DNA of 64,000 nucleotides, from positions 38,818 through 102,817 of the forward strand of contig JAWCLG010000002.1 in the NCBI GenBank assembly GCA_038851075.1, given 5' to 3'. This DNA is from Candidatus Hadarchaeales archaeon (GTDB lineage Archaea; Hadarchaeota; Hadarchaeia; Hadarchaeales; Hadarchaeaceae). Positions within the stretch are counted from its first letter, which is position 1; every line of letters starts with the position of its first letter. The position numbers and the translations under genes were made by a program. The notes beneath the pieces were generated by a model. It searched no databases. It was not told the DNA's origin and saw only the letters and a list, made by a program, of their open reading frames with translations. This document shows positions 1 to 64,000 of the stretch, piece by piece.

Positions 1-413
1 ATCTCGCGGGCTTTTTCCGCGGCAAGCTTGTATCCTGATGTTACCACGGTAGGATGAATGTCCTGATCCAGCAGCTCCTCTGATTTTTTGAGCAGCTCTC
101 CTGCCAGCACCACGGCCGTAGTTGTCCCGTCCCCGACCTCGTTCTCCTGTGACTTTGAAACCTCAACCATCATCTTGGCGGCTGGATGCTCAACATCCAT
201 TGATTTCAGTATGGTCACTCCGTCATTAGTAATCGTGACATCACCGAGATTGTCTACAAGCATCTTATCCATTCCACGCGGCCCCAGGGTCGTTCTGACT
301 GCCTCCGCAATGACACGGGCGGCCATTATGTTCATGCGCTGGGCATCGCGCCCTAGGTACCTCTGCACCTTCTCAGGCAATATCAACACTGGCTGTCCAC
401 CCAACTGAGTCAA
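1..413 (-). CDS. ths: Thermosome (group II chaperonin) subunit, N-terminal part; the gene continues past the window edge
   Basis: The minus-strand translation reads [54 protein letters not shown]...[15 protein letters not shown], a typical thermosome N-terminus. A TTG start at 411-413 is likely. The annotated plus ORF 88-408 is antisense to this gene. Confidence 0.85.
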
Positions 414-498
414 GTTAATCCCCCACAGCTCTTACCAAGTATCACGGCTATCTCTTATATACGCATTTATTTATGAATTTTTTTGAGGTATAAAAATT

Positions 499-2091
499 TT
501 ACGCCTCTTTTTTAATTTCCCTTACCTGCTGGATGAACTTCCTGTACTCCTCCCCGTCCTTCAATCTCTCAATGTCCCTTCTATAGAGATCTGACTTGAG
601 GCTTTTGCCAGTCTTCTTTTCCCACTCATCAAACGATATCCCCTGGCTCTTCTGATCCCTGTCCCTGTACCAGTCGGGGATGACGTTGAAGGCGCAGAAG
701 GGCACCACCCTCTTATCAGTCATCACATAGTGTATACAGCAGCGCTTCACTCTCTCTATGTCATAGTTGTAAAGATCCATGAAGTGCATCATCCCTATGA
801 AGAGCGTTTTCATGTGGAACTTTCCGAGGGCGTCATAGTTGTGCCTGATTATAACGTCCAGGATAAGTCTGCCAACGTCAAGATCTTTTGGCTTGTTTTT
901 CTTATCTATGAACTTCCCGATGCTGGAGAGTATCTTCATGCCAACCAGCGCCCTGCCCTTCCCCCTTCTCAATTCATCCGCTTTTTCATCAAGATACTCT
1001 AGGAAGCCCTCCACATCGATAAACCTGGTGATCGGAATCACCCTTTCACCGTCCTTGAAAAGATAAGTGGCGGCGCCGCAGGCGAAATGGCTGCTCATAT
1101 CATACATGGTCTTTCCGGTGAAAGCCTCAAGGAAACCGCTTATCACCATTGCTGCAGGAACCGGGAAGAAGTCCTCAACCGATATCTCCCCACCTGTCTG
1201 TTCCTCAAGCTTACCAAGCACATCCGGAATCGTTATCCTGTACTTTTCTCTCTCCTCACGGGGCATCCTTCCGACGAGTGAGACGGGCTGAAAGTTGACC
1301 CCTCTGACCACATCAATATTTTTCAGACCAAACCTGACTATGTCTCCGATCTCATCGTCGTTAACGGACCTTATCACGGTCGGAACTAACACCACTCCCA
1401 TTCCAGCACTTTTGCAGTGCTCTAGAAGATACGGAACCTCCCAGTGGTTTTTTGGATTGCTCTTCTCCGTCAGCCCGTCAAAACTCAGGTAAAGCGTGTT
1501 CACTCCTGCCTCCCTCACTCTCCTCAGGAGCTCTGGGTCATGCGAAAGCCTTATCCCGTTCGTGTTGAGCTGAATATGATCGATTTTGTGCTTTTTTATT
1601 AATTTTATGATCTCAACTATATCCTCCCTCAAACACGGCTCACCGCCGGTTATCTGCACGGCGTTGCAAGGGATGGGCCTCTCATCCCTGAGTGTCTCCA
1701 CCATTTCCTCTATCTGGTCTATGGTGGGCTCGTAGATGTAACCAGCGCGACCTGAGTAGAAAAAACAGTACCAGCAGGCAAGGTCACAGCGGTTGGTCAC
1801 CACTATATTTGCTAGGGCTGTGTGGCTTTTGTGCATCGTGCAAAGGCCGCAATCCTTTGGGCATACCGGGTCGCTCTTTGTAACCTGCGGATTTTCCACC
1901 CCCTTTCCATCCCTGGCGTACCTCTTCGCCCTCTCGTACCATTTCATCGAGCCGAAGTACAGCTCCTCGAATTCACCGTGATCCGAACATGTCTTCTTTA
2001 TCCAGACCCTGCCATCCCTCCCGAATACCGTTGCAGGGACTATCTTCAAGCACTCTGGGCATACAGACTCCGTTTTTGCGAGTTCTTCCAT
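499..2091 (-). CDS. Radical SAM protein with an N-terminal rubredoxin-like Cys motif and extra Cys clusters; candidate tetraether lipid synthase (Tes/GDGT-MAS-like)
   Basis: 530 aa. CPEC...C.DHG at the N-terminus, then CPKDCGLC, then the radical SAM motif CDLACWYC, plus C-terminal Cys pairs (CCIHY, CAFN). The architecture resembles that reported for archaeal GDGT/MAS synthase. The gene is divergent from a CarS-like lipid gene. Confidence 0.75.
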   Translation of the reverse strand: MEELAKTESVCPECLKIVPATVFGRDGRVWIKKTCSDHGEFEELYFGSMKWYERAKRYARDGKGVENPQVTKSDPVCPKDCGLCTMHKSHTALANIVVTNRCDLACWYCFFYSGRAGYIYEPTIDQIEEMVETLRDERPIPCNAVQITGGEPCLREDIVEIIKLIKKHKIDHIQLNTNGIRLSHDPELLRRVREAGVNTLYLSFDGLTEKSNPKNHWEVPYLLEHCKSAGMGVVLVPTVIRSVNDDEIGDIVRFGLKNIDVVRGVNFQPVSLVGRMPREEREKYRITIPDVLGKLEEQTGGEISVEDFFPVPAAMVISGFLEAFTGKTMYDMSSHFACGAATYLFKDGERVIPITRFIDVEGFLEYLDEKADELRRGKGRALVGMKILSSIGKFIDKKNKPKDLDVGRLILDVIIRHNYDALGKFHMKTLFIGMMHFMDLYNYDIERVKRCCIHYVMTDKRVVPFCAFNVIPDWYRDRDQKSQGISFDEWEKKTGKSLKSDLYRRDIERLKDGEEYRKFIQQVREIKKEA

Positions 2092-2199
2092 GCTTCCACT
2101 GATTTTATCACTGGGGCGCTGATTTTAATCCTATCGTAGGCCCGATAACCGGCTGGCGGGTATTTTTAGATGTATGCTCCATCATTTTTGAGGTAGCGC

Positions 2200-2706
2200 A
2201 TGTGCGATGAGCTGGGAGGACTCATCTGCCGGGCAATATGGTTCATACTGCCTGCCTACGTCGCAAATGCTTCACCGGTCATTCTCGGAGGTGGGAGAGC
2301 AGTTGACGGCGGAAAAAAGATGAGGGACGGGCGTCCGATATTCGGCCCCGGCAAGACCATCAGAGGCATTGTCGGAGGCATGGCGGCCGGAACGGTAACT
2401 GGAATTATACAGGCGCTGCTCACGTCTTCTTCGCAATACATCCTGGTGGCGATTCTGCTCTCGGCGGGCGCGCTTATCGGTGATCTTTTAGGAAGCTTCA
2501 TAAAGAGGAGGCTGAACATACCTCGGGGAGGAGCCGCGCCGCTTCTTGATCAGCTTGGGTTCGTTATATTTGCCATTCTCATCGCAAGTCCATTTATGTT
2601 CCCTGGATGGGAAGCGGTGGTGATCATCATGCTCATCACTCCGCCGCTCCATCTCGCCACAAACTTCATCGGGTACAAAATGGGGGTAAAGAGCAGACCA
2701 TACTAG
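2200..2706 (+). CDS. carS: CDP-archaeol synthase (CarS, DUF46 family) membrane protein
   Basis: 168 aa polytopic membrane protein. The motif ILPAYVANASPVILGGG...DGGKKMRDGRPIFGPGKTIRG...GDLLGSFIKRR matches the CarS family pattern recalled from A. fulgidus CarS. Confidence 0.6.
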   Translation: MCDELGGLICRAIWFILPAYVANASPVILGGGRAVDGGKKMRDGRPIFGPGKTIRGIVGGMAAGTVTGIIQALLTSSSQYILVAILLSAGALIGDLLGSFIKRRLNIPRGGAAPLLDQLGFVIFAILIASPFMFPGWEAVVIIMLITPPLHLATNFIGYKMGVKSRPY

Positions 2707-3681
2707 GTGTGGTGTTTGAGGAGATATGATCTATTTGGCATCGGGACCGCGCTCGTGGACTCCGTTGCAAAGGTCGGGGATGACTTCATAAAAAAACTGG
2801 GATTAAAAAAAGAGGCCACGAACTATGTGACCCGCGATAGGCTGAACGAAATTCTAGGGGATCTCGGCAGCTCACTATTTTCCTGGCCCGGCGACAACGC
2901 CAGAAATGTCTGCGAGGGAATCGCGTTTATGGGCGGGAAAGCTGCATATGCTGGACGCATTGGCGGGGATCAGGAGGGCGTGTTTTTTGAAAAGGTGCTC
3001 AAACGCCTGGGAATAGAGTCGTTTCTAGAAGTCGGTCCTGGAAAGACTGGAAGAATAATAACTCTCGTTACGCCGGATATGTGCAGGACTTTCGTGGCTG
3101 ACCTCGGCAATGGAAACGGCTACTCCTCGGTTCCAGAATACGGGATAAAAAGCTCAAAATATCTGTTTCTCACATCAATAACAATGCTGAACGGTAAGAT
3201 CTCAGAAGTCGCGGAAAAAGCCTTGGATATTGCCAAAAAATCTGGAGTTTCCGTTTCGATCTCGCTGGAGAGCGCACCTATGATACTGGAGAACAGAGAA
3301 CGTCTTGTCTCTGAGGTCGCTAAGTCTGATGTTCTATTCGGGAACGAGATGGAGATATCGGCGCTAACCGGGATGGGCGCTGAGAATGGCGCAAAAAAAC
3401 TTGCCAGAAGGATACCCATCATATGTCTGAAAATGGGTGAAAGAGGATCTAAAATATTCTCAGGAGGACGCATAATTTCCGTACCACCGCACCCGGCATC
3501 TGTCAGAGACCCTACTGGTGCCGGAGATTATTACGCCGCGGGCTTCATATTCGGAATGATTAGGGGGAAAACAGTTGAGGAATGCGGAGAGATGGGGGCA
3601 AAGCTGGCATCTATGGCTATAGAAAACCTGTGCGCCACTCTGACTGAAAGAGAGGACCACGATATTTATCCAATAAATTGA
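2707..3681 (+). CDS. PfkB-family carbohydrate/nucleoside kinase (ribokinase-like)
   Basis: N-terminal GIGTALVD and C-terminal DPTGAGDYYAAGF signature motifs. 324 aa. Confidence 0.85.
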   Translation: MWCLRRYDLFGIGTALVDSVAKVGDDFIKKLGLKKEATNYVTRDRLNEILGDLGSSLFSWPGDNARNVCEGIAFMGGKAAYAGRIGGDQEGVFFEKVLKRLGIESFLEVGPGKTGRIITLVTPDMCRTFVADLGNGNGYSSVPEYGIKSSKYLFLTSITMLNGKISEVAEKALDIAKKSGVSVSISLESAPMILENRERLVSEVAKSDVLFGNEMEISALTGMGAENGAKKLARRIPIICLKMGERGSKIFSGGRIISVPPHPASVRDPTGAGDYYAAGFIFGMIRGKTVEECGEMGAKLASMAIENLCATLTEREDHDIYPIN

Positions 3682-3700
3682 CAGTATTATATGGTGAAAC

Positions 3701-3871
3701 ATGGGGAGAGTGACCGGAGCCTGCAGCATATGCGGCAAGATAAGCACCGATGTGTACCGATGCAGCATCTGCGGGGGAGTGGTATGCTCCGGCTGCTTCA
3801 TGAAAGACGTGAACGTCTGCAAGAAATGCGTTAGAAAGGGTCTCTGGGTTGAAAGACAGGGCGCCGAGTGA
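3701..3871 (+). CDS. Small double zinc-ribbon protein of 56 aa, below the ORF-track length cutoff
   Basis: The hand translation reads MGRVTGACSICGKISTDVYRCSICGGVVCSGCFMKDVNVCKKCVRKGLWVERQGAE, which contains eight Cys residues in four CxxC/CxxC-like pairs (C8/C11, C21/C24, C29/C32, C40/C43). Its stop overlaps the ATG of the downstream Toprim gene (tgATG), which implies translational coupling. Confidence 0.5.
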   Translation: MGRVTGACSICGKISTDVYRCSICGGVVCSGCFMKDVNVCKKCVRKGLWVERQGAE

Positions 3872-4275
3872 TGGATTTGCTTGAAGAGGGCGCGGCAGAA
3901 GAACTGGAAAAGGTAATCTCCGAACTTAAGGAAATGGCTTCCCGCGGAATATCGATAATAGTGGAGGGCGAGGAGGACGTGAAAGCCTTGGCAGAAATCA
4001 ACATAACCGGTGATGTCAGGAAGATATCCGGGCATGGATCTCTGCTGAACTTCATTGAATGCTTTTCCGGGCATGAGGAGGTGATTATCCTCGCCGACTT
4101 TGACCGCGCCGGAGAAGAACTCGCCCGTTTCTGCGAAAAACATCTCAAAAGCATTGGGGTCAGACCAAACACAGAAATAAGGAAAAAGCTGAAGGGGCTG
4201 CTTACCCGGGAAGCGAGAGACATACCCGGAGTCGTGAGGACTGTCAGGTCCTGCGGGATCTCCTGTATGAAATAA
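3871..4275 (+). CDS. Small Toprim-domain protein (COG1658-like)
   Basis: IIVEGEEDVKAL and ILADFDRAGEEL match the Toprim E and DxD motifs. About 134 aa. The ATG at 3871 is preferred over the GTG at 3868. Confidence 0.8.
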   Translation: MDLLEEGAAEELEKVISELKEMASRGISIIVEGEEDVKALAEINITGDVRKISGHGSLLNFIECFSGHEEVIILADFDRAGEELARFCEKHLKSIGVRPNTEIRKKLKGLLTREARDIPGVVRTVRSCGISCMK

Positions 4276-4852
4276 ACTTAGAAACCAGGTCAGGTTTGAA
4301 ACCTATTTTCTCCAGTTTCTTTTTTATTTCCGTCTCCTTCATGCCCTCTCCCATGAACCTGGCGTATAACTTCTCCATGGTCTCAAATCTCTCATGAGGG
4401 AAACAAACCCACGCATCGGTGTTTCGCACGTTGAAATCTGGCTTTATAATCGACCATGGCTTCTGATAAAGCGTGCAAACCCTGACCTCGGAAGCTCCCA
4501 TTTTCACGAGATGCTCCTTCACCATCCTCAGGCTGTTTCCGGAGTCCGCTATGTCATCCACAAGAAGCACCCTTCTGCCTTTAACATCAACAGAGAGCGG
4601 CTGTGTTATCTCGGGCTTATCTCTAGTACTGTATATGCCGTGATAGTACTCGACTCTTATAGTCGCGAGATTATGATTGCCGAGGATATCTGAAAGAACT
4701 CGGCCTGGTATCCATCCGCCTCTGGAAACCGCTATAATGATCTCGGGATTGTAACCGCTGCGGATCACTTGGTCGGCGACCTCAATGCAAAGATTGTATA
4801 TCAGATCCCAGCTCGGAACTTCATACTTGTCAGGCTTTTTATCCTCGCTCAC
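4244..4852 (-). CDS. Purine phosphoribosyltransferase (HGPRT/XPRT-like)
   Basis: PRPP-binding motif VLLVDDIADSGNSL. 202 aa. Confidence 0.85.
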   Translation of the reverse strand: MSEDKKPDKYEVPSWDLIYNLCIEVADQVIRSGYNPEIIIAVSRGGWIPGRVLSDILGNHNLATIRVEYYHGIYSTRDKPEITQPLSVDVKGRRVLLVDDIADSGNSLRMVKEHLVKMGASEVRVCTLYQKPWSIIKPDFNVRNTDAWVCFPHERFETMEKLYARFMGEGMKETEIKKKLEKIGFKPDLVSKFISYRRSRRT

Positions 4853-4929
4853 GGTCCATACTCCTCAGGATTGACTAAAAAACGTTCCTCCGAACATTTT
4901 ATTTTAACCGCCGGTAGAGATGGAGCGGG

Positions 4930-5364
4930 ATGAAGTTGGAGTGGCTATCTTTCTTAGTCTCTCTAGTGCCATTCGTGGAACTCCGAGGCGCATTTTTCAT
5001 GGCAGCGGTCTTCTATCCGCTGGAGGTGGCGCTCGTAGGATGCGTTGTGCTGAACATCTTAGTTGTACCGATTGCTTTCCTCATCATCGACTTCATACTG
5101 CCGAGGCTCGCATCCAGATACAAGACCATCGACGGGTTTTTCAGATGGGCCAGGAGAAGAGCCGAAAATCACGGCAATCTCACTTTTAGCATGCTGCTGC
5201 TTTTTGTCGCGGTTCCGATCCCCGGATCAGGGGCATACACAGGATCGCTGATAGCATGCGTCACCGGCATGAAAAGGTCCAGAGCATTTATTGCTATTTC
5301 GCTGGGAGTGTTATTTGCAGGCCTGATACTGTACTCGATCGTCAAAATGACCTATGCGTCGTGA
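4930..5364 (+). CDS. Small polytopic membrane protein (COG2426 / small multidrug-export-like family)
   Basis: 144 aa with four predicted TM segments and a VPIPGSGAYTGS motif. Confidence 0.6.
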   Translation: MKLEWLSFLVSLVPFVELRGAFFMAAVFYPLEVALVGCVVLNILVVPIAFLIIDFILPRLASRYKTIDGFFRWARRRAENHGNLTFSMLLLFVAVPIPGSGAYTGSLIACVTGMKRSRAFIAISLGVLFAGLILYSIVKMTYAS

Positions 5365-5502
5365 ACGATGGATAACATATTTGTTTTTAATATAACAAAT
5401 AAGGAGCACCTTTTTATCTTATGAATTTTCTATTACAGTAATGGTCATCAACTCAAGCCAGAATCACGATCAAACTTATTCTGGCTGGAAGGGCGTCAGC
5501 CC

Positions 5503-6723
5503 GTGGAAGAAAAAAATCTGAGAGAGCTGGTAGCCGAAAAAATTAACAAAAAGGAGGGTTCGGCTGTGCGAGATGATAGCGGTACTGTAAAGTACGTGAT
5601 ACACGCGAAGATAGAGGCAAGCGGTGTTGTTGAGAGGCCTGATGTGGTCGGAGCCATATTTGGACAAACTGAGGGGTTGCTCGGGGAGGATCTGGACCTC
5701 AGAGAGCTGCTTAAAACCGGAAGGATAGGCAGGATAAACGTTAACATAAACTCCGTCCAAGGAAAGTCCACCGGAACGATAAGCATACCATCAAGTCTTG
5801 ACAGGATAGAAACCGCGATAATAGGTGCGGCGCTGGAAACAATAGAAAGAGTCGGCCCGTGCGAGGCCAAAATAACCGTTGAAAAAATAGAGGACGTCAG
5901 GGGTGTCAAGCGAAAGTTCGTCATAGACCGTGCGAAGAAGCTGTTGGAACAGTTCGGAGAAACCGCAACCGAATCTCAGGAGCTGACTGAAAGAGTTAAG
6001 GACTCGATAAGGGTCGAAGAGATATCTGAATATAAAGGTTTGCCGGCTGGGCCTGGGGTTCAGGATTCCGATGCTATAGTGATAGTTGAGGGCAGGGCAG
6101 ATGTCCTCAACCTGCTCAGGGCAGGGATAAGAAACTCCATAGCGGTGGAGGGGACCAATATACCTGAAGCGGTGGTGGAACTCTGCAAGGGTAAGACCGT
6201 GACGGCATTCTTCGATCACGACAGAGGTGGAGAGCTTATAATGAAAGAGTTGCTTCAGAGGGCTGACATCGATTTCGTGGCAAAGCCTCCGCCCGGAAGA
6301 AGCGTTGAAGACCTCACGCGAAAGGAGATAATAAAGGCGCTGAGGGAAAAGGTACCAGTGGAGCAGGCAATTCTCGAGCAGAGGATAAAGTTCGAACCGG
6401 AATCGAGGAAAGAGCATGGAAACCACATCACCGATATTCTGGAGAGGATCTTAGAGTCCCTGAAAGGAACCCTCAAAGCGGTGCTGCTTAATGGCCGTCT
6501 TGAACCGGTATCCGAGGTTCCCGTGAGCGGGCTCAGGGATGCGATCACCAACGGCGAGGATATCATGGCGGTTGTCCTTGACGGAGTAATCACGCAGGAA
6601 CTTTCAGAGCTAGCTGCATCAAAGAACGTGAAGTACATAGTCGGGGTACGGTCAAGAGTTACTGCACCCCCAAAGGACATCAAGGTTCTTACACTTGATG
6701 ATATCAGGTTCAGAAGACCGTGA
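5503..6723 (+). CDS. dnaG: Archaeal DnaG primase (Toprim; also an exosome-associated protein)
   Basis: [74 protein letters not shown] and [10 protein letters not shown] align closely with archaeal DnaG. GTG start. Confidence 0.9.
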
Positions 6724-7179
6724 TTATTTTCTAAACCTGATCTCCATGGCAATTGCCGTTTCACCGTCTTCGTAGTAGTACGGTAGCTCCTCCATTTTCC
6801 TGAATCCGAGTCCCTGGTAAAACCTCTGGGCCCGGATATTGCTTTTCCTGACCTCCAGTCTTATCACATTTGACCCCTTTAACACGAGCTTCTCCATGAC
6901 CTTCTGCATCAGGGCGCTCCCGATACCGCGGCACCGATAATCTGGATCAACTCCTATCGCCAGTATGTGGCCGGTGGCCCCCCATCTCAACGCTCCGATA
7001 ACATAACCAACCACCTTTCCGCATACCTCCGCTACATAAAAGGTATCTGGATGCAGAAGCATGAGCCTGTGCAACAGCGAAATGGGGTATGGATCCGGGA
7101 AGCATCTATACTCTATCTCCAGCACAACCGGCAGGTCCATCTCTGTTACTTCCCTCAGTGAGAACCTTCCGTCCTCCAT
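6724..7179 (-). CDS. rimI: GNAT N-acetyltransferase, RimI-like
   Basis: GNAT core (RCRGIGSALM, QGLGFRK). The annotated ORF extends to 7257. The internal start MEDGRFSLREVTEMDLPVVLEIE at 7179 fits RimI length and avoids overlap with the convergent Hjc-like gene. Confidence 0.75.
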   Translation of the reverse strand: MEDGRFSLREVTEMDLPVVLEIEYRCFPDPYPISLLHRLMLLHPDTFYVAEVCGKVVGYVIGALRWGATGHILAIGVDPDYRCRGIGSALMQKVMEKLVLKGSNVIRLEVRKSNIRAQRFYQGLGFRKMEELPYYYEDGETAIAMEIRFRK

Positions 7180-7207
7180 GGAATTCCCCAAAATATATTT
7201 TACGGAC

Positions 7208-7618
7208 ATGATAAAATCAGTGAGTGATGACATGGTAACACCCAAAAAAAGGGGCACAAGATTCGAATACAGGGTCGCCTACCTATTTGAAAAATACGGT
7301 TATTCTTGGGACAGGTCAAGAAGCTCCATGGGAATAGATCTCAAGATCACAAGAAACGGCAAGCTCCGTTATCTAATCAGCTGCAAAAAGACTTCAAAAA
7401 ACGGCCCGATATACATCCCGCTCGAAGAAGTTTCAAGACTTGAAAAATATTCCAGAGAAACACGGGCTGATGGGATGATATGCTTCGGCTTTAACAGAAC
7501 AGCCATCTTTTTTCTGAAACTTAAAGACGTCGCGCTGCTCGAGAAAACGCGCCAGTACTACAAAATAAATCGCGGCGATGGACATATTCTCGAAAACATG
7601 CTAAAGAAGATCAGATAA
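7208..7618 (+). CDS. Hjc-like Holliday junction resolvase-fold protein (PD-(D/E)xK); the motif E appears replaced
   Basis: MIKSVSDDMVTPKKRGTRFEYRVAYLFEKYGYSWDRSRSSMGIDLKITRNGKLRYLISCKK aligns with Pfu Hjc in the E...D...ExK region. The expected E-V-K appears as S-C-K. The annotated ORF starts upstream at 7061; its first 49 aa look non-coding. Confidence 0.55.
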   Translation: MIKSVSDDMVTPKKRGTRFEYRVAYLFEKYGYSWDRSRSSMGIDLKITRNGKLRYLISCKKTSKNGPIYIPLEEVSRLEKYSRETRADGMICFGFNRTAIFFLKLKDVALLEKTRQYYKINRGDGHILENMLKKIR

Positions 7619-7650
7619 TTTGTATCGTTGTCTGATTATCCCGCTAACTT

Positions 7651-9291
7651 TCAGGTCGATTGTCTTTGGGGAATCCTATTTCTTGGCAGATTGAGGCCCA
7701 GAAAATTCATCACCGGTCTAACGCTTTTGGTTCCATACCTCCACCTCAGGTATGCCCAGTAGAAGAAGAATCCTGCGGCTTTTATTATCCGTTCGTTTTC
7801 TCTCTTCCATATTTTTATATTCCTATCCCACGCGGTTGCTATGATCTCCCACTGAAGCTCAGTCGTGTTTTCAAACCCGACGCATTTTTCCTTTTCCCAG
7901 TAAGTGCCCTTTATCGGGATGAAGATGACCGGAACGTAGAACAGCTTCTTGTCCTTTATCCTATCAAAAAGCTCGAGAGTTGCAATCGTATCCTCCTCCG
8001 TCTCATCCGGAGACCCAACCAAAAATGTGCAGAGCGGGTACCAGCAGTTATCGTTCAGTATCCCCAGCCCGGTGTCTACTATTTCATGCCATCTGTCAAC
8101 CGTGAACGGAAGGGCTTTCCCACGCATACCTTTCTCCATGAGTCTGACGCTGCCGGTTTCTATTCCTATCTCCGCGGTGGTGTATGTCTTTCCGTTAAGG
8201 CGGCGTTTTGATTTTTCCAGCAATATCGGGCTGAGCTCCTCGATCATCTTGGGGTCTGCTACTACCGGCGCGATTGCCGCATGCGACAGATGAATTTCCT
8301 CAACGCCTGGGTATCCGGCTATCCTCGAAAAAAGTTCAATGACCTTTTCCCTGTTAGGAACGAAATTTGGGCCGACCTCGTAGAGAAAGATATCGTCCGA
8401 AATAACGAATATTGATTTTGATCCTCCCTTTACGTTTACCTCAACCTCCTTCATTATGAAATCGATTGGGAAAGAGTAACGCTTCTTCGTTGTAGGGTAG
8501 CAGAACTGGCATCCTCTCCCGCACCCCCTCGTTATCTCAATACAGCCATAACTCGCAGGCCTGATTATCGGAGGAATGTTGTCACGCTCTGGATCGACTT
8601 TTTCCATAGTTATGTCTCTCGGAACATCTTTACCTTCGAGTATGTCACGCACTAAGCTGCCCAAACCGCGTTCCACGTCCCCGTGGACAAGCACGTCTAT
8701 GCCAAACGCATCCTGCATTTTGACCTCCTTTATCTGCCATGCGCCCGGGCCTCCCACGACAAGCTTTGTTTTTGTCCTGTCCCTTTCACGTATCACGGGG
8801 TGCTCCATCAGCTGTTTAAAGTAAAAATAGTTAACAGAATCACCGCCGAACCCAAGAAGCTCATTGTAGGTCCTGCTCACATATGCGAACCCCATGGGGT
8901 CATGGCTCGAAACGCCTATCATTTTCGTATTCTTCCCAACAAATTTGCTTAGGGTATTCGGATGTGCGACAGCAACACTTTCCTCGCCAAATTCTCTCGC
9001 CAGAATCGCCTCAATCCTGCGCAAACCATAAGAAACGAATTTTGGTCTTCCCTGATCATCAAGCTTTGGTTCGAAGTATCTGACAAGAAAACGGCGAACG
9101 AGCCTGTGCGGGAAAGTAGACATAAATGCCACGAACGGGTCTCCGCCAAAATCGCTCATTGTAGGCAGATCAGATGTTAAAACTATCGGATAACCGTTGG
9201 TCCCCTCCTCGGATCCGGAACTGCCCTCCCCGGCTCGCGTTCCCCCAGAAAACACTCTCGAAAGCATTTTTACCTCCAGACCTTTATCCAT
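7651..9291 (-). CDS. B12-binding-domain radical SAM protein (class B)
   Basis: 546 aa. A B12-binding-like N-terminal region precedes the radical SAM motif CGRGCQFC. Candidate archaeal lipid or cofactor tailoring enzyme. Confidence 0.8.
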   Translation of the reverse strand: MDKGLEVKMLSRVFSGGTRAGEGSSGSEEGTNGYPIVLTSDLPTMSDFGGDPFVAFMSTFPHRLVRRFLVRYFEPKLDDQGRPKFVSYGLRRIEAILAREFGEESVAVAHPNTLSKFVGKNTKMIGVSSHDPMGFAYVSRTYNELLGFGGDSVNYFYFKQLMEHPVIRERDRTKTKLVVGGPGAWQIKEVKMQDAFGIDVLVHGDVERGLGSLVRDILEGKDVPRDITMEKVDPERDNIPPIIRPASYGCIEITRGCGRGCQFCYPTTKKRYSFPIDFIMKEVEVNVKGGSKSIFVISDDIFLYEVGPNFVPNREKVIELFSRIAGYPGVEEIHLSHAAIAPVVADPKMIEELSPILLEKSKRRLNGKTYTTAEIGIETGSVRLMEKGMRGKALPFTVDRWHEIVDTGLGILNDNCWYPLCTFLVGSPDETEEDTIATLELFDRIKDKKLFYVPVIFIPIKGTYWEKEKCVGFENTTELQWEIIATAWDRNIKIWKRENERIIKAAGFFFYWAYLRWRYGTKSVRPVMNFLGLNLPRNRIPQRQST

Positions 9292-9487
9292 TTCATCTAT
9301 CTGAAAAAATATATTCGCCCCTCATTTAATTTAAACTCGTGAGTTATTTGAACCAATCCCCCCCAGCAGATTTTTAATGGCGTCTCGCAAGAAATCTTAC
9401 GCCTGATGTTTAAATCCAGGCGCTCCAGCGAACTCGAAAAGCTCAGATAAAGACTTAAATCGTCGGTTAAATTAGTTATTGGATTAG

Positions 9488-9790
9488 ATGGCTAACATTC
9501 CACCCGAAGTCGCATGGTTGATCCCGATAGTCGTGCCGTTCATAATAGGGTTTCTCATCGGGGCGCTTGTAAAAAAAGCATTCAAAATGATACTCATCCT
9601 CGCGGCACTTGTGGTCGTGCTGGTTGTGACAGGTGCTATCGGACTGACGTTCTCAGACATTATTGAAAAGGCGACCCAAGTGCTGCCAAAAATAGCAGGA
9701 GAGGGTGCCGGACTTATCAACATTATCCCGTACACATCTATCACATTCATCGTTGGGCTCATACTGGCTCTCTGGAAGATAAAGTCGTGA
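9488..9790 (+). CDS. Small membrane protein (3 TM), hypothetical
   Basis: 100 aa, strongly hydrophobic, with a KK anchor. The overlapping antisense ORF 9484-9963 is low-complexity. Confidence 0.45.
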   Translation: MANIPPEVAWLIPIVVPFIIGFLIGALVKKAFKMILILAALVVVLVVTGAIGLTFSDIIEKATQVLPKIAGEGAGLINIIPYTSITFIVGLILALWKIKS

Positions 9791-9824
9791 CCAAGTTTAA
9801 TTTTTATAAATCCCAGTATAGTCG

Positions 9825-10607
9825 ATGATAACTCCTGTAAAAGGCTCACCGGCCGCGATTCTGAGGGTCGGAAAAGAGAGAATTCTCGCGGTTGCTGATT
9901 TGCACCTTGGCATTGAAAGCTGGCTCTCGAGAGATGGCATTTCGATTCCAAGCCAATCCCCAAAAATCAGGGCACGGCTTCTTGAACTCATAGATGAGCG
10001 TTCCCCTGATAGACTCATTATAATTGGGGACCTGAAACACGGTATTCCTGTATCGAGCTGGCAGGAATGGAGAGAGCTACCGGAGCTTTTGGAGGAACTG
10101 AAAAAACACGTTAAAGTTGAGGTCGTCAAGGGAAACCACGACGGGGGAATAGAGGAGATGCTTCCAAGCGGCGTGATAATCCACGATGCCCATGGAACCA
10201 TTGTGGGAAAAAGAGTAGGTCTGATGCATGGACACACTTGGCCTTCTCCATCCATGCTGAAAACCTCTGTTATTCTGCTCGGGCACATCCATCCATCGGT
10301 AGAATTCAGAGATAAAATGGGCGGGCGCGCAACCGCTCCAGTTTGGTTAAGATGCACAATGAACCCAGAGAAGATGCCTAAAAAAATTGAAAAACATGCC
10401 GGGAAAAAACTGCCCAAGTTGATAGTTCTCCCGGCTTTCAGCGATCTTGTGGGATATGCCCCGGTGAACAGGGAAATGCCGGGCGAGCTGATAGGTCCAC
10501 TTTTCAGGTCGGGAGTGGTCAACCTATCCGATGCTGAGGTCTACATGCTAGACGGCACATTTGTCGGAAAGGTCAACGATATGAAAAAGCGGAATCAATT
10601 CCGCTAG
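9825..10607 (+). CDS. Calcineurin-like metallophosphoesterase (COG1407-type)
   Basis: Motifs DLHLG, GDLKHG, GNHD and GHIH. Confidence 0.85.
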   Translation: MITPVKGSPAAILRVGKERILAVADLHLGIESWLSRDGISIPSQSPKIRARLLELIDERSPDRLIIIGDLKHGIPVSSWQEWRELPELLEELKKHVKVEVVKGNHDGGIEEMLPSGVIIHDAHGTIVGKRVGLMHGHTWPSPSMLKTSVILLGHIHPSVEFRDKMGGRATAPVWLRCTMNPEKMPKKIEKHAGKKLPKLIVLPAFSDLVGYAPVNREMPGELIGPLFRSGVVNLSDAEVYMLDGTFVGKVNDMKKRNQFR

Positions 10608-12700
10608 CACAGCACCTTTTCGATTGAAAATATTCTCGCGTGGATCTTTCCGTCCTGTCTTCGGAGCTCTGAAACACCTACGAACTTTCTTCCCTTTCGA
10701 ATAAGCATTCTCGGGCCATAGTAATCCTCGGCCGCGAGTTCGGCCCTGAGCCTGCTATCGACCACCAGAATCGCCCCTCCCGGGACAACCCTCTCCACCT
10801 CGAACTCGTGCACTTCGCCCACGTGAAGAGACCGGGCTGGAAAAATCATGTCTCCTCTTATATCAACCTGACACTCCTCCTTAAGTTTTGAAATAGCCGC
10901 TTCGAATGTGGATATATCATGTCCCTCTGAGGCCAGTTTCTCCCTGAGCGCTTCAGATGATATTCCTTCCCTTCCAGAGGCAAGAACCAAGTCAAGAACG
11001 CTCCTCGACATATTTCTCATTTCGACCTCATCCAAAGTTTCCGATTCTGAATCGAACTCAGAATCCTGGCCCAAATCCTGCAAACATTTATCGGCATCCT
11101 CGAGAAGCTCTTTCGGCATTATTTTAGTCTCCAGAGCCGCTGTTCTAAGAATCGGTTTCAGGTCGGAGTTCAGGCTCTTTATCACCCTCCGCATCTTTTC
11201 CGCCATCTTTCTGCTGGCATGAAGGTATGCAACGTCAACAGTGCCATCTGCGGCCAGAATGACGACCTTTCCAAATCTCCTCCTTCCGGTCCTGCCCTTT
11301 CTCTGTATGTACCTTATCTCGCTTGGAACGGGCTCGTAGAAAACCACAAGATCAACGCTCGGTATGTCAAGACCCTCCTCCCCTATGCTGGTCGCCACTA
11401 GGACGCTTATCTCTCCGCTCGAAAACCTCCTCAATATCTCTGCCTGCTCATCCTGAGAAAGCCCTATGTCGCCCTCTCTGGTTGCCTGACCGACGAATCT
11501 CTCTGCTCTTATCCCGGCCGCGGAGAGCCGTGAGACAAGATGGGCCGCTGTATCTCTATACTGAGTGAAAAGAATCACTCTGGACATCGGACTTGATCTG
11601 AGCTGCTCCGAGATTATGCCACATGCCAGTTCAACCTTTGGATGCTCTCCCACCTCTCCTGACTCGAGAAACCCGTAAATTCCCTTCGATGCGAGCTCCG
11701 AAACGATACCGCTGTGCCCCCTCCTCCCGCTTTCCTTTATCCTTTTCAGGAAAGCGTACAGCGCATTCGCCCCTTGGCTTTCAAGGAGCTCCAGGGCGTG
11801 ATATAACGACAGGGCGGACGAAAGAACCGAAATCGCGCCGAAGAGCGGGCCTCTTCTGTTTGGTGGAACCGTATGCAGCATTTTTCTAAGTTTATCAGAC
11901 GTTTCTATCAGGTCAGTCCTGAATATGTACTTGGGCGGTTTTTTTATGACTCCCATGGCAGAAAGCTTTCCCAGCCTGGCATCGAGGCTTTCCCTTACTT
12001 TTCTGGAAATCTCCTGGTACTCAGGCGGCAGTGGGACTGTAATCCACTGAACAGAAACCCTGCTGATGTACGGTGCGACATCAGGATCCTCCTCAGTCCT
12101 TGCCTCTATGTGCTCGATGAAGAGGGCGTCGCATATCTCCTTTATTTTGTCCCTATCGGCGCCAGGGCTGGCCGTAAGCCCCATTATGATCGGATGAGGA
12201 GACTCGTTTACGTACGCCTTAGCAACCTTCGTGTAAGAGTAATTTTTTCTCGCCCGGTGACACTCGTCGAATATCATGAGGCTGAATATGTCTAGCCTTA
12301 ACCCTGAATCGTGGTCGTTCTCAATCACCTGCGGCGTCGCTATGAAAACTCTCGCATTTCCCTTCCACGCTTTAAAACGCGTCTGAGGTGACTGCTTTCC
12401 GGTCAACAGCTTTACGTCCTCGGGCCTGATCCTCAGAAGTCTGATGAACGTATTTCTGTGCTGGACTGCTAGAGGCCTAGTCGGTGCCATTATCAGCACC
12501 TTCATGTGGCTGTGGTTGTAGAGAAAGTGGGATGCCACCAAGGCTGCTATGACCGTCTTGCCGAGAGCGGTCGGCAGGACCACCAGAGTGTTTTCCTTTA
12601 CGGCCCTTTTCGCTATGTTTAACTGATACTCTCTCAGCTCGATCTCACTTGCCCTGACAAGTGGATTGATAAACTCAGTGGTTTTTGATTGATCCTCCAT
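10604..12700 (-). CDS. hef: Hef (FANCM/ERCC4-family) SF2 helicase with a truncated C-terminal nuclease region
   Basis: LPTALGKTVIA (Walker A), DECH, TASPG, and LVATSIGEEGLDIPSVDLVVFYEPVPSEIRYIQRKGRTGR align with Pfu Hef. The C-terminus retains only VVDSRLRAEL of the ERCC4 nuclease. The ERK motif and HhH2 are absent. Confidence 0.85.
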   Translation of the reverse strand: MEDQSKTTEFINPLVRASEIELREYQLNIAKRAVKENTLVVLPTALGKTVIAALVASHFLYNHSHMKVLIMAPTRPLAVQHRNTFIRLLRIRPEDVKLLTGKQSPQTRFKAWKGNARVFIATPQVIENDHDSGLRLDIFSLMIFDECHRARKNYSYTKVAKAYVNESPHPIIMGLTASPGADRDKIKEICDALFIEHIEARTEEDPDVAPYISRVSVQWITVPLPPEYQEISRKVRESLDARLGKLSAMGVIKKPPKYIFRTDLIETSDKLRKMLHTVPPNRRGPLFGAISVLSSALSLYHALELLESQGANALYAFLKRIKESGRRGHSGIVSELASKGIYGFLESGEVGEHPKVELACGIISEQLRSSPMSRVILFTQYRDTAAHLVSRLSAAGIRAERFVGQATREGDIGLSQDEQAEILRRFSSGEISVLVATSIGEEGLDIPSVDLVVFYEPVPSEIRYIQRKGRTGRRRFGKVVILAADGTVDVAYLHASRKMAEKMRRVIKSLNSDLKPILRTAALETKIMPKELLEDADKCLQDLGQDSEFDSESETLDEVEMRNMSRSVLDLVLASGREGISSEALREKLASEGHDISTFEAAISKLKEECQVDIRGDMIFPARSLHVGEVHEFEVERVVPGGAILVVDSRLRAELAAEDYYGPRMLIRKGRKFVGVSELRRQDGKIHARIFSIEKVLC

Positions 12701-12781
12701 ACGCTCACCTTTAAACTCAAATGACTTAGTTATAACCTCTGGGGCGCTTATATCCTACAGAAAAAATGTGTCTTTGATGCT

Positions 12782-14011
12782 ATGAAAGCTTTGGCGTTGC
12801 TGACTGCGGTGGTTATCATGTGCGGCTTATGCCAGGCGGAGGAGTGGCCGACTTTTAGAAGGGACTCACTGCAGACAGGATATTCACAGGACGCTGGACC
12901 TGAGAGGCCAGATATCGCGTGGTCCGCTGAAATAGAGCATTGTACGGTACACCTGACCGTTTCTGAATACATCGCATACGTTGTAAGCGGAGAGTATGTT
13001 TATGCCATCAACGTGTTTAACGGCTCTAGGATATGGACAGTAAAGATGGACGGAAACGTGTCACCAGTTACGGTTTACGGCGGAGATATCTACTTCGGAA
13101 CGGCTAAAGGTACAATCCACTGCCTCAAAGGAAAAACCGGATCGTTGAACTGGAGCAGCTCTGTTTCCGGAGGCGTCTATGATGCCCCGTTGATTGCCAA
13201 CGGCAGGATATACCTGATCGCGGGCACAAATGTTTACTCAATTTACCCATCAACGGGGCAAAAAATATGGGAAAGATCTCTCGAAGACACCGTCACTGGG
13301 CTCTCTGCAGATTCGAACTCTGCGGTGGTGGTCACGGAATCTGGATGCGTATGGAACTTTGACCCAAACGGGGGAATCTTGTGGAAAGTTGCGACAGGAG
13401 AGGAGATAATTCACGCTCCGTCCATATCAGATGGCCTGATATACGTCAGTGCTGGAAACAGGCTCATAGTCATAGATAACGGTGCCGTTGCCGAGAATTT
13501 GGAGTTTGGATCAAAAGTTGGACCCGTTTCCGTTGGGCCCGATACCGCATACTTCGGGTGCGAGAACGGATCTGTGGTCGCGATTACTAAAAACACCTTT
13601 GAGGAAAGATGGAACTACGTAACTGGAGGAAAGATACTTTCTCCACCTGCAATAGGCAAAAATAGGATGTATGTTGTTTCTGGAGACGGTTGCCTTTACT
13701 GCATAAGCGCCGAAAACGGAGGGCTTATCTGGAAATCGAGGCTTGGGCTGAAGGAAAACTCCTATCCGGTCATCGCTTATCTCAAGATATTCGTCTTCTC
13801 AGGCAACAGTGTGTACTGCATCGGGAGCTGGGGGTCCGTGCCGAACGGTGCCCTGACCAACGGTCTTATCTACTTAATAATCTCAATGTGCTTTTTTGCC
13901 TCCATTTTTGCTCTGAGAAAATTATCGCCCGAGGAAAAACCGGACAAAAAGCGAAAAGCTGTGAGAAAGCACGTAAGGAAAAAGAGAAGCGGAAAAAAAC
14001 ACAGTAGATAA
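12782..14011 (+). CDS. Secreted PQQ-like beta-propeller repeat protein with a C-terminal TM anchor and basic tail
   Basis: Signal peptide MKALALLTAVVIMCGLCQA, then repeated G.VYA/…G.L.W blades, then a hydrophobic segment LIYLIISMCFFASIFAL followed by a K/R-rich tail. Confidence 0.8.
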   Translation: MKALALLTAVVIMCGLCQAEEWPTFRRDSLQTGYSQDAGPERPDIAWSAEIEHCTVHLTVSEYIAYVVSGEYVYAINVFNGSRIWTVKMDGNVSPVTVYGGDIYFGTAKGTIHCLKGKTGSLNWSSSVSGGVYDAPLIANGRIYLIAGTNVYSIYPSTGQKIWERSLEDTVTGLSADSNSAVVVTESGCVWNFDPNGGILWKVATGEEIIHAPSISDGLIYVSAGNRLIVIDNGAVAENLEFGSKVGPVSVGPDTAYFGCENGSVVAITKNTFEERWNYVTGGKILSPPAIGKNRMYVVSGDGCLYCISAENGGLIWKSRLGLKENSYPVIAYLKIFVFSGNSVYCIGSWGSVPNGALTNGLIYLIISMCFFASIFALRKLSPEEKPDKKRKAVRKHVRKKRSGKKHSR

Positions 14012-14016
14012 TGGAC

Positions 14017-15231
14017 CTAGCCCCGCTCCCTGAAAATTCTAAATGAGTACTTTATAAGCAATGGTGCTACCACCGTGGTCGCGAGGACTATCAGCACCGT
14101 CAATGAGAGAAGAGAATGAGAGACAACGCCCGATTTCACGCCTATGGCGGCTATGACCAACGCCACCTCCCCTCTGGGAACCATCCCTACTCCAACTCTC
14201 AGAGAATCTCCGGCAGAAAAACCGCCAATCAGAGCACCAACCCCACATCCGAGTATTTTGCTGATGAAAGACATGACGATCACAACCGATCCGACCAGAA
14301 TGCCTATGCTTGCGAGCTCACCAAAATTCATCCTTACGCCCATTTCTGTGAAAAAAATTGGAATGAAAAGAGCGTAGCCAATTGTTGTGATCTTGGCTCT
14401 CAGCGATTTTGCCACGGGAAGTCTGCTCATGACCATGCCTGCCAAAAAAGCCCCAGTAATTGCCGCCAAGCTCACTAACTCCGAAAGCGCGCTAACGAGG
14501 AATATTATCACAATTGTCAGGGAGAGTATAACCTCCTCAATGTTAAATCTCCCGATAAAACGCATTATTCCGGGTAAAATCTTGAGGCCGAACAGAAGCA
14601 CTAGCACTATGAAAATAACCATCAGCGCTACGACCCGCGAAACTCCAAAAAGCGAGAGCGATCCCAAGGCGGCGCCAGAAAGCACGCTCAGAATCATTAT
14701 CCCCAGAATATCATCGATCACGGCCGCCTCAAGAATCGCCACACCAACTGGGGTGTGGAGTTTTCCTATGTCGACAAGCGCTCTAACAGTTAGACCAACG
14801 CTTGTGGCGGTGAGGACGGCGCCAAGGAAAGCAGCCTCGATGGTCCCCCACCCCAAAAACCATGCCAACGCGAAGCCAAAAATAAAAGAGACCACAACTC
14901 CGGAAGAAGCCACCGCAATCGCGACCTTTCCCGATTTTTTAAACTCATCAATATCTATGGACACCCCGGCGAGGAAGAGTAGTAAAATTATGCCTATATC
15001 GCTGAAAACGTTCACCACACTGCCTGAAGGTGAATCCAGATTTATGAATAGATGATGTCCGAGAATCAAGTTCGAAATCTGGCCAGCAACAAAAGGCCCT
15101 ATCATAATCCCGGAGATTAGTTCACCAACTACGGGGGGCTGCTTCAATCTCGAAAACAGTTCCCCGCCTAACCGCGCTGAAAGCAGGATAACCGCCAAGT
15201 AGATGAGAACGGAGGATATCTCAACTTCCAT
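14017..15231 (-). CDS. Cation:proton antiporter (CPA2/Kef-type Na+/H+ exchanger)
   Basis: Polytopic membrane protein. The ORF extends to 15294, but the likely start is MEVEISSVLIYLAV at 15231. Confidence 0.8.
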   Translation of the reverse strand: MEVEISSVLIYLAVILLSARLGGELFSRLKQPPVVGELISGIMIGPFVAGQISNLILGHHLFINLDSPSGSVVNVFSDIGIILLLFLAGVSIDIDEFKKSGKVAIAVASSGVVVSFIFGFALAWFLGWGTIEAAFLGAVLTATSVGLTVRALVDIGKLHTPVGVAILEAAVIDDILGIMILSVLSGAALGSLSLFGVSRVVALMVIFIVLVLLFGLKILPGIMRFIGRFNIEEVILSLTIVIIFLVSALSELVSLAAITGAFLAGMVMSRLPVAKSLRAKITTIGYALFIPIFFTEMGVRMNFGELASIGILVGSVVIVMSFISKILGCGVGALIGGFSAGDSLRVGVGMVPRGEVALVIAAIGVKSGVVSHSLLSLTVLIVLATTVVAPLLIKYSFRIFRERG

Positions 15232-15310
15232 ATTTCTCCCCAGTTTTCCACATATGAAACCAACGGTGTACCTCAAAAAAAGAATGCCCGGCAACCTCCA
15301 GATCTAAACT

Positions 15311-15715
15311 TCACCTTAGAAGCCTGTAGAACTCAATTATCTTCCTGAGATTGATGAGCCCCACAAGTTTTCCTCTCTCCGTGACAGGAAGACTTCTCAA
15401 CTTATGAATTGACATTATGTTAAGCACCTCCTCCATGTTCATATCTGGTGAAACCGTGACAGGATCTCTCGTCATTATATCTCCCACCTTAGTTGCCATC
15501 CTCTTCTTCAATTCCTGCACCATATCGGGGCCTACAACCGCCCTCTTTAAAGGTACCTGAAGAATCTGGAGCACATCGCTCTCGGTGACAATGCCTACGA
15601 CTCTCTCCTTTTTGTCAACAACCGGAAAACTTCCCTCGATCTGGGAGAGAAGGCGTTCGATTAGCTCATCTATGGGGGTTTCTGGATTTACCTTTCTCGG
15701 CTTTGTGTTCATCAC
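15311..15715 (-). CDS. CBS-domain pair protein
   Basis: Two CBS motifs (VVGIVTESDVL, LVGLINLRKI). Sits upstream, in an operon-like arrangement, of the antiporter gene. Confidence 0.8.
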   Translation of the reverse strand: MMNTKPRKVNPETPIDELIERLLSQIEGSFPVVDKKERVVGIVTESDVLQILQVPLKRAVVGPDMVQELKKRMATKVGDIMTRDPVTVSPDMNMEEVLNIMSIHKLRSLPVTERGKLVGLINLRKIIEFYRLLR

Positions 15716-15833
15716 GTCCTTAACCTTTATGAGCCTAAGTTGCTCCGGATTTATCGGTCCTCTTATCGCTGTGATTCGAATCCCAATTGCTACTCTTTTT
15801 CTGCCTTATTAGCATTGTACATCCGGATTGAAG

Positions 15834-15911
15834 TGGTGGGGTCGCCGAGATTTGAACTCGGGTCACCGGCTCCCGAAGCCGGCAGGATGGACCAGTCTAC
15901 CCCACGACCCC
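15834..15911 (-). tRNA. tRNA-Pro (anticodon CGG) with genomically encoded CCA
   Basis: Minus-strand fold: acceptor GGGGTCG/CGACCCC, anticodon stem CCGGC/GCCGG around loop UUCGGGA, T-arm CCGAG-TTCAAAT-CTCGG, 3' ACCA. Confidence 0.8.
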
Positions 15912-15962
15912 CTGTAAAAAATATCGTCTGCAAGTAAAAGCTTACGAGTTCATTGTCCTGAT

Positions 15963-17150
15963 TCAGGTCTTTCTTCCCTCAAGCAGATTCTCAAGCTCTT
16001 TCTCCAGCCACGCCACTGGCGCTTCCTGTATACCGATCTTTTTCTTCCCTTTAGAGCGCGCCTCCTTCACCTCAACAAGTCCGAGTCCCTCCATTCTTTT
16101 TAAATACTCCCAGAACTGGCTCTTCTCTCGTGGCTGCTCTCCGTATTCTTCGCATGCCGCACGATATGTTTTGTCTAGGTCTTCCCTTAACGTGTACGCC
16201 TTACCGGAAGATCTGAGTCTCCTGCACAGAGAGAGCAGAAGTATCTTTTCGTGGGGTAACAGCTCGCGCAAAACCTCGCGCTTGATAACCGGATAAACCT
16301 CGGCCTTTGCCTCCCTGACGTGCTCCGGATTGACCGAACTCTCTAACTTTCCATCTGCGATGAGCCCTGCCCTCCACAACAGCTCGAGCGCAAATCTAGC
16401 ATCTCCAGTTGAAGATGCGATGTCGGCTATAAGATCCACAGACTCCTCCTCTACGGCCCCGGGTTTGAATGCCTCGTGGATTCTCTGCTGAAGTATGTCT
16501 TTAAGCTGCTCGGCAGTGTACCTGTTAAGCTCAAGCACGTTATGCATAAACGTGCTCTGTGTCGGGAGGTCAAGCGATTTGAGAAACTCCCTGTCCTTAG
16601 CAACAGCTATGATACTTATTCTGTTAGGCTGGCCTTCATCCTCATACATCCTAGTCAGCGAGTACATCAGGTCGGGACCCTCCATGCGGACGTAATAGTC
16701 TATTTCATCAAGGCAAAGGGTGAGGTATGCATCGTGCGTCCTCATGTAGGTTGAGATCAGATCTATCAGTTTTTCCGGTGACAGCCCATGATGAGGCCAT
16801 TTTGGATTGTAATGATGATGTATTTTGGATATGATCGAAAAGTAGCTCTTGTCCTTTCTGCAGTTTATGTGGAGATAGCTCAGATTCATTCCTCTCCCCT
16901 TCGCCGTAGCCTCCAGATCGGCGCCAAACCTTCCCGCTATGGCAGTCTTTCCTACCCCAACGCTTCCTGTGATTAAAACCCGCTGGCTCATCCTGTTCTC
17001 CAGGAGAGGTCTAAAAACTCTGATTAACCATCTAAACTCCTCATCTCTGTGCACCAAAACCTGAGGGACGTAGTCTGGAGAGAGTTTGCTCGCGTCCCTG
17101 AAAACTGACGGCCTTTCCAGTTCCTCCTCGAAGAGATTCCTCATTTGCAC
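15963..17150 (-). CDS. orc1: Orc1/Cdc6 replication initiator (AAA+ plus winged helix), paralog A
   Basis: Walker A GSVGVGKTA, a DEID Walker B-like box, and a C-terminal winged helix. 395 aa. Confidence 0.9.
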   Translation of the reverse strand: MQMRNLFEEELERPSVFRDASKLSPDYVPQVLVHRDEEFRWLIRVFRPLLENRMSQRVLITGSVGVGKTAIAGRFGADLEATAKGRGMNLSYLHINCRKDKSYFSIISKIHHHYNPKWPHHGLSPEKLIDLISTYMRTHDAYLTLCLDEIDYYVRMEGPDLMYSLTRMYEDEGQPNRISIIAVAKDREFLKSLDLPTQSTFMHNVLELNRYTAEQLKDILQQRIHEAFKPGAVEEESVDLIADIASSTGDARFALELLWRAGLIADGKLESSVNPEHVREAKAEVYPVIKREVLRELLPHEKILLLSLCRRLRSSGKAYTLREDLDKTYRAACEEYGEQPREKSQFWEYLKRMEGLGLVEVKEARSKGKKKIGIQEAPVAWLEKELENLLEGRKT

Positions 17151-17191
17151 CCCCAGTATGAGATTTGCTGAGGCTCATAAAAACGGTGCAA

Positions 17192-18322
17192 TCATGCTAT
17201 CCTTACCATGTGTGTCTGGAAATACCCACTAATCACAGGTATGTATCCCCTCAGCTCTGAATCTAGCCCCGGATCTCCCGTATCCACCTTAAGTACTGGT
17301 GTGAGGCTCAGTTTTTGAGGAGTGGCCAGAACTATGATGTTCTTCTTTCCAACCTTTTTGATAACCCTAGGGCTGATCTGCTGGTTCCCTCTTCCGAAGA
17401 TGAATCCCTGTCTGCCAAGAGGACTCACAACAATTGCGGCAGGATTCTTCTCAATCTTCTCCATTATCTGATTTTCATTAACATCCTTTCCAACAAGTTT
17501 ATAGTCAAGTATCAAATCCACACCAAGCAGGGTAGAGTCATATATCCCAAGCTCTTCGGCGACTGCCCTTGTGGTTGTTCCCGGGCCAAGTATGTAAACC
17601 CTCCCTTTTTCCATTAACTCGACCATCCATCTTGCTATGGCCTTCTGGTCAGCTGTTTCGAACCCGGAGCTACTCTCCTTTCCAGTCTGCATCATGACCG
17701 GCTCATAGGGCACAACGGCGTATCCCTTCAGACTAACCGCCAGCTCGTCCCTCCTGTATGTATCCTCGTCTATATCCATCACCTCGGCCTCTCTGACCGG
17801 TAACCCTCGTGAAAGAAAAAGCGAGGCCACATCTCCCGCGGCGCTCGGTGTGTTCGCAAAAACCGCTGAATATATCTTCACTCCTGATGGCACTCCTAAA
17901 ATTGGGACCTTGCTTCCGGCGACCTCATAAACGTCTCTCGCTGTTCCATCCCCACCTACAAACATCACAAGATCCACTCCCATCTCGATCATCTTTTTTA
18001 CCGCAAGCTTTGTGTCCTCCGCTGTGGTCTGCCCCGGCTTTATGCTGCCTATGACTGTCGGCTCACACCCGCTCTCTCTCACCACGGTCTCACCCATTTC
18101 TCCGGGATATGTTATTACCTGAACCTGATCTCGCATCCTCGTCAGCCTCTTCATGGCTTCTAGTCCTCTTTTGTGAGAAACCGGTTCCGCACCGAGCTCA
18201 ACTGCCCGTCTCAGAGCCTCTGGTCCATCAGTTCCCTTCAATCCCACGCGTCCGCCCATTCCGGCGATCGGGTTCACGACAAACCCTATTTTCCTCATCT
18301 GTCTATCAACTTCCGTTTTCAT
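17192..18322 (-). CDS. ATP-NAD/diacylglycerol-kinase-like family protein (GGDGT motif)
   Basis: MFVGGDGTARDV motif. 376 aa. Confidence 0.65.
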   Translation of the reverse strand: MKTEVDRQMRKIGFVVNPIAGMGGRVGLKGTDGPEALRRAVELGAEPVSHKRGLEAMKRLTRMRDQVQVITYPGEMGETVVRESGCEPTVIGSIKPGQTTAEDTKLAVKKMIEMGVDLVMFVGGDGTARDVYEVAGSKVPILGVPSGVKIYSAVFANTPSAAGDVASLFLSRGLPVREAEVMDIDEDTYRRDELAVSLKGYAVVPYEPVMMQTGKESSSGFETADQKAIARWMVELMEKGRVYILGPGTTTRAVAEELGIYDSTLLGVDLILDYKLVGKDVNENQIMEKIEKNPAAIVVSPLGRQGFIFGRGNQQISPRVIKKVGKKNIIVLATPQKLSLTPVLKVDTGDPGLDSELRGYIPVISGYFQTHMVRIA

Positions 18323-19820
18323 CTTGCTGATGCCCTGAGAGATACATTCTCCAGCTAAGTATTGGTTCCTTCGCTGCCTTCACCTCATCCAGCCTGCCGA
18401 TTGCCGTGCACAGAGGAGCTGAACGCAGAAGCTCAGGATTTTCTCTCGCATCTTTAGCGATCTCCCGCATCACGCCGATGAACCTGTCAAGCTCCTCCTT
18501 TGTTTCCGTTTCAGTTGGCTCCACCATAAGAGCCTCGGAAACTATTGGTGGAAAGTAATAAGTCGGCGCGTGCATGCCATAGTCAAGAATTCTCTTTGCG
18601 ACGTCTCTTGCTGTTACTCCAGTCTCCCTCTTGAGCGGCTCCGCTGTAAATACCACCTCATGCTTGCATACTCCATCAAACGCCGGCTTGAATCCGTCTA
18701 TCTCTGATATTTTTTTTCTGATGTAGTTTGCATTCGCAACCGCTGTTTCAGTGACCTCCTGAAGTCCCTCTCCTCCCATCATCAGAAGGTAAGTATAAGC
18801 CCTGACAAGCACGCCGAAGTTTCCATAAAATGACCTGATCTTGCCTATCGAGTCCGGCCTGTCATAGTTCAAATAATATCTATTTTTTTCTTGATCGTAC
18901 TCTATGAGAGGGACCGGCAAGAACCTCTCCAGCTTTTCGTTCACGCCCACCGGACCGGAACCGGGCCCTCCTCCGCCGTGTGGTGTGGAGAACGTCTTGT
19001 GAAGATTTAGATGGACCACATCAAAACCCATATCTCCTGGTCTGGTCCTGCCGAGAATGCCGTTCATATTTGCTCCGTCGTAGTATAGAAGACCTCCAGC
19101 CTCATGCACTATTTTTGCTATCTCATGGATCCCGTCCTCAAAGAGACCCAGCGTGTTTGGGTTTGTGAGCATGATCGCCGCGGTCTGATCGGAAACTGCA
19201 GCTCTCAGAGCATCGATATTCACCCTTCCGCGTGAGTCAGACGGAATGACTCTCACCCTGAACCCAGCCATCGCGGCGCTGGCAAAGTTTGTGCCGTGGG
19301 CCGAGTCCGGGATTATAACCTCAGTTCTGTGATCCTCCCTGTAATTGTGATATGCTCTTATTAAAAGAAGACCAAGAAGCTCCCCATGGGCCCCTGCTGC
19401 CGGATGGAGACAGACCCTCTTTACTCCGGCAATCTCCGCAAGCATTCTCTCGAGTCTGTACATGAGCTCTAAGCATCCCTGAACTGTGCTTTCATCCTGA
19501 TACGGATGAACGTTTGTGCTATCCATCCATGCCATCTCATCGCATATTTTCGGATTGTACTTCATGGTGCAGGACCCTATCGGATAAAAAACCAGATCTA
19601 TGCAATAGTTCATCTGCGAAAGTCTTGTGTAGTGCCGCACAACTTCTGGCTCTGAAAGCTCTGGAAGATTGAGCGAGGTCCTCCTCAGTTTTTCCGGTAT
19701 TTCAAAATCAGATGGCCTTTTCTGCGGCAGATGGACCCCTGTTTTTTCTGCCTTGCCAAGTTCAAAGATGATCGGCTCAAGTCCTGAACCGGTTGCCCAC
19801 CTTGCCTGTCTGAAGTTCAT
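18306..19820 (-). CDS. gcvPB: Glycine dehydrogenase (decarboxylating) subunit 2
   Basis: PLP enzyme. The motif HLNLHKTFSTPHGGGGPG is diagnostic of GcvPB. Confidence 0.9.
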   Translation of the reverse strand: MNFRQARWATGSGLEPIIFELGKAEKTGVHLPQKRPSDFEIPEKLRRTSLNLPELSEPEVVRHYTRLSQMNYCIDLVFYPIGSCTMKYNPKICDEMAWMDSTNVHPYQDESTVQGCLELMYRLERMLAEIAGVKRVCLHPAAGAHGELLGLLLIRAYHNYREDHRTEVIIPDSAHGTNFASAAMAGFRVRVIPSDSRGRVNIDALRAAVSDQTAAIMLTNPNTLGLFEDGIHEIAKIVHEAGGLLYYDGANMNGILGRTRPGDMGFDVVHLNLHKTFSTPHGGGGPGSGPVGVNEKLERFLPVPLIEYDQEKNRYYLNYDRPDSIGKIRSFYGNFGVLVRAYTYLLMMGGEGLQEVTETAVANANYIRKKISEIDGFKPAFDGVCKHEVVFTAEPLKRETGVTARDVAKRILDYGMHAPTYYFPPIVSEALMVEPTETETKEELDRFIGVMREIAKDARENPELLRSAPLCTAIGRLDEVKAAKEPILSWRMYLSGHQQDENGS

Positions 19821-21214
19821 AATCTCTCCTCCAGAATGGCCGAAACCGAATCGATAAACTTGTTCATATCATCCTCTGTATGAAGTTCTGTTGCGCAGAC
19901 AAGTGATGTCTCTCCAAGCTCAGGGAACTCTCTCTTAAGCGGTTTACCTCCATGAACTCCCCTCATCAGAAGCTCCGAATTCATCTTTTCAATGCCGATC
20001 TCCTTTGAAACAATTTTCATTGTGAACTCATTGAAGTGCGGCGATTCGAATACGGGAGCAACAACGCCGCTTATTCTTCCAAGTCTCTTCATCAAGAATT
20101 TTGCATTGGAGGCGCAGATTTCTGCCACATCCCTGAGACCTCTAGGACCCATTGATGCGAGGTATATCGCGGCGGCTATTGCACAAAGCGTTTCATTCGA
20201 GCATATGTTGGATGTCGCTCTCTCTCGCCTTATGTGCTGTTCCCTTGTCTGAAGCGCCATTACAAATCCTCTGGTCTTTCCATCAACCGTGGTCGTCATT
20301 CCAGAAATTCTTCCGGGCAATGACCTTATCATCTTCTCCTCTCCCCTGCACGCGAAAAGGCCAAGCGCGGGGCCTCCAAAGCTCACCGGATTGCCAAGCG
20401 GCTGTCCCTCTCCAACAACTATGTCCGCGCCGTACTCGCCCGGTGGTTTCAGGAGTCCAAGCGAGATTGGATTGACCCCAACCACGAACATCGCCCCAGC
20501 CTCATGCGCCATTCGCTCTATTTCGTCCACCTGAACTTCAAGGAATCCGAGATAAGCGGGGTTCTCTATGTATACTCCCGCGGTGTTTTTGTCCAGTTTT
20601 CTCTTAAGGTCTTCCAAATCCACATTCCCGGTTTTTTTATTGTGACCAACTCTGACTATCTCAAGGCCTGCCCCTGAGGAGTAATTTTTGAGCACAGAAA
20701 GACGATCACGTGACATTATATCGGGTACCAGGAATCTTTCCCTTTCGGTAACGCGGGCGCACATCAGGGCTGCTTCTCCAAGGGCCGTTGCCCAATCATA
20801 CATAGACGCATTTGCCACATCCAATCCCACAAGCTCACATATCATGCTCTGGTACTCGAAGAGAGCCTGCAGGACACCTTGGCTGACCTCCGCCTGGTAA
20901 GGTGTGTAGGAAGTTAGGAACTCTGCCCTTGAAACAAGAGCTTTAACGTGCGCGGGAACGTAGTGGGGCCAGACACCGCCGCCGAGAAAAACTGGAAATT
21001 TGGTGAAGGGGACGTTTTTTGAGAGAATCTCCGTAACATGCCTCCTAACCTCCTGCTCCGACATTCTGGGCGGAAGACTGAGCGGACGCTTTAGTCTGAC
21101 CTCTTCTGGGATATCTGAAAAAAGATCTTCTACGCTGTTCACTCCTATATCGACAAGCATCTCTTCTCTAATCCTCTTGAAGCTGGGGATATAGTGGTGG
21201 CTCATCTTCTGCAC
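19817..21214 (-). CDS. gcvPA: Glycine dehydrogenase (decarboxylating) subunit 1
   Basis: 465 aa N-terminal P-protein subunit. Stop and start overlap with gcvPB, indicating an operon. Confidence 0.9.
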   Translation of the reverse strand: MQKMSHHYIPSFKRIREEMLVDIGVNSVEDLFSDIPEEVRLKRPLSLPPRMSEQEVRRHVTEILSKNVPFTKFPVFLGGGVWPHYVPAHVKALVSRAEFLTSYTPYQAEVSQGVLQALFEYQSMICELVGLDVANASMYDWATALGEAALMCARVTERERFLVPDIMSRDRLSVLKNYSSGAGLEIVRVGHNKKTGNVDLEDLKRKLDKNTAGVYIENPAYLGFLEVQVDEIERMAHEAGAMFVVGVNPISLGLLKPPGEYGADIVVGEGQPLGNPVSFGGPALGLFACRGEEKMIRSLPGRISGMTTTVDGKTRGFVMALQTREQHIRRERATSNICSNETLCAIAAAIYLASMGPRGLRDVAEICASNAKFLMKRLGRISGVVAPVFESPHFNEFTMKIVSKEIGIEKMNSELLMRGVHGGKPLKREFPELGETSLVCATELHTEDDMNKFIDSVSAILEERL

Positions 21215-21658
21215 TTAGCCAGATGTTTTCAAATACTCTTTGTATTGGCTGGCGTTCATCAGATTTTTAAGCTCAACGTCAAGATTCTTTGCGCTTATCG
21301 CGCATATCCATCCTTCATTATAAGGATCTGTGTTTATCAATTCGGGGCGTTCTTTGAGAACTCTGTTAACTTCAAGTATCGTTCCACTTACCGGGGCATA
21401 TACCGCCGAAACTGCTTTAATTGACTCTAGAACCGCAATCTCCATATCCCTCCCCTTTTTTTCCTCAAGCTGTCTGACTGCCTGGCCCTCTGCCGGAAGC
21501 TCAACGTAAACTATGTCCCCCAGCTTTGACTGTGCGTAATCTGTGACCCCCACTCTCACCATGGTGCCCTCTATCTTCGCCCACTCATGATCTCTCGTGT
21601 AATAGAGACCCTCAGGAATTTTTGTTTCAACTCTGCTCATATCTTGCACCTTTTCCAC
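21215..21658 (-). CDS. gcvH: Glycine cleavage system H protein (lipoyl carrier)
   Basis: Lipoyl-lysine motif LESIKAVSAVYAPVSG. The probable start is MSRVETKIP at 21640. Confidence 0.9.
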   Translation of the reverse strand: MEKVQDMSRVETKIPEGLYYTRDHEWAKIEGTMVRVGVTDYAQSKLGDIVYVELPAEGQAVRQLEEKKGRDMEIAVLESIKAVSAVYAPVSGTILEVNRVLKERPELINTDPYNEGWICAISAKNLDVELKNLMNASQYKEYLKTSG

Positions 21659-21661
21659 TAT

Positions 21662-22672
21662 TCAACCTGCAGTAAAAACCCTATCCCCCATCTCTTTCTT
21701 TATTCTTTCTATCTCAACCAAGGATGGTGGTCGGGGGTAGTTGTAAATCGGCCCTCGAGGAGATTCATTGAAAAACGGCCTGTTACAATGCGGACAACCG
21801 GATGTCATGAAAGGCTTCCCCGTGCTCACTATTCCGTCTAACCTTTTCTCCTTGATCCCAAAGCTAATTATCCTTCCGCCTCTGAATTCAAAGTCCTCCA
21901 CCCTCGCAAGTTCACATGAAACAAGATACCGGATCACCTGAACCCTCCGATACGTTCTTATCTCCGGCTGGGGTCTGTTTTCCAATGGTGTTCCCCTCAC
22001 CGGAAAAAACGCGAAGAGCCCCGTATCTACTCCAAGGTCATGCATCTGCTGAATTGTTCTCGCAATTTCCACCTCGCTCTCTCCTAATCCGACGATAAGG
22101 TGTGTGGTCGCCTTGCCGAAAACCCTTCGTGCTTCGACTAGGGCCTCAATATGCTTCGTCCAAGTATAGTACGGCCCCTTCATCCTTGCGAAGATGGCAG
22201 GAGCTGAACAGTCAAGTGGGATACACATCCTCTCAGCTCCAGCCTCTCTGAGGGCTTCTATCCCTTCAAGGCTCAAAGGCGGACAGCATACTGATATCGG
22301 GGCGCCGCAAACTTCGCTCAATTCCCTGACCGTCTGGAGGAGATCAGGGAAAGAATTTTTGTAGTTAACCTGCTGAACACATATTCTCCCGAAGTCCGAT
22401 CTCGCCAGCCTTTCCACCACTTCCTCGGCCCTCCACTCCGGCCAGATCACTCTCGAGACGGTAGAGGGGTCCCCCACTGCCTCCTTCGCCTTAGGACAGA
22501 ACCTGCAGTTCGACAAACATTTTCCATTTCTATCGATCATGATATGGGCGGTGGAGGGAGCCACCTCCTGCTTTCCGCCCCAGAGACCTAGGACTATTCC
22601 CGTCCCGAATGCCACTCTCAACCTTTCAACCATCTGACCCACTCTCTTGCCCCGAGAGGCACCGAACAGCAC
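21662..22672 (-). CDS. Radical SAM protein, archaeal two-component lipoyl synthase type (LipS1/LipS2 family)
   Basis: CLSNCRFC is a CxxxCxxC motif. The gene lies between a second radical SAM gene and gcvH/lplA. Archaeal lipoyl synthase is known to be a two-protein radical SAM enzyme. Confidence 0.7.
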   Translation of the reverse strand: MLFGASRGKRVGQMVERLRVAFGTGIVLGLWGGKQEVAPSTAHIMIDRNGKCLSNCRFCPKAKEAVGDPSTVSRVIWPEWRAEEVVERLARSDFGRICVQQVNYKNSFPDLLQTVRELSEVCGAPISVCCPPLSLEGIEALREAGAERMCIPLDCSAPAIFARMKGPYYTWTKHIEALVEARRVFGKATTHLIVGLGESEVEIARTIQQMHDLGVDTGLFAFFPVRGTPLENRPQPEIRTYRRVQVIRYLVSCELARVEDFEFRGGRIISFGIKEKRLDGIVSTGKPFMTSGCPHCNRPFFNESPRGPIYNYPRPPSLVEIERIKKEMGDRVFTAG

Positions 22673-23529
22673 ACGTTCATCACGCCGATCCTTATCCCCA
22701 TCCCAGATGCCTGCTCAACAGTCTGTCTGCTTGGAATCTCCATCCTGTCCACCCCTGCCATTAGGGCTTCCCGCTCGTATTCCTCTCTATAAATTCCTTT
22801 GGGCCTCATGCAACCTAGAGAGATCTCTCCAGATATTAGCCCCCTTGCCCTGGCAATCACCTCTCCGACTGATTTTGGATCTGGGGGACATACATCGTGC
22901 AGAGCTGTATCCTGAGCGGGCACGAAAATCAGAAAAACGATGACCTCAGGATCTGCCTCCGCTGCTATATCTACCGCTCTTTCCCCAAGCAGCTCCCCTC
23001 CATGCGCGCCTATACATACGTGGGGGACCACATGAGGGATGTGTCTGCGAAGATCGTTCATGACCCTCATGTAGTCTTTTGGAGTCCTGTCAAGCCCTGT
23101 CATGAGTTTTATTGTCCTGCAATCTCCAAAGAGTTCAAAGTCCACCAGATCTATACCCGCCCTGCCAAGCTCCCTCGCCAGCCAGCTTGGAACAAGTCCG
23201 GTGTGCGCCGCCAAGAAAAGGTTTGTTTCCTCCTTTATCCTCTGGATGATATCAAGGTATGAATTCAGCGGCACATATCCATCTTCATTGCACCCTCCGC
23301 TTAACAGAACTCCAAATGCCCCACTGGCCTCCAGATCCAAGCACCTGTCGTATAGATTCTCAGGGGTCAAGCACGGAATCATTCCCTTCAGGTACCTGCC
23401 CCTGCATCGCGCGCACATCAGCTCACAGCTCACGCCTGTTATGGATATCGCTGGAAACCTGTCTCCTGGAAAACTGGCAATGAAATGTCGCTGCGCAGCC
23501 TGCGTTGTTCTCACCTCATCGCGTTCCAC
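22618..23529 (-). CDS. Radical SAM protein, partner of the adjacent LipS-type protein (LipS1/LipS2 family)
   Basis: CELMCARC is a CxxxCxxC motif. Adjacent to lplA. Confidence 0.65.
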   Translation of the reverse strand: MERDEVRTTQAAQRHFIASFPGDRFPAISITGVSCELMCARCRGRYLKGMIPCLTPENLYDRCLDLEASGAFGVLLSGGCNEDGYVPLNSYLDIIQRIKEETNLFLAAHTGLVPSWLARELGRAGIDLVDFELFGDCRTIKLMTGLDRTPKDYMRVMNDLRRHIPHVVPHVCIGAHGGELLGERAVDIAAEADPEVIVFLIFVPAQDTALHDVCPPDPKSVGEVIARARGLISGEISLGCMRPKGIYREEYEREALMAGVDRMEIPSRQTVEQASGMGIRIGVMNVCCSVPLGAREWVRWLKG

Positions 23530-24266
23530 TCAACGGATGCGTATTTCCTCCTCAGCTCCAGCGCAAGCCTTAACTCATCCTCCATAATATCCCCGCGGAA
23601 AATCTCTGCCTCCATGACCTCCATGAACCCCTGAATCATGTGCTCCCTCACCTCCTTAATGTCAGGCCTTCTTTTGATCTCCCTTTCCACAGTGGTTACT
23701 CTATCGTAAACGCTCTCTATCCCCTTATCCGATATTTTTGCTCCACCGACCCTTAGTACCTCAAACATCCTCCTCACATCTGGAGAAATGAGTATAGTTC
23801 CGTGCTGCAGGACGCTCCCCCACCTCCGCGTCTGCGCGCTCCCAGAGATCTTCCTTCCTTTCACCTGGATGTCGTTTACTGGTCTGAAATCCGCCTCTAC
23901 TCCCATCCTCCTGAGGCCGGACACCAGCCCCCCGCAGATGATCTCATAGGACTCTATTATGTCCCTCGGCACGTTCTCCTCACTGCACACAAAGCTGTAC
24001 GTGAGTTCACCTTCGGAATCGTGAAAGACTGCTCCACCGCCTGTGATTCTCCTAACTACCTGCATGTGGTATCTGCCAGCTGCTTCAAGGTCGACCTCTC
24101 TGGCCAAACTCTGGAAAAAACCTATGGAAACAGCGGAGGGGGTCCATGTCCAGAATCTCAGGGTGCTCGGTGACCTTCCATTGGAGTTGAGCCTGAGCAG
24201 TGCTTCATCTATGGCCATGCTCGTGAAGGCATCGTCCCTGCGCATCGGCAAAACCCTAATCCTCAT
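23511..24266 (-). CDS. lplA: Lipoate-protein ligase A, catalytic N-terminal domain (split LplA)
   Basis: BPL/LplA fold motifs RRITGGGAVFHD and KISGSAQ. Only 251 aa; the C-terminal domain is encoded separately upstream. Confidence 0.85.
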   Translation of the reverse strand: MRIRVLPMRRDDAFTSMAIDEALLRLNSNGRSPSTLRFWTWTPSAVSIGFFQSLAREVDLEAAGRYHMQVVRRITGGGAVFHDSEGELTYSFVCSEENVPRDIIESYEIICGGLVSGLRRMGVEADFRPVNDIQVKGRKISGSAQTRRWGSVLQHGTILISPDVRRMFEVLRVGGAKISDKGIESVYDRVTTVEREIKRRPDIKEVREHMIQGFMEVMEAEIFRGDIMEDELRLALELRRKYASVEWNAMR

Positions 24267-24549
24267 GGCTCCCAGCCGCCCTCATCACTGCCTCAACCCA
24301 GTGTTCAACGTCAACCATAGGCGTCTTGGCTCCGGTCCTCCCGTAAAATCTCCTCACGGCCTCCCTCACGGCCTCCCTCTCCACGGCCACGCCGATAAGT
24401 TCTCTCTCCAGCTCGAAAAGCGCCTCCTCAGGGTACATGAAGAAATCCCCGGTGATGGATACACGTGATATTCTGTTTTCCTCGATGCCCACTTCCACCC
24501 TTATCAGTCCCTTCGGGGCCTTGAAATCCGCCCGTCCCACTACTTCCAC
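24256..24549 (-). CDS. lplB: Lipoate-protein ligase C-terminal domain protein (LplB-like)
   Basis: The C-terminal portion VEVVGRADFKAPKGLIRVEVGIEENRISRVSITGDFFMYPEE matches the LplA C-terminal domain. The proposed GTG start at 24549 is preceded by a GGGAGG motif. The annotated ORF runs to 24813 and overlaps the ABC-2 permease gene. Confidence 0.55.
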   Translation of the reverse strand: MEVVGRADFKAPKGLIRVEVGIEENRISRVSITGDFFMYPEEALFELERELIGVAVEREAVREAVRRFYGRTGAKTPMVDVEHWVEAVMRAAGSHED

Positions 24550-25322
24550 CTCGTGAGTATTTCCTCCCTTCTGAAGGTCACCTTGCTCAGGAAAAAGAGC
24601 CCAGCATCCGCTAGCCCCAGCGCCGCCGCAAAGAGTCCGAGCGAGAGCGGGTTGAGGGAAATCGAACCAATCATGTACATCATGTAGAATGCGATGAACG
24701 GCAAAATCGGGATGGAGCCGATCTGCATTGCCGCCCTGACATCGCTCACCTTGGACGAAACGAAAACGCAGAACGAAACTGAAAGGAGGGCCATCAGCGG
24801 GCAGTAGACGCAAAGCACAGCTATGGAGAGGAGATTGGGCAGAAGCAGGTGCCCCAACGCCTGAAACGTGAGCACATCCACCACGACTGTGAGGCAGACG
24901 AAGGAGAAAACCGTGGCGAGCATTGCCGGAATGAAGGCACCCAGCATCTTCCCGGCGAGAATTTCCAAATCCGTGGCTGGGGTCGCCAGGAGCGGCTCCA
25001 GCTGCCTGTTGACCTTCTCCCCCACGAAGGTGTAGGATGCTATAACTGAAGGCACCATGACCGGGATGACCATGAAAAGCAGGAGAGTCATGTTGACCAT
25101 TGCCATTACCATTGCCTCTCTGTACGGAACACCTGCTGGGGCAAACGGCGGGAGCTCTTCACTGAGTGGCAACTCCATGTTCAAAACGGGATAGATGTAC
25201 ACGATCGGCAGGACAACGGAAAGCACAAGCGGCAGCACGACCATGCCGTAAATCACATATCTGTGTTTCCTCGCGCTCGCCATGTCCTTCTTCGCTATTT
25301 CCCAGACCCTATCTCTCCTCAT
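24540..25322 (-). CDS. ABC-2 type transporter permease
   Basis: Six TM segments. The likely start is MRRDRVWEIAKKD. The annotated N-terminal extension is Arg/Trp-rich. Confidence 0.8.
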   Translation of the reverse strand: MRRDRVWEIAKKDMASARKHRYVIYGMVVLPLVLSVVLPIVYIYPVLNMELPLSEELPPFAPAGVPYREAMVMAMVNMTLLLFMVIPVMVPSVIASYTFVGEKVNRQLEPLLATPATDLEILAGKMLGAFIPAMLATVFSFVCLTVVVDVLTFQALGHLLLPNLLSIAVLCVYCPLMALLSVSFCVFVSSKVSDVRAAMQIGSIPILPFIAFYMMYMIGSISLNPLSLGLFAAALGLADAGLFFLSKVTFRREEILTRWK

Positions 25323-26232
25323 TCCTTCCCACCAGCCTGAGGTAGACCTCCTCCAGGACGTTCGGCGGCCTCGTGACATACCTTATCCTCCCGCCCGCCC
25401 CCACCACAGCGCTGACTATGGAAGGATTCACCCTGTCCGGATCCTCCACCTCCACAAGCAGCCTGTTTCCCTCTGCGCTCACCCTCCCCACGCCCCTGAC
25501 CCTCTTCAGCGCCCCCACGAACCTCCTGGCCGGACCTTCCAGATGTATCTCCGTTTTGGACCTCCCAAACTGACGCTCCAGCTCCCTCGTGGAACCAACC
25601 GCCACCAGCCTCGTGTTCAGTATTGCCACGCGATCGCATAGTCTCTCGGCCTCGTATAGGTTGTGAGTACACATCATTATCGTTCTCCTCTCCCGCTTCA
25701 GCTCCTGCACGAAATCCCTGACTATCTTCGCAGCATCAGGCGAGAGCGAGGCTGTGGGCTCGTCTAGGAACAGCACCTCGGGCTCGTGAACCATTGCCCT
25801 TATGATCGCTATCTTCTGCTGCATGCCCTTAGAAAACCTCCCCACCGGCTCATCCCTCCTTCCCCACAGCCCGACCATCCTGAGCAGCTCCTCTATGCGC
25901 CTCCTTCTTTTGGCCTCCGGCACGCCGTACATCCTGGCGTAGAAATCTAGGTTTCTGTACGCGCTAAGCTCCGGGTACAGCCCGGGGTTCTCTGGAAGGA
26001 GCCCGATGATCTCCCTTATCCTCATCGACTCCATCCCTATTTCATGTCCGCCGACAAACGCCGTCCCGGATGTGGGCCTCAGCAGGCAGCAGAGCATCCT
26101 TACAGTGGTTGTCTTCCCGGCGCCGTTAGGGCCCAGAAGCCCGAATATCTCCCCCCTCCTCACCTGCAGCGTGAGATCCTCAACTGCGGTCGTGCCGTCA
26201 TATCTCTTGGTGAGACCCGCAAGTTCGACCAT
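25309..26232 (-). CDS. ABC transporter ATP-binding protein
   Basis: Walker A GPNGAGKTT, signature FSKGMQQK, Walker B LFLDEP. The likely start is MVELAGLTKRY. Confidence 0.9.
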   Translation of the reverse strand: MVELAGLTKRYDGTTAVEDLTLQVRRGEIFGLLGPNGAGKTTTVRMLCCLLRPTSGTAFVGGHEIGMESMRIREIIGLLPENPGLYPELSAYRNLDFYARMYGVPEAKRRRRIEELLRMVGLWGRRDEPVGRFSKGMQQKIAIIRAMVHEPEVLFLDEPTASLSPDAAKIVRDFVQELKRERRTIMMCTHNLYEAERLCDRVAILNTRLVAVGSTRELERQFGRSKTEIHLEGPARRFVGALKRVRGVGRVSAEGNRLLVEVEDPDRVNPSIVSAVVGAGGRIRYVTRPPNVLEEVYLRLVGRNEER

Positions 26233-26759
26233 CACTTCAGCTTTTCCAGCCAAGCGCTCACCATCCCCTCGTTCCTGTCGCACAGTATGATTTTCTTCAG
26301 GGCCTTTGGCCTGAACCCCCTAACCGCGGAGATCATTGCCTCAGCGGCAGAGGCAAACGAAAGCCCACCGACCCCTGTGCCCATTCCAGGGAACACAATG
26401 CTTTCCGCCCCGACCTCATCCGCACACCTCAGCGCGGCCAGGACAGCCATTCTCACCTTCTCCTGGGTTGTGGGCATCGCTGGCCTCTCCATGGTTGGAG
26501 CGTGTATCACCCATCTTGCGGTGAGCCTGCCCGCGGTTGTCGCAATCGCCCTGCCGACCGGAACCGGAGCATGCCTGAGCGCCTCCTTTTCTATAACCTC
26601 CCCACCCGCCCTCTTCAGTGCCCCGGCGGCACCGCCCCCCATGTACATCAGGCTATTCGCGGGGTTACATATCGCGTCCGCCTTCATTCCCGTAATATCT
26701 CCGGTGGTCGTTTCCACCGCAAATACGCCAATCCTGCACTTTTTCACGCCACTCATCAT
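26232..26759 (-). CDS. Macro-domain (ADP-ribose binding/processing) protein
   Basis: AICNPANSLMYMGGGAAGAL matches the macro-domain NAAN...GGGV motif. 175 aa. Confidence 0.85.
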   Translation of the reverse strand: MMSGVKKCRIGVFAVETTTGDITGMKADAICNPANSLMYMGGGAAGALKRAGGEVIEKEALRHAPVPVGRAIATTAGRLTARWVIHAPTMERPAMPTTQEKVRMAVLAALRCADEVGAESIVFPGMGTGVGGLSFASAAEAMISAVRGFRPKALKKIILCDRNEGMVSAWLEKLK

Positions 26760-26818
26760 TCTTTACCTAAAGCGTTCATAATTTTATTCTCACGCCCGAT
26801 AGTACTCTTGGTGAAAAA

Positions 26819-27160
26819 ATGAAAACGAGACTGAAAACGGTGCTTTTTGACTTTATCTTCGGCGGTCTCCTGGTTGCCGGCGCTCTGCTAGTGGCCGCGT
26901 TTCTCGGACCATCTGCCGGAGGCATCCTAGCCGGAGCTCCGATAAGAACAAGCGGAGTGATTCTATTGCAGTATCTCCACAAAGGACTGGAGTCAGCCGC
27001 GGAACTCACGAGGGGAGTGCTTCTAGCTATGATTGCAAACGTTGCATTCGCCCTCGTACTTTATCTAACGATGCCGAGATACGGGATAGTTGCCGGGTTT
27101 GCTGCTTCAGGGATTACATTTGCGGTTGCCGTGTCCGCGCTCAACATGCTGGTTCCGTGA
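26819..27160 (+). CDS. Small membrane protein, hypothetical
   Basis: 113 aa with four hydrophobic segments. Confidence 0.5.
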   Translation: MKTRLKTVLFDFIFGGLLVAGALLVAAFLGPSAGGILAGAPIRTSGVILLQYLHKGLESAAELTRGVLLAMIANVAFALVLYLTMPRYGIVAGFAASGITFAVAVSALNMLVP

Positions 27161-27169
27161 CCAAGCTCA

Positions 27170-27991
27170 CTAGCGCCCCCCCATAATGGCGCGGAGAAGC
27201 TTTGCAGAGATGCCCTCAAGCGGGCTACCTTCATAAGAGCGTGATTTTAGATCCACCTCTCCAACAACCAGCTTCGCCAAATCGTTCACCACCCGTGACG
27301 CTTCGCAATCAGGGTCGTACACGATGAATGGCACACCTTCATGTTCAGCTTCTTGCACTCTTTGGTCCTCAGGAATCTCGGCGATTACCGGTACATCTCC
27401 GACCGCTCTCAACATGAATCCTTCTATTTCCTGCCGCGTGAGTTCGGATCTTCCAGTGGTTCGATTTATGACTATGCCTCTGGTCCAGGTCCCGAGCAGG
27501 TTTGCCATTCTGATTATTTTATGTCCGTCCACCATACTCGTATATGTTGGATTCAGCACGGGAATCATTTCCTTGGCTGCGGCCATTGATATTATCGTGT
27601 CCTCACCTATCCCACCGGGTGCGTCTATGAGAAGAAACTCTGTCTGCTCGAGGAGATCTGTGACTGCCTCTTCAACCTTTTCCCTTCTGACATTGGAAAT
27701 GACCTCATTGATGTCGCCGAACCTGAAGCCCATAGGCACGACTTTTATACCATAGTTTTTATAAAGGACATCGCTTACTCTTGCCCTCCCCATCAACACA
27801 TCCTGAAAAGATCGGCCTATTTTTGGCATCCCCAGAACTATCGCCAGGTTCGCCATTGTTAAGTCTGCATCGAGAATCGTGACATCTTTTCCCATGGCAC
27901 CAAGTGCTATGCCCAGATTGGCCGTAATTGTTGTCTTGCCTGTCCCTCCCTTGCCAGAGGTTATTGATATTGAACGTGGTTTGTGCCTCAC
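27170..27991 (-). CDS. MinD/ParA-family P-loop ATPase
   Basis: Deviant Walker A SGKGGTGKTT. 273 aa. Confidence 0.85.
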   Translation of the reverse strand: MRHKPRSISITSGKGGTGKTTITANLGIALGAMGKDVTILDADLTMANLAIVLGMPKIGRSFQDVLMGRARVSDVLYKNYGIKVVPMGFRFGDINEVISNVRREKVEEAVTDLLEQTEFLLIDAPGGIGEDTIISMAAAKEMIPVLNPTYTSMVDGHKIIRMANLLGTWTRGIVINRTTGRSELTRQEIEGFMLRAVGDVPVIAEIPEDQRVQEAEHEGVPFIVYDPDCEASRVVNDLAKLVVGEVDLKSRSYEGSPLEGISAKLLRAIMGGR

Positions 27992-28182
27992 CGTCCTCCC
28001 TCTTTTTAATTTGGATAGGGGCTATAAAAAGAGAAAAAAACGAGAATTTTATTGATCGAGCATACCACCGAATGCGACCAAACTTGTTGTTATTTCTCAC
28101 CAATCACCACGACAGAGAATGCTCCCCAGTTAAAACGATCGGATAAAATCGCAAAATTTATTTGCTTTGAAGAACAAACATA

Positions 28183-29313
28183 ATGATAATGGCTGGAGCG
28201 AGGGGTTCTAGAGCGATTTCATCTAGGAAAGGGAGTAAACCCGATCCTGCACGAAGAGTGGCCAGAAGCATAATTGCTTTTACATTTATAATCGTGTGTA
28301 TTTTCCTTACCCTCCTCATCCTGAATATACGAGGAATCATTGCTCTCAGGGGTTCGGACGTTTCTTTCTCTTTTTATCCATACGGTGTGTCTGTCTATGA
28401 TGTCGTGCAGTTCACCGAAAACCCAAACAATTCTAACAAGGCAATTGTGACACGGATATGGGACTTTGGAGACGGGACAACGTCAACGGAAAACGCCCCC
28501 GTACACCAGTATACCTCTCCTGGAGAGTACACTGTCTCCCTAACACTGATTGATAGTGAAGGCAAACGTGAGACATCTTCAAGAAAGATATATGTCAGTG
28601 GATCGGATTCTTCAAACTGGGTTCTAGTCTGGAGCGACGAGTTTAACGGAAATTCCGTCGATCGGAGCAAGTGGCAATTTGAATTGGGCGGGTGGGGATG
28701 GGGCAACAACGAATTGCAGTACTACACGAATGGAGGGAATGCTAAAGTCGAAAACGGTTTGTTGATTATCACGGCAAAAAAGGAGAGAATGGGAAGCTGT
28801 AATTATACATCAGCTAGATTAAAAACACAGGGTTTGTTCGATATTCAATATGGCAGGATAGAAGCCAGACTTTCTGTGCCGATGGGAGATGGACTGTGGC
28901 CTGCCTTCTGGATGCTCGGCAGGAACATTGGATCAGTCGGATGGCCAAAATGTGGAGAGATAGACATCATGGAACACATTAACAACGAAACCACAATATA
29001 TGGCACGATGCACTGGCATTACAACGGTCACGTTTCTTCAGGGGGGCAAGTGCTAAATCTAACTCCAAATTCCTTCCACGTATACGCCGTTGAGTGGGAC
29101 TCGTCCTCAATAAAGTGGTTCCAAGACGGTGTACAATACTATGAGGTACCGATTCAGAACAGCATGGATAGCACTGAAGAGTTCCACCAGCCCTTCTTTA
29201 TTATTTTGAACTTGGCGGTCGGTGGGAACTGGCCTGGCCCCCCCAGCTCAAACACGCCTTTCCCGGCGGAATATAAAATCGACTACGTCCGCGTGTTCAA
29301 ACCTACAAGCTGA
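28183..29313 (+). CDS. Membrane-anchored secreted GH16 beta-glucanase (laminarinase-like) with a PKD domain
   Basis: N-terminal TM anchor. PKD signature WDFGDGTTS...HQYTSPGEYTVSLT. GH16 catalytic motif GEIDIMEH, plus WPAFWMLG. Confidence 0.85.
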   Translation: MIMAGARGSRAISSRKGSKPDPARRVARSIIAFTFIIVCIFLTLLILNIRGIIALRGSDVSFSFYPYGVSVYDVVQFTENPNNSNKAIVTRIWDFGDGTTSTENAPVHQYTSPGEYTVSLTLIDSEGKRETSSRKIYVSGSDSSNWVLVWSDEFNGNSVDRSKWQFELGGWGWGNNELQYYTNGGNAKVENGLLIITAKKERMGSCNYTSARLKTQGLFDIQYGRIEARLSVPMGDGLWPAFWMLGRNIGSVGWPKCGEIDIMEHINNETTIYGTMHWHYNGHVSSGGQVLNLTPNSFHVYAVEWDSSSIKWFQDGVQYYEVPIQNSMDSTEEFHQPFFIILNLAVGGNWPGPPSSNTPFPAEYKIDYVRVFKPTS

Positions 29314-29316
29314 GCA

Positions 29317-30285
29317 TCAGGCGGTGTGTAGCTTTTCGAAATACTTGCGCACCGGAGCAAACAACTCCGCCAAACCATGTGAAACTGCTTCTTTGAGGTC
29401 CGCCGGGTGTAGATTGCCCTCTGAGTAAAGTTTTCTCAGCTCTGAAGTCGTTTCTACTTCTATTGTACCACCATACTTCTGCGGCCTCTCTATCCTAAGC
29501 TTCCCCATGCGCTGTAATAATAGGTGTTCTGCGTATTCGATAACCGGGTTTCCATCTATTTTCTTTGGTGGGCAGAAGGCCTTTCCTATTTTTTCCTTTA
29601 TCTCGCTAGGAGAATCGTCAACAGCCACAAAATTACCCTTACTGGACGACATCTTATCTGAGCCGTCTATTCCGCGAAGGAGGGGCATGTGAATGCATAC
29701 TGGTTTTTTGTGTCCCAATGCCGGTAACTTCTCTCTGGCAATCATGTGAACTTTTCTCTGGTCTTCACCTCCAACCGCTATGTCGACGTTCAGATGGGCA
29801 ATGTCCACCGCCTGCATGAGCGGATAAATCACTTGCGCCACGTCGGGATCCTCCATCCTTCTGGCTATTTCTGCCATCGATCTTCTAGCCCTCAGCAGCG
29901 TTGTCTGTGTTGCCATCTTGAATACGTCCATCACGTATTGTCTATCAGTCTGAAATTCAGAGCCCAACTTAAATTCGGTGGTACGTGGATCCAACCCCAA
30001 ACCAATAAAACAACGCTTATTATATTCTGCTATCTTTCTTATTTCATCCAATTCTCCCTTGCCGTTTAAATACGCGTGAAGATCTGCCAGAAGAACCGTG
30101 ACCTTGGCCCCCGCTTTTTGCAAATCCAGTAACTTGAACGCGGTTAAAACGTGCCCGAAATGTATTTTGCCTGATGGCTCATAACCGCAGTAAGCTGTGA
30201 ATCTCCCGGCTGTCAGGTCGGCTAGCTCTTCGGCCGTGATCACCTCAGACGCGCCTTTAATAACTAGCGAGAGCCTTTCGTTCAA
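29317..30285 (-). CDS. tyrS: Tyrosyl-tRNA synthetase (archaeal type)
   Basis: Near-colinear match to M. jannaschii TyrRS: GYEPSGKIHFGH, LLADLHAYLN, KMSSSKGN. Confidence 0.9.
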   Translation of the reverse strand: MNERLSLVIKGASEVITAEELADLTAGRFTAYCGYEPSGKIHFGHVLTAFKLLDLQKAGAKVTVLLADLHAYLNGKGELDEIRKIAEYNKRCFIGLGLDPRTTEFKLGSEFQTDRQYVMDVFKMATQTTLLRARRSMAEIARRMEDPDVAQVIYPLMQAVDIAHLNVDIAVGGEDQRKVHMIAREKLPALGHKKPVCIHMPLLRGIDGSDKMSSSKGNFVAVDDSPSEIKEKIGKAFCPPKKIDGNPVIEYAEHLLLQRMGKLRIERPQKYGGTIEVETTSELRKLYSEGNLHPADLKEAVSHGLAELFAPVRKYFEKLHTA

Positions 30286-30334
30286 CCTACCACCATGAAA
30301 AAGTCGTTACTATAACTAAAAGTCTACCGCATCG

Positions 30335-30736
30335 CTACTGAACCGACATTTTTCTGCGTCCCCTAGCTTTCCACTGGAGGACCCTGTCCTTCCACTTTTC
30401 AAATTTCTCTGTTTCAAACGAGGGCCCACCCCATTTTAAAATAAAATCTAAAAGACGAAAAAGATCTTCTTTTCTCCTTAACTCCAATCTATAAAGCCCG
30501 CCGCGCGTTACCACTTTACCCGCACCCAAAATTTTTCTAGCGGTTTCCACTGGATAGATCTTCTTAGAGTCTGCGTAAAAGACCGGATTGATGTAGCCGT
30601 ATTTTATTTCTCCTTTTTTAGTTTTTTTTGTTATATTTATTTTATTTACTGTATAAACCCCTTTAAACTCAAGAAATGCTATAAGCCATCCTATATCATA
30701 CTCTTTTCCTTTCATTTTATCTAATATATTTATCAT
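30335..30736 (-). CDS. Hypothetical 133 aa protein in a low-GC islet; possible single-motif LAGLIDADG-like endonuclease; ORB cores lie inside it
   Basis: DIGWLIAFLEFKG loosely resembles a LAGLIDADG motif. The ORF spans two ORB cores and sits in an AT-rich origin-like region, so it may be non-coding. Confidence 0.3.
   Translation of the reverse strand: MINILDKMKGKEYDIGWLIAFLEFKGVYTVNKINITKKTKKGEIKYGYINPVFYADSKKIYPVETARKILGAGKVVTRGGLYRLELRRKEDLFRLLDFILKWGGPSFETEKFEKWKDRVLQWKARGRRKMSVQ
30368..30378 (-). promoter_or_regulatory. Origin recognition box (ORB) core with G-string, minus orientation
   Basis: The minus strand reads CTCCAGTGGAAAGCTAGGGGA, which matches the archaeal ORB consensus TCCAGTGGAAA plus a GGGG element. 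Confidence 0.6.
30544..30554 (-). promoter_or_regulatory. ORB core, minus orientation
   Basis: The minus strand reads TCCAGTGGAAACCGCTAG. Confidence 0.55.
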
Positions 30737-30762
30737 AACTATTTATTAATAATAGATAATTA

Positions 30763-30782
30763 TTCCAGTGGAAACTAAGGGG
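30763..30782 (+). promoter_or_regulatory. ORB with G-string, plus orientation, inverted relative to the two upstream ORBs
   Basis: TTCCAGTGGAAACTAAGGGG. A very AT-rich stretch (about 30560-30760 and 30800-30900) lies between the inverted ORBs, consistent with a duplex unwinding element. Confidence 0.6.
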
Positions 30783-30975
30783 TGGCCGTCAAGTGCGGGG
30801 AAAAAATTGTTATGTTTTTTTCTTAAAATAAAAAATAAATAGTTTAGAAAACCGAAAAATGGTAATTAAATGTTTGATAACGTCCAAATTGGTAAAATAA
30901 AAAACATGAAAATCAAGGCCAGTCCGGCGACCCCCCTCCCCAAAGTTGGCTTAAGGCAAACTAAACAAACAAAGT

Positions 30976-31812
30976 TTGGGTAGGGAAGTGTACTACCAAA
31001 GAATTGACGTAAAAAACGCCGTTTGTGGATATTCGACGTCTAGTAAGAGCTATGGGGTACGAGAGGGGGCTTTTTTTAATGCTAGAAAAAAGACATTTCA
31101 GAGGTACACTGAAACGATAGATGGGAAAAAACCAGTGGAGCTTACCCCATCAGAGGTTTCCAAGGCAGCCGAGGCAGGGGCAATAGCATTTTACTGTTCG
31201 TACTGGCTATACGACTGTAACGACTTTAGAGAACCGACCGGTAGAGATCTCGTTTGGGTTATCCGAATAGAGAAAGGGGACTTGGAGTTCGCGAAAAAGT
31301 TGACGAGAGCAGCCGCAGAGGCATTGTGGGAAGCAGGGGCGGAGCCTTTTGTAAAGTATTCTGGAGACCTAGGATTCGACATTATATTGCCTCTAGAAAG
31401 CATACCGTTCGAAGTCTGGCATGGAAATATAGACGCACTGGATGACCTTCAGGGTGAGCTTTCCGATGTCATAGTCAGCAGTATCCGCTCACGGCTAGGG
31501 CTGGTTGTAGAGGGAGACAGACACTCGTTTAAAATAAAAGAGGATGAAAAAACCTCCCTCCTCTCCGAACTCCGGGTGAAGCGAGGCCTTTTGCTTGCGC
31601 CGATGAGCATAAACCCGGAGACAGGGCTGGTTTCTGTCCCGGTGGATCCTAGGGAGCTAGATAATTTTACAATCTTTGACGCGAGCCCGTCTAAAGTCAT
31701 AGGCAAAATATGGAGATTCGGTTCTGGCCCGAGTTATGGTCTAATCAAATACGCGAAGCTTGGTCAAGTTCGATCTTTGGAGGATAATCAGTCAGAGGAG
31801 CAGGCGTTTTAG
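30976..31812 (+). CDS. PriS (AEP primase small subunit) homolog with divergent catalytic motifs
   Basis: EVYYQR matches the PriS YYRR motif and REGAFFNARKKTFQRY matches REFSF...RY. The C-terminal SINPETGLVSVPVD...LDNFTIFD matches the PRIM1-like SIHPKTGRISVPID...FDPF. Motif I reads LVWVIRIE in place of LVFDID. Motif II reads YSGDLGFD in place of YSGRRGVH. 278 aa. Confidence 0.7.
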   Translation: MGREVYYQRIDVKNAVCGYSTSSKSYGVREGAFFNARKKTFQRYTETIDGKKPVELTPSEVSKAAEAGAIAFYCSYWLYDCNDFREPTGRDLVWVIRIEKGDLEFAKKLTRAAAEALWEAGAEPFVKYSGDLGFDIILPLESIPFEVWHGNIDALDDLQGELSDVIVSSIRSRLGLVVEGDRHSFKIKEDEKTSLLSELRVKRGLLLAPMSINPETGLVSVPVDPRELDNFTIFDASPSKVIGKIWRFGSGPSYGLIKYAKLGQVRSLEDNQSEEQAF

Positions 31813-31834
31813 GCACCCATGAGTAAAATATTTC

Positions 31835-32458
31835 GTGGAGGCCCTTATCTCAAGAATAAACGAGATCCGGTGTCAACATAAGGAAGCGAGAAAAAGGATA
31901 CGGGAATTTATAAACATGCAGAAATGTGGGAACGAGGATTGGTTTTCCGAACTGTGTTTTTGTATTTTGACCGCAAATTCCACGGCGGAGTCTGGGATTC
32001 GATCGCAGAGGCGGATAGGGACAAAAGGATTTCTTACTCTTTCAGAGAAGCAGCTGGCAAAAGAACTTAGGAAATCTAAGCATAGGTTCCCAAACGTTAG
32101 GGCAAAATTCATAGTGGAGGCGAGAAAGCACATGAAAATCAAGGACGCCGTAATGAATGCCGGCAGCCCACAAAAAGCGCGCGCTTGGCTTGTGAAAAAT
32201 GTAAAGGGTATCGGCTGGAAGGAAGCGAGTCATTTTTTGAGAAATGTGGGATATCTAGACCTTGCCATTCTGGACAGACATGTGTTGAGAATTCTTCGTG
32301 AATATGGCATAATAAAGGAGATTCCGCGCCATCTTTCAGAGAAAAGTTATCTCGAAATAGAGGAAAAAATGAAGGAACTGGCAAATAGAATGAAAATGAG
32401 TCTAGGGGAGCTGGATCTGTATTTGTGGTGTATTAAAACCGGAAGGATTCTCAAGTAG
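31835..32458 (+). CDS. ogg: N-glycosylase/DNA lyase, archaeal Ogg2-type (HhH-GPD)
   Basis: VKGIGWKEASHFLRNVGYLDLAILDRHVLR. 207 aa. Confidence 0.85.
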   Translation: MEALISRINEIRCQHKEARKRIREFINMQKCGNEDWFSELCFCILTANSTAESGIRSQRRIGTKGFLTLSEKQLAKELRKSKHRFPNVRAKFIVEARKHMKIKDAVMNAGSPQKARAWLVKNVKGIGWKEASHFLRNVGYLDLAILDRHVLRILREYGIIKEIPRHLSEKSYLEIEEKMKELANRMKMSLGELDLYLWCIKTGRILK

Positions 32459-33311
32459 TCTTTATGAGATGCGTGCCGTCGCAGGTACCCCCGGTGTTGA
32501 GGTGTGGCAGGCCCTCCCTGCACGATGAGAACGTGACACCAGTTTCAAGGCAGGCGGCCCTGACAGAACGCATGAGATCCTCTCTAATTTTCTTAGGCAG
32601 GTACCATCCGCGTCTTTTCTCTCCTTTGTTGAAGTACAGGTCCCGTAGCTTTAGCGCCTCATCAGGAAAAGCGGATGAGAATCTACGCCATCCATCGAGC
32701 CTTGGTTTGAATGTGGATGCAGTTACATGAGAAACACCGGCTTCGGAGGCAACCTCAACTATCTCCCTTACCTCGTCATCATTGACGAATGGAATTATCG
32801 GATCGAGCCGTAGAGAAGTTGGCACACGTTTAGAGAGAGTTTTGATAGTGGCCAGCCTTAATGATGGCTTAGGTGCACCTGGTTCTAGCCTGCGGGCCAG
32901 TGAGTCATCAATAGTTGTGACGGTGAAACTTACAACGCATGGAATTTTTTTAAGCACGTCGAAATCACGAGCCACAATGTTTGATTTCGTAATTATCTGT
33001 ACCCTGCATCCCTTTTTAGAGATGATCTCGAGACATTTTCTTGTGAGCCCGAGTTTTGCTTCAACTGGGGGATACGGGTCCGAACTGTTTGACATGCTTA
33101 TTATGGTATTTGAATCCATTTTTTCGATATCACGTTCTACCTTAGAAATCAGGTCCTTTTTTTCTCTTGCCTCGAATGCATTCGGTATATATGAGGAGAT
33201 ATAGCAGTAAACGCACGAGTGGGAGCACCCGGTATATGGATTCAGACCGTATTTTTTGGGACAGGTACAGAGGGGGTCTTTCCAAGGATCAAACTCTCTA
33301 ACTACTGCCAT
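32451..33311 (-). CDS. Radical SAM DNA-repair-photolyase-like protein (SplB/COG1533 family)
   Basis: The start MAVVREFDPWKDPLCTCP...LNPYTGCSHSCVYCY matches the SplB-like signature. The annotated 36-aa N-terminal extension to 33419 lies in GC-rich, likely non-coding DNA. Confidence 0.8.
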   Translation of the reverse strand: MAVVREFDPWKDPLCTCPKKYGLNPYTGCSHSCVYCYISSYIPNAFEAREKKDLISKVERDIEKMDSNTIISMSNSSDPYPPVEAKLGLTRKCLEIISKKGCRVQIITKSNIVARDFDVLKKIPCVVSFTVTTIDDSLARRLEPGAPKPSLRLATIKTLSKRVPTSLRLDPIIPFVNDDEVREIVEVASEAGVSHVTASTFKPRLDGWRRFSSAFPDEALKLRDLYFNKGEKRRGWYLPKKIREDLMRSVRAACLETGVTFSSCREGLPHLNTGGTCDGTHLIKTT

Positions 33312-33330
33312 TTTCTCAGAAAAACGATAA

Positions 33331-33611
33331 CACGCGCCGAGATAAAGGCCCCCACATCCCTCCAGACCCCGGGCGATGTAGCCCAGCCGAACCGCCAAGG
33401 GCAGCCCGCCGAACCACATCGTTCCGACCTTTTCAGATCGTGTGGTTACCCTTTCGAGTTACCACGCCGCGGCCCTGAGGAGACTCCGAACAAGTCTTGT
33501 CAGCCTGCTGTTCAGAACACCGCAGATCGGCCAATCTGCAGTGCCCCTACCAGTGGGATCCACCAAGACCCATTCTAGAGACCTTCCGGATCGCCCTCTC
33601 GGCGCGTTTTT
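33331..33611 (+). ncRNA. Candidate structured ncRNA, GC-rich, about 280 nt, with 5'/3' terminal helices and an oligo-U tail; possibly SRP (7S) RNA-like
   Basis: The block is much more GC-rich than its flanks. CGCGCCGAGA near the 5' end pairs with TCTCGGCGCG near the 3' end. An inner pair GGGCGAT/ATCGCCC also forms. The 3' end is followed by TTTTTT. The strand assignment is tentative. Confidence 0.3.
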
Positions 33612-33709
33612 TACTCTATCTTCTTGGTTAAAAATTTTCCGTTGTGTATCCCTGTTCACAAAGGGTTAAATATGGGTCTCCACTAATCTCAAAAAACGGG
33701 AGGAGCCTC

Positions 33710-33847
33710 ATGCCAAGGTGCTGCCCCTCTTGCTATTTGTATGATGAATGCGAAAAAAGGGGAGAGTGCTGCGAGGAATGCGATTTTTACAGCAGGGGCA
33801 AGTGCATGTTAATGGACAAGGAATCTTATGGAATACTCGACAAATAA
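33710..33847 (+). CDS. Small Cys-rich protein of 45 aa
   Basis: MPRCCPSCYLYDECEKRGECCEECDFYSRGKCMLMDKESYGILDK has eight Cys. A GGGAGG motif precedes the ATG. Confidence 0.4.
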   Translation: MPRCCPSCYLYDECEKRGECCEECDFYSRGKCMLMDKESYGILDK

Positions 33848-33881
33848 CCAGAGGGCTAGGTTAATTAGATAGGTTAAATAT

Positions 33882-34445
33882 GTGAGGTGGGGGAGCATGT
33901 CTTTGGATCCATTCGATGAGGACTTTTTCAAATATTTCTTCAAACGTTTCCGAGAGATAGAGAGAGAATTTCAGGAATTCGAAAAGAGATTTCAGATCGA
34001 TCTTAGAGAATTTGAAAGAACGCCTGGGGTAAAGGGGTTCAAAATAGAGATAAGGGACACTGGGAAAGGAAGGCCCGAGGTAAAGGTTTCTAGATTCGGA
34101 GAGCCGCAGAAGATCAAGGTGGAAAAACCAGCTGCGGTTCTTGAAAATAAAAGAAAAATCGTTGAAGAAAAAAGAATCAGGCCGGTCAAAAAGATGCTTG
34201 ATACAAATGTGTGCAAAATTGACAGACCGAACGAAGTTGTCATAACTATGCAAGCTCCTGAGGTGAAAAAGGAGGACGTTGACGTGAGAATAGTCGGGAG
34301 CACTGCCGAGATTATAGCAAGAAAACGGACCGGGGAAGCTTACTTCTGTACGGTCGAAATACCTAGCGACGTTGTGACGGACGAAATAAAAAAATCCTTT
34401 AAAGGGGACATATTGATTGTCACAATTCCACGACGCAAGCTCTAA
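33882..34445 (+). CDS. Hsp20/alpha-crystallin family small heat-shock protein
   Basis: C-terminal ACD-like DVRIVGSTAEIIARK...GDILIVTIPRRK. The N-terminus is atypically charged. Confidence 0.7.
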   Translation: MRWGSMSLDPFDEDFFKYFFKRFREIEREFQEFEKRFQIDLREFERTPGVKGFKIEIRDTGKGRPEVKVSRFGEPQKIKVEKPAAVLENKRKIVEEKRIRPVKKMLDTNVCKIDRPNEVVITMQAPEVKKEDVDVRIVGSTAEIIARKRTGEAYFCTVEIPSDVVTDEIKKSFKGDILIVTIPRRKL

Positions 34446-35702
34446 ATGCTCCCTGATTCTTCGGAAAGATATAACAATGGAAACCGACGTGTAGGAGGGG
34501 TGCTCTTGAAATATGTTATAGTGGTCGGGGACGGAATGTCTGATTATCCAGTACAGAAAATCGGGGGGAAGACACCGCTTCAAGTTGCGCATAAGCCGAA
34601 TATGGACTGGATCGCCTACAACGGAAAAAGCGGACTTCTAAGGACAATACCCAAGGGAACAGATCCCGGCTCTGACATAGCAATAATGTCTATTTTGGGG
34701 TACGACCCGAAAAGGTTTCATACCGGAAGGGGGCCAATAGAGGCCGCAGCGCTTGGGATAAAGCTAGATGGGGGAGCCGTTGCCTTCAGGTGTAATCTGA
34801 TAACAGCTGAGAACGGAATTATAAAAGATTACAGTGGCGGCCACATAACCACGAAGGAGGCAAAAAAACTTTTGGATGCTATCTCCAAAAAGTACGGAAA
34901 TATCGGGGAGTTCCACGTGGGGCTCAGTTACAGAAACATCTTTGTCCTAAAAAATGCACTTTTCGAAGCTGTAAAAATAAAGACCACCCCGCCACACCAT
35001 GCAGTTGGGGACAAAGTCCTTGATAAACTGGCTTCGCCTAAGAAAAACAAAATTGCGCAGTTGATAAACGAGATGATGCTTGATTCAAAAAATATACTTT
35101 CAAATCATCCTGTGAACATACTTAGAGTCAAAAAAGGTCAGAACCCCGCCAACATGATATGGTTGTGGGGACAGGGAGGAAGGCCGGACATGCCAAGTAT
35201 GAAGGAGAAATATGGCCTTGACGGTTCAGTTATATCCGCAGTTATGGTCGTGAAAGGTGTCGGCGCCCTTGCCGGGCTGGATGCTCCAGAGGTACCTGGT
35301 GCAACAGGGTACTATGACACAAACTATAGCAACAAGGCAAGATATGCTTTGAAGGTCCTAAAGAAAAGGAACTTTGTGGTAGTCCATGTGGAAGCTCCTG
35401 ACGAGGCAGGACACGAGGGCGATTTGGACGAAAAAATAAGGGCGATAGAAAACATAGATTCCAAAATTGTAGGAAAAATACTTGACGGCATCGGGGACGA
35501 GGATTTTAAAATAGCTGTGATGGCTGATCATCCGACCCCTGTGGAGGTGAGAAGGCATACGTCAGATCCAGTACCGTTTTCGGTGGCATCGTCTACCAGC
35601 AGGGGAGACGGACTCAAATGTTATGATGAGGAATCCGCTAAAAAAGGATCTTTAGGGCTAATGATGGGTCCAATGTTTATCAAAAAAATGATTGAAATTT
35701 GA
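34446..35702 (+). CDS. apgM: 2,3-bisphosphoglycerate-independent phosphoglycerate mutase, archaeal type
   Basis: KYVIVVGDGMSD...GKTPLQVAHKPNMD. The real start may be the GTG or TTG at about 34500-34506, which follows a GGAGGGG motif. Confidence 0.85.
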   Translation: MLPDSSERYNNGNRRVGGVLLKYVIVVGDGMSDYPVQKIGGKTPLQVAHKPNMDWIAYNGKSGLLRTIPKGTDPGSDIAIMSILGYDPKRFHTGRGPIEAAALGIKLDGGAVAFRCNLITAENGIIKDYSGGHITTKEAKKLLDAISKKYGNIGEFHVGLSYRNIFVLKNALFEAVKIKTTPPHHAVGDKVLDKLASPKKNKIAQLINEMMLDSKNILSNHPVNILRVKKGQNPANMIWLWGQGGRPDMPSMKEKYGLDGSVISAVMVVKGVGALAGLDAPEVPGATGYYDTNYSNKARYALKVLKKRNFVVVHVEAPDEAGHEGDLDEKIRAIENIDSKIVGKILDGIGDEDFKIAVMADHPTPVEVRRHTSDPVPFSVASSTSRGDGLKCYDEESAKKGSLGLMMGPMFIKKMIEI

Positions 35703-36244
35703 GGATGAGGATTATAAGGTGCCCGGTTGAATTTAAAGAGGAGGAAAGAATGCTGATCAAACTTGTTCTTGAGCTTGAGGATACTCCTGGTCAGCTTCTG
35801 AAGGCGCTGGAGCCGATATCCAGGCACGGAGGAAATGTTAGGAGCATCATGCATGATCGAGAACAAAAAACACCAACAGGGAGGCTCCCCGTAACCCTGG
35901 CTTTTGATATAGCCAACAGGGCCCTTTTGGGTAAAATACTCTGCGATCTTGAGAAAACTGGAATAAGGGTGATTCAGATCGGTGAAAAGCCTGCCGTCAG
36001 AAAAACTGTGCTACTCATAGGCCATATAATTCACACGGACGTTAGAGACACAATAGACCGCCTTAACAGGGTGAAAGGAGTGATGGTTTCCGATCTGGAT
36101 CTTGAGATGGGGGGCCCAAGCAGGGAGTCTGCAGCCGCCATAACAATTTCAGCGTCCGATGAGACGACGGCGGAAAAAGCTATCTCTATTCTCGGAAACA
36201 TATCAGAAAAGAAAGGCCTGCTTATGTTGACTTCATTGGAGTGA
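35699..36244 (+). CDS. ACT-domain regulatory protein (aspartate-pathway associated)
   Basis: Two ACT-like repeats. Sits immediately upstream of hom. Confidence 0.7.
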   Translation: MRMRIIRCPVEFKEEERMLIKLVLELEDTPGQLLKALEPISRHGGNVRSIMHDREQKTPTGRLPVTLAFDIANRALLGKILCDLEKTGIRVIQIGEKPAVRKTVLLIGHIIHTDVRDTIDRLNRVKGVMVSDLDLEMGGPSRESAAAITISASDETTAEKAISILGNISEKKGLLMLTSLE

Positions 36245-36250
36245 TGTGCT

Positions 36251-37258
36251 GTGAGGATAATTCTAATTGGCTTCGGCAACTTGGGCAGGGGGCTGGCGAG
36301 AATTTTTATTAAAAAAGCAGCTGCCCTCAGAAAAATTGGAATTATCGCAAAGGTGGTTGCAGCTGTTGATGAAAAAGGGGCGGCGGTGGACAGTAACGGT
36401 CTGGAACTCAGACGACTTCTCTCAGTGGCGGAGCAGAGGGGCACTGTGGCGGCTTACAGTCACGGGCAGAAAGGGATGCTGGCAAATCAAGTACTCGATG
36501 AGGTCGAGGCAGATGTTGTTTTCGAGCTTACTCCGACCAATATAAAAACAGGAGAGCCCGGAATAACACACATAAAGCGGGCGATGATGGCGGGAAGGCA
36601 CGTTATAACCTCAAACAAGGGCCCTTTGGTCGTGGCGTTCAGGGAGCTTGAATCTCTATCCAGAAAGTGTGGGGTGGAGTTCAGGTACTCCGCATCAGTC
36701 GGTGGAGCGGTGCCTGTAATAGGTCTGGCAAAAAAACTGCTTTCATCAAACGAGATAACTGAGATAAGGGGAGTTTTGAACGGAACCACGAATTACATAT
36801 TAAGCAGAATGACAAGCGAGGAAGTTCCTTTTGAGATGGTGTTGAGAGAAGCCCAAGAGATGGGCGCGGCCGAAAAGGATCCGTCTCTTGATATAAAGGG
36901 AATCGACACTGCATGTAAGCTGACGATACTGGCGAATTCTATTCTTGGTCTGAGCGCAACTCTCAAGGATGTGAATATTACAGGCATAGAGAGGATTTCA
37001 CTGGAGGCAATAAGGCTCGCCAAGGAGTCAGGCAGAACTATAAAGCTGATAGGAATTGCAAGAAAAGACAGACTAGAAGTCGCCCCAAAACTCATTCAGT
37101 TCGGTCATCCTCTGGCAGTTGGCGGGACCCTTAATTCCGTGACCTACAAACTTGACCTTGCCAGAGAGATCACAATATCCGGTTACGGCGCGGGCCCGCA
37201 GGAGACCTCAAGCTCTCTGCTCAGCGACCTTATAGATATTCACCGGAGTCTGGAGTAA
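36251..37258 (+). CDS. hom: Homoserine dehydrogenase
   Basis: NAD-binding IGFGNLG and the catalytic-domain motif GVLNGTTNYIL. Confidence 0.9.
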   Translation: MRIILIGFGNLGRGLARIFIKKAAALRKIGIIAKVVAAVDEKGAAVDSNGLELRRLLSVAEQRGTVAAYSHGQKGMLANQVLDEVEADVVFELTPTNIKTGEPGITHIKRAMMAGRHVITSNKGPLVVAFRELESLSRKCGVEFRYSASVGGAVPVIGLAKKLLSSNEITEIRGVLNGTTNYILSRMTSEEVPFEMVLREAQEMGAAEKDPSLDIKGIDTACKLTILANSILGLSATLKDVNITGIERISLEAIRLAKESGRTIKLIGIARKDRLEVAPKLIQFGHPLAVGGTLNSVTYKLDLAREITISGYGAGPQETSSSLLSDLIDIHRSLE

Positions 37259-38476
37259 ATGTGGCTAGAGTGCATAGAATGCGGCAATAAACTGGATTTA
37301 GACGAGAGAAAATTCGAGTGCCCCAAATGCGGCGGATTGCTAGAGGTTGAGTTTGATCTGGGCAAGCTTAAGAAGAGCTTAAATGTTGAAAAAATTAAAA
37401 AAGAGCCCCCACGTGTATGGAAATACAGGGAATTTCTTCCGATAAAGGACGATTCCAAAATAGTTACGCTTGAGGAGGGAGGCACGCCTCTCTATCGTTG
37501 CGACCGCCTTGCAAGGGAGTTGGGGGTTAGAGAGCTTTACGTGAAGTACGAAGGTGCCAACCCTACAGGGTCATTCAAGGACAGGGGAATGACGGTGGGG
37601 ATTACGAAGGCTAGGGAGTTCGGGGTAAAAATAGTCGCGTGCGCGTCGACAGGAAATACATCTGCGTCTCTCGCTGCGTATGCTGCCAAAGCAGGGATAA
37701 GGTGCCTTGTGCTTCTTCCGAGCGGAAAGGTGGCGCTTGGGAAGCTTGCCCAGGCGGCCATGTATGGGGCTGAGATTATCTCAGTAAAGGGAAACTTTGA
37801 TGAAGCGCTGGACATAGTAAAGCGATTATGTGAAGAAAAGGAGGATATCTATCTCATGAACTCTATCAACCCTTTCAGACCACAGGGGCAGAAGACGATA
37901 GGGTTTGAAATCGCTGACCAGCTCGGGCTAAATCCTCCCGATAGGGTCATAGTTCCAATGGGCAACTGTGCGAACATATGGGCGATATATAAGGGATTTT
38001 TTGAGTACGAGCGCGTTGGCATAATAAAGAAAGTTCCAATGATGACAGGAATACAGGCGGAGGGATCTATGCCCATAGTCGATGCGATAAAAAAGGGACT
38101 GAAGCATTTCACTCCAGTAAAAAGGCCGGAGACCATAGCAACAGCTATAAGGATAGGCAATCCAGTGAACGGACCAAAGGCAATCAGGGCCATAAGGAAC
38201 ACCGGTGGAACGGCTGAAAGCGTGAGTGATGCGGAGATTATTTGGGCACAGAAGATCATGGCGAGGATGGAAGGAATAGGTGTGGAGCCATCCAGCGCTT
38301 CGACAATATCCGGGTTAAAAAAGCTGCTTGACCAGGGTATTGTTGGCAGGAACGAAAGAGTTGTTTGCGTGGCAACAGGAAATGTACTCAAGGATCCGGA
38401 GGAAGCGGTATCAATATGCAAAAAGCCAATCGAAATCGATGCTAAATACGAGAAGATCGTAAAATACCTGGAGTGA
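37259..38476 (+). CDS. thrC: Threonine synthase (archaeal type with an N-terminal Zn ribbon)
   Basis: CIECG...CPKCGG ribbon. PLP lysine motif GSFKDRGMT. Confidence 0.9.
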   Translation: MWLECIECGNKLDLDERKFECPKCGGLLEVEFDLGKLKKSLNVEKIKKEPPRVWKYREFLPIKDDSKIVTLEEGGTPLYRCDRLARELGVRELYVKYEGANPTGSFKDRGMTVGITKAREFGVKIVACASTGNTSASLAAYAAKAGIRCLVLLPSGKVALGKLAQAAMYGAEIISVKGNFDEALDIVKRLCEEKEDIYLMNSINPFRPQGQKTIGFEIADQLGLNPPDRVIVPMGNCANIWAIYKGFFEYERVGIIKKVPMMTGIQAEGSMPIVDAIKKGLKHFTPVKRPETIATAIRIGNPVNGPKAIRAIRNTGGTAESVSDAEIIWAQKIMARMEGIGVEPSSASTISGLKKLLDQGIVGRNERVVCVATGNVLKDPEEAVSICKKPIEIDAKYEKIVKYLE

Positions 38477-38480
38477 TCGG

Positions 38481-39788
38481 ATGAACCCTAGGGAAATGAT
38501 GGAGAAAACATTCGCTCTTCTGAAGGAGCATCACGAATGGTTCAAAAGGTCTATACCCCTGATCGCGAGCGAGAATGTTACTAGCCCAGCTGTCAGGGAG
38601 GCCATGATATGCGACTTTCAGCACAGATATGCGGAGGGATGGCCAACCGAGAGAGTCTATGCAGGCTGCAGGTACATTGATCAGGTTGAGATTCTCACAA
38701 TGGATCTAGCAAAAAACCTTTTTGGTGCTGAGCACGCAAACGTCCAGCCGATATCGGGAGTCGTTGCAAATCTGGCCATGTACACGGCTTTGACCAAGCC
38801 CGGTGATATTTTATTGTGTCTGTCAATACCATGCGGCGGACACATCAGCATGGGGAAGGAGCAGATGGGTGGCACAGCCGGGGCGGTTCACGGTTTGAGG
38901 ATAGAATACTGGCCTTTCGATGAAAAACGCATGAACATAGATGTTGACGCGGCAGCGAAAAAACTGCGGGAAGTAAAACCGAAGCTGGCACTTTTTGGTG
39001 GAAGCGTGTTCCTGTTTCCCCACCCCCTCAGGGAGCTCATTGATGTGGCAAAGGAAGTGGGAGCGTATGTGGGGTACGATGCGGCACACGTTTCCGGGCT
39101 CATAGCCGGCGGGCAGTTTCAGCATCCGATTCGTGAGGGTGTTGACATAATGACATGCAGCACACACAAGACCCTTCCAGGGCCACAGCGTGGAATGATA
39201 TTGTGCAAAAGGGAACTGGCCGATGCCGTTAACCGTGCGGTTTTCCCAGGAGTTGTCAGTAATCATCACCTCCATTCGATGGCCGCCCTGGCGGTGGCAC
39301 TGGCCGAAATGATGGAATTTGGCAGGGATTATGCGGCACAGATAGTTAAAAATTCCAGAGCCTTAGGAAAGGAAATGTTCGATCTAGGATTTGATGTTCT
39401 CTGCCCGGACTTCGGGTTCACGAGCTCTCACACAATCGTTGTGAACGTTTTGAAGTACGGTGACGGAGGGGAAATAGAAAGGAGACTGGAGGAGGCGAAT
39501 ATCATACTAAACAGAAACCTTCTTCCGTGGGACATAAGAGAGGGTAGAAACTTCAGAAAACCAGGGGGGATAAGGCTGGGCGTCTCCGAGGTAACAAGAT
39601 TAGGGATGAAAGAGGCTGAGATGAGAGAAATAGCAGAGTTCATAAAGAGAGTAGTTATAGATGGAGAGAGTCCAAGCCGGATATCTCAAGAAATTTCAGA
39701 GTTCAGAAAGGATTACCAGAAGATTCATTATTGTTTTGATTCAGCTGCGGATGCTTACGAATATATCGAACTCAGAAAAAAATTTTAA
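38481..39788 (+). CDS. glyA: Serine hydroxymethyltransferase
   Basis: TCSTHKTLPGPQ matches the SHMT PLP-lysine motif. 435 aa. Confidence 0.9.
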   Translation: MNPREMMEKTFALLKEHHEWFKRSIPLIASENVTSPAVREAMICDFQHRYAEGWPTERVYAGCRYIDQVEILTMDLAKNLFGAEHANVQPISGVVANLAMYTALTKPGDILLCLSIPCGGHISMGKEQMGGTAGAVHGLRIEYWPFDEKRMNIDVDAAAKKLREVKPKLALFGGSVFLFPHPLRELIDVAKEVGAYVGYDAAHVSGLIAGGQFQHPIREGVDIMTCSTHKTLPGPQRGMILCKRELADAVNRAVFPGVVSNHHLHSMAALAVALAEMMEFGRDYAAQIVKNSRALGKEMFDLGFDVLCPDFGFTSSHTIVVNVLKYGDGGEIERRLEEANIILNRNLLPWDIREGRNFRKPGGIRLGVSEVTRLGMKEAEMREIAEFIKRVVIDGESPSRISQEISEFRKDYQKIHYCFDSAADAYEYIELRKKF

Positions 39789-39829
39789 ATTTTAAATACA
39801 CTCGCGGGGGGCAAAGTTTCCAGACTTAG

Positions 39830-39865
39830 TTTTCCACTGATTTCCACTGATTCCACTGGAAAAAG
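39830..39865 (+). repeat. Tandem ORB-like repeats (TTTCCACTGA x2, then TTCCACTGGAAAAAG) upstream of mcm
   Basis: Three 10-bp-phased direct repeats. The third completes the palindromic mini-ORB core TTCCACTGGAA. The surrounding 39790-40210 region is AT-rich. Confidence 0.5.
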
Positions 39866-40211
39866 AAAGAAAAAGGTAAGTTTTAAGAAAAAGAGCGTTT
39901 TTCTAGCCGATAAAAAAAGAACTAAAAATAAGCTAGATTCGTCAGATGCTGGAGTTTTCCAGTTACCACTCCCTAAAAATGACAAAAAAACGGTGTTTTA
40001 TAGTTTTATACGGTCTGGCAGCCGGAGGTTTTTGGAATGAAGCCCGAGATATCAAGAGTTACCTGCTATACCGATGTTGAAAACGGTGTATATTTTTATT
40101 TGTTCAATAAAGTTAAAGAAGAAAATATTTCACTTGTCATGGCTAATGAAGTAAAAAGTTTTTACAGAACTCCTTTTAAGCACATCTGGAATATCCTTTC
40201 TGGCAGTTGGT

Positions 40212-42233
40212 TTGGAGGCTGGGCGATTGGTTGGCAGTACAGTTAAAGAGAGGCTAGAGGAATTCATCCGCCGTAAGGATTTCCTGAAAGAAACCAAAAA
40301 GAGGACCGCGTCCGGACATAAGTCGGTAGTGGTTTCTTTCTCGGAAATTTTGGATTTCGATAAAGATCTGGCAAACGGGCTTTTGGATTCTCCTTCAGAT
40401 ATACTGGACTGGGCTGATAAAAAACTTGAGGAGATCACCGGCATTCCGAACATGCACCTCCGGGTGTATGGTCTGCCAGAAACAGTGGAGATAAGAAATA
40501 TACGCGCAGACCACGTTGGGAAGTTCATTCAGGTTGACGGTATACTTACAAAGGCAGGAGAAGTAAAACCGGAGGCAAGGGAGGCCGTTTTCAAGTGCAG
40601 GTTCTGCGGTGAGGAAAATAGGGTGATACAGGCAGGCGAGTTCTTCAGGGAGCCGCTTTCATGTGAGAATCCGAACTGCAGGAGAAAGGGTGCTTTTGAA
40701 CTCGTTATAGAGAGCACAGTATTCAGAGACTGGCAGAGCATTTCTGTGCAGGAACCACCAGAGAAGCTTAGGGGAGGAAGAATCCCGCAGAAGTTGGACG
40801 GTATACTCAGAGACGACTTCGTTGATAGAGCAGTCCCAGGAAACCATGTCACCGTAACAGGTGTTCTAAAGGTTTTCCATGAGAGGCAGAAGAGAGAGCG
40901 CAGAACCACATTTAGGAAAATACTGTTTGTCAATCACATAGATGTGCGGCAGAAAGGAGTGGAGGAAACTGAGCTGACCCCTGAGGATGAGAAGAAGATA
41001 AGCGAACTTGCTAAGGATCCATGGCTCAGGAACAAAATAATTCAGTCAATAGCGCCTGCGATTCACGGCCATGAGGTCATAAAAGAAGCAGTTGCATTGC
41101 AGTTATTCGGCTGTAATCCAGTAGAACTCCAGGATGGAACTAGAATAAGGGGTGATGTTCACATTTTGTTATGCGGCGATCCGGGAACTGCAAAGAGCCA
41201 GATTCTTAAGTGGGTTTCAAACGTTGCCCCCCGTGGACTTTATACATCTGGAATGAAAACCACGGCCGCTGGAATCACTGCAGCGGCTGTTCGAGATGAG
41301 ATAGGAGGCGGGTGGGCGCTTGAGGCGGGAGCCCTCGTGATAGCGGATGGGGGTATTGCGTGCGTAGATGAGTTTGAGAAAATGGATGCGCAGGAGTCCT
41401 CGGCGATCTTGGAGTCTATGGAGCAGCAGACAGTTAGCATAGCCAAGGCTGGTATAGTGGCCACGCTGAACACCCGCACTGCGGTCCTCGCCGCGACAAA
41501 TCCCAAGTATGGGAGATTCGAGAGAAACATACCACCTCCCAAACAGCTTGCGATAGAGCCAGTTCTTCTCTCTAGGTTCGACCTGATACTTTTGCTTAAA
41601 GACGAGCCAAGACCTGACCTCGATCACTCAATAGCACAGCACGTTCTTCAGCTTCACTCTTCACCAAAAAAGGTCACCAAGGCACCGTTTGATGTGGATT
41701 TTCTGAGAAAAATAGTGATATATTCAAGAAAGTATCTTGACCCTAAGATACAGGACAAAGAGGTGATGAAGGCAATAGAGGACTTTTTCGTGGAGTGGAG
41801 AAAAGTAGTTTCTCAGGGAGCCCCGCTTCCGATAACCGTCAGGCAACTGGAATCAATAATCCGGCTCGCAAAGTGCAATGCTAGGATGAGGTTGAGCGAC
41901 AGAGTAACAGTTGAGGACGCAAACAAGGCAGTGGCGCTAATAAAAACCAGTCTAAGTGAGGCAGGAATAGATACGGAGGCAAACGTCGTTGACATAGATT
42001 TAATAATGACGGGAATTCCAAAGTCACAGAGGGATAAGCGCCAGAGGATAATGGACATCATAGGACAGCTCGAGGAACAGTATGGAGGTGCGGCCCCGAT
42101 ATCCAAGGTAAAGGACCTTGCCTCATCGGAGGGAATATCAGAAAATTTTGTGGAGCGGATGATTGAGGAAGAAAAGAAACGTGGATATCTGTACTCTCCG
42201 ACTCCGGAGACCGTAAGCAGGGCGGTGAAGTGA
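40212..42233 (+). CDS. mcm: MCM replicative helicase
   Basis: C4 zinc finger CRFCGEE...CENPNCRR, Walker A GDPGTAKSQ, Walker B DEFEKM, arginine finger SRFDL. TTG start. Confidence 0.95.
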   Translation: MEAGRLVGSTVKERLEEFIRRKDFLKETKKRTASGHKSVVVSFSEILDFDKDLANGLLDSPSDILDWADKKLEEITGIPNMHLRVYGLPETVEIRNIRADHVGKFIQVDGILTKAGEVKPEAREAVFKCRFCGEENRVIQAGEFFREPLSCENPNCRRKGAFELVIESTVFRDWQSISVQEPPEKLRGGRIPQKLDGILRDDFVDRAVPGNHVTVTGVLKVFHERQKRERRTTFRKILFVNHIDVRQKGVEETELTPEDEKKISELAKDPWLRNKIIQSIAPAIHGHEVIKEAVALQLFGCNPVELQDGTRIRGDVHILLCGDPGTAKSQILKWVSNVAPRGLYTSGMKTTAAGITAAAVRDEIGGGWALEAGALVIADGGIACVDEFEKMDAQESSAILESMEQQTVSIAKAGIVATLNTRTAVLAATNPKYGRFERNIPPPKQLAIEPVLLSRFDLILLLKDEPRPDLDHSIAQHVLQLHSSPKKVTKAPFDVDFLRKIVIYSRKYLDPKIQDKEVMKAIEDFFVEWRKVVSQGAPLPITVRQLESIIRLAKCNARMRLSDRVTVEDANKAVALIKTSLSEAGIDTEANVVDIDLIMTGIPKSQRDKRQRIMDIIGQLEEQYGGAAPISKVKDLASSEGISENFVERMIEEEKKRGYLYSPTPETVSRAVK

Positions 42234-42775
42234 TGCGGAAGAGCGTCATGTTTGGAGAAGAGATGGAAGAAGTTAAGCTCGTTGATAGGACGTTAGGACC
42301 GTTTTCTGCCGGAGATGAGGTTGAGCTCTGGAAATGGGATGCAGAAGTGCTCGAAAAGCATTCTCTGGTGGTTCCTTCAAAGTTATTTTCAGTTCAGGAT
42401 ATGCGCAAGTTAGCACTGCTTCAGGAGAGAAGTCAGAGCCCGATTACTCTCCCAGCAGACTTTTACAGCATCGCATTAGACAGCTTTAGGGACATTCTAT
42501 CTTCTGAGGGCAGGAAGGCGGCCGATGAGATGAAATCCGCATTGATGTCTCTTGTTGAGATAAGGATACCAAAACTGGTTTTACTTTCCGTGTCTTCCGG
42601 TTCGGGTTTTAATCTTCCACCGGAGGAGATGGTGCTTATCAACAGGATTTCGGAGGAAGTTGATGAATGGAGCAGAAAATTTTTGAATGAGCTGAAAAAA
42701 ATCGGGGAGGAGGTAGAAAAAGGTGGTTCAGGAGGGACTGTTCCACGAAATTCTACGGACGAGGCAGATATTTAA
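42230..42775 (+). CDS. Hypothetical protein between mcm and orc1; possible GINS subunit (Gins51-like)
   Basis: 181 aa, acidic and helical. The stop/start overlap with mcm suggests translational coupling. The GINS assignment rests on size and context only. Confidence 0.3.
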   Translation: MMRKSVMFGEEMEEVKLVDRTLGPFSAGDEVELWKWDAEVLEKHSLVVPSKLFSVQDMRKLALLQERSQSPITLPADFYSIALDSFRDILSSEGRKAADEMKSALMSLVEIRIPKLVLLSVSSGSGFNLPPEEMVLINRISEEVDEWSRKFLNELKKIGEEVEKGGSGGTVPRNSTDEADI

Positions 42776-43997
42776 AAATAGGGAGTATCTCAGACCGAGC
42801 TACACGCCGGATGAACTCCCACATAGAGAAGATCAGATCAAACAGCTCGCCAGAATACTCGCCGCACCACTGCGTGGAGAAACTCCATCCAACATATTCA
42901 TATATGGAAAACCCGGCACCGGAAAGACGGCATGTGTCAACTATGTCGGAAAGGAACTCGAAAAAGTCAGCGATAATGCACCTTTTGGGGTGGAGGTTGT
43001 TTACCTTAACTGCGAGATCATCAACACACCGTATCGCATTCTCGCTAGGCTGTCAGACCACTTCATAGATAAGTTAAAAAGATCCGAGGAAGGCGGAGAT
43101 CAGGCGGTTATTCCGGAGAAGGCGCCTAAAACGGGATGGCCGATGGATGAAGTTTACAGGATTTTTTTCAACGCTTTGGACTCCAGAAAACAGCTTGGGG
43201 TGGTAATTCTCGACGAGGTAGATAAACTGGTTAAGAAGAGCGGAGACGATATACTTTACATCCTCACGAGGATGAATTCAGACCTTAAGTCATCCAAAGT
43301 CGCTGTGGTTGGAATTTCAAATGACACCAACTTTATGGAGTACCTTGATCCAAGGGTTAGAAGTAGCCTTGGACAAGAGGAAATAGTTTTTCCGGCCTAC
43401 AACGCGCTGCAGCTGGCAGATATACTGCGAAAAAGAGCGGAGATGAGCTTTGTTGAAGGGGCTGTTGGGATTGGTGTGATAGACCTCTGTGCTGCTCACG
43501 CGGCCAGAGAACACGGCGATGCTAGGAGAGCGCTTGATCTGCTGAGGGTTTCAGGCGAGATAGCAGAGTCAAAAAACGCAGAGGCAGTCACTACTGAGCA
43601 TGTGATGCTGGCGCACTTGCAGATAGAGCGGGACAAAATGGTCGAGGTGATAAAAACCCTTCCAGCACAATCAAAGCTCGTCCTTTACAGTATAGTTTAC
43701 CTCATGGAAAGGACACCACGTAGGATAGTGAGCGGCGATGTTTACAGCGTATATCGAGAAAAGTGTATCAGCACTGGAAATTCGGTGCTCACCCCGAGAA
43801 GAGTGAGCGACCTTATATCTGAGTTGGATACACTTGGCATAATCAGCGCAACAATAATCAACAAAGGCAGATACGGCAGAACAAAGGAGATAAAGCTGAA
43901 TGTTCATCCCACCCAGGTGATGGCGGCGATCATCGAAGACCTACATGGAGTGAGCGCTAGCACAACAAGCGTTGCGGGGACCAGTTTTGGTTTTTAG
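42723..43997 (+). CDS. orc1: Orc1/Cdc6 replication initiator, paralog B
   Basis: Walker A GKPGTGKTA, Walker B ILDEVD, C-terminal winged helix. The GTG start overlaps the end of the upstream ORF. Confidence 0.9.
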   Translation: MVQEGLFHEILRTRQIFKNREYLRPSYTPDELPHREDQIKQLARILAAPLRGETPSNIFIYGKPGTGKTACVNYVGKELEKVSDNAPFGVEVVYLNCEIINTPYRILARLSDHFIDKLKRSEEGGDQAVIPEKAPKTGWPMDEVYRIFFNALDSRKQLGVVILDEVDKLVKKSGDDILYILTRMNSDLKSSKVAVVGISNDTNFMEYLDPRVRSSLGQEEIVFPAYNALQLADILRKRAEMSFVEGAVGIGVIDLCAAHAAREHGDARRALDLLRVSGEIAESKNAEAVTTEHVMLAHLQIERDKMVEVIKTLPAQSKLVLYSIVYLMERTPRRIVSGDVYSVYREKCISTGNSVLTPRRVSDLISELDTLGIISATIINKGRYGRTKEIKLNVHPTQVMAAIIEDLHGVSASTTSVAGTSFGF

Positions 43998-45539
43998 GTG
44001 GGACATGTGGAGGAAAACATTCTTATTCACAGGTTTATGGACCTAGGAGTACAGCTGAGCGAGGGGGCCCTCAAGTATATAATGAGCCAGAGCGACCCTG
44101 AGGCGACGGCATATCTTGTGATATCAAAGTTATCAAAGATGGAAAAAAGACCATTTTTAATAACAACTGATGCGATATCCGCAATTTTAATGGAATCAAT
44201 GGAGGAAACCCAAGTATTACATGAGGATCAGACTAGACCATCTGAGATAATTAAAAAATCCGTTCACACAAAGTTCAGGCCCGTTGCAGCGGAGTACGAG
44301 TCTAAAGTCAGTGTGAGGAGAGATATAACTGGAAAAAGCTACAGTGAAGGTGACATAAGGGACTTTTGGAGCCTTTTTTCAGATAGGTACGATAGGGTGA
44401 GCAGGCTCCTCCGTAACAGGGTGGAGCTCAGGGAAGCTGTTCCAATGGAAACCCTATCAAGTATGGGTGAAAGGGAAAAAGTAAGTGTAATAGGGATGGT
44501 CGCGGATAGACGCGAATCTTCTGCTGGAAATATAATAATAGACCTGGAGGATCCAACCGGCAGGGCCTTGGCTCTGGTTTTCAAGGGGAAGAAGGACCTT
44601 GTTTCTAAGGCTATGGATGTGGTAACTGACGAGGTCATAGGTGTTGTAGGATCACTTAGACCAGGTGATAGAATCCCGCGCATTTTCGTTACCGACATAG
44701 TTTGGCCGGATCTCCCCGTCAAACACGAGCTTGGCAGATCAGAGGACCCAGTCTGCGCGGCACTTATATCCGACCTACATGTCGGAAGCGAAATGTTTCT
44801 TGAGGATGTGTTCATGAAGTTCATGAAATGGCTTAATGAAGGGGCGGATGGGAAAGCTGAGGCGGAGCTGGCCGGAAAGGTGAAGTACCTGGTTGTTGCG
44901 GGCGACATTGTGGACGGAATAGGAGTTTATCCCGGCCAGGAGGGTGAGCTTCTTGTCGATGATATATTCAAACAGTATGAGATAGCGGCAAAACTTTTGG
45001 CTGAAGTACCGGACTACATAACTGTTATTGTCACACCGGGTAATCACGATGCAGTGCGTCCGTCCGAACCGCAGCCGGCGATACCGAAGGATATTGCGGG
45101 TGATTTTTATGAGAGAGGGTTCTTGATGGCAGGAAATCCGGTTTTGGCCAACATCCATGGCGTGAATTTCATAGTATATCATGGAAGGAGCGTTGATGAT
45201 ATGGTAGGCGCCGTTCCGGGTCTTGACAGAAAGGATTCGGTAAAGCCGTTTGTAAAGCTTCTTCAGAAGAGGCACCTCGCACCGATTTATGGCGGAAGAA
45301 CTGCGATCTCCCCTGAGAGAGCGGACTATATGGTTATCGATGAAGTGCCGGACGTCTTGCACTGCGGCCATGTCCACGTTAATGGGTACTCTAAGTACAG
45401 GGAAGTTTCGATCGTAAACTCTGGAACTTTTCAGTCAAAAACTCTATACATGCAAAAACTTGGGGTTGAGCCGACCCCTGGGATGGTACCGATATTTGAT
45501 CTGCAGACCCACCAGGTGAGGGTGGTTCGATTTGCTTAG
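43998..45539 (+). CDS. polD1: DNA polymerase II (PolD) small subunit DP1
   Basis: OB-fold followed by calcineurin-like phosphoesterase motifs (DLHVG, GDIVD, GNHD, HCGHVH). Confidence 0.9.
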   Translation: MGHVEENILIHRFMDLGVQLSEGALKYIMSQSDPEATAYLVISKLSKMEKRPFLITTDAISAILMESMEETQVLHEDQTRPSEIIKKSVHTKFRPVAAEYESKVSVRRDITGKSYSEGDIRDFWSLFSDRYDRVSRLLRNRVELREAVPMETLSSMGEREKVSVIGMVADRRESSAGNIIIDLEDPTGRALALVFKGKKDLVSKAMDVVTDEVIGVVGSLRPGDRIPRIFVTDIVWPDLPVKHELGRSEDPVCAALISDLHVGSEMFLEDVFMKFMKWLNEGADGKAEAELAGKVKYLVVAGDIVDGIGVYPGQEGELLVDDIFKQYEIAAKLLAEVPDYITVIVTPGNHDAVRPSEPQPAIPKDIAGDFYERGFLMAGNPVLANIHGVNFIVYHGRSVDDMVGAVPGLDRKDSVKPFVKLLQKRHLAPIYGGRTAISPERADYMVIDEVPDVLHCGHVHVNGYSKYREVSIVNSGTFQSKTLYMQKLGVEPTPGMVPIFDLQTHQVRVVRFA

Positions 45540-46335
45540 ATGCAGAGCGCTCGACGGAATTTCAGGCGTTATAATTGACCTTGATGGAGTCGTGTGGGTG
45601 GGTAGAACAACAGTGGCTGGGGTCCAAGAGGCCATTCAGGCCATAAGAAGGATGGGAAAGCGAATAGTTTTCACGACAAATAACTCCTCAAAAAGCAGGA
45701 AGGAGTACGTAAAGATGCTCAGGAGGTCAGGGGGGGATGCAGAGGAGCATGAGGTCTTAACTTCAGGATATGCTGCTGCGGAGTACCTTAGGCGAAAAAA
45801 AGACGCAGTCCGGGCCCATGTAGTTGGCGAGAGGGGACTTAGAGAGGAACTCGTGCGCGCCGGAATAAAGATTCTCCCAGAAGAAAAATCGGAGGATGCC
45901 ACCCATCTGGTTGTTGGCTTAGACAGAACGATCAACTACAGAAAAATATGGTTCGCCATGAAGTCTCTCATGTCAGGAGCGGAGTTCGTGGCAACAAACA
46001 CAGATCCAACTTACCCAACTGAACTCGGGCTTACACCAGGGGCTGGGGCGATTGTCGGTGCAATCTCAGGATGCTCGGGCAGAAATCCAGATGTAGTGCT
46101 CGGAAAACCATATCCTTACATCATGAAAATGGCTCTTGAATTGCTGGGCACAGGCGCAGGTCAGACCGCGATAATTGGCGACAGGCTGGAGGTTGATGTA
46201 AAGGCAGGAAAATTGTGTGGCATAAGGACAATACTAGTTTTGAGTGGGGTTACAAAAAGAGAAGATCTGAGAAAAGTGGAGAGGGATATGAGGCCAGATT
46301 TTGTTTTTAACAGTCTTTCAGAGGTGGTGTCATGA
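45532..46335 (+). CDS. HAD-superfamily hydrolase, subfamily IIA (NagD-like)
   Basis: IIDLDGVVW (motif I), TNNS, GKP, IGDRLEVD. Confidence 0.8.
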   Translation: MLRCRALDGISGVIIDLDGVVWVGRTTVAGVQEAIQAIRRMGKRIVFTTNNSSKSRKEYVKMLRRSGGDAEEHEVLTSGYAAAEYLRRKKDAVRAHVVGERGLREELVRAGIKILPEEKSEDATHLVVGLDRTINYRKIWFAMKSLMSGAEFVATNTDPTYPTELGLTPGAGAIVGAISGCSGRNPDVVLGKPYPYIMKMALELLGTGAGQTAIIGDRLEVDVKAGKLCGIRTILVLSGVTKREDLRKVERDMRPDFVFNSLSEVVS

Positions 46336-49300
46336 GCGGAGGTAACATGTTGGAGTACTTTAGGTCTATGAACGAGCAGATAGACGGCATATATGAAATT
46401 GCCATAAAGGCGAGAGCTAAGGGGATAGATCCAGAACTTGAACCAGAAATACCGCGCGCCGGGGATCTCGCCTCTAGAGTTGAGCAACTTGTTGGTCCCA
46501 AAGGAGTTGCCGAGGTTATTCGAGACATGGAGAAGATCATGGGCAGAGAAGAGATGGCGCTGAAGATTGCGGAAATGATAATAGACGGCAGATTTGGAAG
46601 GTTAGATGAGGAAAAGGCGGCAGAGCAGGCGTTGAGGACGGTACTCGCGATTCTTACAGAGGGCGTGGTTATAGCCCCTCTTGAGGGCATAACTGGAGTT
46701 AGGATAAGAAAGAACTATGACAACACCAGATATCTCTCAATCTCTTTTGCAAGCCCAATTAGAGCGGCCGGAGGCACAGCCGCTGCGCTTTCCGTGCTGG
46801 CCGGAGATTTTGTCAGAAGGAAGCTGTTTCTGAGCCACTACAAACCAACCGTGGAAGAGGTGGAGAGGTTCGTTGAGGAGGTTGAGATATACGGCTTAGT
46901 GGCCCATGAGCAGTACAAGCCTCACGCTGACCACATACGTCTTGCAATACAGAACATCCCGGTTGAGATCACAGGGGAACCAACCGAGAGAGATGTCACG
47001 GTAACTGCGTTCAGGAACATCGAGCGCATCGGGCATAATATGGTAAGGGGAGGTGCGGTACTTGCACTGACCGAGGGAGTTCTCCAGAAGGCTTCAAAGA
47101 TAATGAAGTATGTGGAGAAACTTGGCATAGATGGATGGGCATGGCTTTCGAACGTTGTTCCTAAGACCACACCTGAGGAATCTGAAACTATTTTCCCGAA
47201 GGGAGATAGATATCTGGGAGAGGTAATAGCGGGAAGACCCATACTATCCCATCCAGGAACCGAGGGGCAGATGGGTAGAAGGGGAGGTTTTAGGCTCAGG
47301 TACGGACATTCGAGAAATACGGGAATCGCGGCGATCGGCATTCATCCTGCCACAATGATAATTTGCGATGACTTCATCGCGGTTGGTACGCAGTTGAAGG
47401 TCGAGCGTCCCGGAAAGGGCGGGGCCGTGACCCCAGTGGATTCCATAGAGGGACCGGTGGTAAAGCTTAAAGACGGCTCGGTTTTGCAGGTTTATTCAGA
47501 AGAGGAAGCGCTAAAAGTAAGGGATAGTGTTGCGGAAATACTCTGCCTAGGAGATATTCTTGTTGGATACGGGGAGTTCTTGGAGAACAATCATCCGTTG
47601 ATGCCGGCAGGTTATTGTGAGGAATGGTGGAGTCAGGAGGTTAAAAAGGCGCTATCGGGGAAGGAGAGAAGGGACCTAGAAAAATATATTGAAAAACCGT
47701 ATCCGAGACCTAGCTCTGATCTTGCCGTCAGAATTTCGGAAGAACTTGGAGTACCGCTTCACCCGGCTTACACTTATCCATACCACGACTTGGAGATAGA
47801 GGATCTCGTGAGTCTGGCAAGGTGGTTGGTCAAGGGGAGGCCGGAGTTTGACGGAGGGGTGCTGAGAAAACTGAGAATTCAGATCGAGGAGGTTCCTAAA
47901 CGAATTCTGGAAGAGCTATGCGTTCCCCACGGTGTTGATGGGAAAGATGTGGTTATTGAAGAGCATGCATATGCCCTGTGCAGGTCTCTCGGGTTGGTCT
48001 TCGGTGACTCACTTGTCATTGAGAGATTTGAGGGGGTCATGCGGTCCAGTTCAACCAAGGACATAATGGAGATAGTACAGGAACTCGCAGGTTTTCCGAT
48101 CAGAAAGAAGGCCCCGACAAGAATAGGTGCAAGGATGGGCAGACCGGAGAAGGCCAAGGAGAGGGAGATGAGCCCACCAGTCCATGCTCTTTTTCCAGTA
48201 GGTTTTAAGGGGGGATCCACCCGCAGCATAGCGAGAGCAGCGGAGTCTGATGACCTAGAGGTGGAGCTTGCGAACATGGTTTGCCCGAGCTGTGGCTGGA
48301 GCGGTTTTACGAGAAAATGTCAGAAGTGCGGTTCTAAGGCTGAGCCTGTAAGAGTATGCCAGAAATGCATGGCCCCTGTTGATGAAGATCGATGCCCAAT
48401 CTGCAACTCACGCGCGGAGTTCTTCATTAAAAGAAGAATTAAACTAAAAGCAATGCTTGAGTCAGCGCTGAAGAGACTTGATGAATATCCGGAGCTCGTT
48501 AAAGGAGTGCAGGGCATGACAAGCGACTGGAAAATTCCGGAGCCGCTTGAAAAGGGAATCCTGCGGGCAAAACACGGAGTTCAGGTATTCAAGGATGGAA
48601 CAGTTAGATTTGACGAGACAAATGTTCCGCTCACCCATTTCAAGCCAAAGGAGATTGGCGTCTCGGTGGAAAAGCTAAGAGATCTTGGATACACAGTCGA
48701 CTTTAACGGAAATCCGCTTGAGGCGGAAGATCAGGTGGTTGAGCTTAAGGTTCAGGATATTGTTATCTCGAGGGCATGTGCAGAATATCTGTTCAAAGCA
48801 TCTAGGTTCATTGACGAGCTTCTGGAAAAGGTATATGGTCTTGCCCCTTATTACAATGCTAAAAGACCGGAGGACCTTTTGGGGCACATAGTCCTCGGTC
48901 TGGCTCCCCACACATCGGTTGGAATAGCGGGGCGCATCATAGGTTTCGTCGATGCCAGCGTTGGATATGCGCATCCATTTTTCCACGCTGCGAAAAGGAG
49001 GGACGCGGACGGTGATGAAGATTGTGTAATGTTGCTTCTCGATGCTTTATTGAACTTTAGCAGACGCTTTCTGCCTTCAAAACGCGGTGGTCTAATGGAC
49101 GCGCCGCTTATCCTCAGCACTCGGATAAATCCGGCAGAAATAGATAAGCAGGCTCATAACATGGACATAATGAATTTTTACCCGCTTGAGTTCTATGAGG
49201 CAACTTTGCGCTATGCGAGACCTCAGGAGGTTTTTGCTCAGATGAAAACAGCAGGTAAAAAAATAGGTACAGAGGATGAGTACACCGGATTTGGCTACAC

Positions 49301-49757
49301 CCATGAGACTAACGATATTTCGGCAGGTCCGAAGTCAACTAGGTACATAAAGTTGACGACTATGGAGGAAAAGATTTCTGCCCAGCTGAGCCTGGCAAGG
49401 AAAATAAGGGCTGTTGATGAGAGAGATGTCGCAGAGCGGCTTATAAAGCACCACTTCATCCCAGACCTCAAAGGAAATTTGAGGACGTTTGCGACTCAAA
49501 AGTTCAGGTGTACATCATGCAATAATAGCCATCGCAGGATACCGCTCTCAGGAAAATGCACGAGGTGCGGAGGAAAACTCGTTCTTACTGTAACGAGAGG
49601 TGGGGTTGAAAAATACCTGCGTGTTGCCATGGACGTTGCCGATGACTACCATGTGAGTGAATACACAAAACAGAGGCTGAAGATGACAAAAAAGGACATA
49701 GAGTCGATGTTCGAAAGTGATGCCTCCAGACAGCTGAGTCTGGCAGATTTCCTGTAA
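46332..49757 (+). CDS. polD2: DNA polymerase II (PolD) large catalytic subunit DP2
   Basis: 1141 aa. Zinc fingers CPSCGW...CQKCGS...CQKC...CPICN. Conserved DP2 blocks. No intein. Confidence 0.95.
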   Translation: MSGGNMLEYFRSMNEQIDGIYEIAIKARAKGIDPELEPEIPRAGDLASRVEQLVGPKGVAEVIRDMEKIMGREEMALKIAEMIIDGRFGRLDEEKAAEQALRTVLAILTEGVVIAPLEGITGVRIRKNYDNTRYLSISFASPIRAAGGTAAALSVLAGDFVRRKLFLSHYKPTVEEVERFVEEVEIYGLVAHEQYKPHADHIRLAIQNIPVEITGEPTERDVTVTAFRNIERIGHNMVRGGAVLALTEGVLQKASKIMKYVEKLGIDGWAWLSNVVPKTTPEESETIFPKGDRYLGEVIAGRPILSHPGTEGQMGRRGGFRLRYGHSRNTGIAAIGIHPATMIICDDFIAVGTQLKVERPGKGGAVTPVDSIEGPVVKLKDGSVLQVYSEEEALKVRDSVAEILCLGDILVGYGEFLENNHPLMPAGYCEEWWSQEVKKALSGKERRDLEKYIEKPYPRPSSDLAVRISEELGVPLHPAYTYPYHDLEIEDLVSLARWLVKGRPEFDGGVLRKLRIQIEEVPKRILEELCVPHGVDGKDVVIEEHAYALCRSLGLVFGDSLVIERFEGVMRSSSTKDIMEIVQELAGFPIRKKAPTRIGARMGRPEKAKEREMSPPVHALFPVGFKGGSTRSIARAAESDDLEVELANMVCPSCGWSGFTRKCQKCGSKAEPVRVCQKCMAPVDEDRCPICNSRAEFFIKRRIKLKAMLESALKRLDEYPELVKGVQGMTSDWKIPEPLEKGILRAKHGVQVFKDGTVRFDETNVPLTHFKPKEIGVSVEKLRDLGYTVDFNGNPLEAEDQVVELKVQDIVISRACAEYLFKASRFIDELLEKVYGLAPYYNAKRPEDLLGHIVLGLAPHTSVGIAGRIIGFVDASVGYAHPFFHAAKRRDADGDEDCVMLLLDALLNFSRRFLPSKRGGLMDAPLILSTRINPAEIDKQAHNMDIMNFYPLEFYEATLRYARPQEVFAQMKTAGKKIGTEDEYTGFGYTHETNDISAGPKSTRYIKLTTMEEKISAQLSLARKIRAVDERDVAERLIKHHFIPDLKGNLRTFATQKFRCTSCNNSHRRIPLSGKCTRCGGKLVLTVTRGGVEKYLRVAMDVADDYHVSEYTKQRLKMTKKDIESMFESDASRQLSLADFL

Positions 49758-49758
49758 T

Positions 49759-49766
49759 TTATTATC
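49759..49766 (+). promoter_or_regulatory. TATA box for tRNA-Ser
   Basis: TTTATTAT lies about 25-32 bp upstream of the tRNA 5' end. Confidence 0.4.
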
Positions 49767-49790
49767 CATGGGAATAAGTTTTATTGGGTG

Positions 49791-49879
49791 CCGGGGTAGC
49801 GAAGCCAGGTAACGCGCCAGACTCGAGATCTGGTTCTCCTCTCGGAGAGCGGGGGTTCAAATCCCCTCCCCGGCGCCAT
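49791..49879 (+). tRNA. tRNA-Ser (anticodon CGA) with long variable arm and encoded CCA
   Basis: Acceptor GCCGGGG/CCCCGGC, anticodon stem CCAGA/TCTGG around loop CUCGAGA, variable arm TTCTCCTCTCGGAGAGC, T-arm GGGGGTTCAAATCCCCT. Confidence 0.8.
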
Positions 49880-49890
49880 AATTTTCCGGA

Positions 49891-50493
49891 TTAAAGCTTC
49901 TTTTCAAAAACTTCTCCGTTCGGCTCCTTTTCAGAAAATATCTGGGCGGTGAACCTGCTTATCTTTATTCCCTTTTCGAACCAAGCATCGGGGGGCAGGC
50001 CGGCTTTCATGCAGGCCTGTGAGAGAAATTCTTCCGCATCCCATCCAAGCTCAACTGCAACCTGCGGCAGGAGCAAACCAGCGTAAGCCCCCAGCTCAAC
50101 GATGAGACCATCCCTTCCTATCACAATGGACTTTGGGTATTCGGATGGGTGTTTCACTTTTATGGGGGACGGATCGGTCAGAACGCTGACCTCGATTTCT
50201 ATTTCATCTATCTCATCCTTGGTTACTGGAGGAAACCTCGGATCTCTTGTCGCCGAGCTTATCGCTGCATCAATGATGGCCTCTATGAGAGGCAGGTGCG
50301 GGATGGGATATCCTATACAGCCCCTTAGTTCACCTCCACTTGTGAGGGTAACAAACACTCCTCTGCGCTCCTTCAGTTTGCCAGAAACTTTCGGCGGGCG
50401 CGTTACGGTTCCTCTTTCCAAATACGTTTTTATGGCATTTCTAGCGACTTTTACAAGAGTGGTGCCCTCCTCAAGGGTCAGCAAAGGCATCAC
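49891..50493 (-). CDS. AMMECR1-domain protein
   Basis: LRGCIGYP motif. 200 aa. Confidence 0.85.
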   Translation of the reverse strand: MMPLLTLEEGTTLVKVARNAIKTYLERGTVTRPPKVSGKLKERRGVFVTLTSGGELRGCIGYPIPHLPLIEAIIDAAISSATRDPRFPPVTKDEIDEIEIEVSVLTDPSPIKVKHPSEYPKSIVIGRDGLIVELGAYAGLLLPQVAVELGWDAEEFLSQACMKAGLPPDAWFEKGIKISRFTAQIFSEKEPNGEVFEKKL

Positions 50494-50981
50494 TTCATTA
50501 TCTGATTATATCTCTGCACGGTTTTAAGCATGCTTTTCCAGTGTTTTCCTTTCCAGTATACTTTTCCGCAGGATGAACATTTCCAAAATTCTTCCATGTC
50601 GAGTACCTTTTTGGGCACTAGTCCTTTGACCGAACTTGAATCAGCTCTGTCCAGCGCACCGTTACACATGGGACATCTCGATTTTTCAGGGTCTATTTTT
50701 AACCTCTGTTTGGTTTTTCTGCAGAGTTCAACCATCTGAGACACGACATCTCCGGAACCTATCAGCGTACTTTTCGCTCCTGACCTCATAGCATTCCTGT
50801 GCAGCTTTATGTCGGACGTAAGTAGCCTCCTGTTTTGGAGCAGTGCGATATCGATGAGGGACGGGTCCTGTTTTTCAGGCGGTATTCCGAGGTCACCAAC
50901 GTATACAACATCGTATCCAGCGAGCCTCAGCCATCTTGTGAGCTTTCCGAGCATGGCGTCGGAGACAAATTTTTCCATCAA
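50490..50981 (-). CDS. Mut7-C (DUF82) PIN-like RNase-domain protein with a C-terminal Zn ribbon
   Basis: FVSDAMLGKLTRWLRLAGYD. C-terminal CPMCNG...CSSCGK. Confidence 0.7.
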   Translation of the reverse strand: MMEKFVSDAMLGKLTRWLRLAGYDVVYVGDLGIPPEKQDPSLIDIALLQNRRLLTSDIKLHRNAMRSGAKSTLIGSGDVVSQMVELCRKTKQRLKIDPEKSRCPMCNGALDRADSSSVKGLVPKKVLDMEEFWKCSSCGKVYWKGKHWKSMLKTVQRYNQIMK

Positions 50982-51059
50982 ATCTGATTTGTTTTATTGG
51001 GAAAAATGCATTTGGAAAATGTTTTTTCAGAGAAGATACAGAATTAAACCGGTGAGTGG

Positions 51060-51422
51060 TTGAGACAAAGGCTTCAGGTCAAATGTCCTCTATGCGGCAA
51101 GACCTTTGATCTAGAGGTAGACGTTACGACGTATCTAACAGCCGAGCCCGCAATAACACAGCCAAAGAGCCGCGCGGCCTTTATTCTCAGGGGACATGAG
51201 GCAAAGGTCGACTTCGTGCTCAGAGCCATGAGGGCGCTTGCCAGCAAGGACCCAAGCGGAATGGTTGAGGTTGATGAGATAGTGGAAATTGCTGAGAAGG
51301 TTGGACTCAACCGCGAAGAGGTAAATGAGGTTATCTCAGCAGAGAAGGAAGCTGGTAGAATGTATGAGCCAAGGCCTGGGTTAGTGGCGTTTACAGCACC
51401 GCTTGAGCGCGCCAAGGATTAA
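51060..51422 (+). CDS. Hypothetical Zn-ribbon / winged-helix-like small protein
   Basis: CPLCGKTF at the N-terminus. 120 aa. The overlapping antisense ORF was rejected. Confidence 0.45.
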   Translation: MRQRLQVKCPLCGKTFDLEVDVTTYLTAEPAITQPKSRAAFILRGHEAKVDFVLRAMRALASKDPSGMVEVDEIVEIAEKVGLNREEVNEVISAEKEAGRMYEPRPGLVAFTAPLERAKD

Positions 51423-51628
51423 TCCTCTACAACAATTTCCTCGTTCAGTTTGTTAACAAGTTCACTTATCTCTCGCTCTTCCATTTTCCTCGTTTTTTTG
51501 CTCCCCTTCCTCTCTTTCTCGCGTCGCCTGAAACGGCGCAAGGGAACACCAATAGTATATTTATCTTGCCGGAAAAAAGCTCTTTTTCTTCTTATAAATT
51601 ACCGGTGCGGAAGGATATGTGGGGAGAT

Positions 51629-52816
51629 ATGCCTAAAAAATACGATATAGTTGTGGCTGGCGGTGGACCATCTGGACTTTCGGCGGCCATAAAGGCTGCT
51701 TCAATGGGTTGCAACGTTCTTGTTCTCGAAATGCAGTCCCAGATAGGTGGGCTGGGGCAGCCTGCATGGGTTGATGATAGGATTGGCAGTACAGTTCCAA
51801 GTTCGGTTCTCGCGAGCGTGAGAAAGGTCGGCTTCAGAACTCCAAGCGTCAGTCTCGATGTTCGCGGAAATTTTGGTGTCGTGCTGGACAGAAGAGATTT
51901 TGACAGGGGACTGGCTATTAAGGCGGCTGATGCCGGCGTGGAAATATGGCTCAGCGCTCCAGTTAGAGATTTTGTAATGGAAGGTGGCAGGGTCGCGGGA
52001 GTTAAAATAGGGGTTGGAGGGTGGTCAGAAGAGGTACGTGCCGATGTTGTAATAGATGCCACTGGAGCGAGAGGAGAATGGTCCGGTCTTTTTTTGAAAA
52101 AAATCTCGGGAAAGGAGTGGGCCAGAGAGGAGCTGGCTTTCAGCAGCGAATATCTGCTGGCAAATTTTGAACAGAAAAAGGTGAGCCTGCTTTTCAACTC
52201 TTATTTGACTCCTAGCGGCCATGCATGGGTTTACCCCTGCGGGTCCGGGGTGTCTTCTGCGGGTGTTCAGGGAATCAGAATCAACCCGGAACTTGCTCTG
52301 GACGAGCTGATAGGGAGAAACGCGATTGATGGCATAAAAAAATCTGTGACGGTGGCCTCTTTCAGATCGCAGTGCCCCATTGTAGGTCCATTGGATTCCG
52401 CCTGCAGTGACGGCGTCGTGGCTGTCGGTTCAGCCGCAGGTCATGTTTATCAGTTTTCCATGAGGGGCCTGCGTCACGCGATAGGAGCGGGAGAAATTGC
52501 GGGCGAGGTTGCCGCGGAGTCAATAAATTCTGGAGATTTTTCAAAAGATAGGCTCTCCGAGTTTGATACTTTGCTTAAGGACAGGTTTTCCCATGATTTC
52601 TTCCTGGGAAGCGTTTTGAGGGAGGCATTGGGGTCTTTTTCAGATAGGAAGATGAGTTTAATCCTCTCTGAGGTCGAGGGAGATAGAAGGCTGGGTCGTG
52701 CCGTTGTGGATCTATTCCTGTGCAGAAACCTGAAAAAATCTGTTGAGATCATAATGGAAAATAAAGCCCTTTCAGAGATTTTTGGTAGAAGATTACTGGA
52801 GGGGCAGCACAGTTGA
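51629..52816 (+). CDS. Geranylgeranyl reductase family flavoprotein (isoprenoid saturation)
   Basis: YDIVVAGGGPSGLSAA FAD fold. About 395 aa from the MPKKYD start. A TTATAAAT element lies about 30 bp upstream. Confidence 0.85.
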   Translation: MPKKYDIVVAGGGPSGLSAAIKAASMGCNVLVLEMQSQIGGLGQPAWVDDRIGSTVPSSVLASVRKVGFRTPSVSLDVRGNFGVVLDRRDFDRGLAIKAADAGVEIWLSAPVRDFVMEGGRVAGVKIGVGGWSEEVRADVVIDATGARGEWSGLFLKKISGKEWAREELAFSSEYLLANFEQKKVSLLFNSYLTPSGHAWVYPCGSGVSSAGVQGIRINPELALDELIGRNAIDGIKKSVTVASFRSQCPIVGPLDSACSDGVVAVGSAAGHVYQFSMRGLRHAIGAGEIAGEVAAESINSGDFSKDRLSEFDTLLKDRFSHDFFLGSVLREALGSFSDRKMSLILSEVEGDRRLGRAVVDLFLCRNLKKSVEIIMENKALSEIFGRRLLEGQHS

Positions 52817-52834
52817 GCGGAGCGTGGTTTTTGA

Positions 52835-53710
52835 ATGAGGTGCCCCACATGCGGGAGCGGTTCAGTGCTGCACGATCGAACACGGGGAGAGATAATATGC
52901 ACGAGATGTGGTCTCGTCATTTTGGAGCGCCTGCTGGATCCTGGTCCTGAGTGGAGAGTAAAGGAACATGAAGAGAGGGGTCGAGCCGAGCTTTCAGGTT
53001 CGGATCTAACTCAGCATGATTTGGGCCTTGGAACGACGTTCAGCGTTTCAATTGATGCACCCCCAAGCGTCCGCGCTTCCCTGCGGAGGATGGAAAAACT
53101 GCAGAGCAGATCACGGGTATCAGGTTGGAAGGACAGGAATCTCAGGGATGTGCTTGTTGATCTTGAGAAGCTCTGCGGGATACTCGGCCTTCCTAAGGGC
53201 ATAAGGGCCGAAATAAGCTTGGCCTACAGGAAGATCAATAAAAAAGGAATGACGGTCGGGAGGAACCACGTGGTTGTGCTCGCGGCCTTGGCTTTCTTGA
53301 TCTGCAGGTCACGCGGACTGCCACGGACTTTTGAGGAGATAATTGAGGCATTGAATGAGAAGTTTGGCCTATCGCCCGCGGTCAAGCCCAGAACCGTGAG
53401 AAAGCTCGCCTCAACCATTTCAAGAGAACTTGGGCTGAAGCCTAGACCAATTTCTCCGGAAGATTATCTGGAAAGATTTGCATCTCAGCTTAACATGGAG
53501 CCAGGGTCCATATCGGCAGCGAGGGATTTCATGTCAAAAATTCCCGAGAAGTTCAAAAAAACTAGGTCGCCCGTTCTGCTCGCTGCAATTTCTATTTATA
53601 TGGCATCCTCTTCGGCCGGCCTCGGCCTTACTCTCAGCAGAATCTCAAATGTCACCGGTGCAGGCGTTTCGACGATCTCGAAGAACCTATCTCTCCTGAA
53701 GGGGCGCTGA
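52835..53710 (+). CDS. tfb: Transcription initiation factor IIB (TFB)
   Basis: Zn ribbon CPTCGS...CTRCG followed by two cyclin-like repeats. Confidence 0.9.
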   Translation: MRCPTCGSGSVLHDRTRGEIICTRCGLVILERLLDPGPEWRVKEHEERGRAELSGSDLTQHDLGLGTTFSVSIDAPPSVRASLRRMEKLQSRSRVSGWKDRNLRDVLVDLEKLCGILGLPKGIRAEISLAYRKINKKGMTVGRNHVVVLAALAFLICRSRGLPRTFEEIIEALNEKFGLSPAVKPRTVRKLASTISRELGLKPRPISPEDYLERFASQLNMEPGSISAARDFMSKIPEKFKKTRSPVLLAAISIYMASSSAGLGLTLSRISNVTGAGVSTISKNLSLLKGR

Positions 53711-54244
53711 TGGTATAACCATCTCTCCTTCCTCGTGGCATCCGACAGTTTTAGTCCTTCCGCGGAGATGAAGATATCCAGTAATCGCGGCCAAACAGGC
53801 GTCAATCTCATGCTCTGTTTTGGCTGGTTTCGGATAGAAACCCATTTTTCTCATCCCTCTGATCCAGTCCTCACGTTTACAGCTTCTGAATAGCAGTATG
53901 CCGGAGCTTCTTGGATGAACTTCAATAACTTTGATCCCTGCTGAGCCAAGTGAGGATGATATGCTGATTCCTCTCCGGGTTAGTGAAATCATGCCCGAAA
54001 AAGTTGGAGGAAAGACTCGCAGCCCTCTTCTGATCATCTCTCTATCTGAGCTTCTGAGGCATCCCGACTTTGGCATGCTGAGCGGTGCATCGATTGCCAC
54101 AATCTCCGGATTTCTTTTGAGGCACAGCCCGATTATTTCATCATCCGTTTTAAGAGTCCCTAATTCAATATTTCTGCCGCTTATGATTGCAAATCCAGTT
54201 TTTCGTATCGGAGACCCGGAGAGATCCAGCCCGATTACTGTCAT
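53687..54244 (-). CDS. DUF429-like RNase H-fold protein (predicted nuclease)
   Basis: The N-terminal VIGLDLSGSPIRKTGFAI signature resembles the DUF429/RuvC-like fold. Confidence 0.55.
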   Translation of the reverse strand: MTVIGLDLSGSPIRKTGFAIISGRNIELGTLKTDDEIIGLCLKRNPEIVAIDAPLSMPKSGCLRSSDREMIRRGLRVFPPTFSGMISLTRRGISISSSLGSAGIKVIEVHPRSSGILLFRSCKREDWIRGMRKMGFYPKPAKTEHEIDACLAAITGYLHLRGRTKTVGCHEEGEMVIPSAPLQER

Positions 54245-54268
54245 GGAATATCAAATACATCTTTGAAC

Positions 54269-54276
54269 TTATAAAT
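54269..54276 (+). promoter_or_regulatory. TATA box for tRNA-Trp
   Basis: TTATAAAT lies about 27-34 bp upstream of tRNA position 1. Confidence 0.45.
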
Positions 54277-54302
54277 CCGTAAAGCTGTATCTAATCATCG
54301 GT

Positions 54303-54431
54303 GGGGCTGTGGTGTAGCTTGGTATCACGGCAGGCTCCAGTGGATGATGTGGGTCTTCTGACTGATGGATGATGACCCACTGGAGCCGAAGAGACCTGCA
54401 AACCCGGGTTCAAATCCTGGCAGCCCCACCA
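54303..54431 (+). tRNA. tRNA-Trp (anticodon CCA) with a 53-nt intron and encoded CCA
   Basis: Acceptor GGGGCTG/CAGCCCC. The anticodon stem GCAGG...CCTGC is interrupted after position 37. The T-arm is GGGTTCAAATCC. The intron spans about 54341-54393. Confidence 0.8.
54341..54393 (+). ncRNA. Box C/D sRNA-like element inside the tRNA-Trp intron
   Basis: Box C AUGAUGU (54344-54350), D' CUGA (54358-54365), box C' AUGAUGA (54369-54375). The guide CCCACUGGAGCC is complementary to the tRNA-Trp anticodon region. Confidence 0.6.
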
Positions 54432-54432
54432 C

Positions 54433-54437
54433 TTTTT
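54433..54437 (+). terminator. Oligo-T terminator after tRNA-Trp
   Basis: CTTTTTATC immediately follows the CCA. Confidence 0.35.
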
Positions 54438-54557
54438 ATCAGAGAATAAGACAGCCGACTAAATTCGGTGTTAATGAATTTGCATGATTTCTAGCAAAAA
54501 GTTTATTATGAATGGCTCTCAAGAGAATCTGTTGCTGAAAGTTTAGGAGGAGATAAG

Positions 54558-55223
54558 ATGGAAGTTAGCGAGTACGAGCCGATTTTGAGGGTGGACTGGG
54601 ATATCCCTAGAAAACAGTATCCTCCGAAGGTTGTGACATTGCCAACGGGAGAAAAGATGGTCATAAGGGAGATAGAGAGAGAGGAGGCCCCGATTCTTTT
54701 GGATGCTCTTAGACCCCTGATAACGGTGCCGCGGGATTACTACGATATAGTCGCGGCGAGGATTTACGCTGAGGTGCTCGGCTGGTGTAGGTATAGAGTT
54801 AGAAATGAATACGTTCTGATTGGTGTTGTCAATGGAGATCTCGCCGGAGTTGCAAACAACCGTCTGGTCAACAGCAAAACCTGCATGAGCTTACACACAA
54901 TGGCTTTCAAAAGAGGGGGCAGAGTGGGAGCGCACATGTTTGCGGCGAAACATGAACACGCGATTGAAAATTATGGTGTGGAGGAAATACTCGTAACGGC
55001 GGAAAGCCCCATAGGTTTTCAGAGGTGGATGGTAGAATGGAGCTTAGAGCCGCGTCCAGGAGTTCAGCACGAGCTTGGAGGTGCGAATACATGGGCGTTG
55101 ACAAAGGAAAATTATTACAAGATAAAGTCCAAGATGGTGTTTGGTCAGAGACCGGTTCCAGATGAGCTCTACAGACAGTCTCTCAATCCTAGATTGATTG
55201 TGCCCGATGTTGTGAAAGGATGA
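54558..55223 (+). CDS. Hypothetical protein upstream of the thiolase/DUF35 pair
   Basis: 221 aa with protein-like composition. An AGGAGG motif precedes the ATG. No family recognised. Confidence 0.55.
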   Translation: MEVSEYEPILRVDWDIPRKQYPPKVVTLPTGEKMVIREIEREEAPILLDALRPLITVPRDYYDIVAARIYAEVLGWCRYRVRNEYVLIGVVNGDLAGVANNRLVNSKTCMSLHTMAFKRGGRVGAHMFAAKHEHAIENYGVEEILVTAESPIGFQRWMVEWSLEPRPGVQHELGGANTWALTKENYYKIKSKMVFGQRPVPDELYRQSLNPRLIVPDVVKG

Positions 55224-56413
55224 ACATGTTTCGGAAAGCGTCGGTTGTCGGCTGTGGCATGACAAAATTCGGCCGCCACGACGATAAGACCCTGCTGGAG
55301 ATGTTGACTGAAGCTTCGCTCAAAGCGCTTGATGATGCAGGACTCGGGGAGAAGGATGTCGATGCGATATATGTTTCAAACATGCTCGGCGGTGAGCTTA
55401 CACGGCAGACGGCTCTGGCCACAGCCCTCTCAGACCAGCTTGGGATGTTTCCGGTAGCGGCTGACAGGGTTGAGAACGGTCCAGCTTCTGGCGGATCGGC
55501 TGTAAAAAACGCATCTTTGGCCATCGCTTCAGGGGTCTTTGATAGGGTGCTTGTCGTTGGCGGAGAGAAGATGAGGCATGTTTCAGGTGAGACAATAACA
55601 GATTACATCGCCACAATGACACATCCTCTTGCAGAATATCCGCAGGGTGCAACCCTTCCATCTCTGGCAGGAATGCTGGCCAGGCTTTACATGCACCGTT
55701 ACGGTGTTAAGCGCGACCATCTTGCCATGATAGCCGTGAAAAATCACGAGAATGCGCTGAAAAATCCATATGCCCACATACGGACAAAAATAACGATGGA
55801 AGGCATTCTCTACTCTCCCGAGGCAGAACAGAACAATCCGCTTGTTGCAGATCCGCTCAGGCTCTATGACTGTTGTCCGATAACAGACGGAGCGGCAGCG
55901 CTTGTTTTATCATCGAGCGAACGGGCAAGAGAGTTTACGGATTCTCCGGTTGTTGTTGAGGGCATCGGACAGGCAAACGATACTCTCGCCCTACATGAGA
56001 GAAAGGACCCCACAGTCCTCTATTCTGTGAGGAGCTCGGCAAAGAGAGCTTTTGATATGGCCAAGATAGGTCCTGAGGATGTAGACGTGGCCGAACTTCA
56101 TGACGCGTTTACAATACTGGAGCTTGCCGAGAGTGAGGATGCGGGATTTTTTGAAAAGGGAACCGGGCACAAAGCTGTTGAGGAGGGCGCAACGCAAATC
56201 GGAGGAAAGCTTCCAATAAACCCATCAGGCGGTCTCAAAGCTAGAGGGCATCCCGTTGGTGCCACCGGTGTTGCCCAGGTGGTCGAGATAACTTGGCAGC
56301 TCAGAGGTGAAGCTGACGAAAGACAGGTTAAAGGGGCGGAAATAGGATTCACATGTAACTTCGGAGGATTTGGGAATAATGTTGTCTCTTTTGTCTTCAG
56401 GAGGGGCGACTGA
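55220..56413 (+). CDS. Acetyl-CoA C-acetyltransferase (archaeal SCP-x-type thiolase)
   Basis: Thiolase fold. The active-site Cys is in the N-terminal ASVVGCGMTKFG block. Stop/start coupled to the DUF35 gene. Confidence 0.9.
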   Translation: MNMFRKASVVGCGMTKFGRHDDKTLLEMLTEASLKALDDAGLGEKDVDAIYVSNMLGGELTRQTALATALSDQLGMFPVAADRVENGPASGGSAVKNASLAIASGVFDRVLVVGGEKMRHVSGETITDYIATMTHPLAEYPQGATLPSLAGMLARLYMHRYGVKRDHLAMIAVKNHENALKNPYAHIRTKITMEGILYSPEAEQNNPLVADPLRLYDCCPITDGAAALVLSSSERAREFTDSPVVVEGIGQANDTLALHERKDPTVLYSVRSSAKRAFDMAKIGPEDVDVAELHDAFTILELAESEDAGFFEKGTGHKAVEEGATQIGGKLPINPSGGLKARGHPVGATGVAQVVEITWQLRGEADERQVKGAEIGFTCNFGGFGNNVVSFVFRRGD

Positions 56414-56760
56414 TGGTTCAGACCAGAAAGATGTTTGCATACAGGTGTAAAAGATGCGGTGCAATTTACTACCCCAAAAGGGCAAGATGCGCCAAGTGCA
56501 AGTTCAGGGATTTTGATGAGATTGAGCTCGGGGGTTCATGCACCGTGGTCACCTACACGAAACTGTATGCGATACCGAGAGGCATTGATAGGGTCCCTCT
56601 TGTACTTGGGATTGTGGAATTCGAAAACGGTGTTAGAGCTTTTGGTCAGATAAGGGCAGAAAATGTTGAGATAGGAATGAGACTGAGACCGGTGTGGGGA
56701 AAACTTAGAACATCTGAAGGCAGAGAGATGCATGGGTTCATGTTTGAACCGGACTCGTGA
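56413..56760 (+). CDS. DUF35 OB-fold/Zn-ribbon protein (thiolase/HMG-CoA synthase partner)
   Basis: CKRCG...CAKC rubredoxin-like ribbon plus an OB fold. 115 aa. Confidence 0.85.
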   Translation: MVQTRKMFAYRCKRCGAIYYPKRARCAKCKFRDFDEIELGGSCTVVTYTKLYAIPRGIDRVPLVLGIVEFENGVRAFGQIRAENVEIGMRLRPVWGKLRTSEGREMHGFMFEPDS

Positions 56761-56798
56761 GCAAATTTTAGTTTTGGCTAAATCTTTTACCAAGTTAG

Positions 56799-57092
56799 TT
56801 GCAATGTAATATTGTGAAGGTTAAGGTAAGATTTATCGGGCCTTTTCGGGATGCAGCCGGAGTTGGCGAGACAGAGGTATGTGGTATCAGCGATTTGCGT
56901 GGGCTTTTTGAGTACCTGGTCAAAAGTTTTGGAAAGCTGAAAAACGAGATGTTCGACCCGAAAACTAATAGGCTTCTTGATTGGGTTTTCGTTTCACTTA
57001 ACGGGACAACCGTAAGATTGCCTGAGGACTTCGACAGAAAATTGAAGGATGGGGACGTGATCGTTATCTACCCTCCGCTCGCCGGAGGATAA
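56799..57092 (+). CDS. MoaD/ThiS/SAMP-family ubiquitin-like small protein ending in GG
   Basis: 97 aa. The C-terminus reads ...VIVIYPPLAGG. Confidence 0.7.
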   Translation: MQCNIVKVKVRFIGPFRDAAGVGETEVCGISDLRGLFEYLVKSFGKLKNEMFDPKTNRLLDWVFVSLNGTTVRLPEDFDRKLKDGDVIVIYPPLAGG

Positions 57093-57133
57093 CTTCAGAA
57101 AATTTTATTAGATAATGGGGTGAAATTTTTCAC

Positions 57134-57628
57134 ATGAATTCAGAAAAATTAAAAGAGAAAAGAAGCACGCTTTTCACGGATGAGAGGAAGTGCACGGGTT
57201 GTAGATCATGTGAACTCGCCTGTTCTTTTTATCATTACAGGGAGCACAATCCTTCTCGCGCGTTTTTAAAAATAGTAAAAATAGAAGAACAGTTCAGAGA
57301 CGTCCCCGTGATATGCAGGCACTGCGGTAAGGCGCCCTGCATTGAGGTATGCCCTGTCGGAGCGATTGGAAGGAACGAGAGGACGGGGGCGGTGGTTATA
57401 GATCAGGAAAAATGCATAAGATGCAGGGCATGCGTCGAAGCCTGTCCGTTCTCAGTAATAATTGTCGACCCAAAAACTGGAAAAATAGCCAAGTGCGATC
57501 TGTGTGAAGGAAACCCTAGATGTGCCCAGGCCTGTGTAACCGGAGCTATTTTTTTTCGGAGGTCGGACGTAGGACCTAGGGTTCTGATGAGAAGCAAAAT
57601 AGAGAGGAAAGAGATGAAAAAACCGTGA
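57134..57628 (+). CDS. 4Fe-4S ferredoxin-domain protein (multi-cluster)
   Basis: Several CxxCxxCxxxCP motifs. Confidence 0.8.
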   Translation: MNSEKLKEKRSTLFTDERKCTGCRSCELACSFYHYREHNPSRAFLKIVKIEEQFRDVPVICRHCGKAPCIEVCPVGAIGRNERTGAVVIDQEKCIRCRACVEACPFSVIIVDPKTGKIAKCDLCEGNPRCAQACVTGAIFFRRSDVGPRVLMRSKIERKEMKKP

Positions 57629-57638
57629 GGTTGGGAAT

Positions 57639-59537
57639 ATGGATGAAAAAATCTATGGATGGGCTGGAGTAATTTTGAGGGTTGATTTAAACAGGGAGAA
57701 AGTAGTGAAGCAACCACTGCCAGAAGAACTTTCGATGAACTTTCTTGGGGGAGCCGGAATAAACGCCAAGATTCTGTACGATGAGGTTCCGCCAGAGGTG
57801 AACGAGTTTGACCCGGAGAACAGGCTCATTGCTGGAGTCGGGCCCCTCACCGGAACACTTCTTCCAACAGGCGGAAGAACAACGTTCACCGCTAGAAGCC
57901 CCCTGACATTTGCCTTTGGAGACAGCAACGTCGGAGGTCATTTTGGTTCAGAGCTCAAATTTGCAGGTTACGATATCATAGTTTTTCAGGGGAGAGCCAG
58001 CAGGCCTCTTTATCTGTGGATCGACGATGACAAAGTTGAGCTCAGAGATGCATCAAAATTATGGGGAAGGGACGTTTTCCAGACAGACGATATGATAAAG
58101 GAGGAGCTGGGAGACCCGGACCTGAAAATAGCCTCAATTGGCCCAGCAGGCGAAAACTTGGTGAGAAGCGCTGCGATAATGACAGATCGTACAAGAGCCG
58201 CAGGCTGGGGAGGAGTGGGAGCTGTAATGGGATCAAAGAGGCTGAAGGCAATAGCTGTACGTGGGACTAGGGGAGTGCAGGTGGCACATCCCGAGAAAAT
58301 AGAAGATCTGTTCAAGAAATGCGTTCAGATGATGAAGGGTGCAGCGAAGTACAAGTGGTACAGTTATTACGGAAAGCCATGGCTCACATGGCTTAGAAAC
58401 GAAAAGCAAAAGTCTAACCCAACCAAGAATTTTACCCTCCCGCGGGTCCCTGCTTCAGAGTTCCCGAAGGTCGACCATGAAGCTTTTGCCAAGCATATAA
58501 TCAGATGGAAGGGCTGTTTCAACTGCCAGATGCACTGCGGGCACGTTTTGAGGGGATTGGCAGGGCCGTATAAGGACATCGTGGGGGAAGGATACGAATA
58601 CAACCAGCTTATAGACGGTTACATGATGGGAATATTCGACCTCAATTTTGTCCTGAAGTGGACTGTCGAGACAAACAGGCTTGGAGTTGACTGCGACTGG
58701 CCTGCATACACAATCGCCTGGGCCATGGAGCTCTGGGAAAAAAGGATCATCTCAGAAAAGGACACGGATGGCATAAAGCTGGAGTGGGGAAACCAGGAGG
58801 CTGCACTTACGATGCTTAACAAGATAGTCTACAGGGATGGTTTTGGGGATCTGCTCGCGGAGGGGGCCTGGGTTGCGTCCAAGAAGTTGGGCAGAGGATC
58901 CGAAAAGTTCGCGCATCACTCAAAGGGAGGCAGACTTGAGATAGACCCCAGGACCGGATGGGGGACGGCCCTTTCACACGCCACCTCGACAAGGGGGGCC
59001 GATCATCTTAAAGGAATGCCGCTCAGCAACGCTTACGGAAAGTGGGCCGGAATAGAGTACAACTATGCAGACGACAGCAGCGTGGAGCACAAGGCTGAAG
59101 CAGTGATATTTTTTGAGAATTTAAATGCGGTGATTGACTCTCTAACCCTTTGCAAAAATGTCACCTGGACTCAAAGCGAGGACAGTTTTGGTCTTCCGGA
59201 GTTCTCCGAGTGGATGTACGCGGTTACTGGACGTGAGTTCTCTCCTGTTAGACTGCTGGAGATAGGGGAGAGGATATATAATGTTGAGAGAGCGTTCAAC
59301 TCAAAGTGCGGACTTACAAGAGACAATGACACATTCACCGACAAATTTTTCACGGAACCGATTGAGTCGAAGATAAGGGTGCTGGACAGGAACATTTTCG
59401 AGAAGCTGAAGGATAGGTATTACGAAAAGAGGGGATGGGATGTGAAGACCGGACATCCAACAAAGGAAAAACTAGTGTCGCTTGGTCTGAGCGATGTTGC
59501 GGACGACCTCATAAAAAGAGGAATTATTAAGGGATAA
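57639..59537 (+). CDS. aor: Tungsten-containing aldehyde:ferredoxin oxidoreductase (AOR family)
   Basis: N-terminal GWAGVILRVDL...FLGGAGINAKILYDEV is typical of AOR. 632 aa. Confidence 0.9.
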   Translation: MDEKIYGWAGVILRVDLNREKVVKQPLPEELSMNFLGGAGINAKILYDEVPPEVNEFDPENRLIAGVGPLTGTLLPTGGRTTFTARSPLTFAFGDSNVGGHFGSELKFAGYDIIVFQGRASRPLYLWIDDDKVELRDASKLWGRDVFQTDDMIKEELGDPDLKIASIGPAGENLVRSAAIMTDRTRAAGWGGVGAVMGSKRLKAIAVRGTRGVQVAHPEKIEDLFKKCVQMMKGAAKYKWYSYYGKPWLTWLRNEKQKSNPTKNFTLPRVPASEFPKVDHEAFAKHIIRWKGCFNCQMHCGHVLRGLAGPYKDIVGEGYEYNQLIDGYMMGIFDLNFVLKWTVETNRLGVDCDWPAYTIAWAMELWEKRIISEKDTDGIKLEWGNQEAALTMLNKIVYRDGFGDLLAEGAWVASKKLGRGSEKFAHHSKGGRLEIDPRTGWGTALSHATSTRGADHLKGMPLSNAYGKWAGIEYNYADDSSVEHKAEAVIFFENLNAVIDSLTLCKNVTWTQSEDSFGLPEFSEWMYAVTGREFSPVRLLEIGERIYNVERAFNSKCGLTRDNDTFTDKFFTEPIESKIRVLDRNIFEKLKDRYYEKRGWDVKTGHPTKEKLVSLGLSDVADDLIKRGIIKG

Positions 59538-59540
59538 ATC

Positions 59541-60524
59541 TTGATAGTAGACTTTCATGCGGAAATCATAACAAAGCGCTACTTTAAGAGGATGTTGAGA
59601 TCACGTGGAGTTCCAAGGATCGAAACGGTGAAAGGAGGATATAGGATTTTTTACGGGGATAACCTGGCGTACCATTTCGACAATAGAATGCTTGAGATGG
59701 ATATCCGTGAAAGAGAAATGGAACAAAGCGGGGTGGATATCCAGGTTATAGGGCTGGCGATGCCGGGTGTTGATATGCTGAAAAAGAGAGAGGCCATCGA
59801 CGCTTCAAAGGAATCAAACGATGACCTCTGTGAAGTCGTTGGAAAGAGCTCCAAGTTTTTGGGGCTTGCCACCGTTCCAATGAAATATCCCGAAATTGCG
59901 GTTAGGGAGATTGAGAGGTGTGTGGATGAGCTCGGGCTGAGCGGATTAAAAATACCATCAAATGTCGACGGGGTACCGCTTGACTGGGAAGGTTTTCACC
60001 AGATATATGAAGCTGCTGAAGAGATGGGCGTTCCCGTCATGATCCATCCGGCAAAACCCGTGATGGCAGATTTCACGATGGAATACGGATTGACTAACGT
60101 TGTTGGCTTTTTATTTGACACCACACTGGCAGCTCTCAGACTTGTTTTTGGAGGAGTCATGGAGAAATTCAGAAAATTAAAGGTCATCCTCCCTCATGCT
60201 GGAAGCACCATTCCTTACATCATAAGCAGGATAGACCACCAGCACGGCATAAACGTAGACTGCAGAGAGCATATACGCCGTCCCCCGAGCAGTTATATAA
60301 AAAAGATTTACATAGACACAGCGCAGGCTTTCCATGCTCCGGCGTTTATGTGCGCCAGAGAGCTGATGACCTCAGACAGGATTATTTTTGGAACCGATTA
60401 TCCTTTTGCGTCAATAGAAAAGTCTGTGGAGTTCATAAGGAGCCTTGATATACCAGAGGATGAAAAATCAAAAATTTTATACAAAAATGCTGAGGTAATC
60501 CTAAAGGTATTACGGGAAAAATAA
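59541..60524 (+). CDS. Amidohydrolase-2 family metal-dependent hydrolase (ACMSD-like)
   Basis: TIM-barrel amidohydrolase-2 pattern (DFHAE..., ILPHAGSTIPY, GTDYPF). Confidence 0.75.
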   Translation: MIVDFHAEIITKRYFKRMLRSRGVPRIETVKGGYRIFYGDNLAYHFDNRMLEMDIREREMEQSGVDIQVIGLAMPGVDMLKKREAIDASKESNDDLCEVVGKSSKFLGLATVPMKYPEIAVREIERCVDELGLSGLKIPSNVDGVPLDWEGFHQIYEAAEEMGVPVMIHPAKPVMADFTMEYGLTNVVGFLFDTTLAALRLVFGGVMEKFRKLKVILPHAGSTIPYIISRIDHQHGINVDCREHIRRPPSSYIKKIYIDTAQAFHAPAFMCARELMTSDRIIFGTDYPFASIEKSVEFIRSLDIPEDEKSKILYKNAEVILKVLREK

Positions 60525-61792
60525 TGCCAGAAAAAGATTTCAATTCGCTGATTGACGAGGCCAACATTTCCGCGGTTGAGCGGATCATGGAATCGCATCC
60601 TTTTCTTGTTGGAATTGACAGGGCTATCAGAAAGATACCTGGAATGAAAGAGCGCATGCTTCTGCATGCCGGATATCCCCGCCTATCCTGGGAGGAGATG
60701 ATAGGCCCCATGAAGGGAGCTGTAATAGGGGCAATTCTGTATGAGGGATGGGCGGATTCCAAAGAGAAGGCTATCCGGATGGCCGAAAGGGGAGAGATAG
60801 AGTTCTCGCCGACAGTGGACCACAGTTCAGTCGCCCCGATGGCAGGAATAATCTCCCCGTCCATGCCTGTTTTTTTGGTTGAGAACAGAACATACGGAAA
60901 CTTTGCTTATTCCAATATAAACGAGGGACTTGGAAAAGCGCTGAGATTCGGTGCTTTTGATGATGAGGTGATAAAAAGGCTCAGATGGATCGAGGAGGTC
61001 CTAATGCCGAGCCTTGAGATAGTGCTCAGGGAGATGCGTGAGATTGATTTGAGGGGTTTTATAGAGGGGGCCCTTCACAGGGGAGATGAATGCCACAACA
61101 GGAATAAGACAGTTTCTCTGATGTTTCTCTCCAGCATATCCTCTGTCCTGATAAGATCGGATCTAGACAGGGAGAAGGTCGCTGAGGTCGTTGATTTCAT
61201 CAACGGAAACCCTCACTTCTTTCTCAACCTTTCAATACCTTCCAGCAAGTGCTCTCTTGACGCCGCCCATGGAATAAATTACAGCACAGTGGTCAGCGGC
61301 CTTACAACAAACGGAAAAAATCTGGCAATGAGGGTGAGCGGCTTGGATAACTGGATAACCGCACCTTCAGTTATTGCAAAGGCCAAGTACTTCAGAGGTT
61401 TTGATGAAAGCTGTGCGGCCCCGGTCCTTGGAGACTCTTATCACTCTGAGCCGGCAGGTATTGGAGCTTTTGCAATGGCTGCGGCTCCCGCGATAGTGAG
61501 TTTTGTCGGGGGGGAGCCGGATATGGGGTTCAAGGCGACAACAGAGATGTACCGAATAACAGTGGCCGAGCACAGGTACTACAAAATAGCGAATCTTGGG
61601 TATCGCGGGACTCCAACGGGAATTGACATAAGGAAGGTCTTGAAAACTGGAATAACGCCGATAATAAACACGGGAGTTGCGCATCGTGAGCCAGGTGTTG
61701 GTCAGATAGGTGCGGGGATACTCAGGTTGCCAATGGAACTTTTTACGAAGGCGAAAAAGGAATTTGAAGAAAAATACGGAGTACGGCTGTGA
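60524..61792 (+). CDS. Hypothetical 422 aa protein, possibly DUF1116/YlbE-like
   Basis: Protein-like composition. Start coupled to the upstream gene. The family assignment is a guess based on size and context. Confidence 0.6.
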   Translation: MPEKDFNSLIDEANISAVERIMESHPFLVGIDRAIRKIPGMKERMLLHAGYPRLSWEEMIGPMKGAVIGAILYEGWADSKEKAIRMAERGEIEFSPTVDHSSVAPMAGIISPSMPVFLVENRTYGNFAYSNINEGLGKALRFGAFDDEVIKRLRWIEEVLMPSLEIVLREMREIDLRGFIEGALHRGDECHNRNKTVSLMFLSSISSVLIRSDLDREKVAEVVDFINGNPHFFLNLSIPSSKCSLDAAHGINYSTVVSGLTTNGKNLAMRVSGLDNWITAPSVIAKAKYFRGFDESCAAPVLGDSYHSEPAGIGAFAMAAAPAIVSFVGGEPDMGFKATTEMYRITVAEHRYYKIANLGYRGTPTGIDIRKVLKTGITPIINTGVAHREPGVGQIGAGILRLPMELFTKAKKEFEEKYGVRL

Positions 61793-61793
61793 T

Positions 61794-62588
61794 TTACTCT
61801 TCTATGAACGCGACCACCCTACATGGGCAGGATTCCCCACCAACTATCTTTAACGGAAAACATCCTATGTAGGCTCTTCTGTTAAGGACTTGATCAATGT
61901 CGCCCCCAACGTTTTCCACGTGAATTATCTCGTGAGGTTTTGGAAACAGGGTTGCGTGCATCATGTGGTCCATGTCTGCAGTGAATATCTCATCCAGAGG
62001 TCTGCCCAGCTTTTCCTCCGCTTCTCTGGCCACGAGCGGATTCATCTTCCTCAGGCAGGTGTTCATCGGATGGTCAGCGGATCCGCAGTCAACTCCGATC
62101 CACTTAAAGTTCATCTTGGCGCACCAGTCCCTGAACTCGCGATGTGGTCCGGGGTGCTTATAGAAGTAGGCAATTTCATCGGGGTCCCTGTCTCCAGGAA
62201 AATACTTGTGGAATCCAGTGTGAATTATCAGAATATCCTCTCTTTTTATTTCCACCTTGCCCTCGAAGTTTTTTGGAGAGTAGATCCCGTAAGCACCGAC
62301 CTCGCTCACATCGACTATCGCTCCCTCCCCGAAGAGCTTGTCTATCGGGAGACTGCTCAGGTCGCGACCCTTTGGATCAAAGTGGAGTGGGCCGTCCAGG
62401 TGTGTGCTGATATGAGTCGTGAATTTTATTTCCTGCTGTCCGTATCCATCGGTCGAGATCCTGTTCACGTACCTTATGGTCGGTGAAACACCTCCGGGCC
62501 AAGGTGGAGTGAATATGCCAAGGGGCTGGGTCAAATCAACGGCCCGTATTCTCGCCATAATAATCAAATAGACGTGTTGCTCATACAA
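61794..62588 (-). CDS. Putative cyclase / kynurenine-formamidase-like family protein
   Basis: The HISTHLDGPLHF motif is typical of the cyclase family. The probable start is MARIRAVDLTQPL; the annotated ORF extends to 62735. Confidence 0.75.
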   Translation of the reverse strand: MYEQHVYLIIMARIRAVDLTQPLGIFTPPWPGGVSPTIRYVNRISTDGYGQQEIKFTTHISTHLDGPLHFDPKGRDLSSLPIDKLFGEGAIVDVSEVGAYGIYSPKNFEGKVEIKREDILIIHTGFHKYFPGDRDPDEIAYFYKHPGPHREFRDWCAKMNFKWIGVDCGSADHPMNTCLRKMNPLVAREAEEKLGRPLDEIFTADMDHMMHATLFPKPHEIIHVENVGGDIDQVLNRRAYIGCFPLKIVGGESCPCRVVAFIEE

Positions 62589-62654
62589 TAAATATTTTCC
62601 GATGTTTTTAGGACCCACGAATAATTTTTTATCCAACCGGTGTAGTAAGTATTT

Positions 62655-64000
62655 GATGAAGTCCAAAGGGCATTCCGGTGAAGTGGTTCTGGAGATGAAG
62701 GGGATAACAAAGAGATTCCCCGGAGTCGTTGCCAATGATCACATAGATTTTGTTCTTAAGAGGGGCGAAATCCACAGCATTCTAGGAGAAAACGGAGCCG
62801 GAAAGACCACCCTGATGAAAATTCTTTACGGGCTCTATCAGCCGGACGAGGGTGAGATCAGAGTATTCGGAAAAAAAGTGCAAATAAAATCCCCAAGGGA
62901 CTCTATCAGACTGGGCATAGGACTTGTCCCTCAAATAAGCATGCTTGTTCCAACTTTGACCGTGAGGGAAAATATCGTCCTGGGGCTTGAGCCCTGTAGA
63001 GGCGTGTTTATCGATGTCAAGGAGGAGATAAAAAGAATAAACGAACTACAGAAAAAGTTCGGATTGGAAGTTCCTTTAGATGCTAAGCCGTGGCAGCTTT
63101 CTGTCGGAGAAAAACAGAAGGTGGAAATACTCCGTGCTCTCTATCGCGGCAGCAAAATCCTGATAATGGACGAACCAACTTCAGTGCTGTCTCCTCCTGA
63201 AAAAAAGTCACTTCTTGAGAGCATGAAAAAAATGGCCAGGTCTGGGATAGCCTCGGTTCCTTTCATCACGCATAAGATCCCGGAGGTCTTGGCGGTGAGC
63301 GATCGCATTACCATTCTTAGGAGAGGCAAAGTAACGGGAAGACTTGAGACAAGAAAAGCATCCAGGGAAAAAATAATAATGAGCATGATAGGAAGGTCCG
63401 TGGAATTCAGAAGAGAGAGAATTAGCGCCAAAAAAGGCAGGAAGATACTTGAAGTTTCGTGCCTGAAAAGCTTCAGCGACAAGGGAGTTCTTGCGGTTAA
63501 GGGAGTCTCTTTTTTTGTTGGCCAGGGGGAGATTCTCGGAATAGCCGGGGTTGCCGGAAACGGCCAGAAAGAGCTGGCTGAGACAATAATGGGTCTCAGA
63601 AGAGCTTCCGAGGGAAAAATACTGTATGCCGGAAAAGACATCACAAACAAATCGCCTTCCTTCATACGTTCTTTAAATATCGGTTTCATCCCCGGAGAGA
63701 GGTTTAAGTGGGGAATTTCGCCAAGCCTGACCGTATATGAAAACGTGGCAATGGGTTACTACAACAAGTACCCATTTTCGAAAAGGGGAATGCTGAACTA
63801 CGGTGAGGTTATAAGGCTCACCGAGGAGTTGATTAAAAAATTTGATATAAGGGCACCGTCTCCCAGTACAGTGGCTAGAACTCTATCAGGTGGGAACATT
63901 CAAAAGCTGATTCTGGCAAAGGAGCTCTCATCCAGCCCCGGTTTTATACTGGCGGAAGAGCCAACGGCCGGGCTCGATGTCGGGTGCCAGGAGTTCATTC
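62655..64000 (+). CDS. Dual-domain ABC transporter ATP-binding protein (sugar/nucleoside BMP-type), running off the window end
   Basis: The hand translation starts MKSKGHSGEVVLEMKGITKRFPGVV...GENGAGKTTLMKIL, with a second Walker A GIAGVAGNGQKELAE later. The gene is absent from the ORF track because no stop occurs inside the window. Confidence 0.85.

Follow-up and report, generated by a model that had tools for sequence, protein, structure and literature searches.

The locus described here lies in the genome of a Candidatus Hadarchaeales archaeon (a MAG) and consists of two genes placed head to head. Very probably they are orthologs of two known archaeal membrane-lipid enzymes, namely tetraether lipid synthase (Tes) and CDP-archaeol synthase (CarS). 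The window is the whole 64-kb stretch of DNA (64,000 nucleotides) that was analyzed. The following features are discussed:

499..2091, minus strand: tes, predicted tetraether lipid synthase (GDGT/macrocyclic archaeol synthase), 530 aa, ATG start; NF045702
694..1080, minus strand: putative C-terminal auxiliary-cluster region of Tes with C338, M435, C451 and C466; M435 falls on Met439
1330..1806, minus strand: predicted radical SAM core, residues 96-254; C102-x3-C106-x2-C109 (C102-DLA-C106-WY-C109); PF04055, E=1.6e-30
1831..1863, minus strand: putative N-terminal auxiliary [4Fe-4S] motif, C77-x3-C81-x2-C84 plus H87; invariant
1954..2082, minus strand: predicted rubredoxin-like mononuclear Fe domain, residues 4-46; C11, C14, C35, H38; PF23545, E=7.8e-20
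2092..2199, no strand: divergent intergenic region of 108 bp; AT-rich, TATA-like elements lie before each gene
2200..2706, plus strand: carS, predicted CDP-archaeol synthase (CDP-2,3-bis-(O-geranylgeranyl)-sn-glycerol synthase), 168 aa, ATG start
2707..3681, plus strand: PfkB-family kinase, GTG start abutting the carS stop; PF00294, E=1e-34

The tetraether synthase and its metal sites

The product of ORF 499..2091 finds its top NCBIfam model in the Tes equivalog NF045702, with 720.2 bits against a cut-off of 450 and a match spanning profile positions 1-481 of 486; MoaA and SPASM models score far lower. Pfam detects the domains Zn_ribbon_HMPTM and Radical_SAM, and hydropathy analysis reveals no hydrophobic segments. 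The best match among solved structures is the GDGT/MAS enzyme of M. jannaschii (7TOL, E=1e-136), which aligns collinearly with residues 6-492 and is 46.6% identical over 479 aligned columns. This enzyme (MJ0619, PDB 7TOL/7TOM) is equivalent to the Tes proteins Maeo_0574, MA_1486 and Saci_0703. NCBI's automatic annotation already gives the name "tetraether lipid synthase Tes" to homologs at 69-72% identity, of which two come from Hadarchaeota records; the record of the host genome itself says "radical SAM protein" only. The original prediction of a Tes-like protein within this 530-aa radical SAM sequence is thus borne out by the family score as well as by the best structure, and the assignment as Tes, with a predicted Csp3-Csp3 coupling of phytanyl termini as in GDGT/MAS, is supported.

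All cysteine motifs proposed earlier (the N-terminal CxxC...CxxH, CxxxCxxC, CDLACWYC and the C-terminal cysteines) are present in the translated sequence, and the suspected multi-cluster architecture matches the published M. jannaschii enzyme residue for residue. Of the 12 ligand positions that are published or follow from the alignment, each carries the same residue in both proteins and is invariant in homologs. Conservation was judged from an alignment of 12 sequences, the homologs being 60-82% identical to the window protein. The listed motif cysteines are invariant there, C452 excepted, and correspond one to one with the published ligands, therefore they are not a product of chance. The N-terminal spacing C11-x2-C14-x20-C35-x2-H38 is that of the published C9X2C12X20C33X2H36, with all four residues invariant. 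C77, C81, C84 and H87 align with C73, C77, C80 and His83 of M. jannaschii; for this auxiliary cluster the published account specifies only "a conserved histidine", and His83 is taken from the alignment presented here. The radical SAM cysteines C102, C106 and C109, again invariant in homologs, align with C98, C102 and C105. At the C-terminus M435 aligns with Met439, the labile ligand of [4Fe-4S]C, and the invariant C338, C451 and C466 align with C338, C455 and C470, which suggests that they provide the three cysteine ligands of this cluster.

Both proteins belong to the same length class and share, besides collinearity, the rubredoxin spacing, the CX3CX2C motif, the N-terminal C-x3-C-x2-C with its histidine and the methionine ligand. 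They differ at Cys438 of M. jannaschii, which corresponds to Met434 in the window Tes. Since methionine is also found here in all 12 aligned homologs, this position is not an expected ligand. The window protein has, in addition, a C-terminal tail of approximately 38 residues beyond the aligned region, and its host is, in contrast with M. jannaschii, a non-methanogenic and uncultured Hadarchaeales archaeon.

CDP-archaeol synthase and the divergent spacer

ORF 2200..2706 passes the CarS equivalog NF003114 with 198.7 bits (cut-off 148) and the Pfam CarS-like family PF01864 with 172.7 bits (E=9e-51, cut-off 22), and shows a secondary CTP_transf_1 match (E=3.4e-9). It aligns over its full length (residues 9-167, E=2.5e-32) with ApCarS of Aeropyrum pernix (5GUF), with which it shares the block GDxxGSFxKRRLxxxRGxxAPLLDQL (GDLLGSFIKRRLNIPRGGAAPLLDQLGF compared with the matching 28-letter stretch of ApCarS). 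This block is presumably the catalytic cytidylyltransferase signature of the family. The window protein is 43% identical to CarS of Archaeoglobus sp. UBA234; another CarS is AF1740 of A. fulgidus. Compared with known CarS proteins it is slightly shorter (168 versus 180-182 aa). Approximately five hydrophobic segments are indicated by Kyte-Doolittle peaks at about 12-30, 56-74, 81-99, 115-133 and 139-157, hydropathy being an approximate test; the ApCarS architecture comprises five transmembrane helices and a polar cavity on the cytoplasmic side, a review being the source for the number of helices. The membrane protein was hence rightly recognized as CarS, for which an activity with CTP and DGGGP yielding CDP-archaeol is predicted with good support. 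For neither gene does another family come first: Tes and CarS are the top assignments, not a different radical SAM subfamily or a membrane protein unlike CarS.

Tes and carS stand back to back across 108 bp (2092..2199), in the divergent arrangement that had been proposed. The shared promoter proposed earlier would consist of two back-to-back promoters within this spacer, judging from the divergent orientation and the TATA-like elements listed above. A GAGGT Shine-Dalgarno-like element lies 5 nt upstream of the start codon of carS. The spacer also contains the 9-nt sequence CTGATTTTA as a direct repeat (2099-2107 and 2119-2127), a short repeat in two copies being weak evidence. As the window spacer gives no meaningful alignment with that of the related locus L012, a shared regulatory element is unsupported.

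The PfkB gene probably follows carS as second gene on a common transcript, and the order carS-pfkB is kept in five related loci (L001, L005, L010, L013 and L015). The closest solved structures of its product are adenosine and sugar kinases; a role as lipid head-group (inositol) kinase is unsupported by these relatives, and the kinase itself is not a lipid enzyme. The corresponding downstream position in Archaeoglobus is occupied, in the same orientation, by a phosphoribosyltransferase instead of this adenosine-kinase-like protein. At the window edge the upstream gene is, by homology to L001, a thermosome gene. An exact look-up for the surrounding contig gave a single match, a Logan fragment of 2.8 kb, and an identical copy of the gene is present in the sequencing run SRR27730043.

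Recurrence of the pair in two archaeal lineages

A census of the best 80 Tes loci was conducted, in which a CarS gene in divergent orientation and no more than 2 kb away from Tes counted as a pairing. It was found in 8 of 12 informative loci of Hadarchaeota and in 8 of 9 loci of the Archaeoglobales clade, and the remaining lineages among the 80 loci contributed a single qualifying case, from Aenigmatarchaeota with a gap of 1.9 kb. A check for false negatives with a CarS profile HMM returned the same 19 loci as tblastn. In the Tes tree the pairings of Hadarchaeota and of the Archaeoglobales clade sit in separate Tes clades. Four Hadarchaeota loci with full flanks lack the pairing.

The region between both genes is variable in Hadarchaeota. 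In the closest relative (L001) two NAD-salvage genes, coding for an isochorismatase and a QRPTase-like protein, are located between tes and carS, and in five other loci, L005 and L013 included, a TrmB-family regulator is found at this place. No copy of the TrmB-like, isochorismatase or QRPTase-like genes was detected anywhere in the window, and their relocation within it is rejected. Among Archaeoglobales the gaps, measured from one probable start codon to the other, comprise about 70-110 bp in most loci and reach about 360-440 bp in two of them (L046 and L078); the spacers of this clade contain a conserved palindromic TATA-like element (GATATATC). The phosphoribosyltransferases near CarS in Archaeoglobus and in the window share no similarity, hence only the tes-carS pair is common to both lineages, and a wider ancestral synteny block is rejected. 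A literature search found no paper describing this linkage. Both genes encode known enzymes that are correctly annotated, and knowledge of the enzymes themselves gains nothing; the head-to-head pairing that recurs in two archaeal lineages is the only new increment, and a mild one.

Interpretation within the lipid pathway

For ORF 499..2091 other identities have been considered. A class D radical SAM pterin methylase (HMPTM) of methanopterin biosynthesis would be in line with the name of the N-terminal Pfam domain and with the role first assigned to MJ0619, but the methylase activity was not reproducible by Lloyd et al., who found archaeal lipids bound in a narrow, hydrophobic tunnel and demonstrated that biphytanyl is formed in vitro; as the NCBIfam equivalog now also names the family Tes, we regard this role as highly improbable. 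Membership in TrsS, a related family of radical SAM (seleno)proteins whose model NF045646 is the runner-up in NCBIfam with 355.3 bits, is practically negligible, because this value is half of the Tes score, remains below the model's own cut-off of 490 and covers residues 6-324 only. The protein might also be a paralog within the Tes family that is no GDGT synthase and has another product spectrum (macrocyclic archaeol only, weak or no activity like MA_1114, or another lipid C-C coupling). Such a paralog has a precedent in MA_1114, one of two homologs in M. acetivorans, which gave only traces of macrocyclic archaeol (Zeng et al.); besides, Hadarchaeota are uncultured and our literature search found no paper on their lipids. 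Yet this variant is unlikely given that the window Tes scores 270 bits above the equivalog cut-off, retains all ligands including the methionine, is accompanied by no other Tes-like gene in the 64-kb window and falls among sequences of its own phylum in the Tes tree, where an ortholog would be expected. Sequence as such cannot separate GDGT output from macrocyclic output in Tes homologs.

Whether the adjacency means anything is a separate matter. It may be a neutral accident of gene order between two correctly identified genes, devoid of regulatory or functional meaning, and we consider this a substantial possibility, albeit short of the probable. Spacer length ranges between 108 bp and 1.9 kb, with unrelated inserts, the intergenic DNA is not conserved, the pairing is missing in four Hadarchaeota loci and in nearly all of Aenigmatarchaeota and Nitrososphaerota, and the flanking phosphoribosyltransferases of both lineages are unrelated. 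On the other hand, the divergent orientation is kept in 16 loci besides the window and in two distinct Tes clades, and in the Archaeoglobales clade the pairing is near-universal with mostly short gaps and the conserved palindrome. Moreover, there is precedent for lipid genes near Tes. In M. acetivorans MA_1486-MA_1485-MA_1484 encode Tes, a ferredoxin and geranylgeranyl reductase (GGR), and such a neighbourhood has been used as evidence of Tes function (Zeng et al.). Here, too, Tes is found beside another archaeal lipid-pathway enzyme, but the partner is CarS from the earlier head-group-activation step, is divergently oriented and has no adjacent ferredoxin or bona fide GGR. A stronger proposal regards the pair as a dedicated regulatory module by which the proportion of diethers to tetraethers in the membrane is set, with the TrmB regulator in the spacer of several Hadarchaeota and the palindromic element in Archaeoglobales as its candidate parts, or as a physical or substrate link in which Tes acts on CDP-activated or nascent CarS products. 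The latter is conceivable because the head-group pocket of Tes is non-specific; as a whole we hold this proposal to be rather doubtful.

Returning to the pair as orthologs of two known lipid enzymes, CarS would act as a five-helix membrane cytidylyltransferase that activates unsaturated DGGGP with CTP to CDP-archaeol, the gateway to attachment of polar head groups. Tes is presumably a soluble or peripheral enzyme of the radical SAM type that contains one rubredoxin-like iron and three [4Fe-4S] clusters; it would follow after head-group exchange and chain saturation and link two phytanyl chains through their terminal methyl carbons. The two steps are thus non-consecutive, with head-group transfer and reduction by GGR in between, and the pairing may serve to express them in concert, CarS as the first committed step towards phospholipids and Tes as the last one of core-lipid synthesis. 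Published work describes Tes as acting on saturated lipids with non-specific binding of the head group. A 5'-deoxyadenosyl radical takes hydrogen from the end of the first chain, whose carbon radical is then stored through a C-S bond to the C-terminal auxiliary cluster, and a second SAM gives rise to a radical on the second chain, whereupon the C-C bond is formed; products are GTGT and then GDGT, or macrocyclic archaeol if the coupling is intramolecular. By analogy the window Tes would use the same catalytic mechanism.

Tes has already been reported in 24 of 27 archaeal phyla. The present assignment attaches a predicted tetraether capacity (GDGT or macrocyclic archaeol) to a specific Hadarchaeales genome, which helps to trace GDGT biomarkers from hot springs and the subsurface back to their sources. 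Almost no regulators of archaeal membrane-spanning lipid content are known, and the lineage-restricted, orientation-conserved pair, with its TrmB regulator in some spacers, offers a cheap entry to this subject. If the module proposal were true, tetraether content in archaea would have its first described point of transcriptional control.

A geranylgeranyl reductase had also been proposed at position 51629. An FAD-protein ORF does exist there (51566..52816), but it stays below the cut-offs of the GGR family, with 125.9 bits versus 158.8 for TIGR02032 and, for the digeranylgeranylglycerophospholipid reductase equivalogs, 107.9 versus 780 (NF041160) and 83.8 versus 580 (NF041080). It is best described as a GGR-like FAD protein that is not a confirmed lipid reductase. 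Being below cut-off and 49 kb distant it adds nothing to a lipid cluster, and a cluster including GGR is rejected. Further radical SAM genes of the window encode the lipoyl synthases LipS1 and LipS2, a PA0069-like protein and a B12-like radical SAM protein.

Identity of the divergent lipid gene pair

The first genes of the window comprise a divergent pair, tes and carS, which are separated by only 108 bp.

3-428 (-): thermosome gene, partial at the window start
499..2091 (-): tes, encoding a radical SAM protein of 530 aa
2200..2706 (+): carS, encoding a membrane protein of 168 aa
2707-3681 (+): PfkB-family kinase, its GTG on the first base past the carS stop

The evidence supports both products being standard orthologs of known enzymes, tetraether synthase (Tes, GDGT/MAS) and CDP-archaeol synthase (CarS); as such they are already known and of low novelty. 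All motifs named for the 530-aa protein in the original prediction are found in the translation, namely C11-x2-C14-x20-C35-x2-H38, C77-x3-C81-x2-C84, C102-DLA-C106-WY-C109 and the C-terminal cysteines C338, C451/C452 and C466. In Pfam the N-terminus matches the “HMPTM zinc ribbon” (E=8e-20) and the core matches Radical_SAM (E=2e-30). The NCBIfam equivalog NF045702 (“tetraether lipid synthase Tes”) is matched over nearly the whole profile, at 720 bits (cut-off 450). TrsS is the nearest non-Tes family, yet it reaches 355 bits against its own cut-off of 490, and for MoaA and the SPASM maturases the NCBIfam scores stay under 90 bits. The top match among solved structures is 7TOL/7TOM, the GDGT/macrocyclic archaeol synthase of Methanocaldococcus jannaschii (E=1e-136); residues 6-492 align collinearly to its chain residues 24-513 (46.6% identity, 479 aligned columns). 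The family was once annotated as a methanopterin pterin methylase, a role that could not be reproduced and that conflicts with the structure. No segment reaches transmembrane strength in hydropathy, in keeping with literature descriptions of the enzyme as soluble or peripheral.

According to Lloyd et al. (PMC9433317) the M. jannaschii enzyme is defined by four metal sites: a rubredoxin-type Fe held by C9X2C12X20C33X2H36, an N-terminal [4Fe-4S] cluster with C73/C77/C80 and a conserved His as ligands, the radical SAM cluster on CX3CX2C, and a C-terminal [4Fe-4S] cluster with the labile Met439. With the 20-residue tag offset allowed for, these ligands map to identical residues of the window Tes, i.e. 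C11, C14, C35 and H38; C77, C81, C84 and H87; C102, C106 and C109; and M435. None of these positions varies in an alignment of 12 homologs that share 60-82% identity with the window Tes. The same is true of C338, C451 and C466, the putative Cys ligands of the C-terminal cluster. With the equivalog cut-off exceeded, the best structure being Tes and the published metal ligands matched, the predicted Tes identity is supported. The same sequence has been deposited for a Candidatus Hadarchaeales MAG under the bare name “radical SAM protein”; homologs with 69-72% identity, two of them Hadarchaeota records, already carry the name “tetraether lipid synthase Tes”, and the best-matching genome loci are all from Hadarchaeota.

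The proposal of CarS for the 168-aa protein is likewise supported. It matches Pfam CarS-like (E=9e-51) and exceeds the cut-off of the NCBIfam equivalog CDP-2,3-bis-(O-geranylgeranyl)-sn-glycerol synthase (198.7 against 148 bits). The full length of the protein aligns with 5GUF, the CarS structure from Aeropyrum pernix (E=2.5e-32), and the GDxxGSFxKRRL...APLLDQL block is part of this alignment. Its approximately five hydrophobic segments agree with the five-helix fold described for ApCarS.

A working scheme can be drawn from characterised orthologs. CarS would convert unsaturated DGGGP with CTP to CDP-archaeol, and head-group transfer and geranylgeranyl reduction would follow. Tes would act on diether phospholipids that are fully saturated, without specificity in head-group binding, and would spend two SAM per C-C bond, the first substrate radical presumably being held as C-S adduct on the C-terminal cluster. 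Its products would be GTGT and from it GDGT, or macrocyclic archaeol.

Distribution of the tes-carS arrangement and its spacers

We surveyed the 80 best Tes loci, one genome per species, for CarS with tblastn and, independently, by running a CarS profile HMM over every ORF; CarS was placed within 6 kb of Tes at 19 loci, identical in both searches. In the window, CarS lies divergently less than 2 kb upstream of Tes, and so it does in 8 of the 12 Hadarchaeota loci whose flanks were long enough and in 8/9 loci of the Archaeoglobales clade. Other lineages with enough flank were Aenigmatarchaeota, Iainarchaeota, Nitrososphaerota, Caldarchaeales and Bathyarchaeia; outside Hadarchaeota and Archaeoglobales this order was found solely in the aenigmatarchaeotal locus L064, at 1.9 kb. 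Locus L051 has a divergent CarS 4.9 kb from Tes, and in L069 CarS is co-oriented with Tes, 0.7 kb off. Hadarchaeota and Archaeoglobales form separate clades in the neighbour-joining Tes tree, so the divergent arrangement is either old and was repeatedly lost, or it was assembled twice. Apart from the pair itself the two neighbourhoods have nothing in common, and the phosphoribosyltransferases near CarS in both proved unrelated on comparison.

In the work of Zeng et al. (PMC8941075), 24 of 27 archaeal phyla had Tes homologs, and the Tes-ferredoxin-GGR neighbourhood of Methanosarcina acetivorans served as supporting evidence; CarS is not mentioned there. Full-text literature searches found tes-carS linkage (Tes with CarS adjacency) and Hadarchaeota lipids (Hadarchaeota or Hadesarchaea with tetraethers or GDGT) nowhere described. 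The modest addition made here is the divergent order kept in restricted lineages, with a TrmB-family regulator in some Hadarchaeota spacers. Together they suggest that diether activation and tetraether formation may be controlled in concert.

Genes between carS and tes in loci of the census
L002:5151-5942 (-): TrmB-family regulator, co-oriented with carS
L004:3920-4681 (-): TrmB-family regulator, co-oriented with carS
L005:5195-5926 (-): TrmB-family regulator, co-oriented with carS
L013:5188-5934 (-): TrmB-family regulator, co-oriented with carS
L015:5192-5923 (-): TrmB-family regulator, co-oriented with carS
L001:4226-5958 (+): isochorismatase-family and QRPTase-like phosphoribosyltransferase genes, co-oriented with tes

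The TrmB-family proteins of these five Hadarchaeota genomes (~245-263 aa) are candidate regulators of the lipid pair; Pfam scans of those from L005 and L002 gave TrmB (E=1e-25 in L005) and Regulator_TrmB. L010 has a gap of like size (810 bp) without an intact ORF, and the window and L012 have no intervening gene. The isochorismatase-family and QRPTase-like genes, NAD-salvage-like, occur in L001, the closest relative (Tes 82% identical), where a thermosome gene lies directly downstream of tes as in the window (95% identity between both over residues 7-148). TrmB-like, isochorismatase-family and QRPTase-like genes have no copy elsewhere in the window. The order carS-pfkB is kept in five Hadarchaeota loci; among solved structures, adenosine kinases and sugar kinases are nearest to the window kinase. 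In the Archaeoglobus locus L072 the gene after tes encodes a CTP_transf_like nucleotidyltransferase.

Archaeoglobales spacers mostly measure ~70-110 bp between likely start codons. Near the middle most of them have a conserved TATA-like palindrome, GATATATC, and a strong GGAGGT precedes tes. The palindrome, which may represent a bidirectional core promoter, reads (C)TTGATATATC in most of the spacers compared (L052, L058, L063, L065, L072 and L075; degenerate in L063). The window spacer (2092..2199) contains the following elements:

~29-37 nt upstream of the tes ATG: AT-rich ATTAAAATC (tes strand)
~31-39 nt upstream of the carS ATG: AT-rich TATTTTTAG
5 nt ahead of the carS ATG: GAGGT
2099-2107 and 2119-2127: 9-nt direct repeat CTGATTTTA, copies 20 bp apart

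A third repeat copy is located at 7212-7220 (-), giving 3 in the window against 0.78 expected. Aligning the window spacer with the L012 one gave no meaningful match. Back-to-back promoters are therefore plausible, whereas a shared regulatory element is no more than a candidate.

Other genes of the window

The remainder of the window is of housekeeping character; features noted in it are the following:

7651-9291 (-): radical SAM protein, 546 aa, weakly like B12-binding/rSAM and MiaB-like families
18306-24266 (-): lipoate and glycine-cleavage cluster
18306-21214 (-): glycine dehydrogenase P-protein, two subunits
21662-22672 (-): LipS2 lipoyl synthase, above equivalog cut-off
22618-23529 (-): LipS1 lipoyl synthase, above equivalog cut-off
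23511-24266 (-): LplA/B-type ligase
51566..52816 (+): FAD protein
54558-56760 (+): thiolase (NF004720, 468 bits against 420) and adjacent genes

A geranylgeranyl reductase had also been predicted at 51629, which is an internal Met of the FAD protein. This assignment was not upheld: the GGR family is the best model, but it scores 125.9 against a cut-off of 158.8, and lipid-reductase equivalogs give 84-108 bits with cut-offs of 580-780. The ORF may encode a putative divergent prenyl-reductase paralog and, lying 49 kb from tes-carS, belongs to no cluster. The 546-aa radical SAM protein is encoded ~5 kb from the lipid pair (best model TIGR04013, 70 bits against 251). It is possibly of interest because the archaeal lipid-modifying enzymes Grs and Gmm are B12-rSAMs.

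Ahead of the thiolase a 221-aa protein without family match is encoded, and after it a 115-aa protein that has a CxxC...CxxC motif and that we suspect to be DUF35-like. The mevalonate pathway's acetoacetyl-CoA thiolase module may be located here, with no HMG-CoA synthase adjacent.

Finally, the region ~28000-34000 may hold a replication origin. Cumulative GC skew has its minimum near 28-30 kb, GC content falls to 0.43 at 30-32 kb, and most genes lie on the minus strand at 14-28 kb and on the plus strand at 34-50 kb; the region is flanked by genes for two Orc1/Cdc6 proteins, for MCM and for the two PolD subunits (15963-17150 (-), 40212-49757 (+)).

What the first reader, a model, noticed from the sequence alone, without database searches (positions are those of the whole stretch)
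33331..33611. GC-rich structured RNA candidate between the SplB-like gene and a Cys-rich peptide gene
A block of about 280 nt is much more GC-rich than its flanks. It contains only short ORFs of compositional origin. It has nested complementary ends: CGCGCCGAGA with TCTCGGCGCG, and GGGCGAT with ATCGCCC, followed by TTTTTT. The size, the end-pairing and the GC enrichment fit an SRP (7S) RNA-like or another stable ncRNA. The annotated N-terminal extension of the radical SAM gene falls inside it.
Basis: seen in the sequence. Interest (0 to 1): 0.55.

Follow-up and report, generated by a model that had tools for sequence, protein, structure and literature searches.

The report
New structured RNA gene in Hadarchaeales
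The GC-rich block is a real, separately transcribed gene for a roughly 280-nucleotide folded RNA.

Summary
Window 33333-33606 (62% GC; window mean 49%) encodes a structured non-coding RNA on the MINUS strand. The window is from a Candidatus Hadarchaeales MAG.

- 25 more loci from Hadarchaeales metagenomes and MAGs carry full-length homologues, down to 67% identity.
- The RNAalifold consensus has 93 pairs: 97.5% of cells pair, against 36-48% when partners are slid. 25 pairs show compensatory double changes, against 13.4±2.0 in shuffles.
- 21% of paired cells are G·U, which fixes the strand.
- An archaeal BRE/TATA lies 22-23 nt upstream of the terminal helix, and most homologues have an oligo-T run just after it.
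- No reading frame is open in all homologues.
- Three lineages keep the RNA without an intact downstream radical SAM gene, so it is not a leader or an N-terminal extension.
- Rfam 15 gives no match for the window copy or for nine further homologue-bearing loci, even at E≤10.
- The SRP helix-8 motif and RNase P CR-V are absent. The CR-I-like GGAAGGUC occurs only in the window's clade.

Best reading: a new, lineage-restricted, trans-acting stable RNA whose 5′ and 3′ ends are clamped by the terminal helix. Its function is unknown; I infer a protein-bound or self-docking scaffold.

The parts
33627..33643 (-). Archaeal promoter: BRE plus TATA box (AACGGAAAATTTTTAAC on the minus strand), ending about 20 nt upstream of P1 in this window (22-23 nt from the end of the 8-bp TATA element as delimited in the report).
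   Evidence: An A/T-rich BRE/TATA element sits at the same distance in all homologues, for example GAAAGTTATTTATGG or AAGAAAGTCTTTTATGG. That it works as a promoter is inferred from the consensus and spacing; it was not measured.
33320..33607 (-). Predicted primary transcript of about 285 nt: start at or next to 33607/33606, end in the T-run at 33324-33320.
   Evidence: MFE -153.9 kcal/mol, z = -8.8 on the minus strand, against -97.4, z = -3.95 on the plus strand. nhmmer and the alignment show homology over exactly this span. The ends are inferred; no RNA data are available.
33597..33606 (-). P1, 5' strand (CGCGCCGAGA).
   Evidence: Pairs with 33333-33342. 10 bp, 98.2% of cells paired; column pair 14/304 shows UA/CG/UG. 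In L034 pair 21/297 is G-C where the others have A-U or G-U.
33333..33342 (-). P1, 3' strand (UCUCGGCGCG).
33593..33596 (-). P1b, 5' strand (GGGC). This 4-bp helix is separated from P1 by an invariably 3-nt bulge on the 3' strand.
   Evidence: Pair 25/290 is A-U in 12 and G-C in 10 distinct sequences; 100% of cells pair.
33343..33349 (-). P1b 3' strand (GCCU, 33346-33349) and the 3-nt bulge (UUA, 33343-33345). The same 3' segment can instead pair with GAAGGUC of the 5' junction (alternative helix P2').
   Evidence: P2' (columns 35-41 with 287-293) is 98.7% paired. The two helices exclude each other and the data do not choose between them.
33576..33592 (-). Conserved 5' junction GAUCCGGAAGGUCUCUA (family consensus AAACCGGAAGRGCCUCUA).
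   Evidence: Near-invariant although RNAalifold pairs only 3 weak base pairs within it. Its GGAAGGUC resembles RNase P CR-I in the window clade only.
33488..33575 (-). Domain I, one long irregular hairpin. Basal 12-bp helix: 33564-33575 with 33488-33499. Invariant core: GUGGAUCCCACUGGUA (33548-33563) opposite GAACAGCAGGCUGA (33500-33513). Variable distal hairpin (33514-33547) with the apical loop GGCC.
   Evidence: The basal and distal helices covary (helices 4 and 5 each have 5 pairs with double changes). The core is invariant in homologues found by synteny as well as those found by pattern. The loop is GGCC in 22 of 24 aligned sequences and AGCU in two unrelated ones, L028 and L032.
33359..33481 (-). 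Domain II, a four-way junction. Stem: 33467-33481 with 33359-33372. Hairpin IIa: 33442-33465, GNRA-type loop and a 3x3 internal loop. Hairpin IIb: 33425-33440, GAAA/GUGAA loop. Hairpin IIc: 33375-33420, long and G·U-rich.
   Evidence: The stem has 5 pairs with double changes, IIb has 2 and IIc has 3. Four of the five pairs that are G·U in every sequence lie in IIc; the fifth is in the Domain I core.
33320..33324 (-). Oligo-T (TTTTT on the minus strand), the probable archaeal terminator, 9 nt after P1.
   Evidence: A run of four to seven T within about 10 nt after P1 in most homologues. L003/L025 and L029 lack a clear run. Function is inferred.
32451..33311 (-). Neighbouring SPL-type radical SAM gene (not part of the RNA). 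The true start is the ATG at 33311 (MAVVREF...). The longer ORF reaching 33419 is an artefact that runs into the RNA gene.
   Evidence: An identical 286-aa NCBI protein, P0001. Pfam Radical_SAM. Homologues start MDVIR/MAVVR.

Best explanation
This is a separate gene for a stable, highly structured non-coding RNA of about 275-285 nt. It is transcribed from the minus strand of the window (about 33607 to about 33320), and it founds an RNA family that no existing model recognises.

Shown:
- It is conserved across Hadarchaeales lineages, including Hadarchaeaceae.
- It is non-coding.
- Covariation supports the fold: a terminal helix P1/P1b joining the two ends, a long irregular hairpin with an invariant core (Domain I), and a four-way junction with two GNRA-type loops and a G·U-rich arm (Domain II).
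- The G·U content fixes the strand.
- It persists where the downstream gene is lost.

Inferred:
- Archaeal RNA polymerase starts 22-23 nt downstream of a conserved BRE/TATA, almost exactly at the first base of P1, and stops at the oligo-T run just after P1. P1 therefore clamps both termini and would protect the RNA in a thermophile.
- The RNA acts in trans, either as a protein-bound scaffold (RNP) or as a compact self-docking RNA.
- The invariant non-Watson-Crick core of Domain I (a GUA/GAA loop-E-like 3x3 loop and a CUGA/GUGGAU K-turn-like element) is the likely protein or tertiary contact site.
- The GNRA-type loops of IIa and IIb are the likely docking elements.

Its cellular task is unknown.
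For: - Fold energy: z = -8.8 on the minus strand against -3.95 on the plus strand.
- Homologues: 4 loci found through synteny with the radical SAM gene, 21 through a DNA pattern, and L034 and L130 again through synteny. Identity to the window falls to 67%, while the neighbouring radical SAM proteins are about 60-70% identical.
- Structure: 93 pairs, 97.5% of cells paired against 36-48% when partners are slid by 1-3 columns. 25 pairs have double changes against 13.4±2.0 in shuffles, and 0 of 500 shuffles reach any of the five measures.
- Strand: 436 of 2041 paired cells are G·U and 5 pairs are G·U in every sequence. Only 76.7% would pair on the complement.
- Promoter and terminator geometry is conserved.
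- No frame is free of stops in all homologues, and lengths differ by non-multiples of 3.
- Independence from the downstream gene: L016, L019 and L029 keep the RNA next to a convergent Ogg gene with no intact radical SAM gene.
- No known family.
Against: - There are no expression data, so the transcript, its ends and its stability are inferred.
- The function is not established, and the RNP or self-docking role rests on motif resemblance only.
- The invariant Domain I core gives no covariation. Two of its blocks were the search pattern, so ascertainment bias applies, although six synteny-found homologues carry them too.
- The family was found only in the part of Hadarchaeales that shares this synteny. 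L006 lacks it at the syntenic site, and L005, L035 and L036 showed no copy. This fits a lineage-restricted RNA, but it also means no complete genome was scanned.
Confidence: 0.72

Rival explanations
1. A very divergent, new structural type of RNase P RNA. There is a precedent: type T of Thermoproteaceae was invisible to the Rfam archaeal model.
For: - The size, the closed P1, the two-domain layout and the GNRA loops are all compatible.
- In the window clade the 5' junction reads GGAAGGUC (compare CR-I GGAAAGUC). It can pair with GGCCUUUAUC just before the P1 3' strand (compare GGCUUAUC), giving a P4-like helix that is 98.7% paired across homologues.
- PMC3579882 reports that type T RNAs score 'not detected - 10.2 bits' with RF00373, so a negative Rfam result alone is not decisive.
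Against: - The CR-I-like string is not conserved; other clades have GGAAGAGCC, GGAAGGGCC or GGGAGGGCU.
- P2' has no conserved bulged U.
- The stretch just 5' of the P4-like 3' strand is ACAGAA/CR-V in every RNase P RNA and is among their best conserved parts. Here it is the least conserved part of the molecule and never matches.
- There is no P3 hairpin and no CR-II/CR-III-like S-domain.
- RNaseP_arch, RNaseP-T, the bacterial and the nuclear models give nothing at E≤10 in 10 homologues.
- The RNA is missing from the syntenic site of a sister lineage.
Confidence: 0.07
2. The archaeal SRP (7S) RNA.
For: The length is about 280-300 nt, the ends pair as in archaeal helix 1, the block is GC-rich, and there is a CC-GGAA-GG element in the 5' junction.
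Against: - There is no Archaea_SRP or other SRP hit, even at E≤10.
- The helix-8 signature was found in my two recalled positive controls but not family-wide. It matches only 7 sequences of one sub-clade, at a covarying position of hairpin IIa.
- The IIa loop is GNNA rather than GNAR, and the IIc loop is variable.
- The fold is a three-way core with a four-way junction, not a rod with an Alu end and an S end.
Confidence: 0.02
3. A cis-acting 5' leader or riboswitch that controls the downstream SPL-type radical SAM gene.
For: - It is on the same strand as the gene and only about 20 nt upstream in the window and most loci.
- L003/L025 lack a clear T-run, so read-through there is conceivable.
Against: - L016, L019 and L029 retain a well conserved RNA with no intact downstream radical SAM gene; a convergent gene follows instead.
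- L006 has the radical SAM gene without the RNA.
- P1 closes the RNA into a self-contained unit followed by oligo-T in most homologues, and no alternative terminator/antiterminator arrangement is evident.
- The RNA is better conserved than the protein.
Confidence: 0.04
4. Not an RNA gene: the N-terminal coding extension of the radical SAM protein, or a compositional artefact.
For: Gene callers did extend the ORF into this block in several records: 310-aa P0003, and 322-329-aa ORFs in the window, L011 and L032.
Against: - Every frame has stops in most homologues.
- Substitutions are compensatory in helices.
- The NCBI protein identical to the window's is 286 aa.
- The extension sequences differ between clades.
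Confidence: 0.01

Closest known systems
Large orphan ('ornate') structured ncRNAs of bacteria: OLE, GOLLD, ROOL, raiA, HEARO (from my own knowledge; all are Rfam families)
   Same: All are long, intricately folded RNAs with multi-helix junctions, GNRA-type loops and invariant internal loops. They have strong covariation, a narrow phylogenetic range and no obvious function from gene context. The palindromic apical loop here recalls the RNA-RNA contacts reported for some of them.
   Different: No sequence or structure match to any of them. This RNA is archaeal, shorter (about 280 nt), single-copy at a fixed chromosomal site and not linked to mobile elements. Self-association is only a hint here.
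Archaeal RNase P RNA (types A, M, T; RF00373, RF02357)
   Same: Comparable size, ends closed by a terminal helix, two structural domains, GNRA loops, and a possible long-range helix next to P1 that has CR-I/CR-V-like letters in the window clade. A whole type has been missed by Rfam before (PMC3579882).
   Different: No conserved CR-I, no CR-V/ACAGAA, no bulged U in the P4-like helix, no P3 and no CR-II/III S-domain motifs. The domain order and junction types differ, and no model hits.
Archaeal SRP (7S) RNA (RF01857)
   Same: Length, GC enrichment in a moderate-GC thermophile genome, paired 5' and 3' ends, polymerase signals typical of stable RNA genes.
   Different: No helix-8 SRP54 site, no helix-6 GNAR loop, no Alu-domain features, a different overall fold and no model hit.
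Hgc RNAs found as GC-rich islands in AT-rich hyperthermophiles (Klein, Misulovin & Eddy 2002; from my own knowledge)
   Same: The same discovery signal, a GC-rich island between genes in a thermophilic archaeon. Some of those RNAs also remained orphans.
   Different: No homology: the HgcC/E/F/G models are in Rfam and none hit. Most Hgc RNAs are shorter, and several turned out to be H/ACA guides. This RNA has no H/ACA or C/D layout.

Membership tests
SRP (7S) RNA | Match to the Rfam SRP covariance models (Archaea_SRP and the rest of the clan) | tested here: not met
   No hit at gathering score in the window. None at E≤10 on 651 nt or 297 nt, and none at E≤10 in nine further homologue-bearing loci.
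SRP (7S) RNA | Helix 8: a closed GNRA tetraloop followed within a few nt by the AGCA-containing loop (the SRP54 M-domain site) | tested here: not met
   My regex finds the motif in recalled E. coli 4.5S and M. jannaschii S-domain controls. It does not find it in the window, and matches only 7 of 26 homologues, at a variable position of hairpin IIa. The motif definition is from memory.
SRP (7S) RNA | Rod-like helix 5 with an Alu end (helices 3 and 4) and an S end (helices 6 and 8) | tested here: not met
   The consensus fold is P1 plus one long hairpin plus a four-way junction.
SRP (7S) RNA | Binding of SRP19/SRP54 | not testable with these tools
   Needs biochemistry.
RNase P RNA | Match to the RNaseP_arch, RNaseP-T, RNaseP_bact_a/b or RNaseP_nuc models | tested here: not met
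   No hits at E≤10. This is not decisive alone, because type T was missed by RF00373.
RNase P RNA | P4 helix formed by conserved CR-I (GGAAAGUC-like) and CR-V (ACAGAA..GGCUUA), with a bulged U | tested here: not met
   A nested helix P2' exists. However, the CR-I-like letters occur only in the window clade, CR-V is absent from all 26 sequences, the helix has no conserved bulged U, and the segment 5' of its 3' strand is the most variable part of the RNA. The consensus strings are from memory.
RNase P RNA | P3 hairpin between P2 and P4, and an S-domain with CR-II/CR-III | tested here: not met
   Only an unpaired segment of about 10 nt lies between P1 and P2'. No comparable motifs appear in Domain I or II.
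RNase P RNA | Pre-tRNA 5' leader cleavage; no other RNase P RNA in the genome | not testable with these tools
   Whole genomes could not be scanned. The 64-kb window and 145 kb of related loci contain no SRP or RNase P RNA.
cis-regulatory leader / riboswitch | Constant association with a downstream gene on the same strand | tested here: not met
   L016, L019 and L029 have the RNA without an intact radical SAM gene. L006 has the gene without the RNA.
K-turn (L7Ae-binding) containing RNP | C-helix, 3-nt bulge, then tandem G·A/A·G, with the other strand reading ..GA before the C-helix | tested here: inconclusive
   GUG-GA-U (33562-33557) opposite CUGA (33503-33500) fits, apart from a C·C at position 4b·4n. 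All positions are invariant, so covariation cannot decide. This was read by eye; the K-turn rules are from memory.
BHB-processed / circular archaeal RNA | Bulge(3)-helix(4 bp)-bulge(3) flanked by two helices | tested here: not met
   A 3-nt bulge followed by a helix of exactly 4 bp is conserved (P1/P1b). The second bulge is not followed by a helix: only C31-G287 pairs consistently. At best this is a relaxed half-motif.

The most novel reading that the evidence does not exclude
This is a new class of large 'ornate' archaeal RNA that works without being a variant of any housekeeping RNP. It could be a self-associating RNA, dimerising through the palindromic apical loop of Domain I. That loop is GGCC, and it is replaced by the equally palindromic AGCU in two unrelated sequences. 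Alternatively it could be a switch or ribozyme that uses the two mutually exclusive helices, P1b and P2', which compete for one 3' segment.
Probability: 0.2. Interest if true: 0.88.

Novelty: categorically new. Interest (0 to 1): 0.7.

Why it matters
Almost all large orphan structured RNAs known so far are bacterial. Archaea have very few stable RNAs beyond rRNA, tRNA, SRP RNA, RNase P RNA and guide sRNAs. A roughly 280-nt RNA with a covariation-supported multi-domain fold, its own promoter and a conserved chromosomal position in Hadarchaeales would add a new RNA class to an uncultured, deep-subsurface lineage. It points to an unrecognised RNP or RNA-based activity. In practice it also corrects gene calls: several public records extend the radical SAM ORF into this RNA gene.

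Tried and rejected
- **Rfam.** I scanned at gathering score and at E≤10: the window, the RNA alone, 145 kb of related loci and 9 small homologue loci. The only result was a sub-threshold hairpin resemblance to DUF3800-VI (23.5 bits against a gathering score of 35), which I reject as a short G·U-rich hairpin match.
- **Chance pattern hits.** Four metagenome hits (L021, L022, L023, L026) were matches inside high-GC coding DNA.
- **Viral contigs.** The specific pattern found nothing. A looser IIc pattern found 93 loci that proved to be a conserved phage protein gene and random hits, none homologous.
- **Sister lineages.** Loci L005-L007, L035 and L036 showed no RNA by nhmmer.
- **hsp20-like neighbour.** Searching its homologues reached no more distant lineages.
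- **Literature.** Searches for Hadarchaeota or Hadesarchaea together with RNase P or ncRNA found nothing relevant.
- **Tertiary pairs.** A naive all-against-all column covariation scan gave 570 'hits' and is dominated by phylogeny. I therefore rely only on stacked helices, and I treat the P1b/P2' choice and the GGCC-to-AGCU change as hints.
- **Single-sequence MFE details.** I rejected these because they are not conserved.
- **Permuted SRP or BHB circularisation.** I considered this idea; the motif is incomplete.

Full report
**What is in the window.** Positions 33333-33606 form a 274-nt block of 62% GC. The flanks are 41-46% GC and the window mean is 48.8%. A tRNA gene with a 57-nt intron elsewhere in the window points to an archaeon. 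The neighbouring radical SAM protein is identical to a 286-aa protein of a Candidatus Hadarchaeales MAG.

**Strand.** The minus strand folds to -153.9 kcal/mol (z = -8.8 against dinucleotide shuffles). The plus strand reaches only -97.4 (z = -3.95). In the consensus structure 436 of 2041 paired cells are G·U, and 5 pairs are G·U in every sequence. On the complementary strand only 76.7% of cells would pair, against 97.5% on the RNA strand. The RNA is therefore on the minus strand, the same strand as the radical SAM gene. The plus-strand TTTTTT at 33607-33612 is not its terminator.

**Homologues.**
- Four syntenic loci were reached through radical SAM homologues of 67-72% identity. They carry the block at about 87-90% identity while the flanks diverge.
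- One metagenome scan with two invariant blocks returned 25 loci. 21 of them are homologous over the full length by nhmmer, and most of these are much more divergent (120-155 bits against about 330).
- L034 and L130 were found through synteny, independently of the pattern, and have the RNA too.
- Named relatives are Hadesarchaea B3_Hades and Candidatus Hadarchaeaceae.
- The least similar pairs are 67% identical.

**Structure.** RNAalifold on 24 sequences gives 93 pairs. On the 22 distinct sequences:
- 97.5% of cells pair, against 36-48% when the 3' partners are slid by 1-3 columns.
- 25 pairs have changes on both sides, against 13.4±2.0 in shuffles.
- None of 500 shuffles reaches the observed value on any of the five measures.

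The architecture, in window coordinates, is:
- **P1**: 33597-33606 with 33333-33342.
- **Bulge and P1b**: an invariably 3-nt bulge, then the 4-bp P1b (33593-33596 with 33346-33349). One of its pairs is A-U in 12 sequences and G-C in 10.
- **5' junction**: GAUCCGGAAGGUCUCUA, conserved and largely unpaired.
- **Domain I** (33488-33575): a covarying 12-bp basal helix, an invariant irregular core (GUGGAUCCCACUGGUA opposite GAACAGCAGGCUGA), and a variable covarying distal stem capped by GGCC.
- **Domain II** (33359-33481): a covarying stem that opens into a four-way junction with three hairpins. IIa has a GNRA-type loop and a 3x3 internal loop. IIb has a GAAA/GUGAA loop. IIc is long and G·U-rich.

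**A second possible helix.** GAAG(R)GCC of the 5' junction can pair with the same 3' segment that P1b uses. This helix, P2', has 7 bp and is 98.7% paired. P1b and P2' exclude each other and the data do not choose between them. With only about six clades, isolated column pairs covary easily: a naive scan gave 570 such pairs. I therefore treat this as a hint of alternative conformations, not a finding. The same caution applies to the apical loop. It is GGCC in 22 of the 24 aligned sequences and AGCU in L028 and L032, whose nearest relatives (92% and 95% identical) have GGCC. The double change keeps the loop self-complementary. That fits loop-loop dimerisation, and it also fits pairing with the GGCY 3' segment.

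**Gene signals.** On the RNA strand every homologue has a BRE/TATA-like element: AACGGAAAATTTTTAAC in the window at 33643-33627, and GAAAGTTATTTATGG or AAGAAAGTCTTTTATGG elsewhere. It ends 22-23 nt before P1, the usual archaeal spacing, so transcription should start at or next to the first base of P1. Most homologues have four to seven T within about 10 nt after P1. In the window this is TTTTT at 33324-33320, and three homologues lack a clear run. These roles are inferred from sequence; no expression data were available.

**Not coding and not a leader.**
- Every frame on both strands has stop codons in most homologues, and lengths differ by 1-2 nt.
- The ORF that extends the radical SAM gene to 33419 is an artefact. 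The NCBI protein starts at the ATG at 33311. Similar over-extensions exist in other public gene calls.
- L016, L019 and L029 keep a well conserved RNA with no intact radical SAM gene downstream; a convergent Ogg gene follows.
- L006 has the Cys-rich peptide gene and the radical SAM gene adjacent with no RNA between them.
- The RNA is therefore an independent gene, gained or lost within Hadarchaeales.

**Comparison with known families.** Rfam 15 gave nothing for the window at gathering score, nothing real at E≤10 for the region or the RNA alone, and nothing for nine further homologue-bearing loci.

For SRP RNA:
- The helix-8 signature was found in my recalled E. coli and M. jannaschii controls. 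It is absent from the family, apart from a chance match in one sub-clade.
- The fold is not a rod.

For RNase P RNA I took the idea seriously for two reasons. The window's GGAAGGUC and GGCCUUUAUC resemble CR-I and CR-V. Type T RNAs also escaped the Rfam archaeal model (PMC3579882). Against it:
- The CR-I-like letters exist only in the window clade.
- CR-V/ACAGAA is absent from all 26 sequences.
- The stretch where CR-V should lie is the most variable part of the RNA.
- There is no bulged U, no P3 and no CR-II/III.

The motif definitions are from memory, so I keep about 7% for a radically new RNase P type.

**What it most likely is.** It is a new, lineage-restricted, trans-acting stable RNA. 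The clamped termini, two GNRA-type loops, an invariant non-Watson-Crick core and conserved G·U pairs are the marks of a compact folded RNA or a protein-bound scaffold. The core includes a GUA/GAA loop-E-like element and a CUGA/GUGGAU K-turn-like element, both read by eye. The closest analogues are the bacterial orphan 'ornate' RNAs rather than any archaeal housekeeping RNA. Its cellular role is unknown, and the decisive tests are listed separately.

**Limits.**
- No complete genome could be scanned for canonical SRP or RNase P RNAs.
- No transcript data exist here.

Noticed in passing
window 33710-33847 (+): A 45-aa Cys-rich peptide gene (MPRCCPSCYLYDECEKRGECCEECDFYSRGKC...) is transcribed divergently from the RNA. 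Its DNA is conserved in L001-L004, and it is also present in L006 where the RNA is absent. It has no Pfam match.
   Followed up: partly
window 54303-54428 (+): A tRNA gene with a 57-nt intron, found by Rfam (49.1 bits) but missed by ARAGORN. This is consistent with an archaeal genome.
   Followed up: no
window 23800-27000: A 3-kb stretch of 60-68% GC, higher than the RNA block. It is protein-coding: ABC transporter ATPase and permease, macro domain, lipoate-protein ligase. High GC alone therefore does not mark RNA genes in this genome, and the stretch may be a compositionally foreign island.
   Followed up: partly
window 30976-31812 (+), and homologues in L002, L003, L016, L017, L029-L032, L130: A conserved protein of about 270-280 aa with no Pfam domain (MYYQRxDVRQAI...) always lies near the Ogg / radical SAM / RNA cluster. 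It probably also lies in L006 (a 266-aa gene with no Pfam hit at the same position; not compared), where the RNA is absent. Function unknown.
   Followed up: no
L016 13497-13526; L019 1285-1542; L029 2334-2434: Some lineages have lost or degraded the SPL-type radical SAM gene next to the RNA. L019 keeps only a C-terminal remnant ORF.
   Followed up: partly
L003 3001-3933, L011 3912-4898, L032 13050-14024, window 32451-33419: ORFs and public gene calls (for example the 310-aa JGI 'DNA repair photolyase' P0003) extend the radical SAM gene 24-40 codons upstream into the RNA gene. These are probably mis-annotated starts.
   Followed up: yes
L005 3322-3442: In a Hadarchaeum lineage that lacks the RNA at this locus, a 5S rRNA gene lies upstream of the DUF488 / radical SAM pair.
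   Followed up: no
window 33333-33606 (-): GGAUCC, UCUAGA and GGCC: Three short palindromes sit in conserved segments predicted to be unpaired or irregular. Only the GGCC loop shows a change that keeps it palindromic. The others may be coincidence.
   Followed up: partly

Follow-up and report, generated by a model that had tools for sequence, protein, structure and literature searches.

A Hadarchaeales replication-gene operon encoding a divergent Gins23 and headed by a predicted secondary cluster of Orc1/Cdc6-binding sites

A stretch of 64 kb from a Candidatus Hadarchaeales genome (the window) was analysed. A run of replication genes lies on its plus strand, downstream of the serine hydroxymethyltransferase gene glyA (38481-39788; assigned by Pfam and NCBIfam). 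The first is mcm, the product of which matches Pfam MCM, MCM_OB, MCM_lid and MCM_WH_arc, and NCBIfam NF040949 with 775 bits. Its reading frame is open from TTG 40212 and ends at 42233, and the true start is probably TTG 40227, which is located 8 nt 3′ of a GGAGG at 40214-18 and aligned with the annotated ATG of a relative, L002. A small ORF of 180 or 181 codons follows (42230/42233-42775), and then the initiator gene orc1/cdc6 (42723-43997; Pfam, and NF001625 with 559.5 bits against a cut-off of 501), the PolD small subunit gene DP1 (43998-45539; Pfam), a HAD-IIA phosphatase of the phosphoglycolate-phosphatase type (45532-46335; Pfam, and TIGR01452 with 202 bits) and the PolD large subunit gene DP2 (46332-49757; Pfam). 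A tRNA-Ser (49790-49878) lies 3′ of DP2, and a second Orc1 paralogue is encoded at 15963-17150.

The genes are tightly packed. The mcm stop codon and the start codon ATG of the small ORF overlap in TGATG, 53 nt of the small ORF are shared with orc1, the GTG of DP1 directly abuts the orc1 stop, DP1 and the phosphatase gene overlap by 8 nt, and the phosphatase gene and DP2 share an ATGA. The order mcm-gins23-orc1-DP1-HAD-DP2 is also present in relatives L001-L004, where the phosphatase, which resembles the TK1734 family, is kept between DP1 and DP2. As judged from gene content, packing and conservation of order, the locus is a Hadarchaeales replication-gene operon of mcm, gins23, orc1, polD-DP1, HAD and polD-DP2. 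Clusters of mcm-gins23 and of cdc6-dp1-dp2 have been described in other archaea (Berthon et al. 2008, PMC2643942), and the operon is the union of these two. It is thus a new example of known things, in which only the arrangement and the lineage are new, and current models of archaeal replication are unchanged by it, as the component pieces are known elsewhere.

The small ORF had no significant match in Pfam, and a word-index protein search returned the identical MAG protein as the sole match; an exact-sequence lookup of the NCBI version gave no match. Its family was recovered by exhaustive HMMER search. As a single sequence, the protein matched the NCBIfam Gins23 model NF053565 with an E value of 4.6e-11 over model positions 22-158 of 159. 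The score of 42.8 bits is below the curated equivalog cut-off of 120 bits, which is an annotation threshold and no biological criterion; the source genome annotates the protein as hypothetical because of this cut-off. A family profile built from 28 homologues matched the Gins23 of S. solfataricus (9moj_C) with an E value of 1.7e-20, that of T. kodakarensis (3anw_B) with 3.8e-14 and human PSF2 with 2e-12. The alignments ran over the full length on Gins23 and PSF2, whereas on Gins51 (3anw_A) the alignment was limited to the A domain (query 53-159 against residues 2-122).

The fold of the small protein agrees with the profile matches. Its AF2 model (pLDDT 89) places strands in residues 2-48 and helices in residues 54-163, that is, an N-terminal β-rich B domain followed by a C-terminal helical A domain. 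This is the domain order of Gins23, while Gins51, Psf1 and Sld5 have the reverse order. When the model was searched with Foldseek, the best match was 9moj_C (TM 0.66), and PSF2 chains and 3anw_B came next; identity to these solved chains was 17-20%. We conclude from profile and modelled fold that the ORF encodes a divergent Gins23, with the B-then-A order and significant fold and profile matches of the solved proteins (9MOJ chain C and 3ANW chain B). By homology, it would form a GINS tetramer with Gins51 and take part in activation of the MCM helicase. A C-terminal ‘DEADIQ’ tail common to the homologues was considered as a functional motif and rejected. The last ~17 gins23 codons lie inside the overlap with orc1, and the tail is conserved because the orc1 frame encodes there the conserved N-terminal TRQIFKN; pLDDT is low in the tail as well.

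In the window and in L001, L002, L003 and L004, gins23 is immediately 3′ of mcm, with overlapping stop and start. The gene also adjoins mcm in the pair known from Crenarchaea and Thermococcales (PMC2643942). Here, in contrast to that pair, it is downstream of mcm, overlaps orc1 and is divergent in sequence, and the lineage, Hadarchaeota, is outside the survey of Berthon et al. 2008 (PMC2643942). The original prediction of these genes, tightly packed on one strand, is thus confirmed by the Pfam and NCBIfam calls and by the overlapping or abutting frames. The proposal that the coupled ORF is GINS-like was correct, given its profile and fold and its co-occurrence with mcm in each of the five Hadarchaeales loci that were examined. 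The other suggestion, an uncharacterised replisome component, has to be dropped, as both Gins23 and its place next to mcm are textbook knowledge.

Between glyA and mcm lies a spacer of 423 bp (39789-40211) with a GC content of ~0.355, compared to ~0.48 for the window. Its first part carries a repeat array (39816-39861, plus strand) in which all the half-sites point in one direction. Two exact copies of TTTCCACTGA at 39831 and 39841 are followed by the palindromic TTCCACTGGAA at 39851-39861, at a spacing of 10 bp and then 9 bp, and a fourth, degenerate copy, GTTTCCAGAC, is seen at 39816-39825. TRF reports a period of 10 for the array. The 8-mer TTCCACTG occurs seven times on the two strands of the window, against 2.3 +/- 1.5 in shuffled sequences, none of which (0/100) reached seven. 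Three copies are in the array and three at 30369-30773, so that 6/7 fall within two spacers. Across five Hadarchaeales loci, no other block of the spacer is as well conserved as the array, which is present in relatives L002, L006, L003 and L023 and begins ~30 nt past the glyA stop in all five. It is missing from L001 and L004, though both retain the operon.

Downstream of the array, the spacer holds an AT- and purine-rich tract (39862-39950), poorly conserved in sequence, and then ‘motif 2’ (39955-39974, plus strand; consensus TTTCGGTGACCTCTCTCCCC, here TTTTCCAGTTACCACTCCCT) and a TATA-like TTTTATAG (39996-40003). Motif 2 is found also at 30922-30941, upstream of an AEP-like gene, and upstream of both genes in L023. 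A 69-codon ORF or leader of uncertain status (40037-40246, plus strand) lies between the distal promoter-like element and mcm. It is open, with an ATG and a Shine-Dalgarno sequence, in the window, L002 and L006, which have the patches ENIS and VKxFYKxxFK in common; it has no family match, and the NCBI annotation of L020 does not include it. By nearest-neighbour calculation at the 100-200 bp scale, the mcm spacer comes second to third in the window in order of increasing duplex stability, and the DNA at 30577-30860 is clearly less stable.

The repeats have the character of mini-ORBs. The palindromic unit has the core dyad of an ORB (TTCC...GAA) and matches the P. furiosus core TTTCCACTGGA(A/G). 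The core TTTCCACTGGA is identical to that of the P. furiosus ORB1-3 and mini-ORB oligonucleotides bound by Cdc6 (PMC1904270), and ATTTCCACTGGA(A/G) is the core present in the P. furiosus ORBs that were assayed by gel shift with Cdc6 (PMC1904270). [quoted passage not shown] The sites form a cluster in AT-rich DNA outside genes and are kept in relatives, and the array is a probable cluster of Orc1/Cdc6 mini-ORB sites, with orc1 2.9 kb downstream. The original prediction had described an AT-rich spacer of about 420 bp with 10-bp-phased repeats, the third palindromic and of mini-ORB type. The spacer is as predicted, the repeats are real by the excess of the 8-mer over shuffles and by conservation in relatives, and their mini-ORB nature is upheld by identity of the core to Pyrococcus ORBs.

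The same core is used in another arrangement 9 kb upstream of the operon. At 30360-30785, a long ORB, A1 (CCCCTAGCTTTCCACTGGAG, 30360-30379), and an inverted long ORB, A3 (TTCCAGTGGAAACTAAGGGGTGG, 30763-30785), have outward G-strings and flank the least stable DNA of the window, as expected for inverted ORBs around a duplex-unwinding element; a further site, A2 (GTTTCCACTGGAT), is at 30543-30555. The minimum of duplex stability, at 30577-30860, is about 5 SD from the mean, and of the four TTCCA[C/G]TGGA sites that the window contains, three fall within 30369-30773. L006 and L020-L023 retain the long ORB CCCCTTnnTTTCCACTGGA at the tyrS/AEP locus, and in L022 the two inverted ORBs are just 77 bp apart around AT-rich DNA. 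The inverted arrangement at this locus is conserved across the phylum. The region was considered as a purely non-coding spacer (30.3-30.9 kb) and this was rejected, as the ORBs have nested between them a LAGLIDADG-like gene (30335-30736, minus strand) that is real and conserved.

Per-gene GC3 skew was regressed on gene strand and on the side of a switch point. The best switch was at 31 kb (between 30.54 and 31.39 kb), where the residual sum of squares (RSS) fell from 1.23 to 0.66; none of 1000 permutations was as good, and a switch at 40 kb gave 1.01. The analysis covers naive ORF calls over 64 kb and reports the long-term direction of forks, being blind to an origin that seldom fires. The main oriC is most likely the inverted long-ORB pair at 30360-30785. 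A search of the literature on Hadarchaeota replication origins found nothing relevant.

The array at 39.8 kb lies rightward of the skew switch, and it is unlikely to be the main origin. The preferred reading makes it a secondary Orc1-binding cluster that heads the operon encoding Orc1. For the joint reading, a replication operon with Gins23, a secondary Orc1 cluster at the array and the main oriC at 30360-30785, we estimate a probability of about 0.6. From the core and its context we infer that Orc1 would bind the array and act through it. With their 10-bp phasing, the half-sites would all lie on the same side of the helix, and cooperative binding of Orc1 would thereby be favoured. The most likely roles, by analogy with Pyrococcus, would be feedback on expression of the operon or the organisation of Orc1 around oriC. 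The array may thus be autoregulatory or architectural, or else a minor or dormant origin. It is upstream of both TATA-like elements, ~135 bp from the nearest and ~330 bp from the mcm-proximal one, distances that are far for a classical archaeal operator and count against this explanation.

The original prediction had placed an origin-type element at the 5′ end of the operon. The true ORB core bears out part of this, but an origin there is doubtful, as the ORB pair with its unwinding element, the conservation and the skew all point to 30.36-30.79 kb. An origin formed by the array and the AT-rich tract, either a second active one 9 kb from the first or a dormant back-up, at which Orc1 would load MCM directly upstream of the genes for both, is unlikely. 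The core is correct and clustered, the adjoining DNA has the instability described above, and the place at the head of an operon with orc1 mirrors the oriC-cdc6-dp1-dp2 order of Pyrococcus. The succession of ORB, AT-rich tract and motif 2 is common to the 30.5-kb locus, and because of this likeness some origin function of the mcm spacer is conceivable; dormant origins are known in Haloferax (PMC4595724). Yet the TTTCCA half-sites are all on the plus strand, there is no inverted partner beyond the AT tract, and the array has no conserved G-strings. The skew switch is at ~31 kb, the genes from 31 to 39.8 kb share the strong leading-strand-type skew of those right of 40 kb, and no switch of gene strand is seen at the array, glyA and mcm being co-oriented. 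Moreover, the array is absent from two relatives that keep the operon, whereas the ORB pair at 30.5 kb is phylum-wide.

It is less probable still that the likeness to ORBs is coincidental and that the repeats bind another factor, e.g. a winged-helix transcription regulator, or insulate as a roadblock or terminator that would shield the replication operon from read-through of the glyA amino-acid operon. The constant distance of the array from the glyA stop and the incomplete dyads of the first two copies would fit such a function, and the second conserved motif and the promoter-like elements nearby mark the spacer as a regulatory region. Against it, 11-12 nt of the core are identical to Pyrococcus ORBs with experimentally demonstrated binding, and in the same genome the canonical pair of inverted ORBs located where the skew switches is made of this core. 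A role as an RNA element or terminator was rejected, as the array shows no significant RNA structure (fold z = -0.28), no intrinsic-terminator-like hairpin and no Rfam family. That the array is a functionless, low-complexity product of chance in an AT-rich spacer, to which its small size (about 45 bp, 2.9 copies by TRF) might point, is very improbable, given the shuffled counts and the concentration of the 8-mer in two spacers, and is effectively refuted by conservation of the block among loci with MCM just 63% identical and diverged flanking spacer.

The secondary-cluster reading has a close counterpart in Pyrococcus and Thermococcus, where the oriC region has two ORB/mini-ORB clusters, one on either side of cdc6, and dp1 and dp2 come next (Matsunaga et al. 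2007, PMC1904270). The second Pyrococcus cluster, beside cdc6, is non-initiating and is bound by Cdc6 in vivo (PMC1904270). The identical core TTTCCACTGGA, the long ORBs inverted around AT-rich DNA, an extra cluster near the initiator gene (its binding predicted here) and orc1, dp1 and dp2 co-oriented beside the origin are all features in common. In contrast to those genomes, mcm and gins23 precede orc1 here, the HAD phosphatase gene splits dp1 from dp2, and the canonical ORB pair, instead of lying directly upstream of orc1, is separated from the operon by 9 kb. The secondary cluster here is a tandem array with a 10-bp period in the intergenic DNA upstream of mcm, while that of Pyrococcus is inside dp1. 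ORB-like matches are also seen inside dp1 of the window (44440-44590), resembling the Pyrococcus dp1 cluster; they were rejected and treated as chance, since neither L002 nor L003 conserves them.

Short ORB-derived units arranged head-to-tail occur in Methanothermobacter thermautotrophicus, whose tandem 13-bp mini-ORB arrays bind Cdc6-1 cooperatively according to the summary in PMC1904270. Cooperative binding of the initiator would be expected here too, though, set against that summary, there are just 3-4 units here, which abut with a period of 10 bp and are not part of the best origin candidate. As an analogy only, the predicted initiator-binding sites upstream of the operon of the initiator recall those of bacterial dnaA, from which the protein family, the domain of life and the large distance of the sites from the predicted TATA elements set them apart. 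Bacterial dnaA is autoregulated through DnaA boxes in its promoter.

A more speculative reading, which we consider improbable, is that Hadarchaeota have two copies of one bipartite module, made up of one or more ORBs, an AT-rich tract, the 20-nt motif TTTCGGTGACCTCTCTCCCC and a TATA-like element, and that Orc1 is both initiator and transcription factor. The first copy would be at oriC, before the AEP-fold primase-like gene, and the second before the mcm-gins23-orc1-polD operon; the Orc1 paralogue at 15963-17150 might recognise motif 2. Alternatively, the second module could be a dormant origin. If the two-module reading is true, origin licensing would be coupled to the expression of replisome genes.

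With the assignment of the small ORF, a protein annotated as hypothetical gains a name, Gins23, and Hadarchaeota would be seen to retain a GINS of the two-subunit type, as Thermococcales do. For this uncultured phylum, the analysis provides a testable map of predicted initiator sites, with a canonical oriC at ~30.4-30.8 kb and, heading the operon of the initiator itself, a secondary array of mini-ORBs.

The spacer between glyA (38481-39788) and mcm (40212-42233) measures 423 bp and has about 35.5% GC, compared to about 48% for the window, matching the AT-rich spacer of ~420 bp in the original prediction. The phased repeats resembling ORBs (recognition elements of Orc1/Cdc6) that were proposed there are real. 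Two copies of TTTCCACTGA are located at 39831 and 39841, followed by a palindromic TTCCACTGGAA at 39851-39861 and preceded by a degenerate copy, GTTTCCAGAC, at 39816; TRF resolved the array with a period of 10 and 2.9 copies. The 8-mer TTCCACTG occurs seven times in the window against 2.3 expected, a number reached in 0 of 100 shuffles, and six of the seven copies are confined to two spacers. The array core is identical to ATTTCCACTGGA(A/G) of the P. furiosus ORB1-3 and mini-ORB used in Cdc6/Orc1 gel shifts (PMC1904270). When the five Hadarchaeales loci retaining glyA-mcm (window, L002, L006, L003 and L023) were compared, the array was more strongly conserved than any other block of the spacer, which has otherwise diverged, and variants such as TTTCCTGTGGAAA retained both the dyad and the 10-bp phasing. 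RNA structure over the array was not significant (z = -0.28), and neither an Rfam family nor a terminator-like hairpin was found for it. The array is genuine and conserved, and the underlying observation is confirmed.

Downstream, mcm is followed by a small ORF of 180/181 aa (42230/42233-42775), orc1/cdc6 (42723-43997; NF001625, 559 bits, above cut-off), PolD DP1 (43998-45539), a HAD-IIA phosphatase of the phosphoglycolate-phosphatase type (45532-46335, plus strand; TIGR01452, 202 bits; similar to the TK1734 family) and PolD DP2 (46332-49757), with a tRNA-Ser immediately after DP2. Pfam and NCBIfam agreed with the predicted gene list, and the overlapping or abutting junctions were seen at every step from mcm to DP2. 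At the first junction, the stop of mcm and the ATG of the small ORF overlap as TGATG; further on, the small ORF and orc1 share 53 nt (42723-42775), orc1 abuts DP1, and the HAD gene overlaps DP1 by 8 nt and DP2 by ATGA. The true mcm start is likely the TTG at 40227, positioned 8 nt after GGAGG (40214-18) and aligned with the ATG that is annotated in a close relative. The HAD gene keeps its position between DP1 and DP2 in L001-L004, which hints at a link between PolD and the disposal of 2-phosphoglycolate from damaged DNA ends. Inteins were not found in mcm or DP2 of the window; mcm insertions of ~1.1 kb occur in L002/L020, L006 and L004, that of L020 being annotated Intein_splicing and LAGLIDADG_3, and DP2 of L004 has a 1.4-kb gap. 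Beyond the operon, a 126-nt tRNA match by Rfam at 54303-54428 (+), without an ARAGORN report, is probably an intron-containing tRNA.

The small ORF, which has a 100% identical counterpart in a Candidatus Hadarchaeales metagenome-assembled genome (listed at NCBI as a 'hypothetical protein'), gave no significant Pfam match. The NCBIfam Gins23 model covered it nearly end to end (E 4.6e-11), with a score of 42.8 bits, below the curated 120-bit cut-off. Exhaustive HMMER search recovered 35 relatives, and a profile built from 28 of them matched Gins23 of S. solfataricus (9moj_C, 1.7e-20) and T. kodakarensis (3anw_B, 3.8e-14) and eukaryotic PSF2 (about 2e-12), aligning to Gins51 over the A domain only. 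In the AlphaFold model (pLDDT 89), the N-terminal domain is rich in beta structure and a helical domain comes after it; Foldseek ranked 9moj_C first (TM 0.66), then PSF2 chains and 3anw_B. The gene is retained between mcm and orc1 in L002, L003 and L004, and in L001 a 143-aa homologue (hhalign probability 99.3%) overlaps each of its neighbours by ATGA. Thus, the predicted GINS-like similarity and co-conservation with mcm both hold, and the small ORF is Gins23; it is not an uncharacterised replisome component, as Gins23, like its linkage to mcm, is already well established. The homologues share a conserved tail, 'GDEADIQ', in which the codons for the conserved N-terminal TRQIFKN of Orc1 are read in another frame; 'DEADIQ' arises from the overlap with orc1 and was rejected as a Gins23 motif. 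Whether the Gins23 tail ends there is decided by the synonymous choice between TTT and TTC in orc1. Nine stretches of a 4294-aa protein (P0019, representative library) resemble residues 21-74 (B domain) of this Gins23.

When the ORB core was searched for across the window, another cluster came to light at 30360-30785, comprising A1 (CCCCTAGCTTTCCACTGGAG, 30360-30379), A2 (GTTTCCACTGGAT, 30543-30555) and the inverted A3 (TTCCAGTGGAAACTAAGGGGTGG, 30763-30785). A1 and A3 are long ORBs with their G-strings facing outward, and they flank the DNA of lowest stability in the window (30577-30860, about 5 SD below mean stability). The long ORB CCCCTTnnTTTCCACTGGA is kept at the tyrS/AEP-gene locus in L006, L020, L021 (Ca. 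Hadarchaeum yellowstonense), L022 and L023 (Hadesarchaea DG-33-1), and gene orientation at this locus is divergent in the window and L020-L022. In L022, two inverted ORBs lie 77 bp apart around very AT-rich DNA; inverted ORBs closely flanking AT-rich DNA are the textbook layout of an archaeal origin. Replication-linked and coding-strand skew were separated by regression of the GC and GC3 skew of each gene on gene strand and on the side of a switch point that was allowed to move. The fit was best with the switch at 31 kb (nearest gene midpoints 30.54 and 31.39 kb), where the GC3 RSS fell from 1.23 to 0.66, nearly halving the residual (0 of 1000 permutations as good); a switch at 40 kb fitted clearly worse (RSS 1.01), and leading-strand-type skew was the same in genes from 31 to 39.8 kb and those beyond 40 kb. 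A canonical origin signature conserved across Hadarchaeota is present 9 kb upstream of the array, at the switch of gene strand and GC skew. The original prediction had suggested an origin-type element at the 5' end of the operon; the inverted ORBs, unstable DNA and skew switch make 30.36-30.79 kb the more likely main origin.

In most tyrS/AEP loci a conserved LAGLIDADG-like gene of 125-139 aa is nested between the two origin ORBs (30335-30736, minus strand, in the window; 9531-9950 in L021; 9518-9904, inverted, in L023; absent in L022). Its last codons, for the C-terminal VLQWKxRG, are encoded by A1, and it looks like a homing-endonuclease-type gene settled within an origin. The neighbouring gene at 30988-31812 (+), a Hadarchaeota-wide 'hypothetical' with 140 homologues and without a Pfam family, encodes a protein whose AF2 model (pLDDT 88) has an archaeo-eukaryotic primase (AEP) fold, with LigD polymerase, Prim-PolC and PriS as best matches. 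An invariant motif III-like LLLAPMSxNPETG is present; a clear DxD motif was not seen. A second Orc1/Cdc6 paralogue (15963-17150, minus strand; NF001623, 304 bits, just under cut-off), 25% identical to the operon-encoded Orc1, sits in a packed minus-strand gene string with tRNA-Pro just downstream and no ORB cluster beside it.

The mcm and AEP-like upstream regions share a 20-nt motif (consensus TTTCGGTGACCTCTCTCCCC), at 39955-39974, about 95 bp downstream of the array, and at 30922-30941, followed by a TATA-like GCTTAAAAAG or TTTTATAG (the latter at 39996-40003 before mcm). The two copies in L023 (9937-9956 and 20386-20405) are identical to each other, and elsewhere in the window and the 13 further loci scanned only 5-mismatch chance matches occurred. 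The motif could be a replication-gene regulatory site or a site of the second Orc1 paralogue. Conserved mcm-proximal blocks (AAAAGTTTTTACA, TTTTAAG and GGAGG) resemble a proximal promoter and SD. Overlapping the mcm start is a 69-codon ORF (40037-40246, plus strand) that has ATG and GGAGG. It is open in the window, L002 and L006, where patches of similar amino acids occur; in L003 it is weak or absent, and it is unannotated in relatives and without a family match. It could encode a small protein or a leader peptide, or could be promoter DNA that is conserved.

The array half-sites all share one orientation, no G-string is conserved, and an inverted partner is lacking on the far side of the AT tract; L001 and L004 keep the operon without the array, and the array lies to the right of the skew switch. 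From these features the array is probably a secondary initiator site, a candidate cluster at which we infer Orc1 binding. In Pyrococcus, the nearest precedent for a secondary Orc1 cluster, oriC and a second ORB cluster flank cdc6, and Cdc6 binds this second cluster in vivo without initiation; single mini-ORBs there bind weakly, specificity arising from clusters (PMC1904270). The array might itself be a minor or dormant origin, which we consider unlikely. Three weak ORB-like matches inside DP1 (44440-44590; GTTCCAATGGAAAC and two 2-mismatch sites) are reminiscent of the ORB cluster in dp1 of Pyrococcus; neither L002 nor L003 conserves them, and they are probably due to chance and were rejected as a real cluster. 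Since the array heads an operon encoding Orc1, MCM, Gins23 and PolD, the most economical reading of a secondary Orc1 cluster is that it would provide feedback control, or act architecturally in the assembly of Orc1 near oriC.

Both mcm-gins23 adjacency and a cdc6-dp1-dp2 island adjoining oriC have been described in other archaea (PMC2643942), and the Hadarchaeales arrangement is a fusion of these two known modules. The findings extend known kinds to a little-studied phylum, with a likely canonical origin at 30.36-30.79 kb and, in the glyA-mcm spacer, probably a secondary initiator site.
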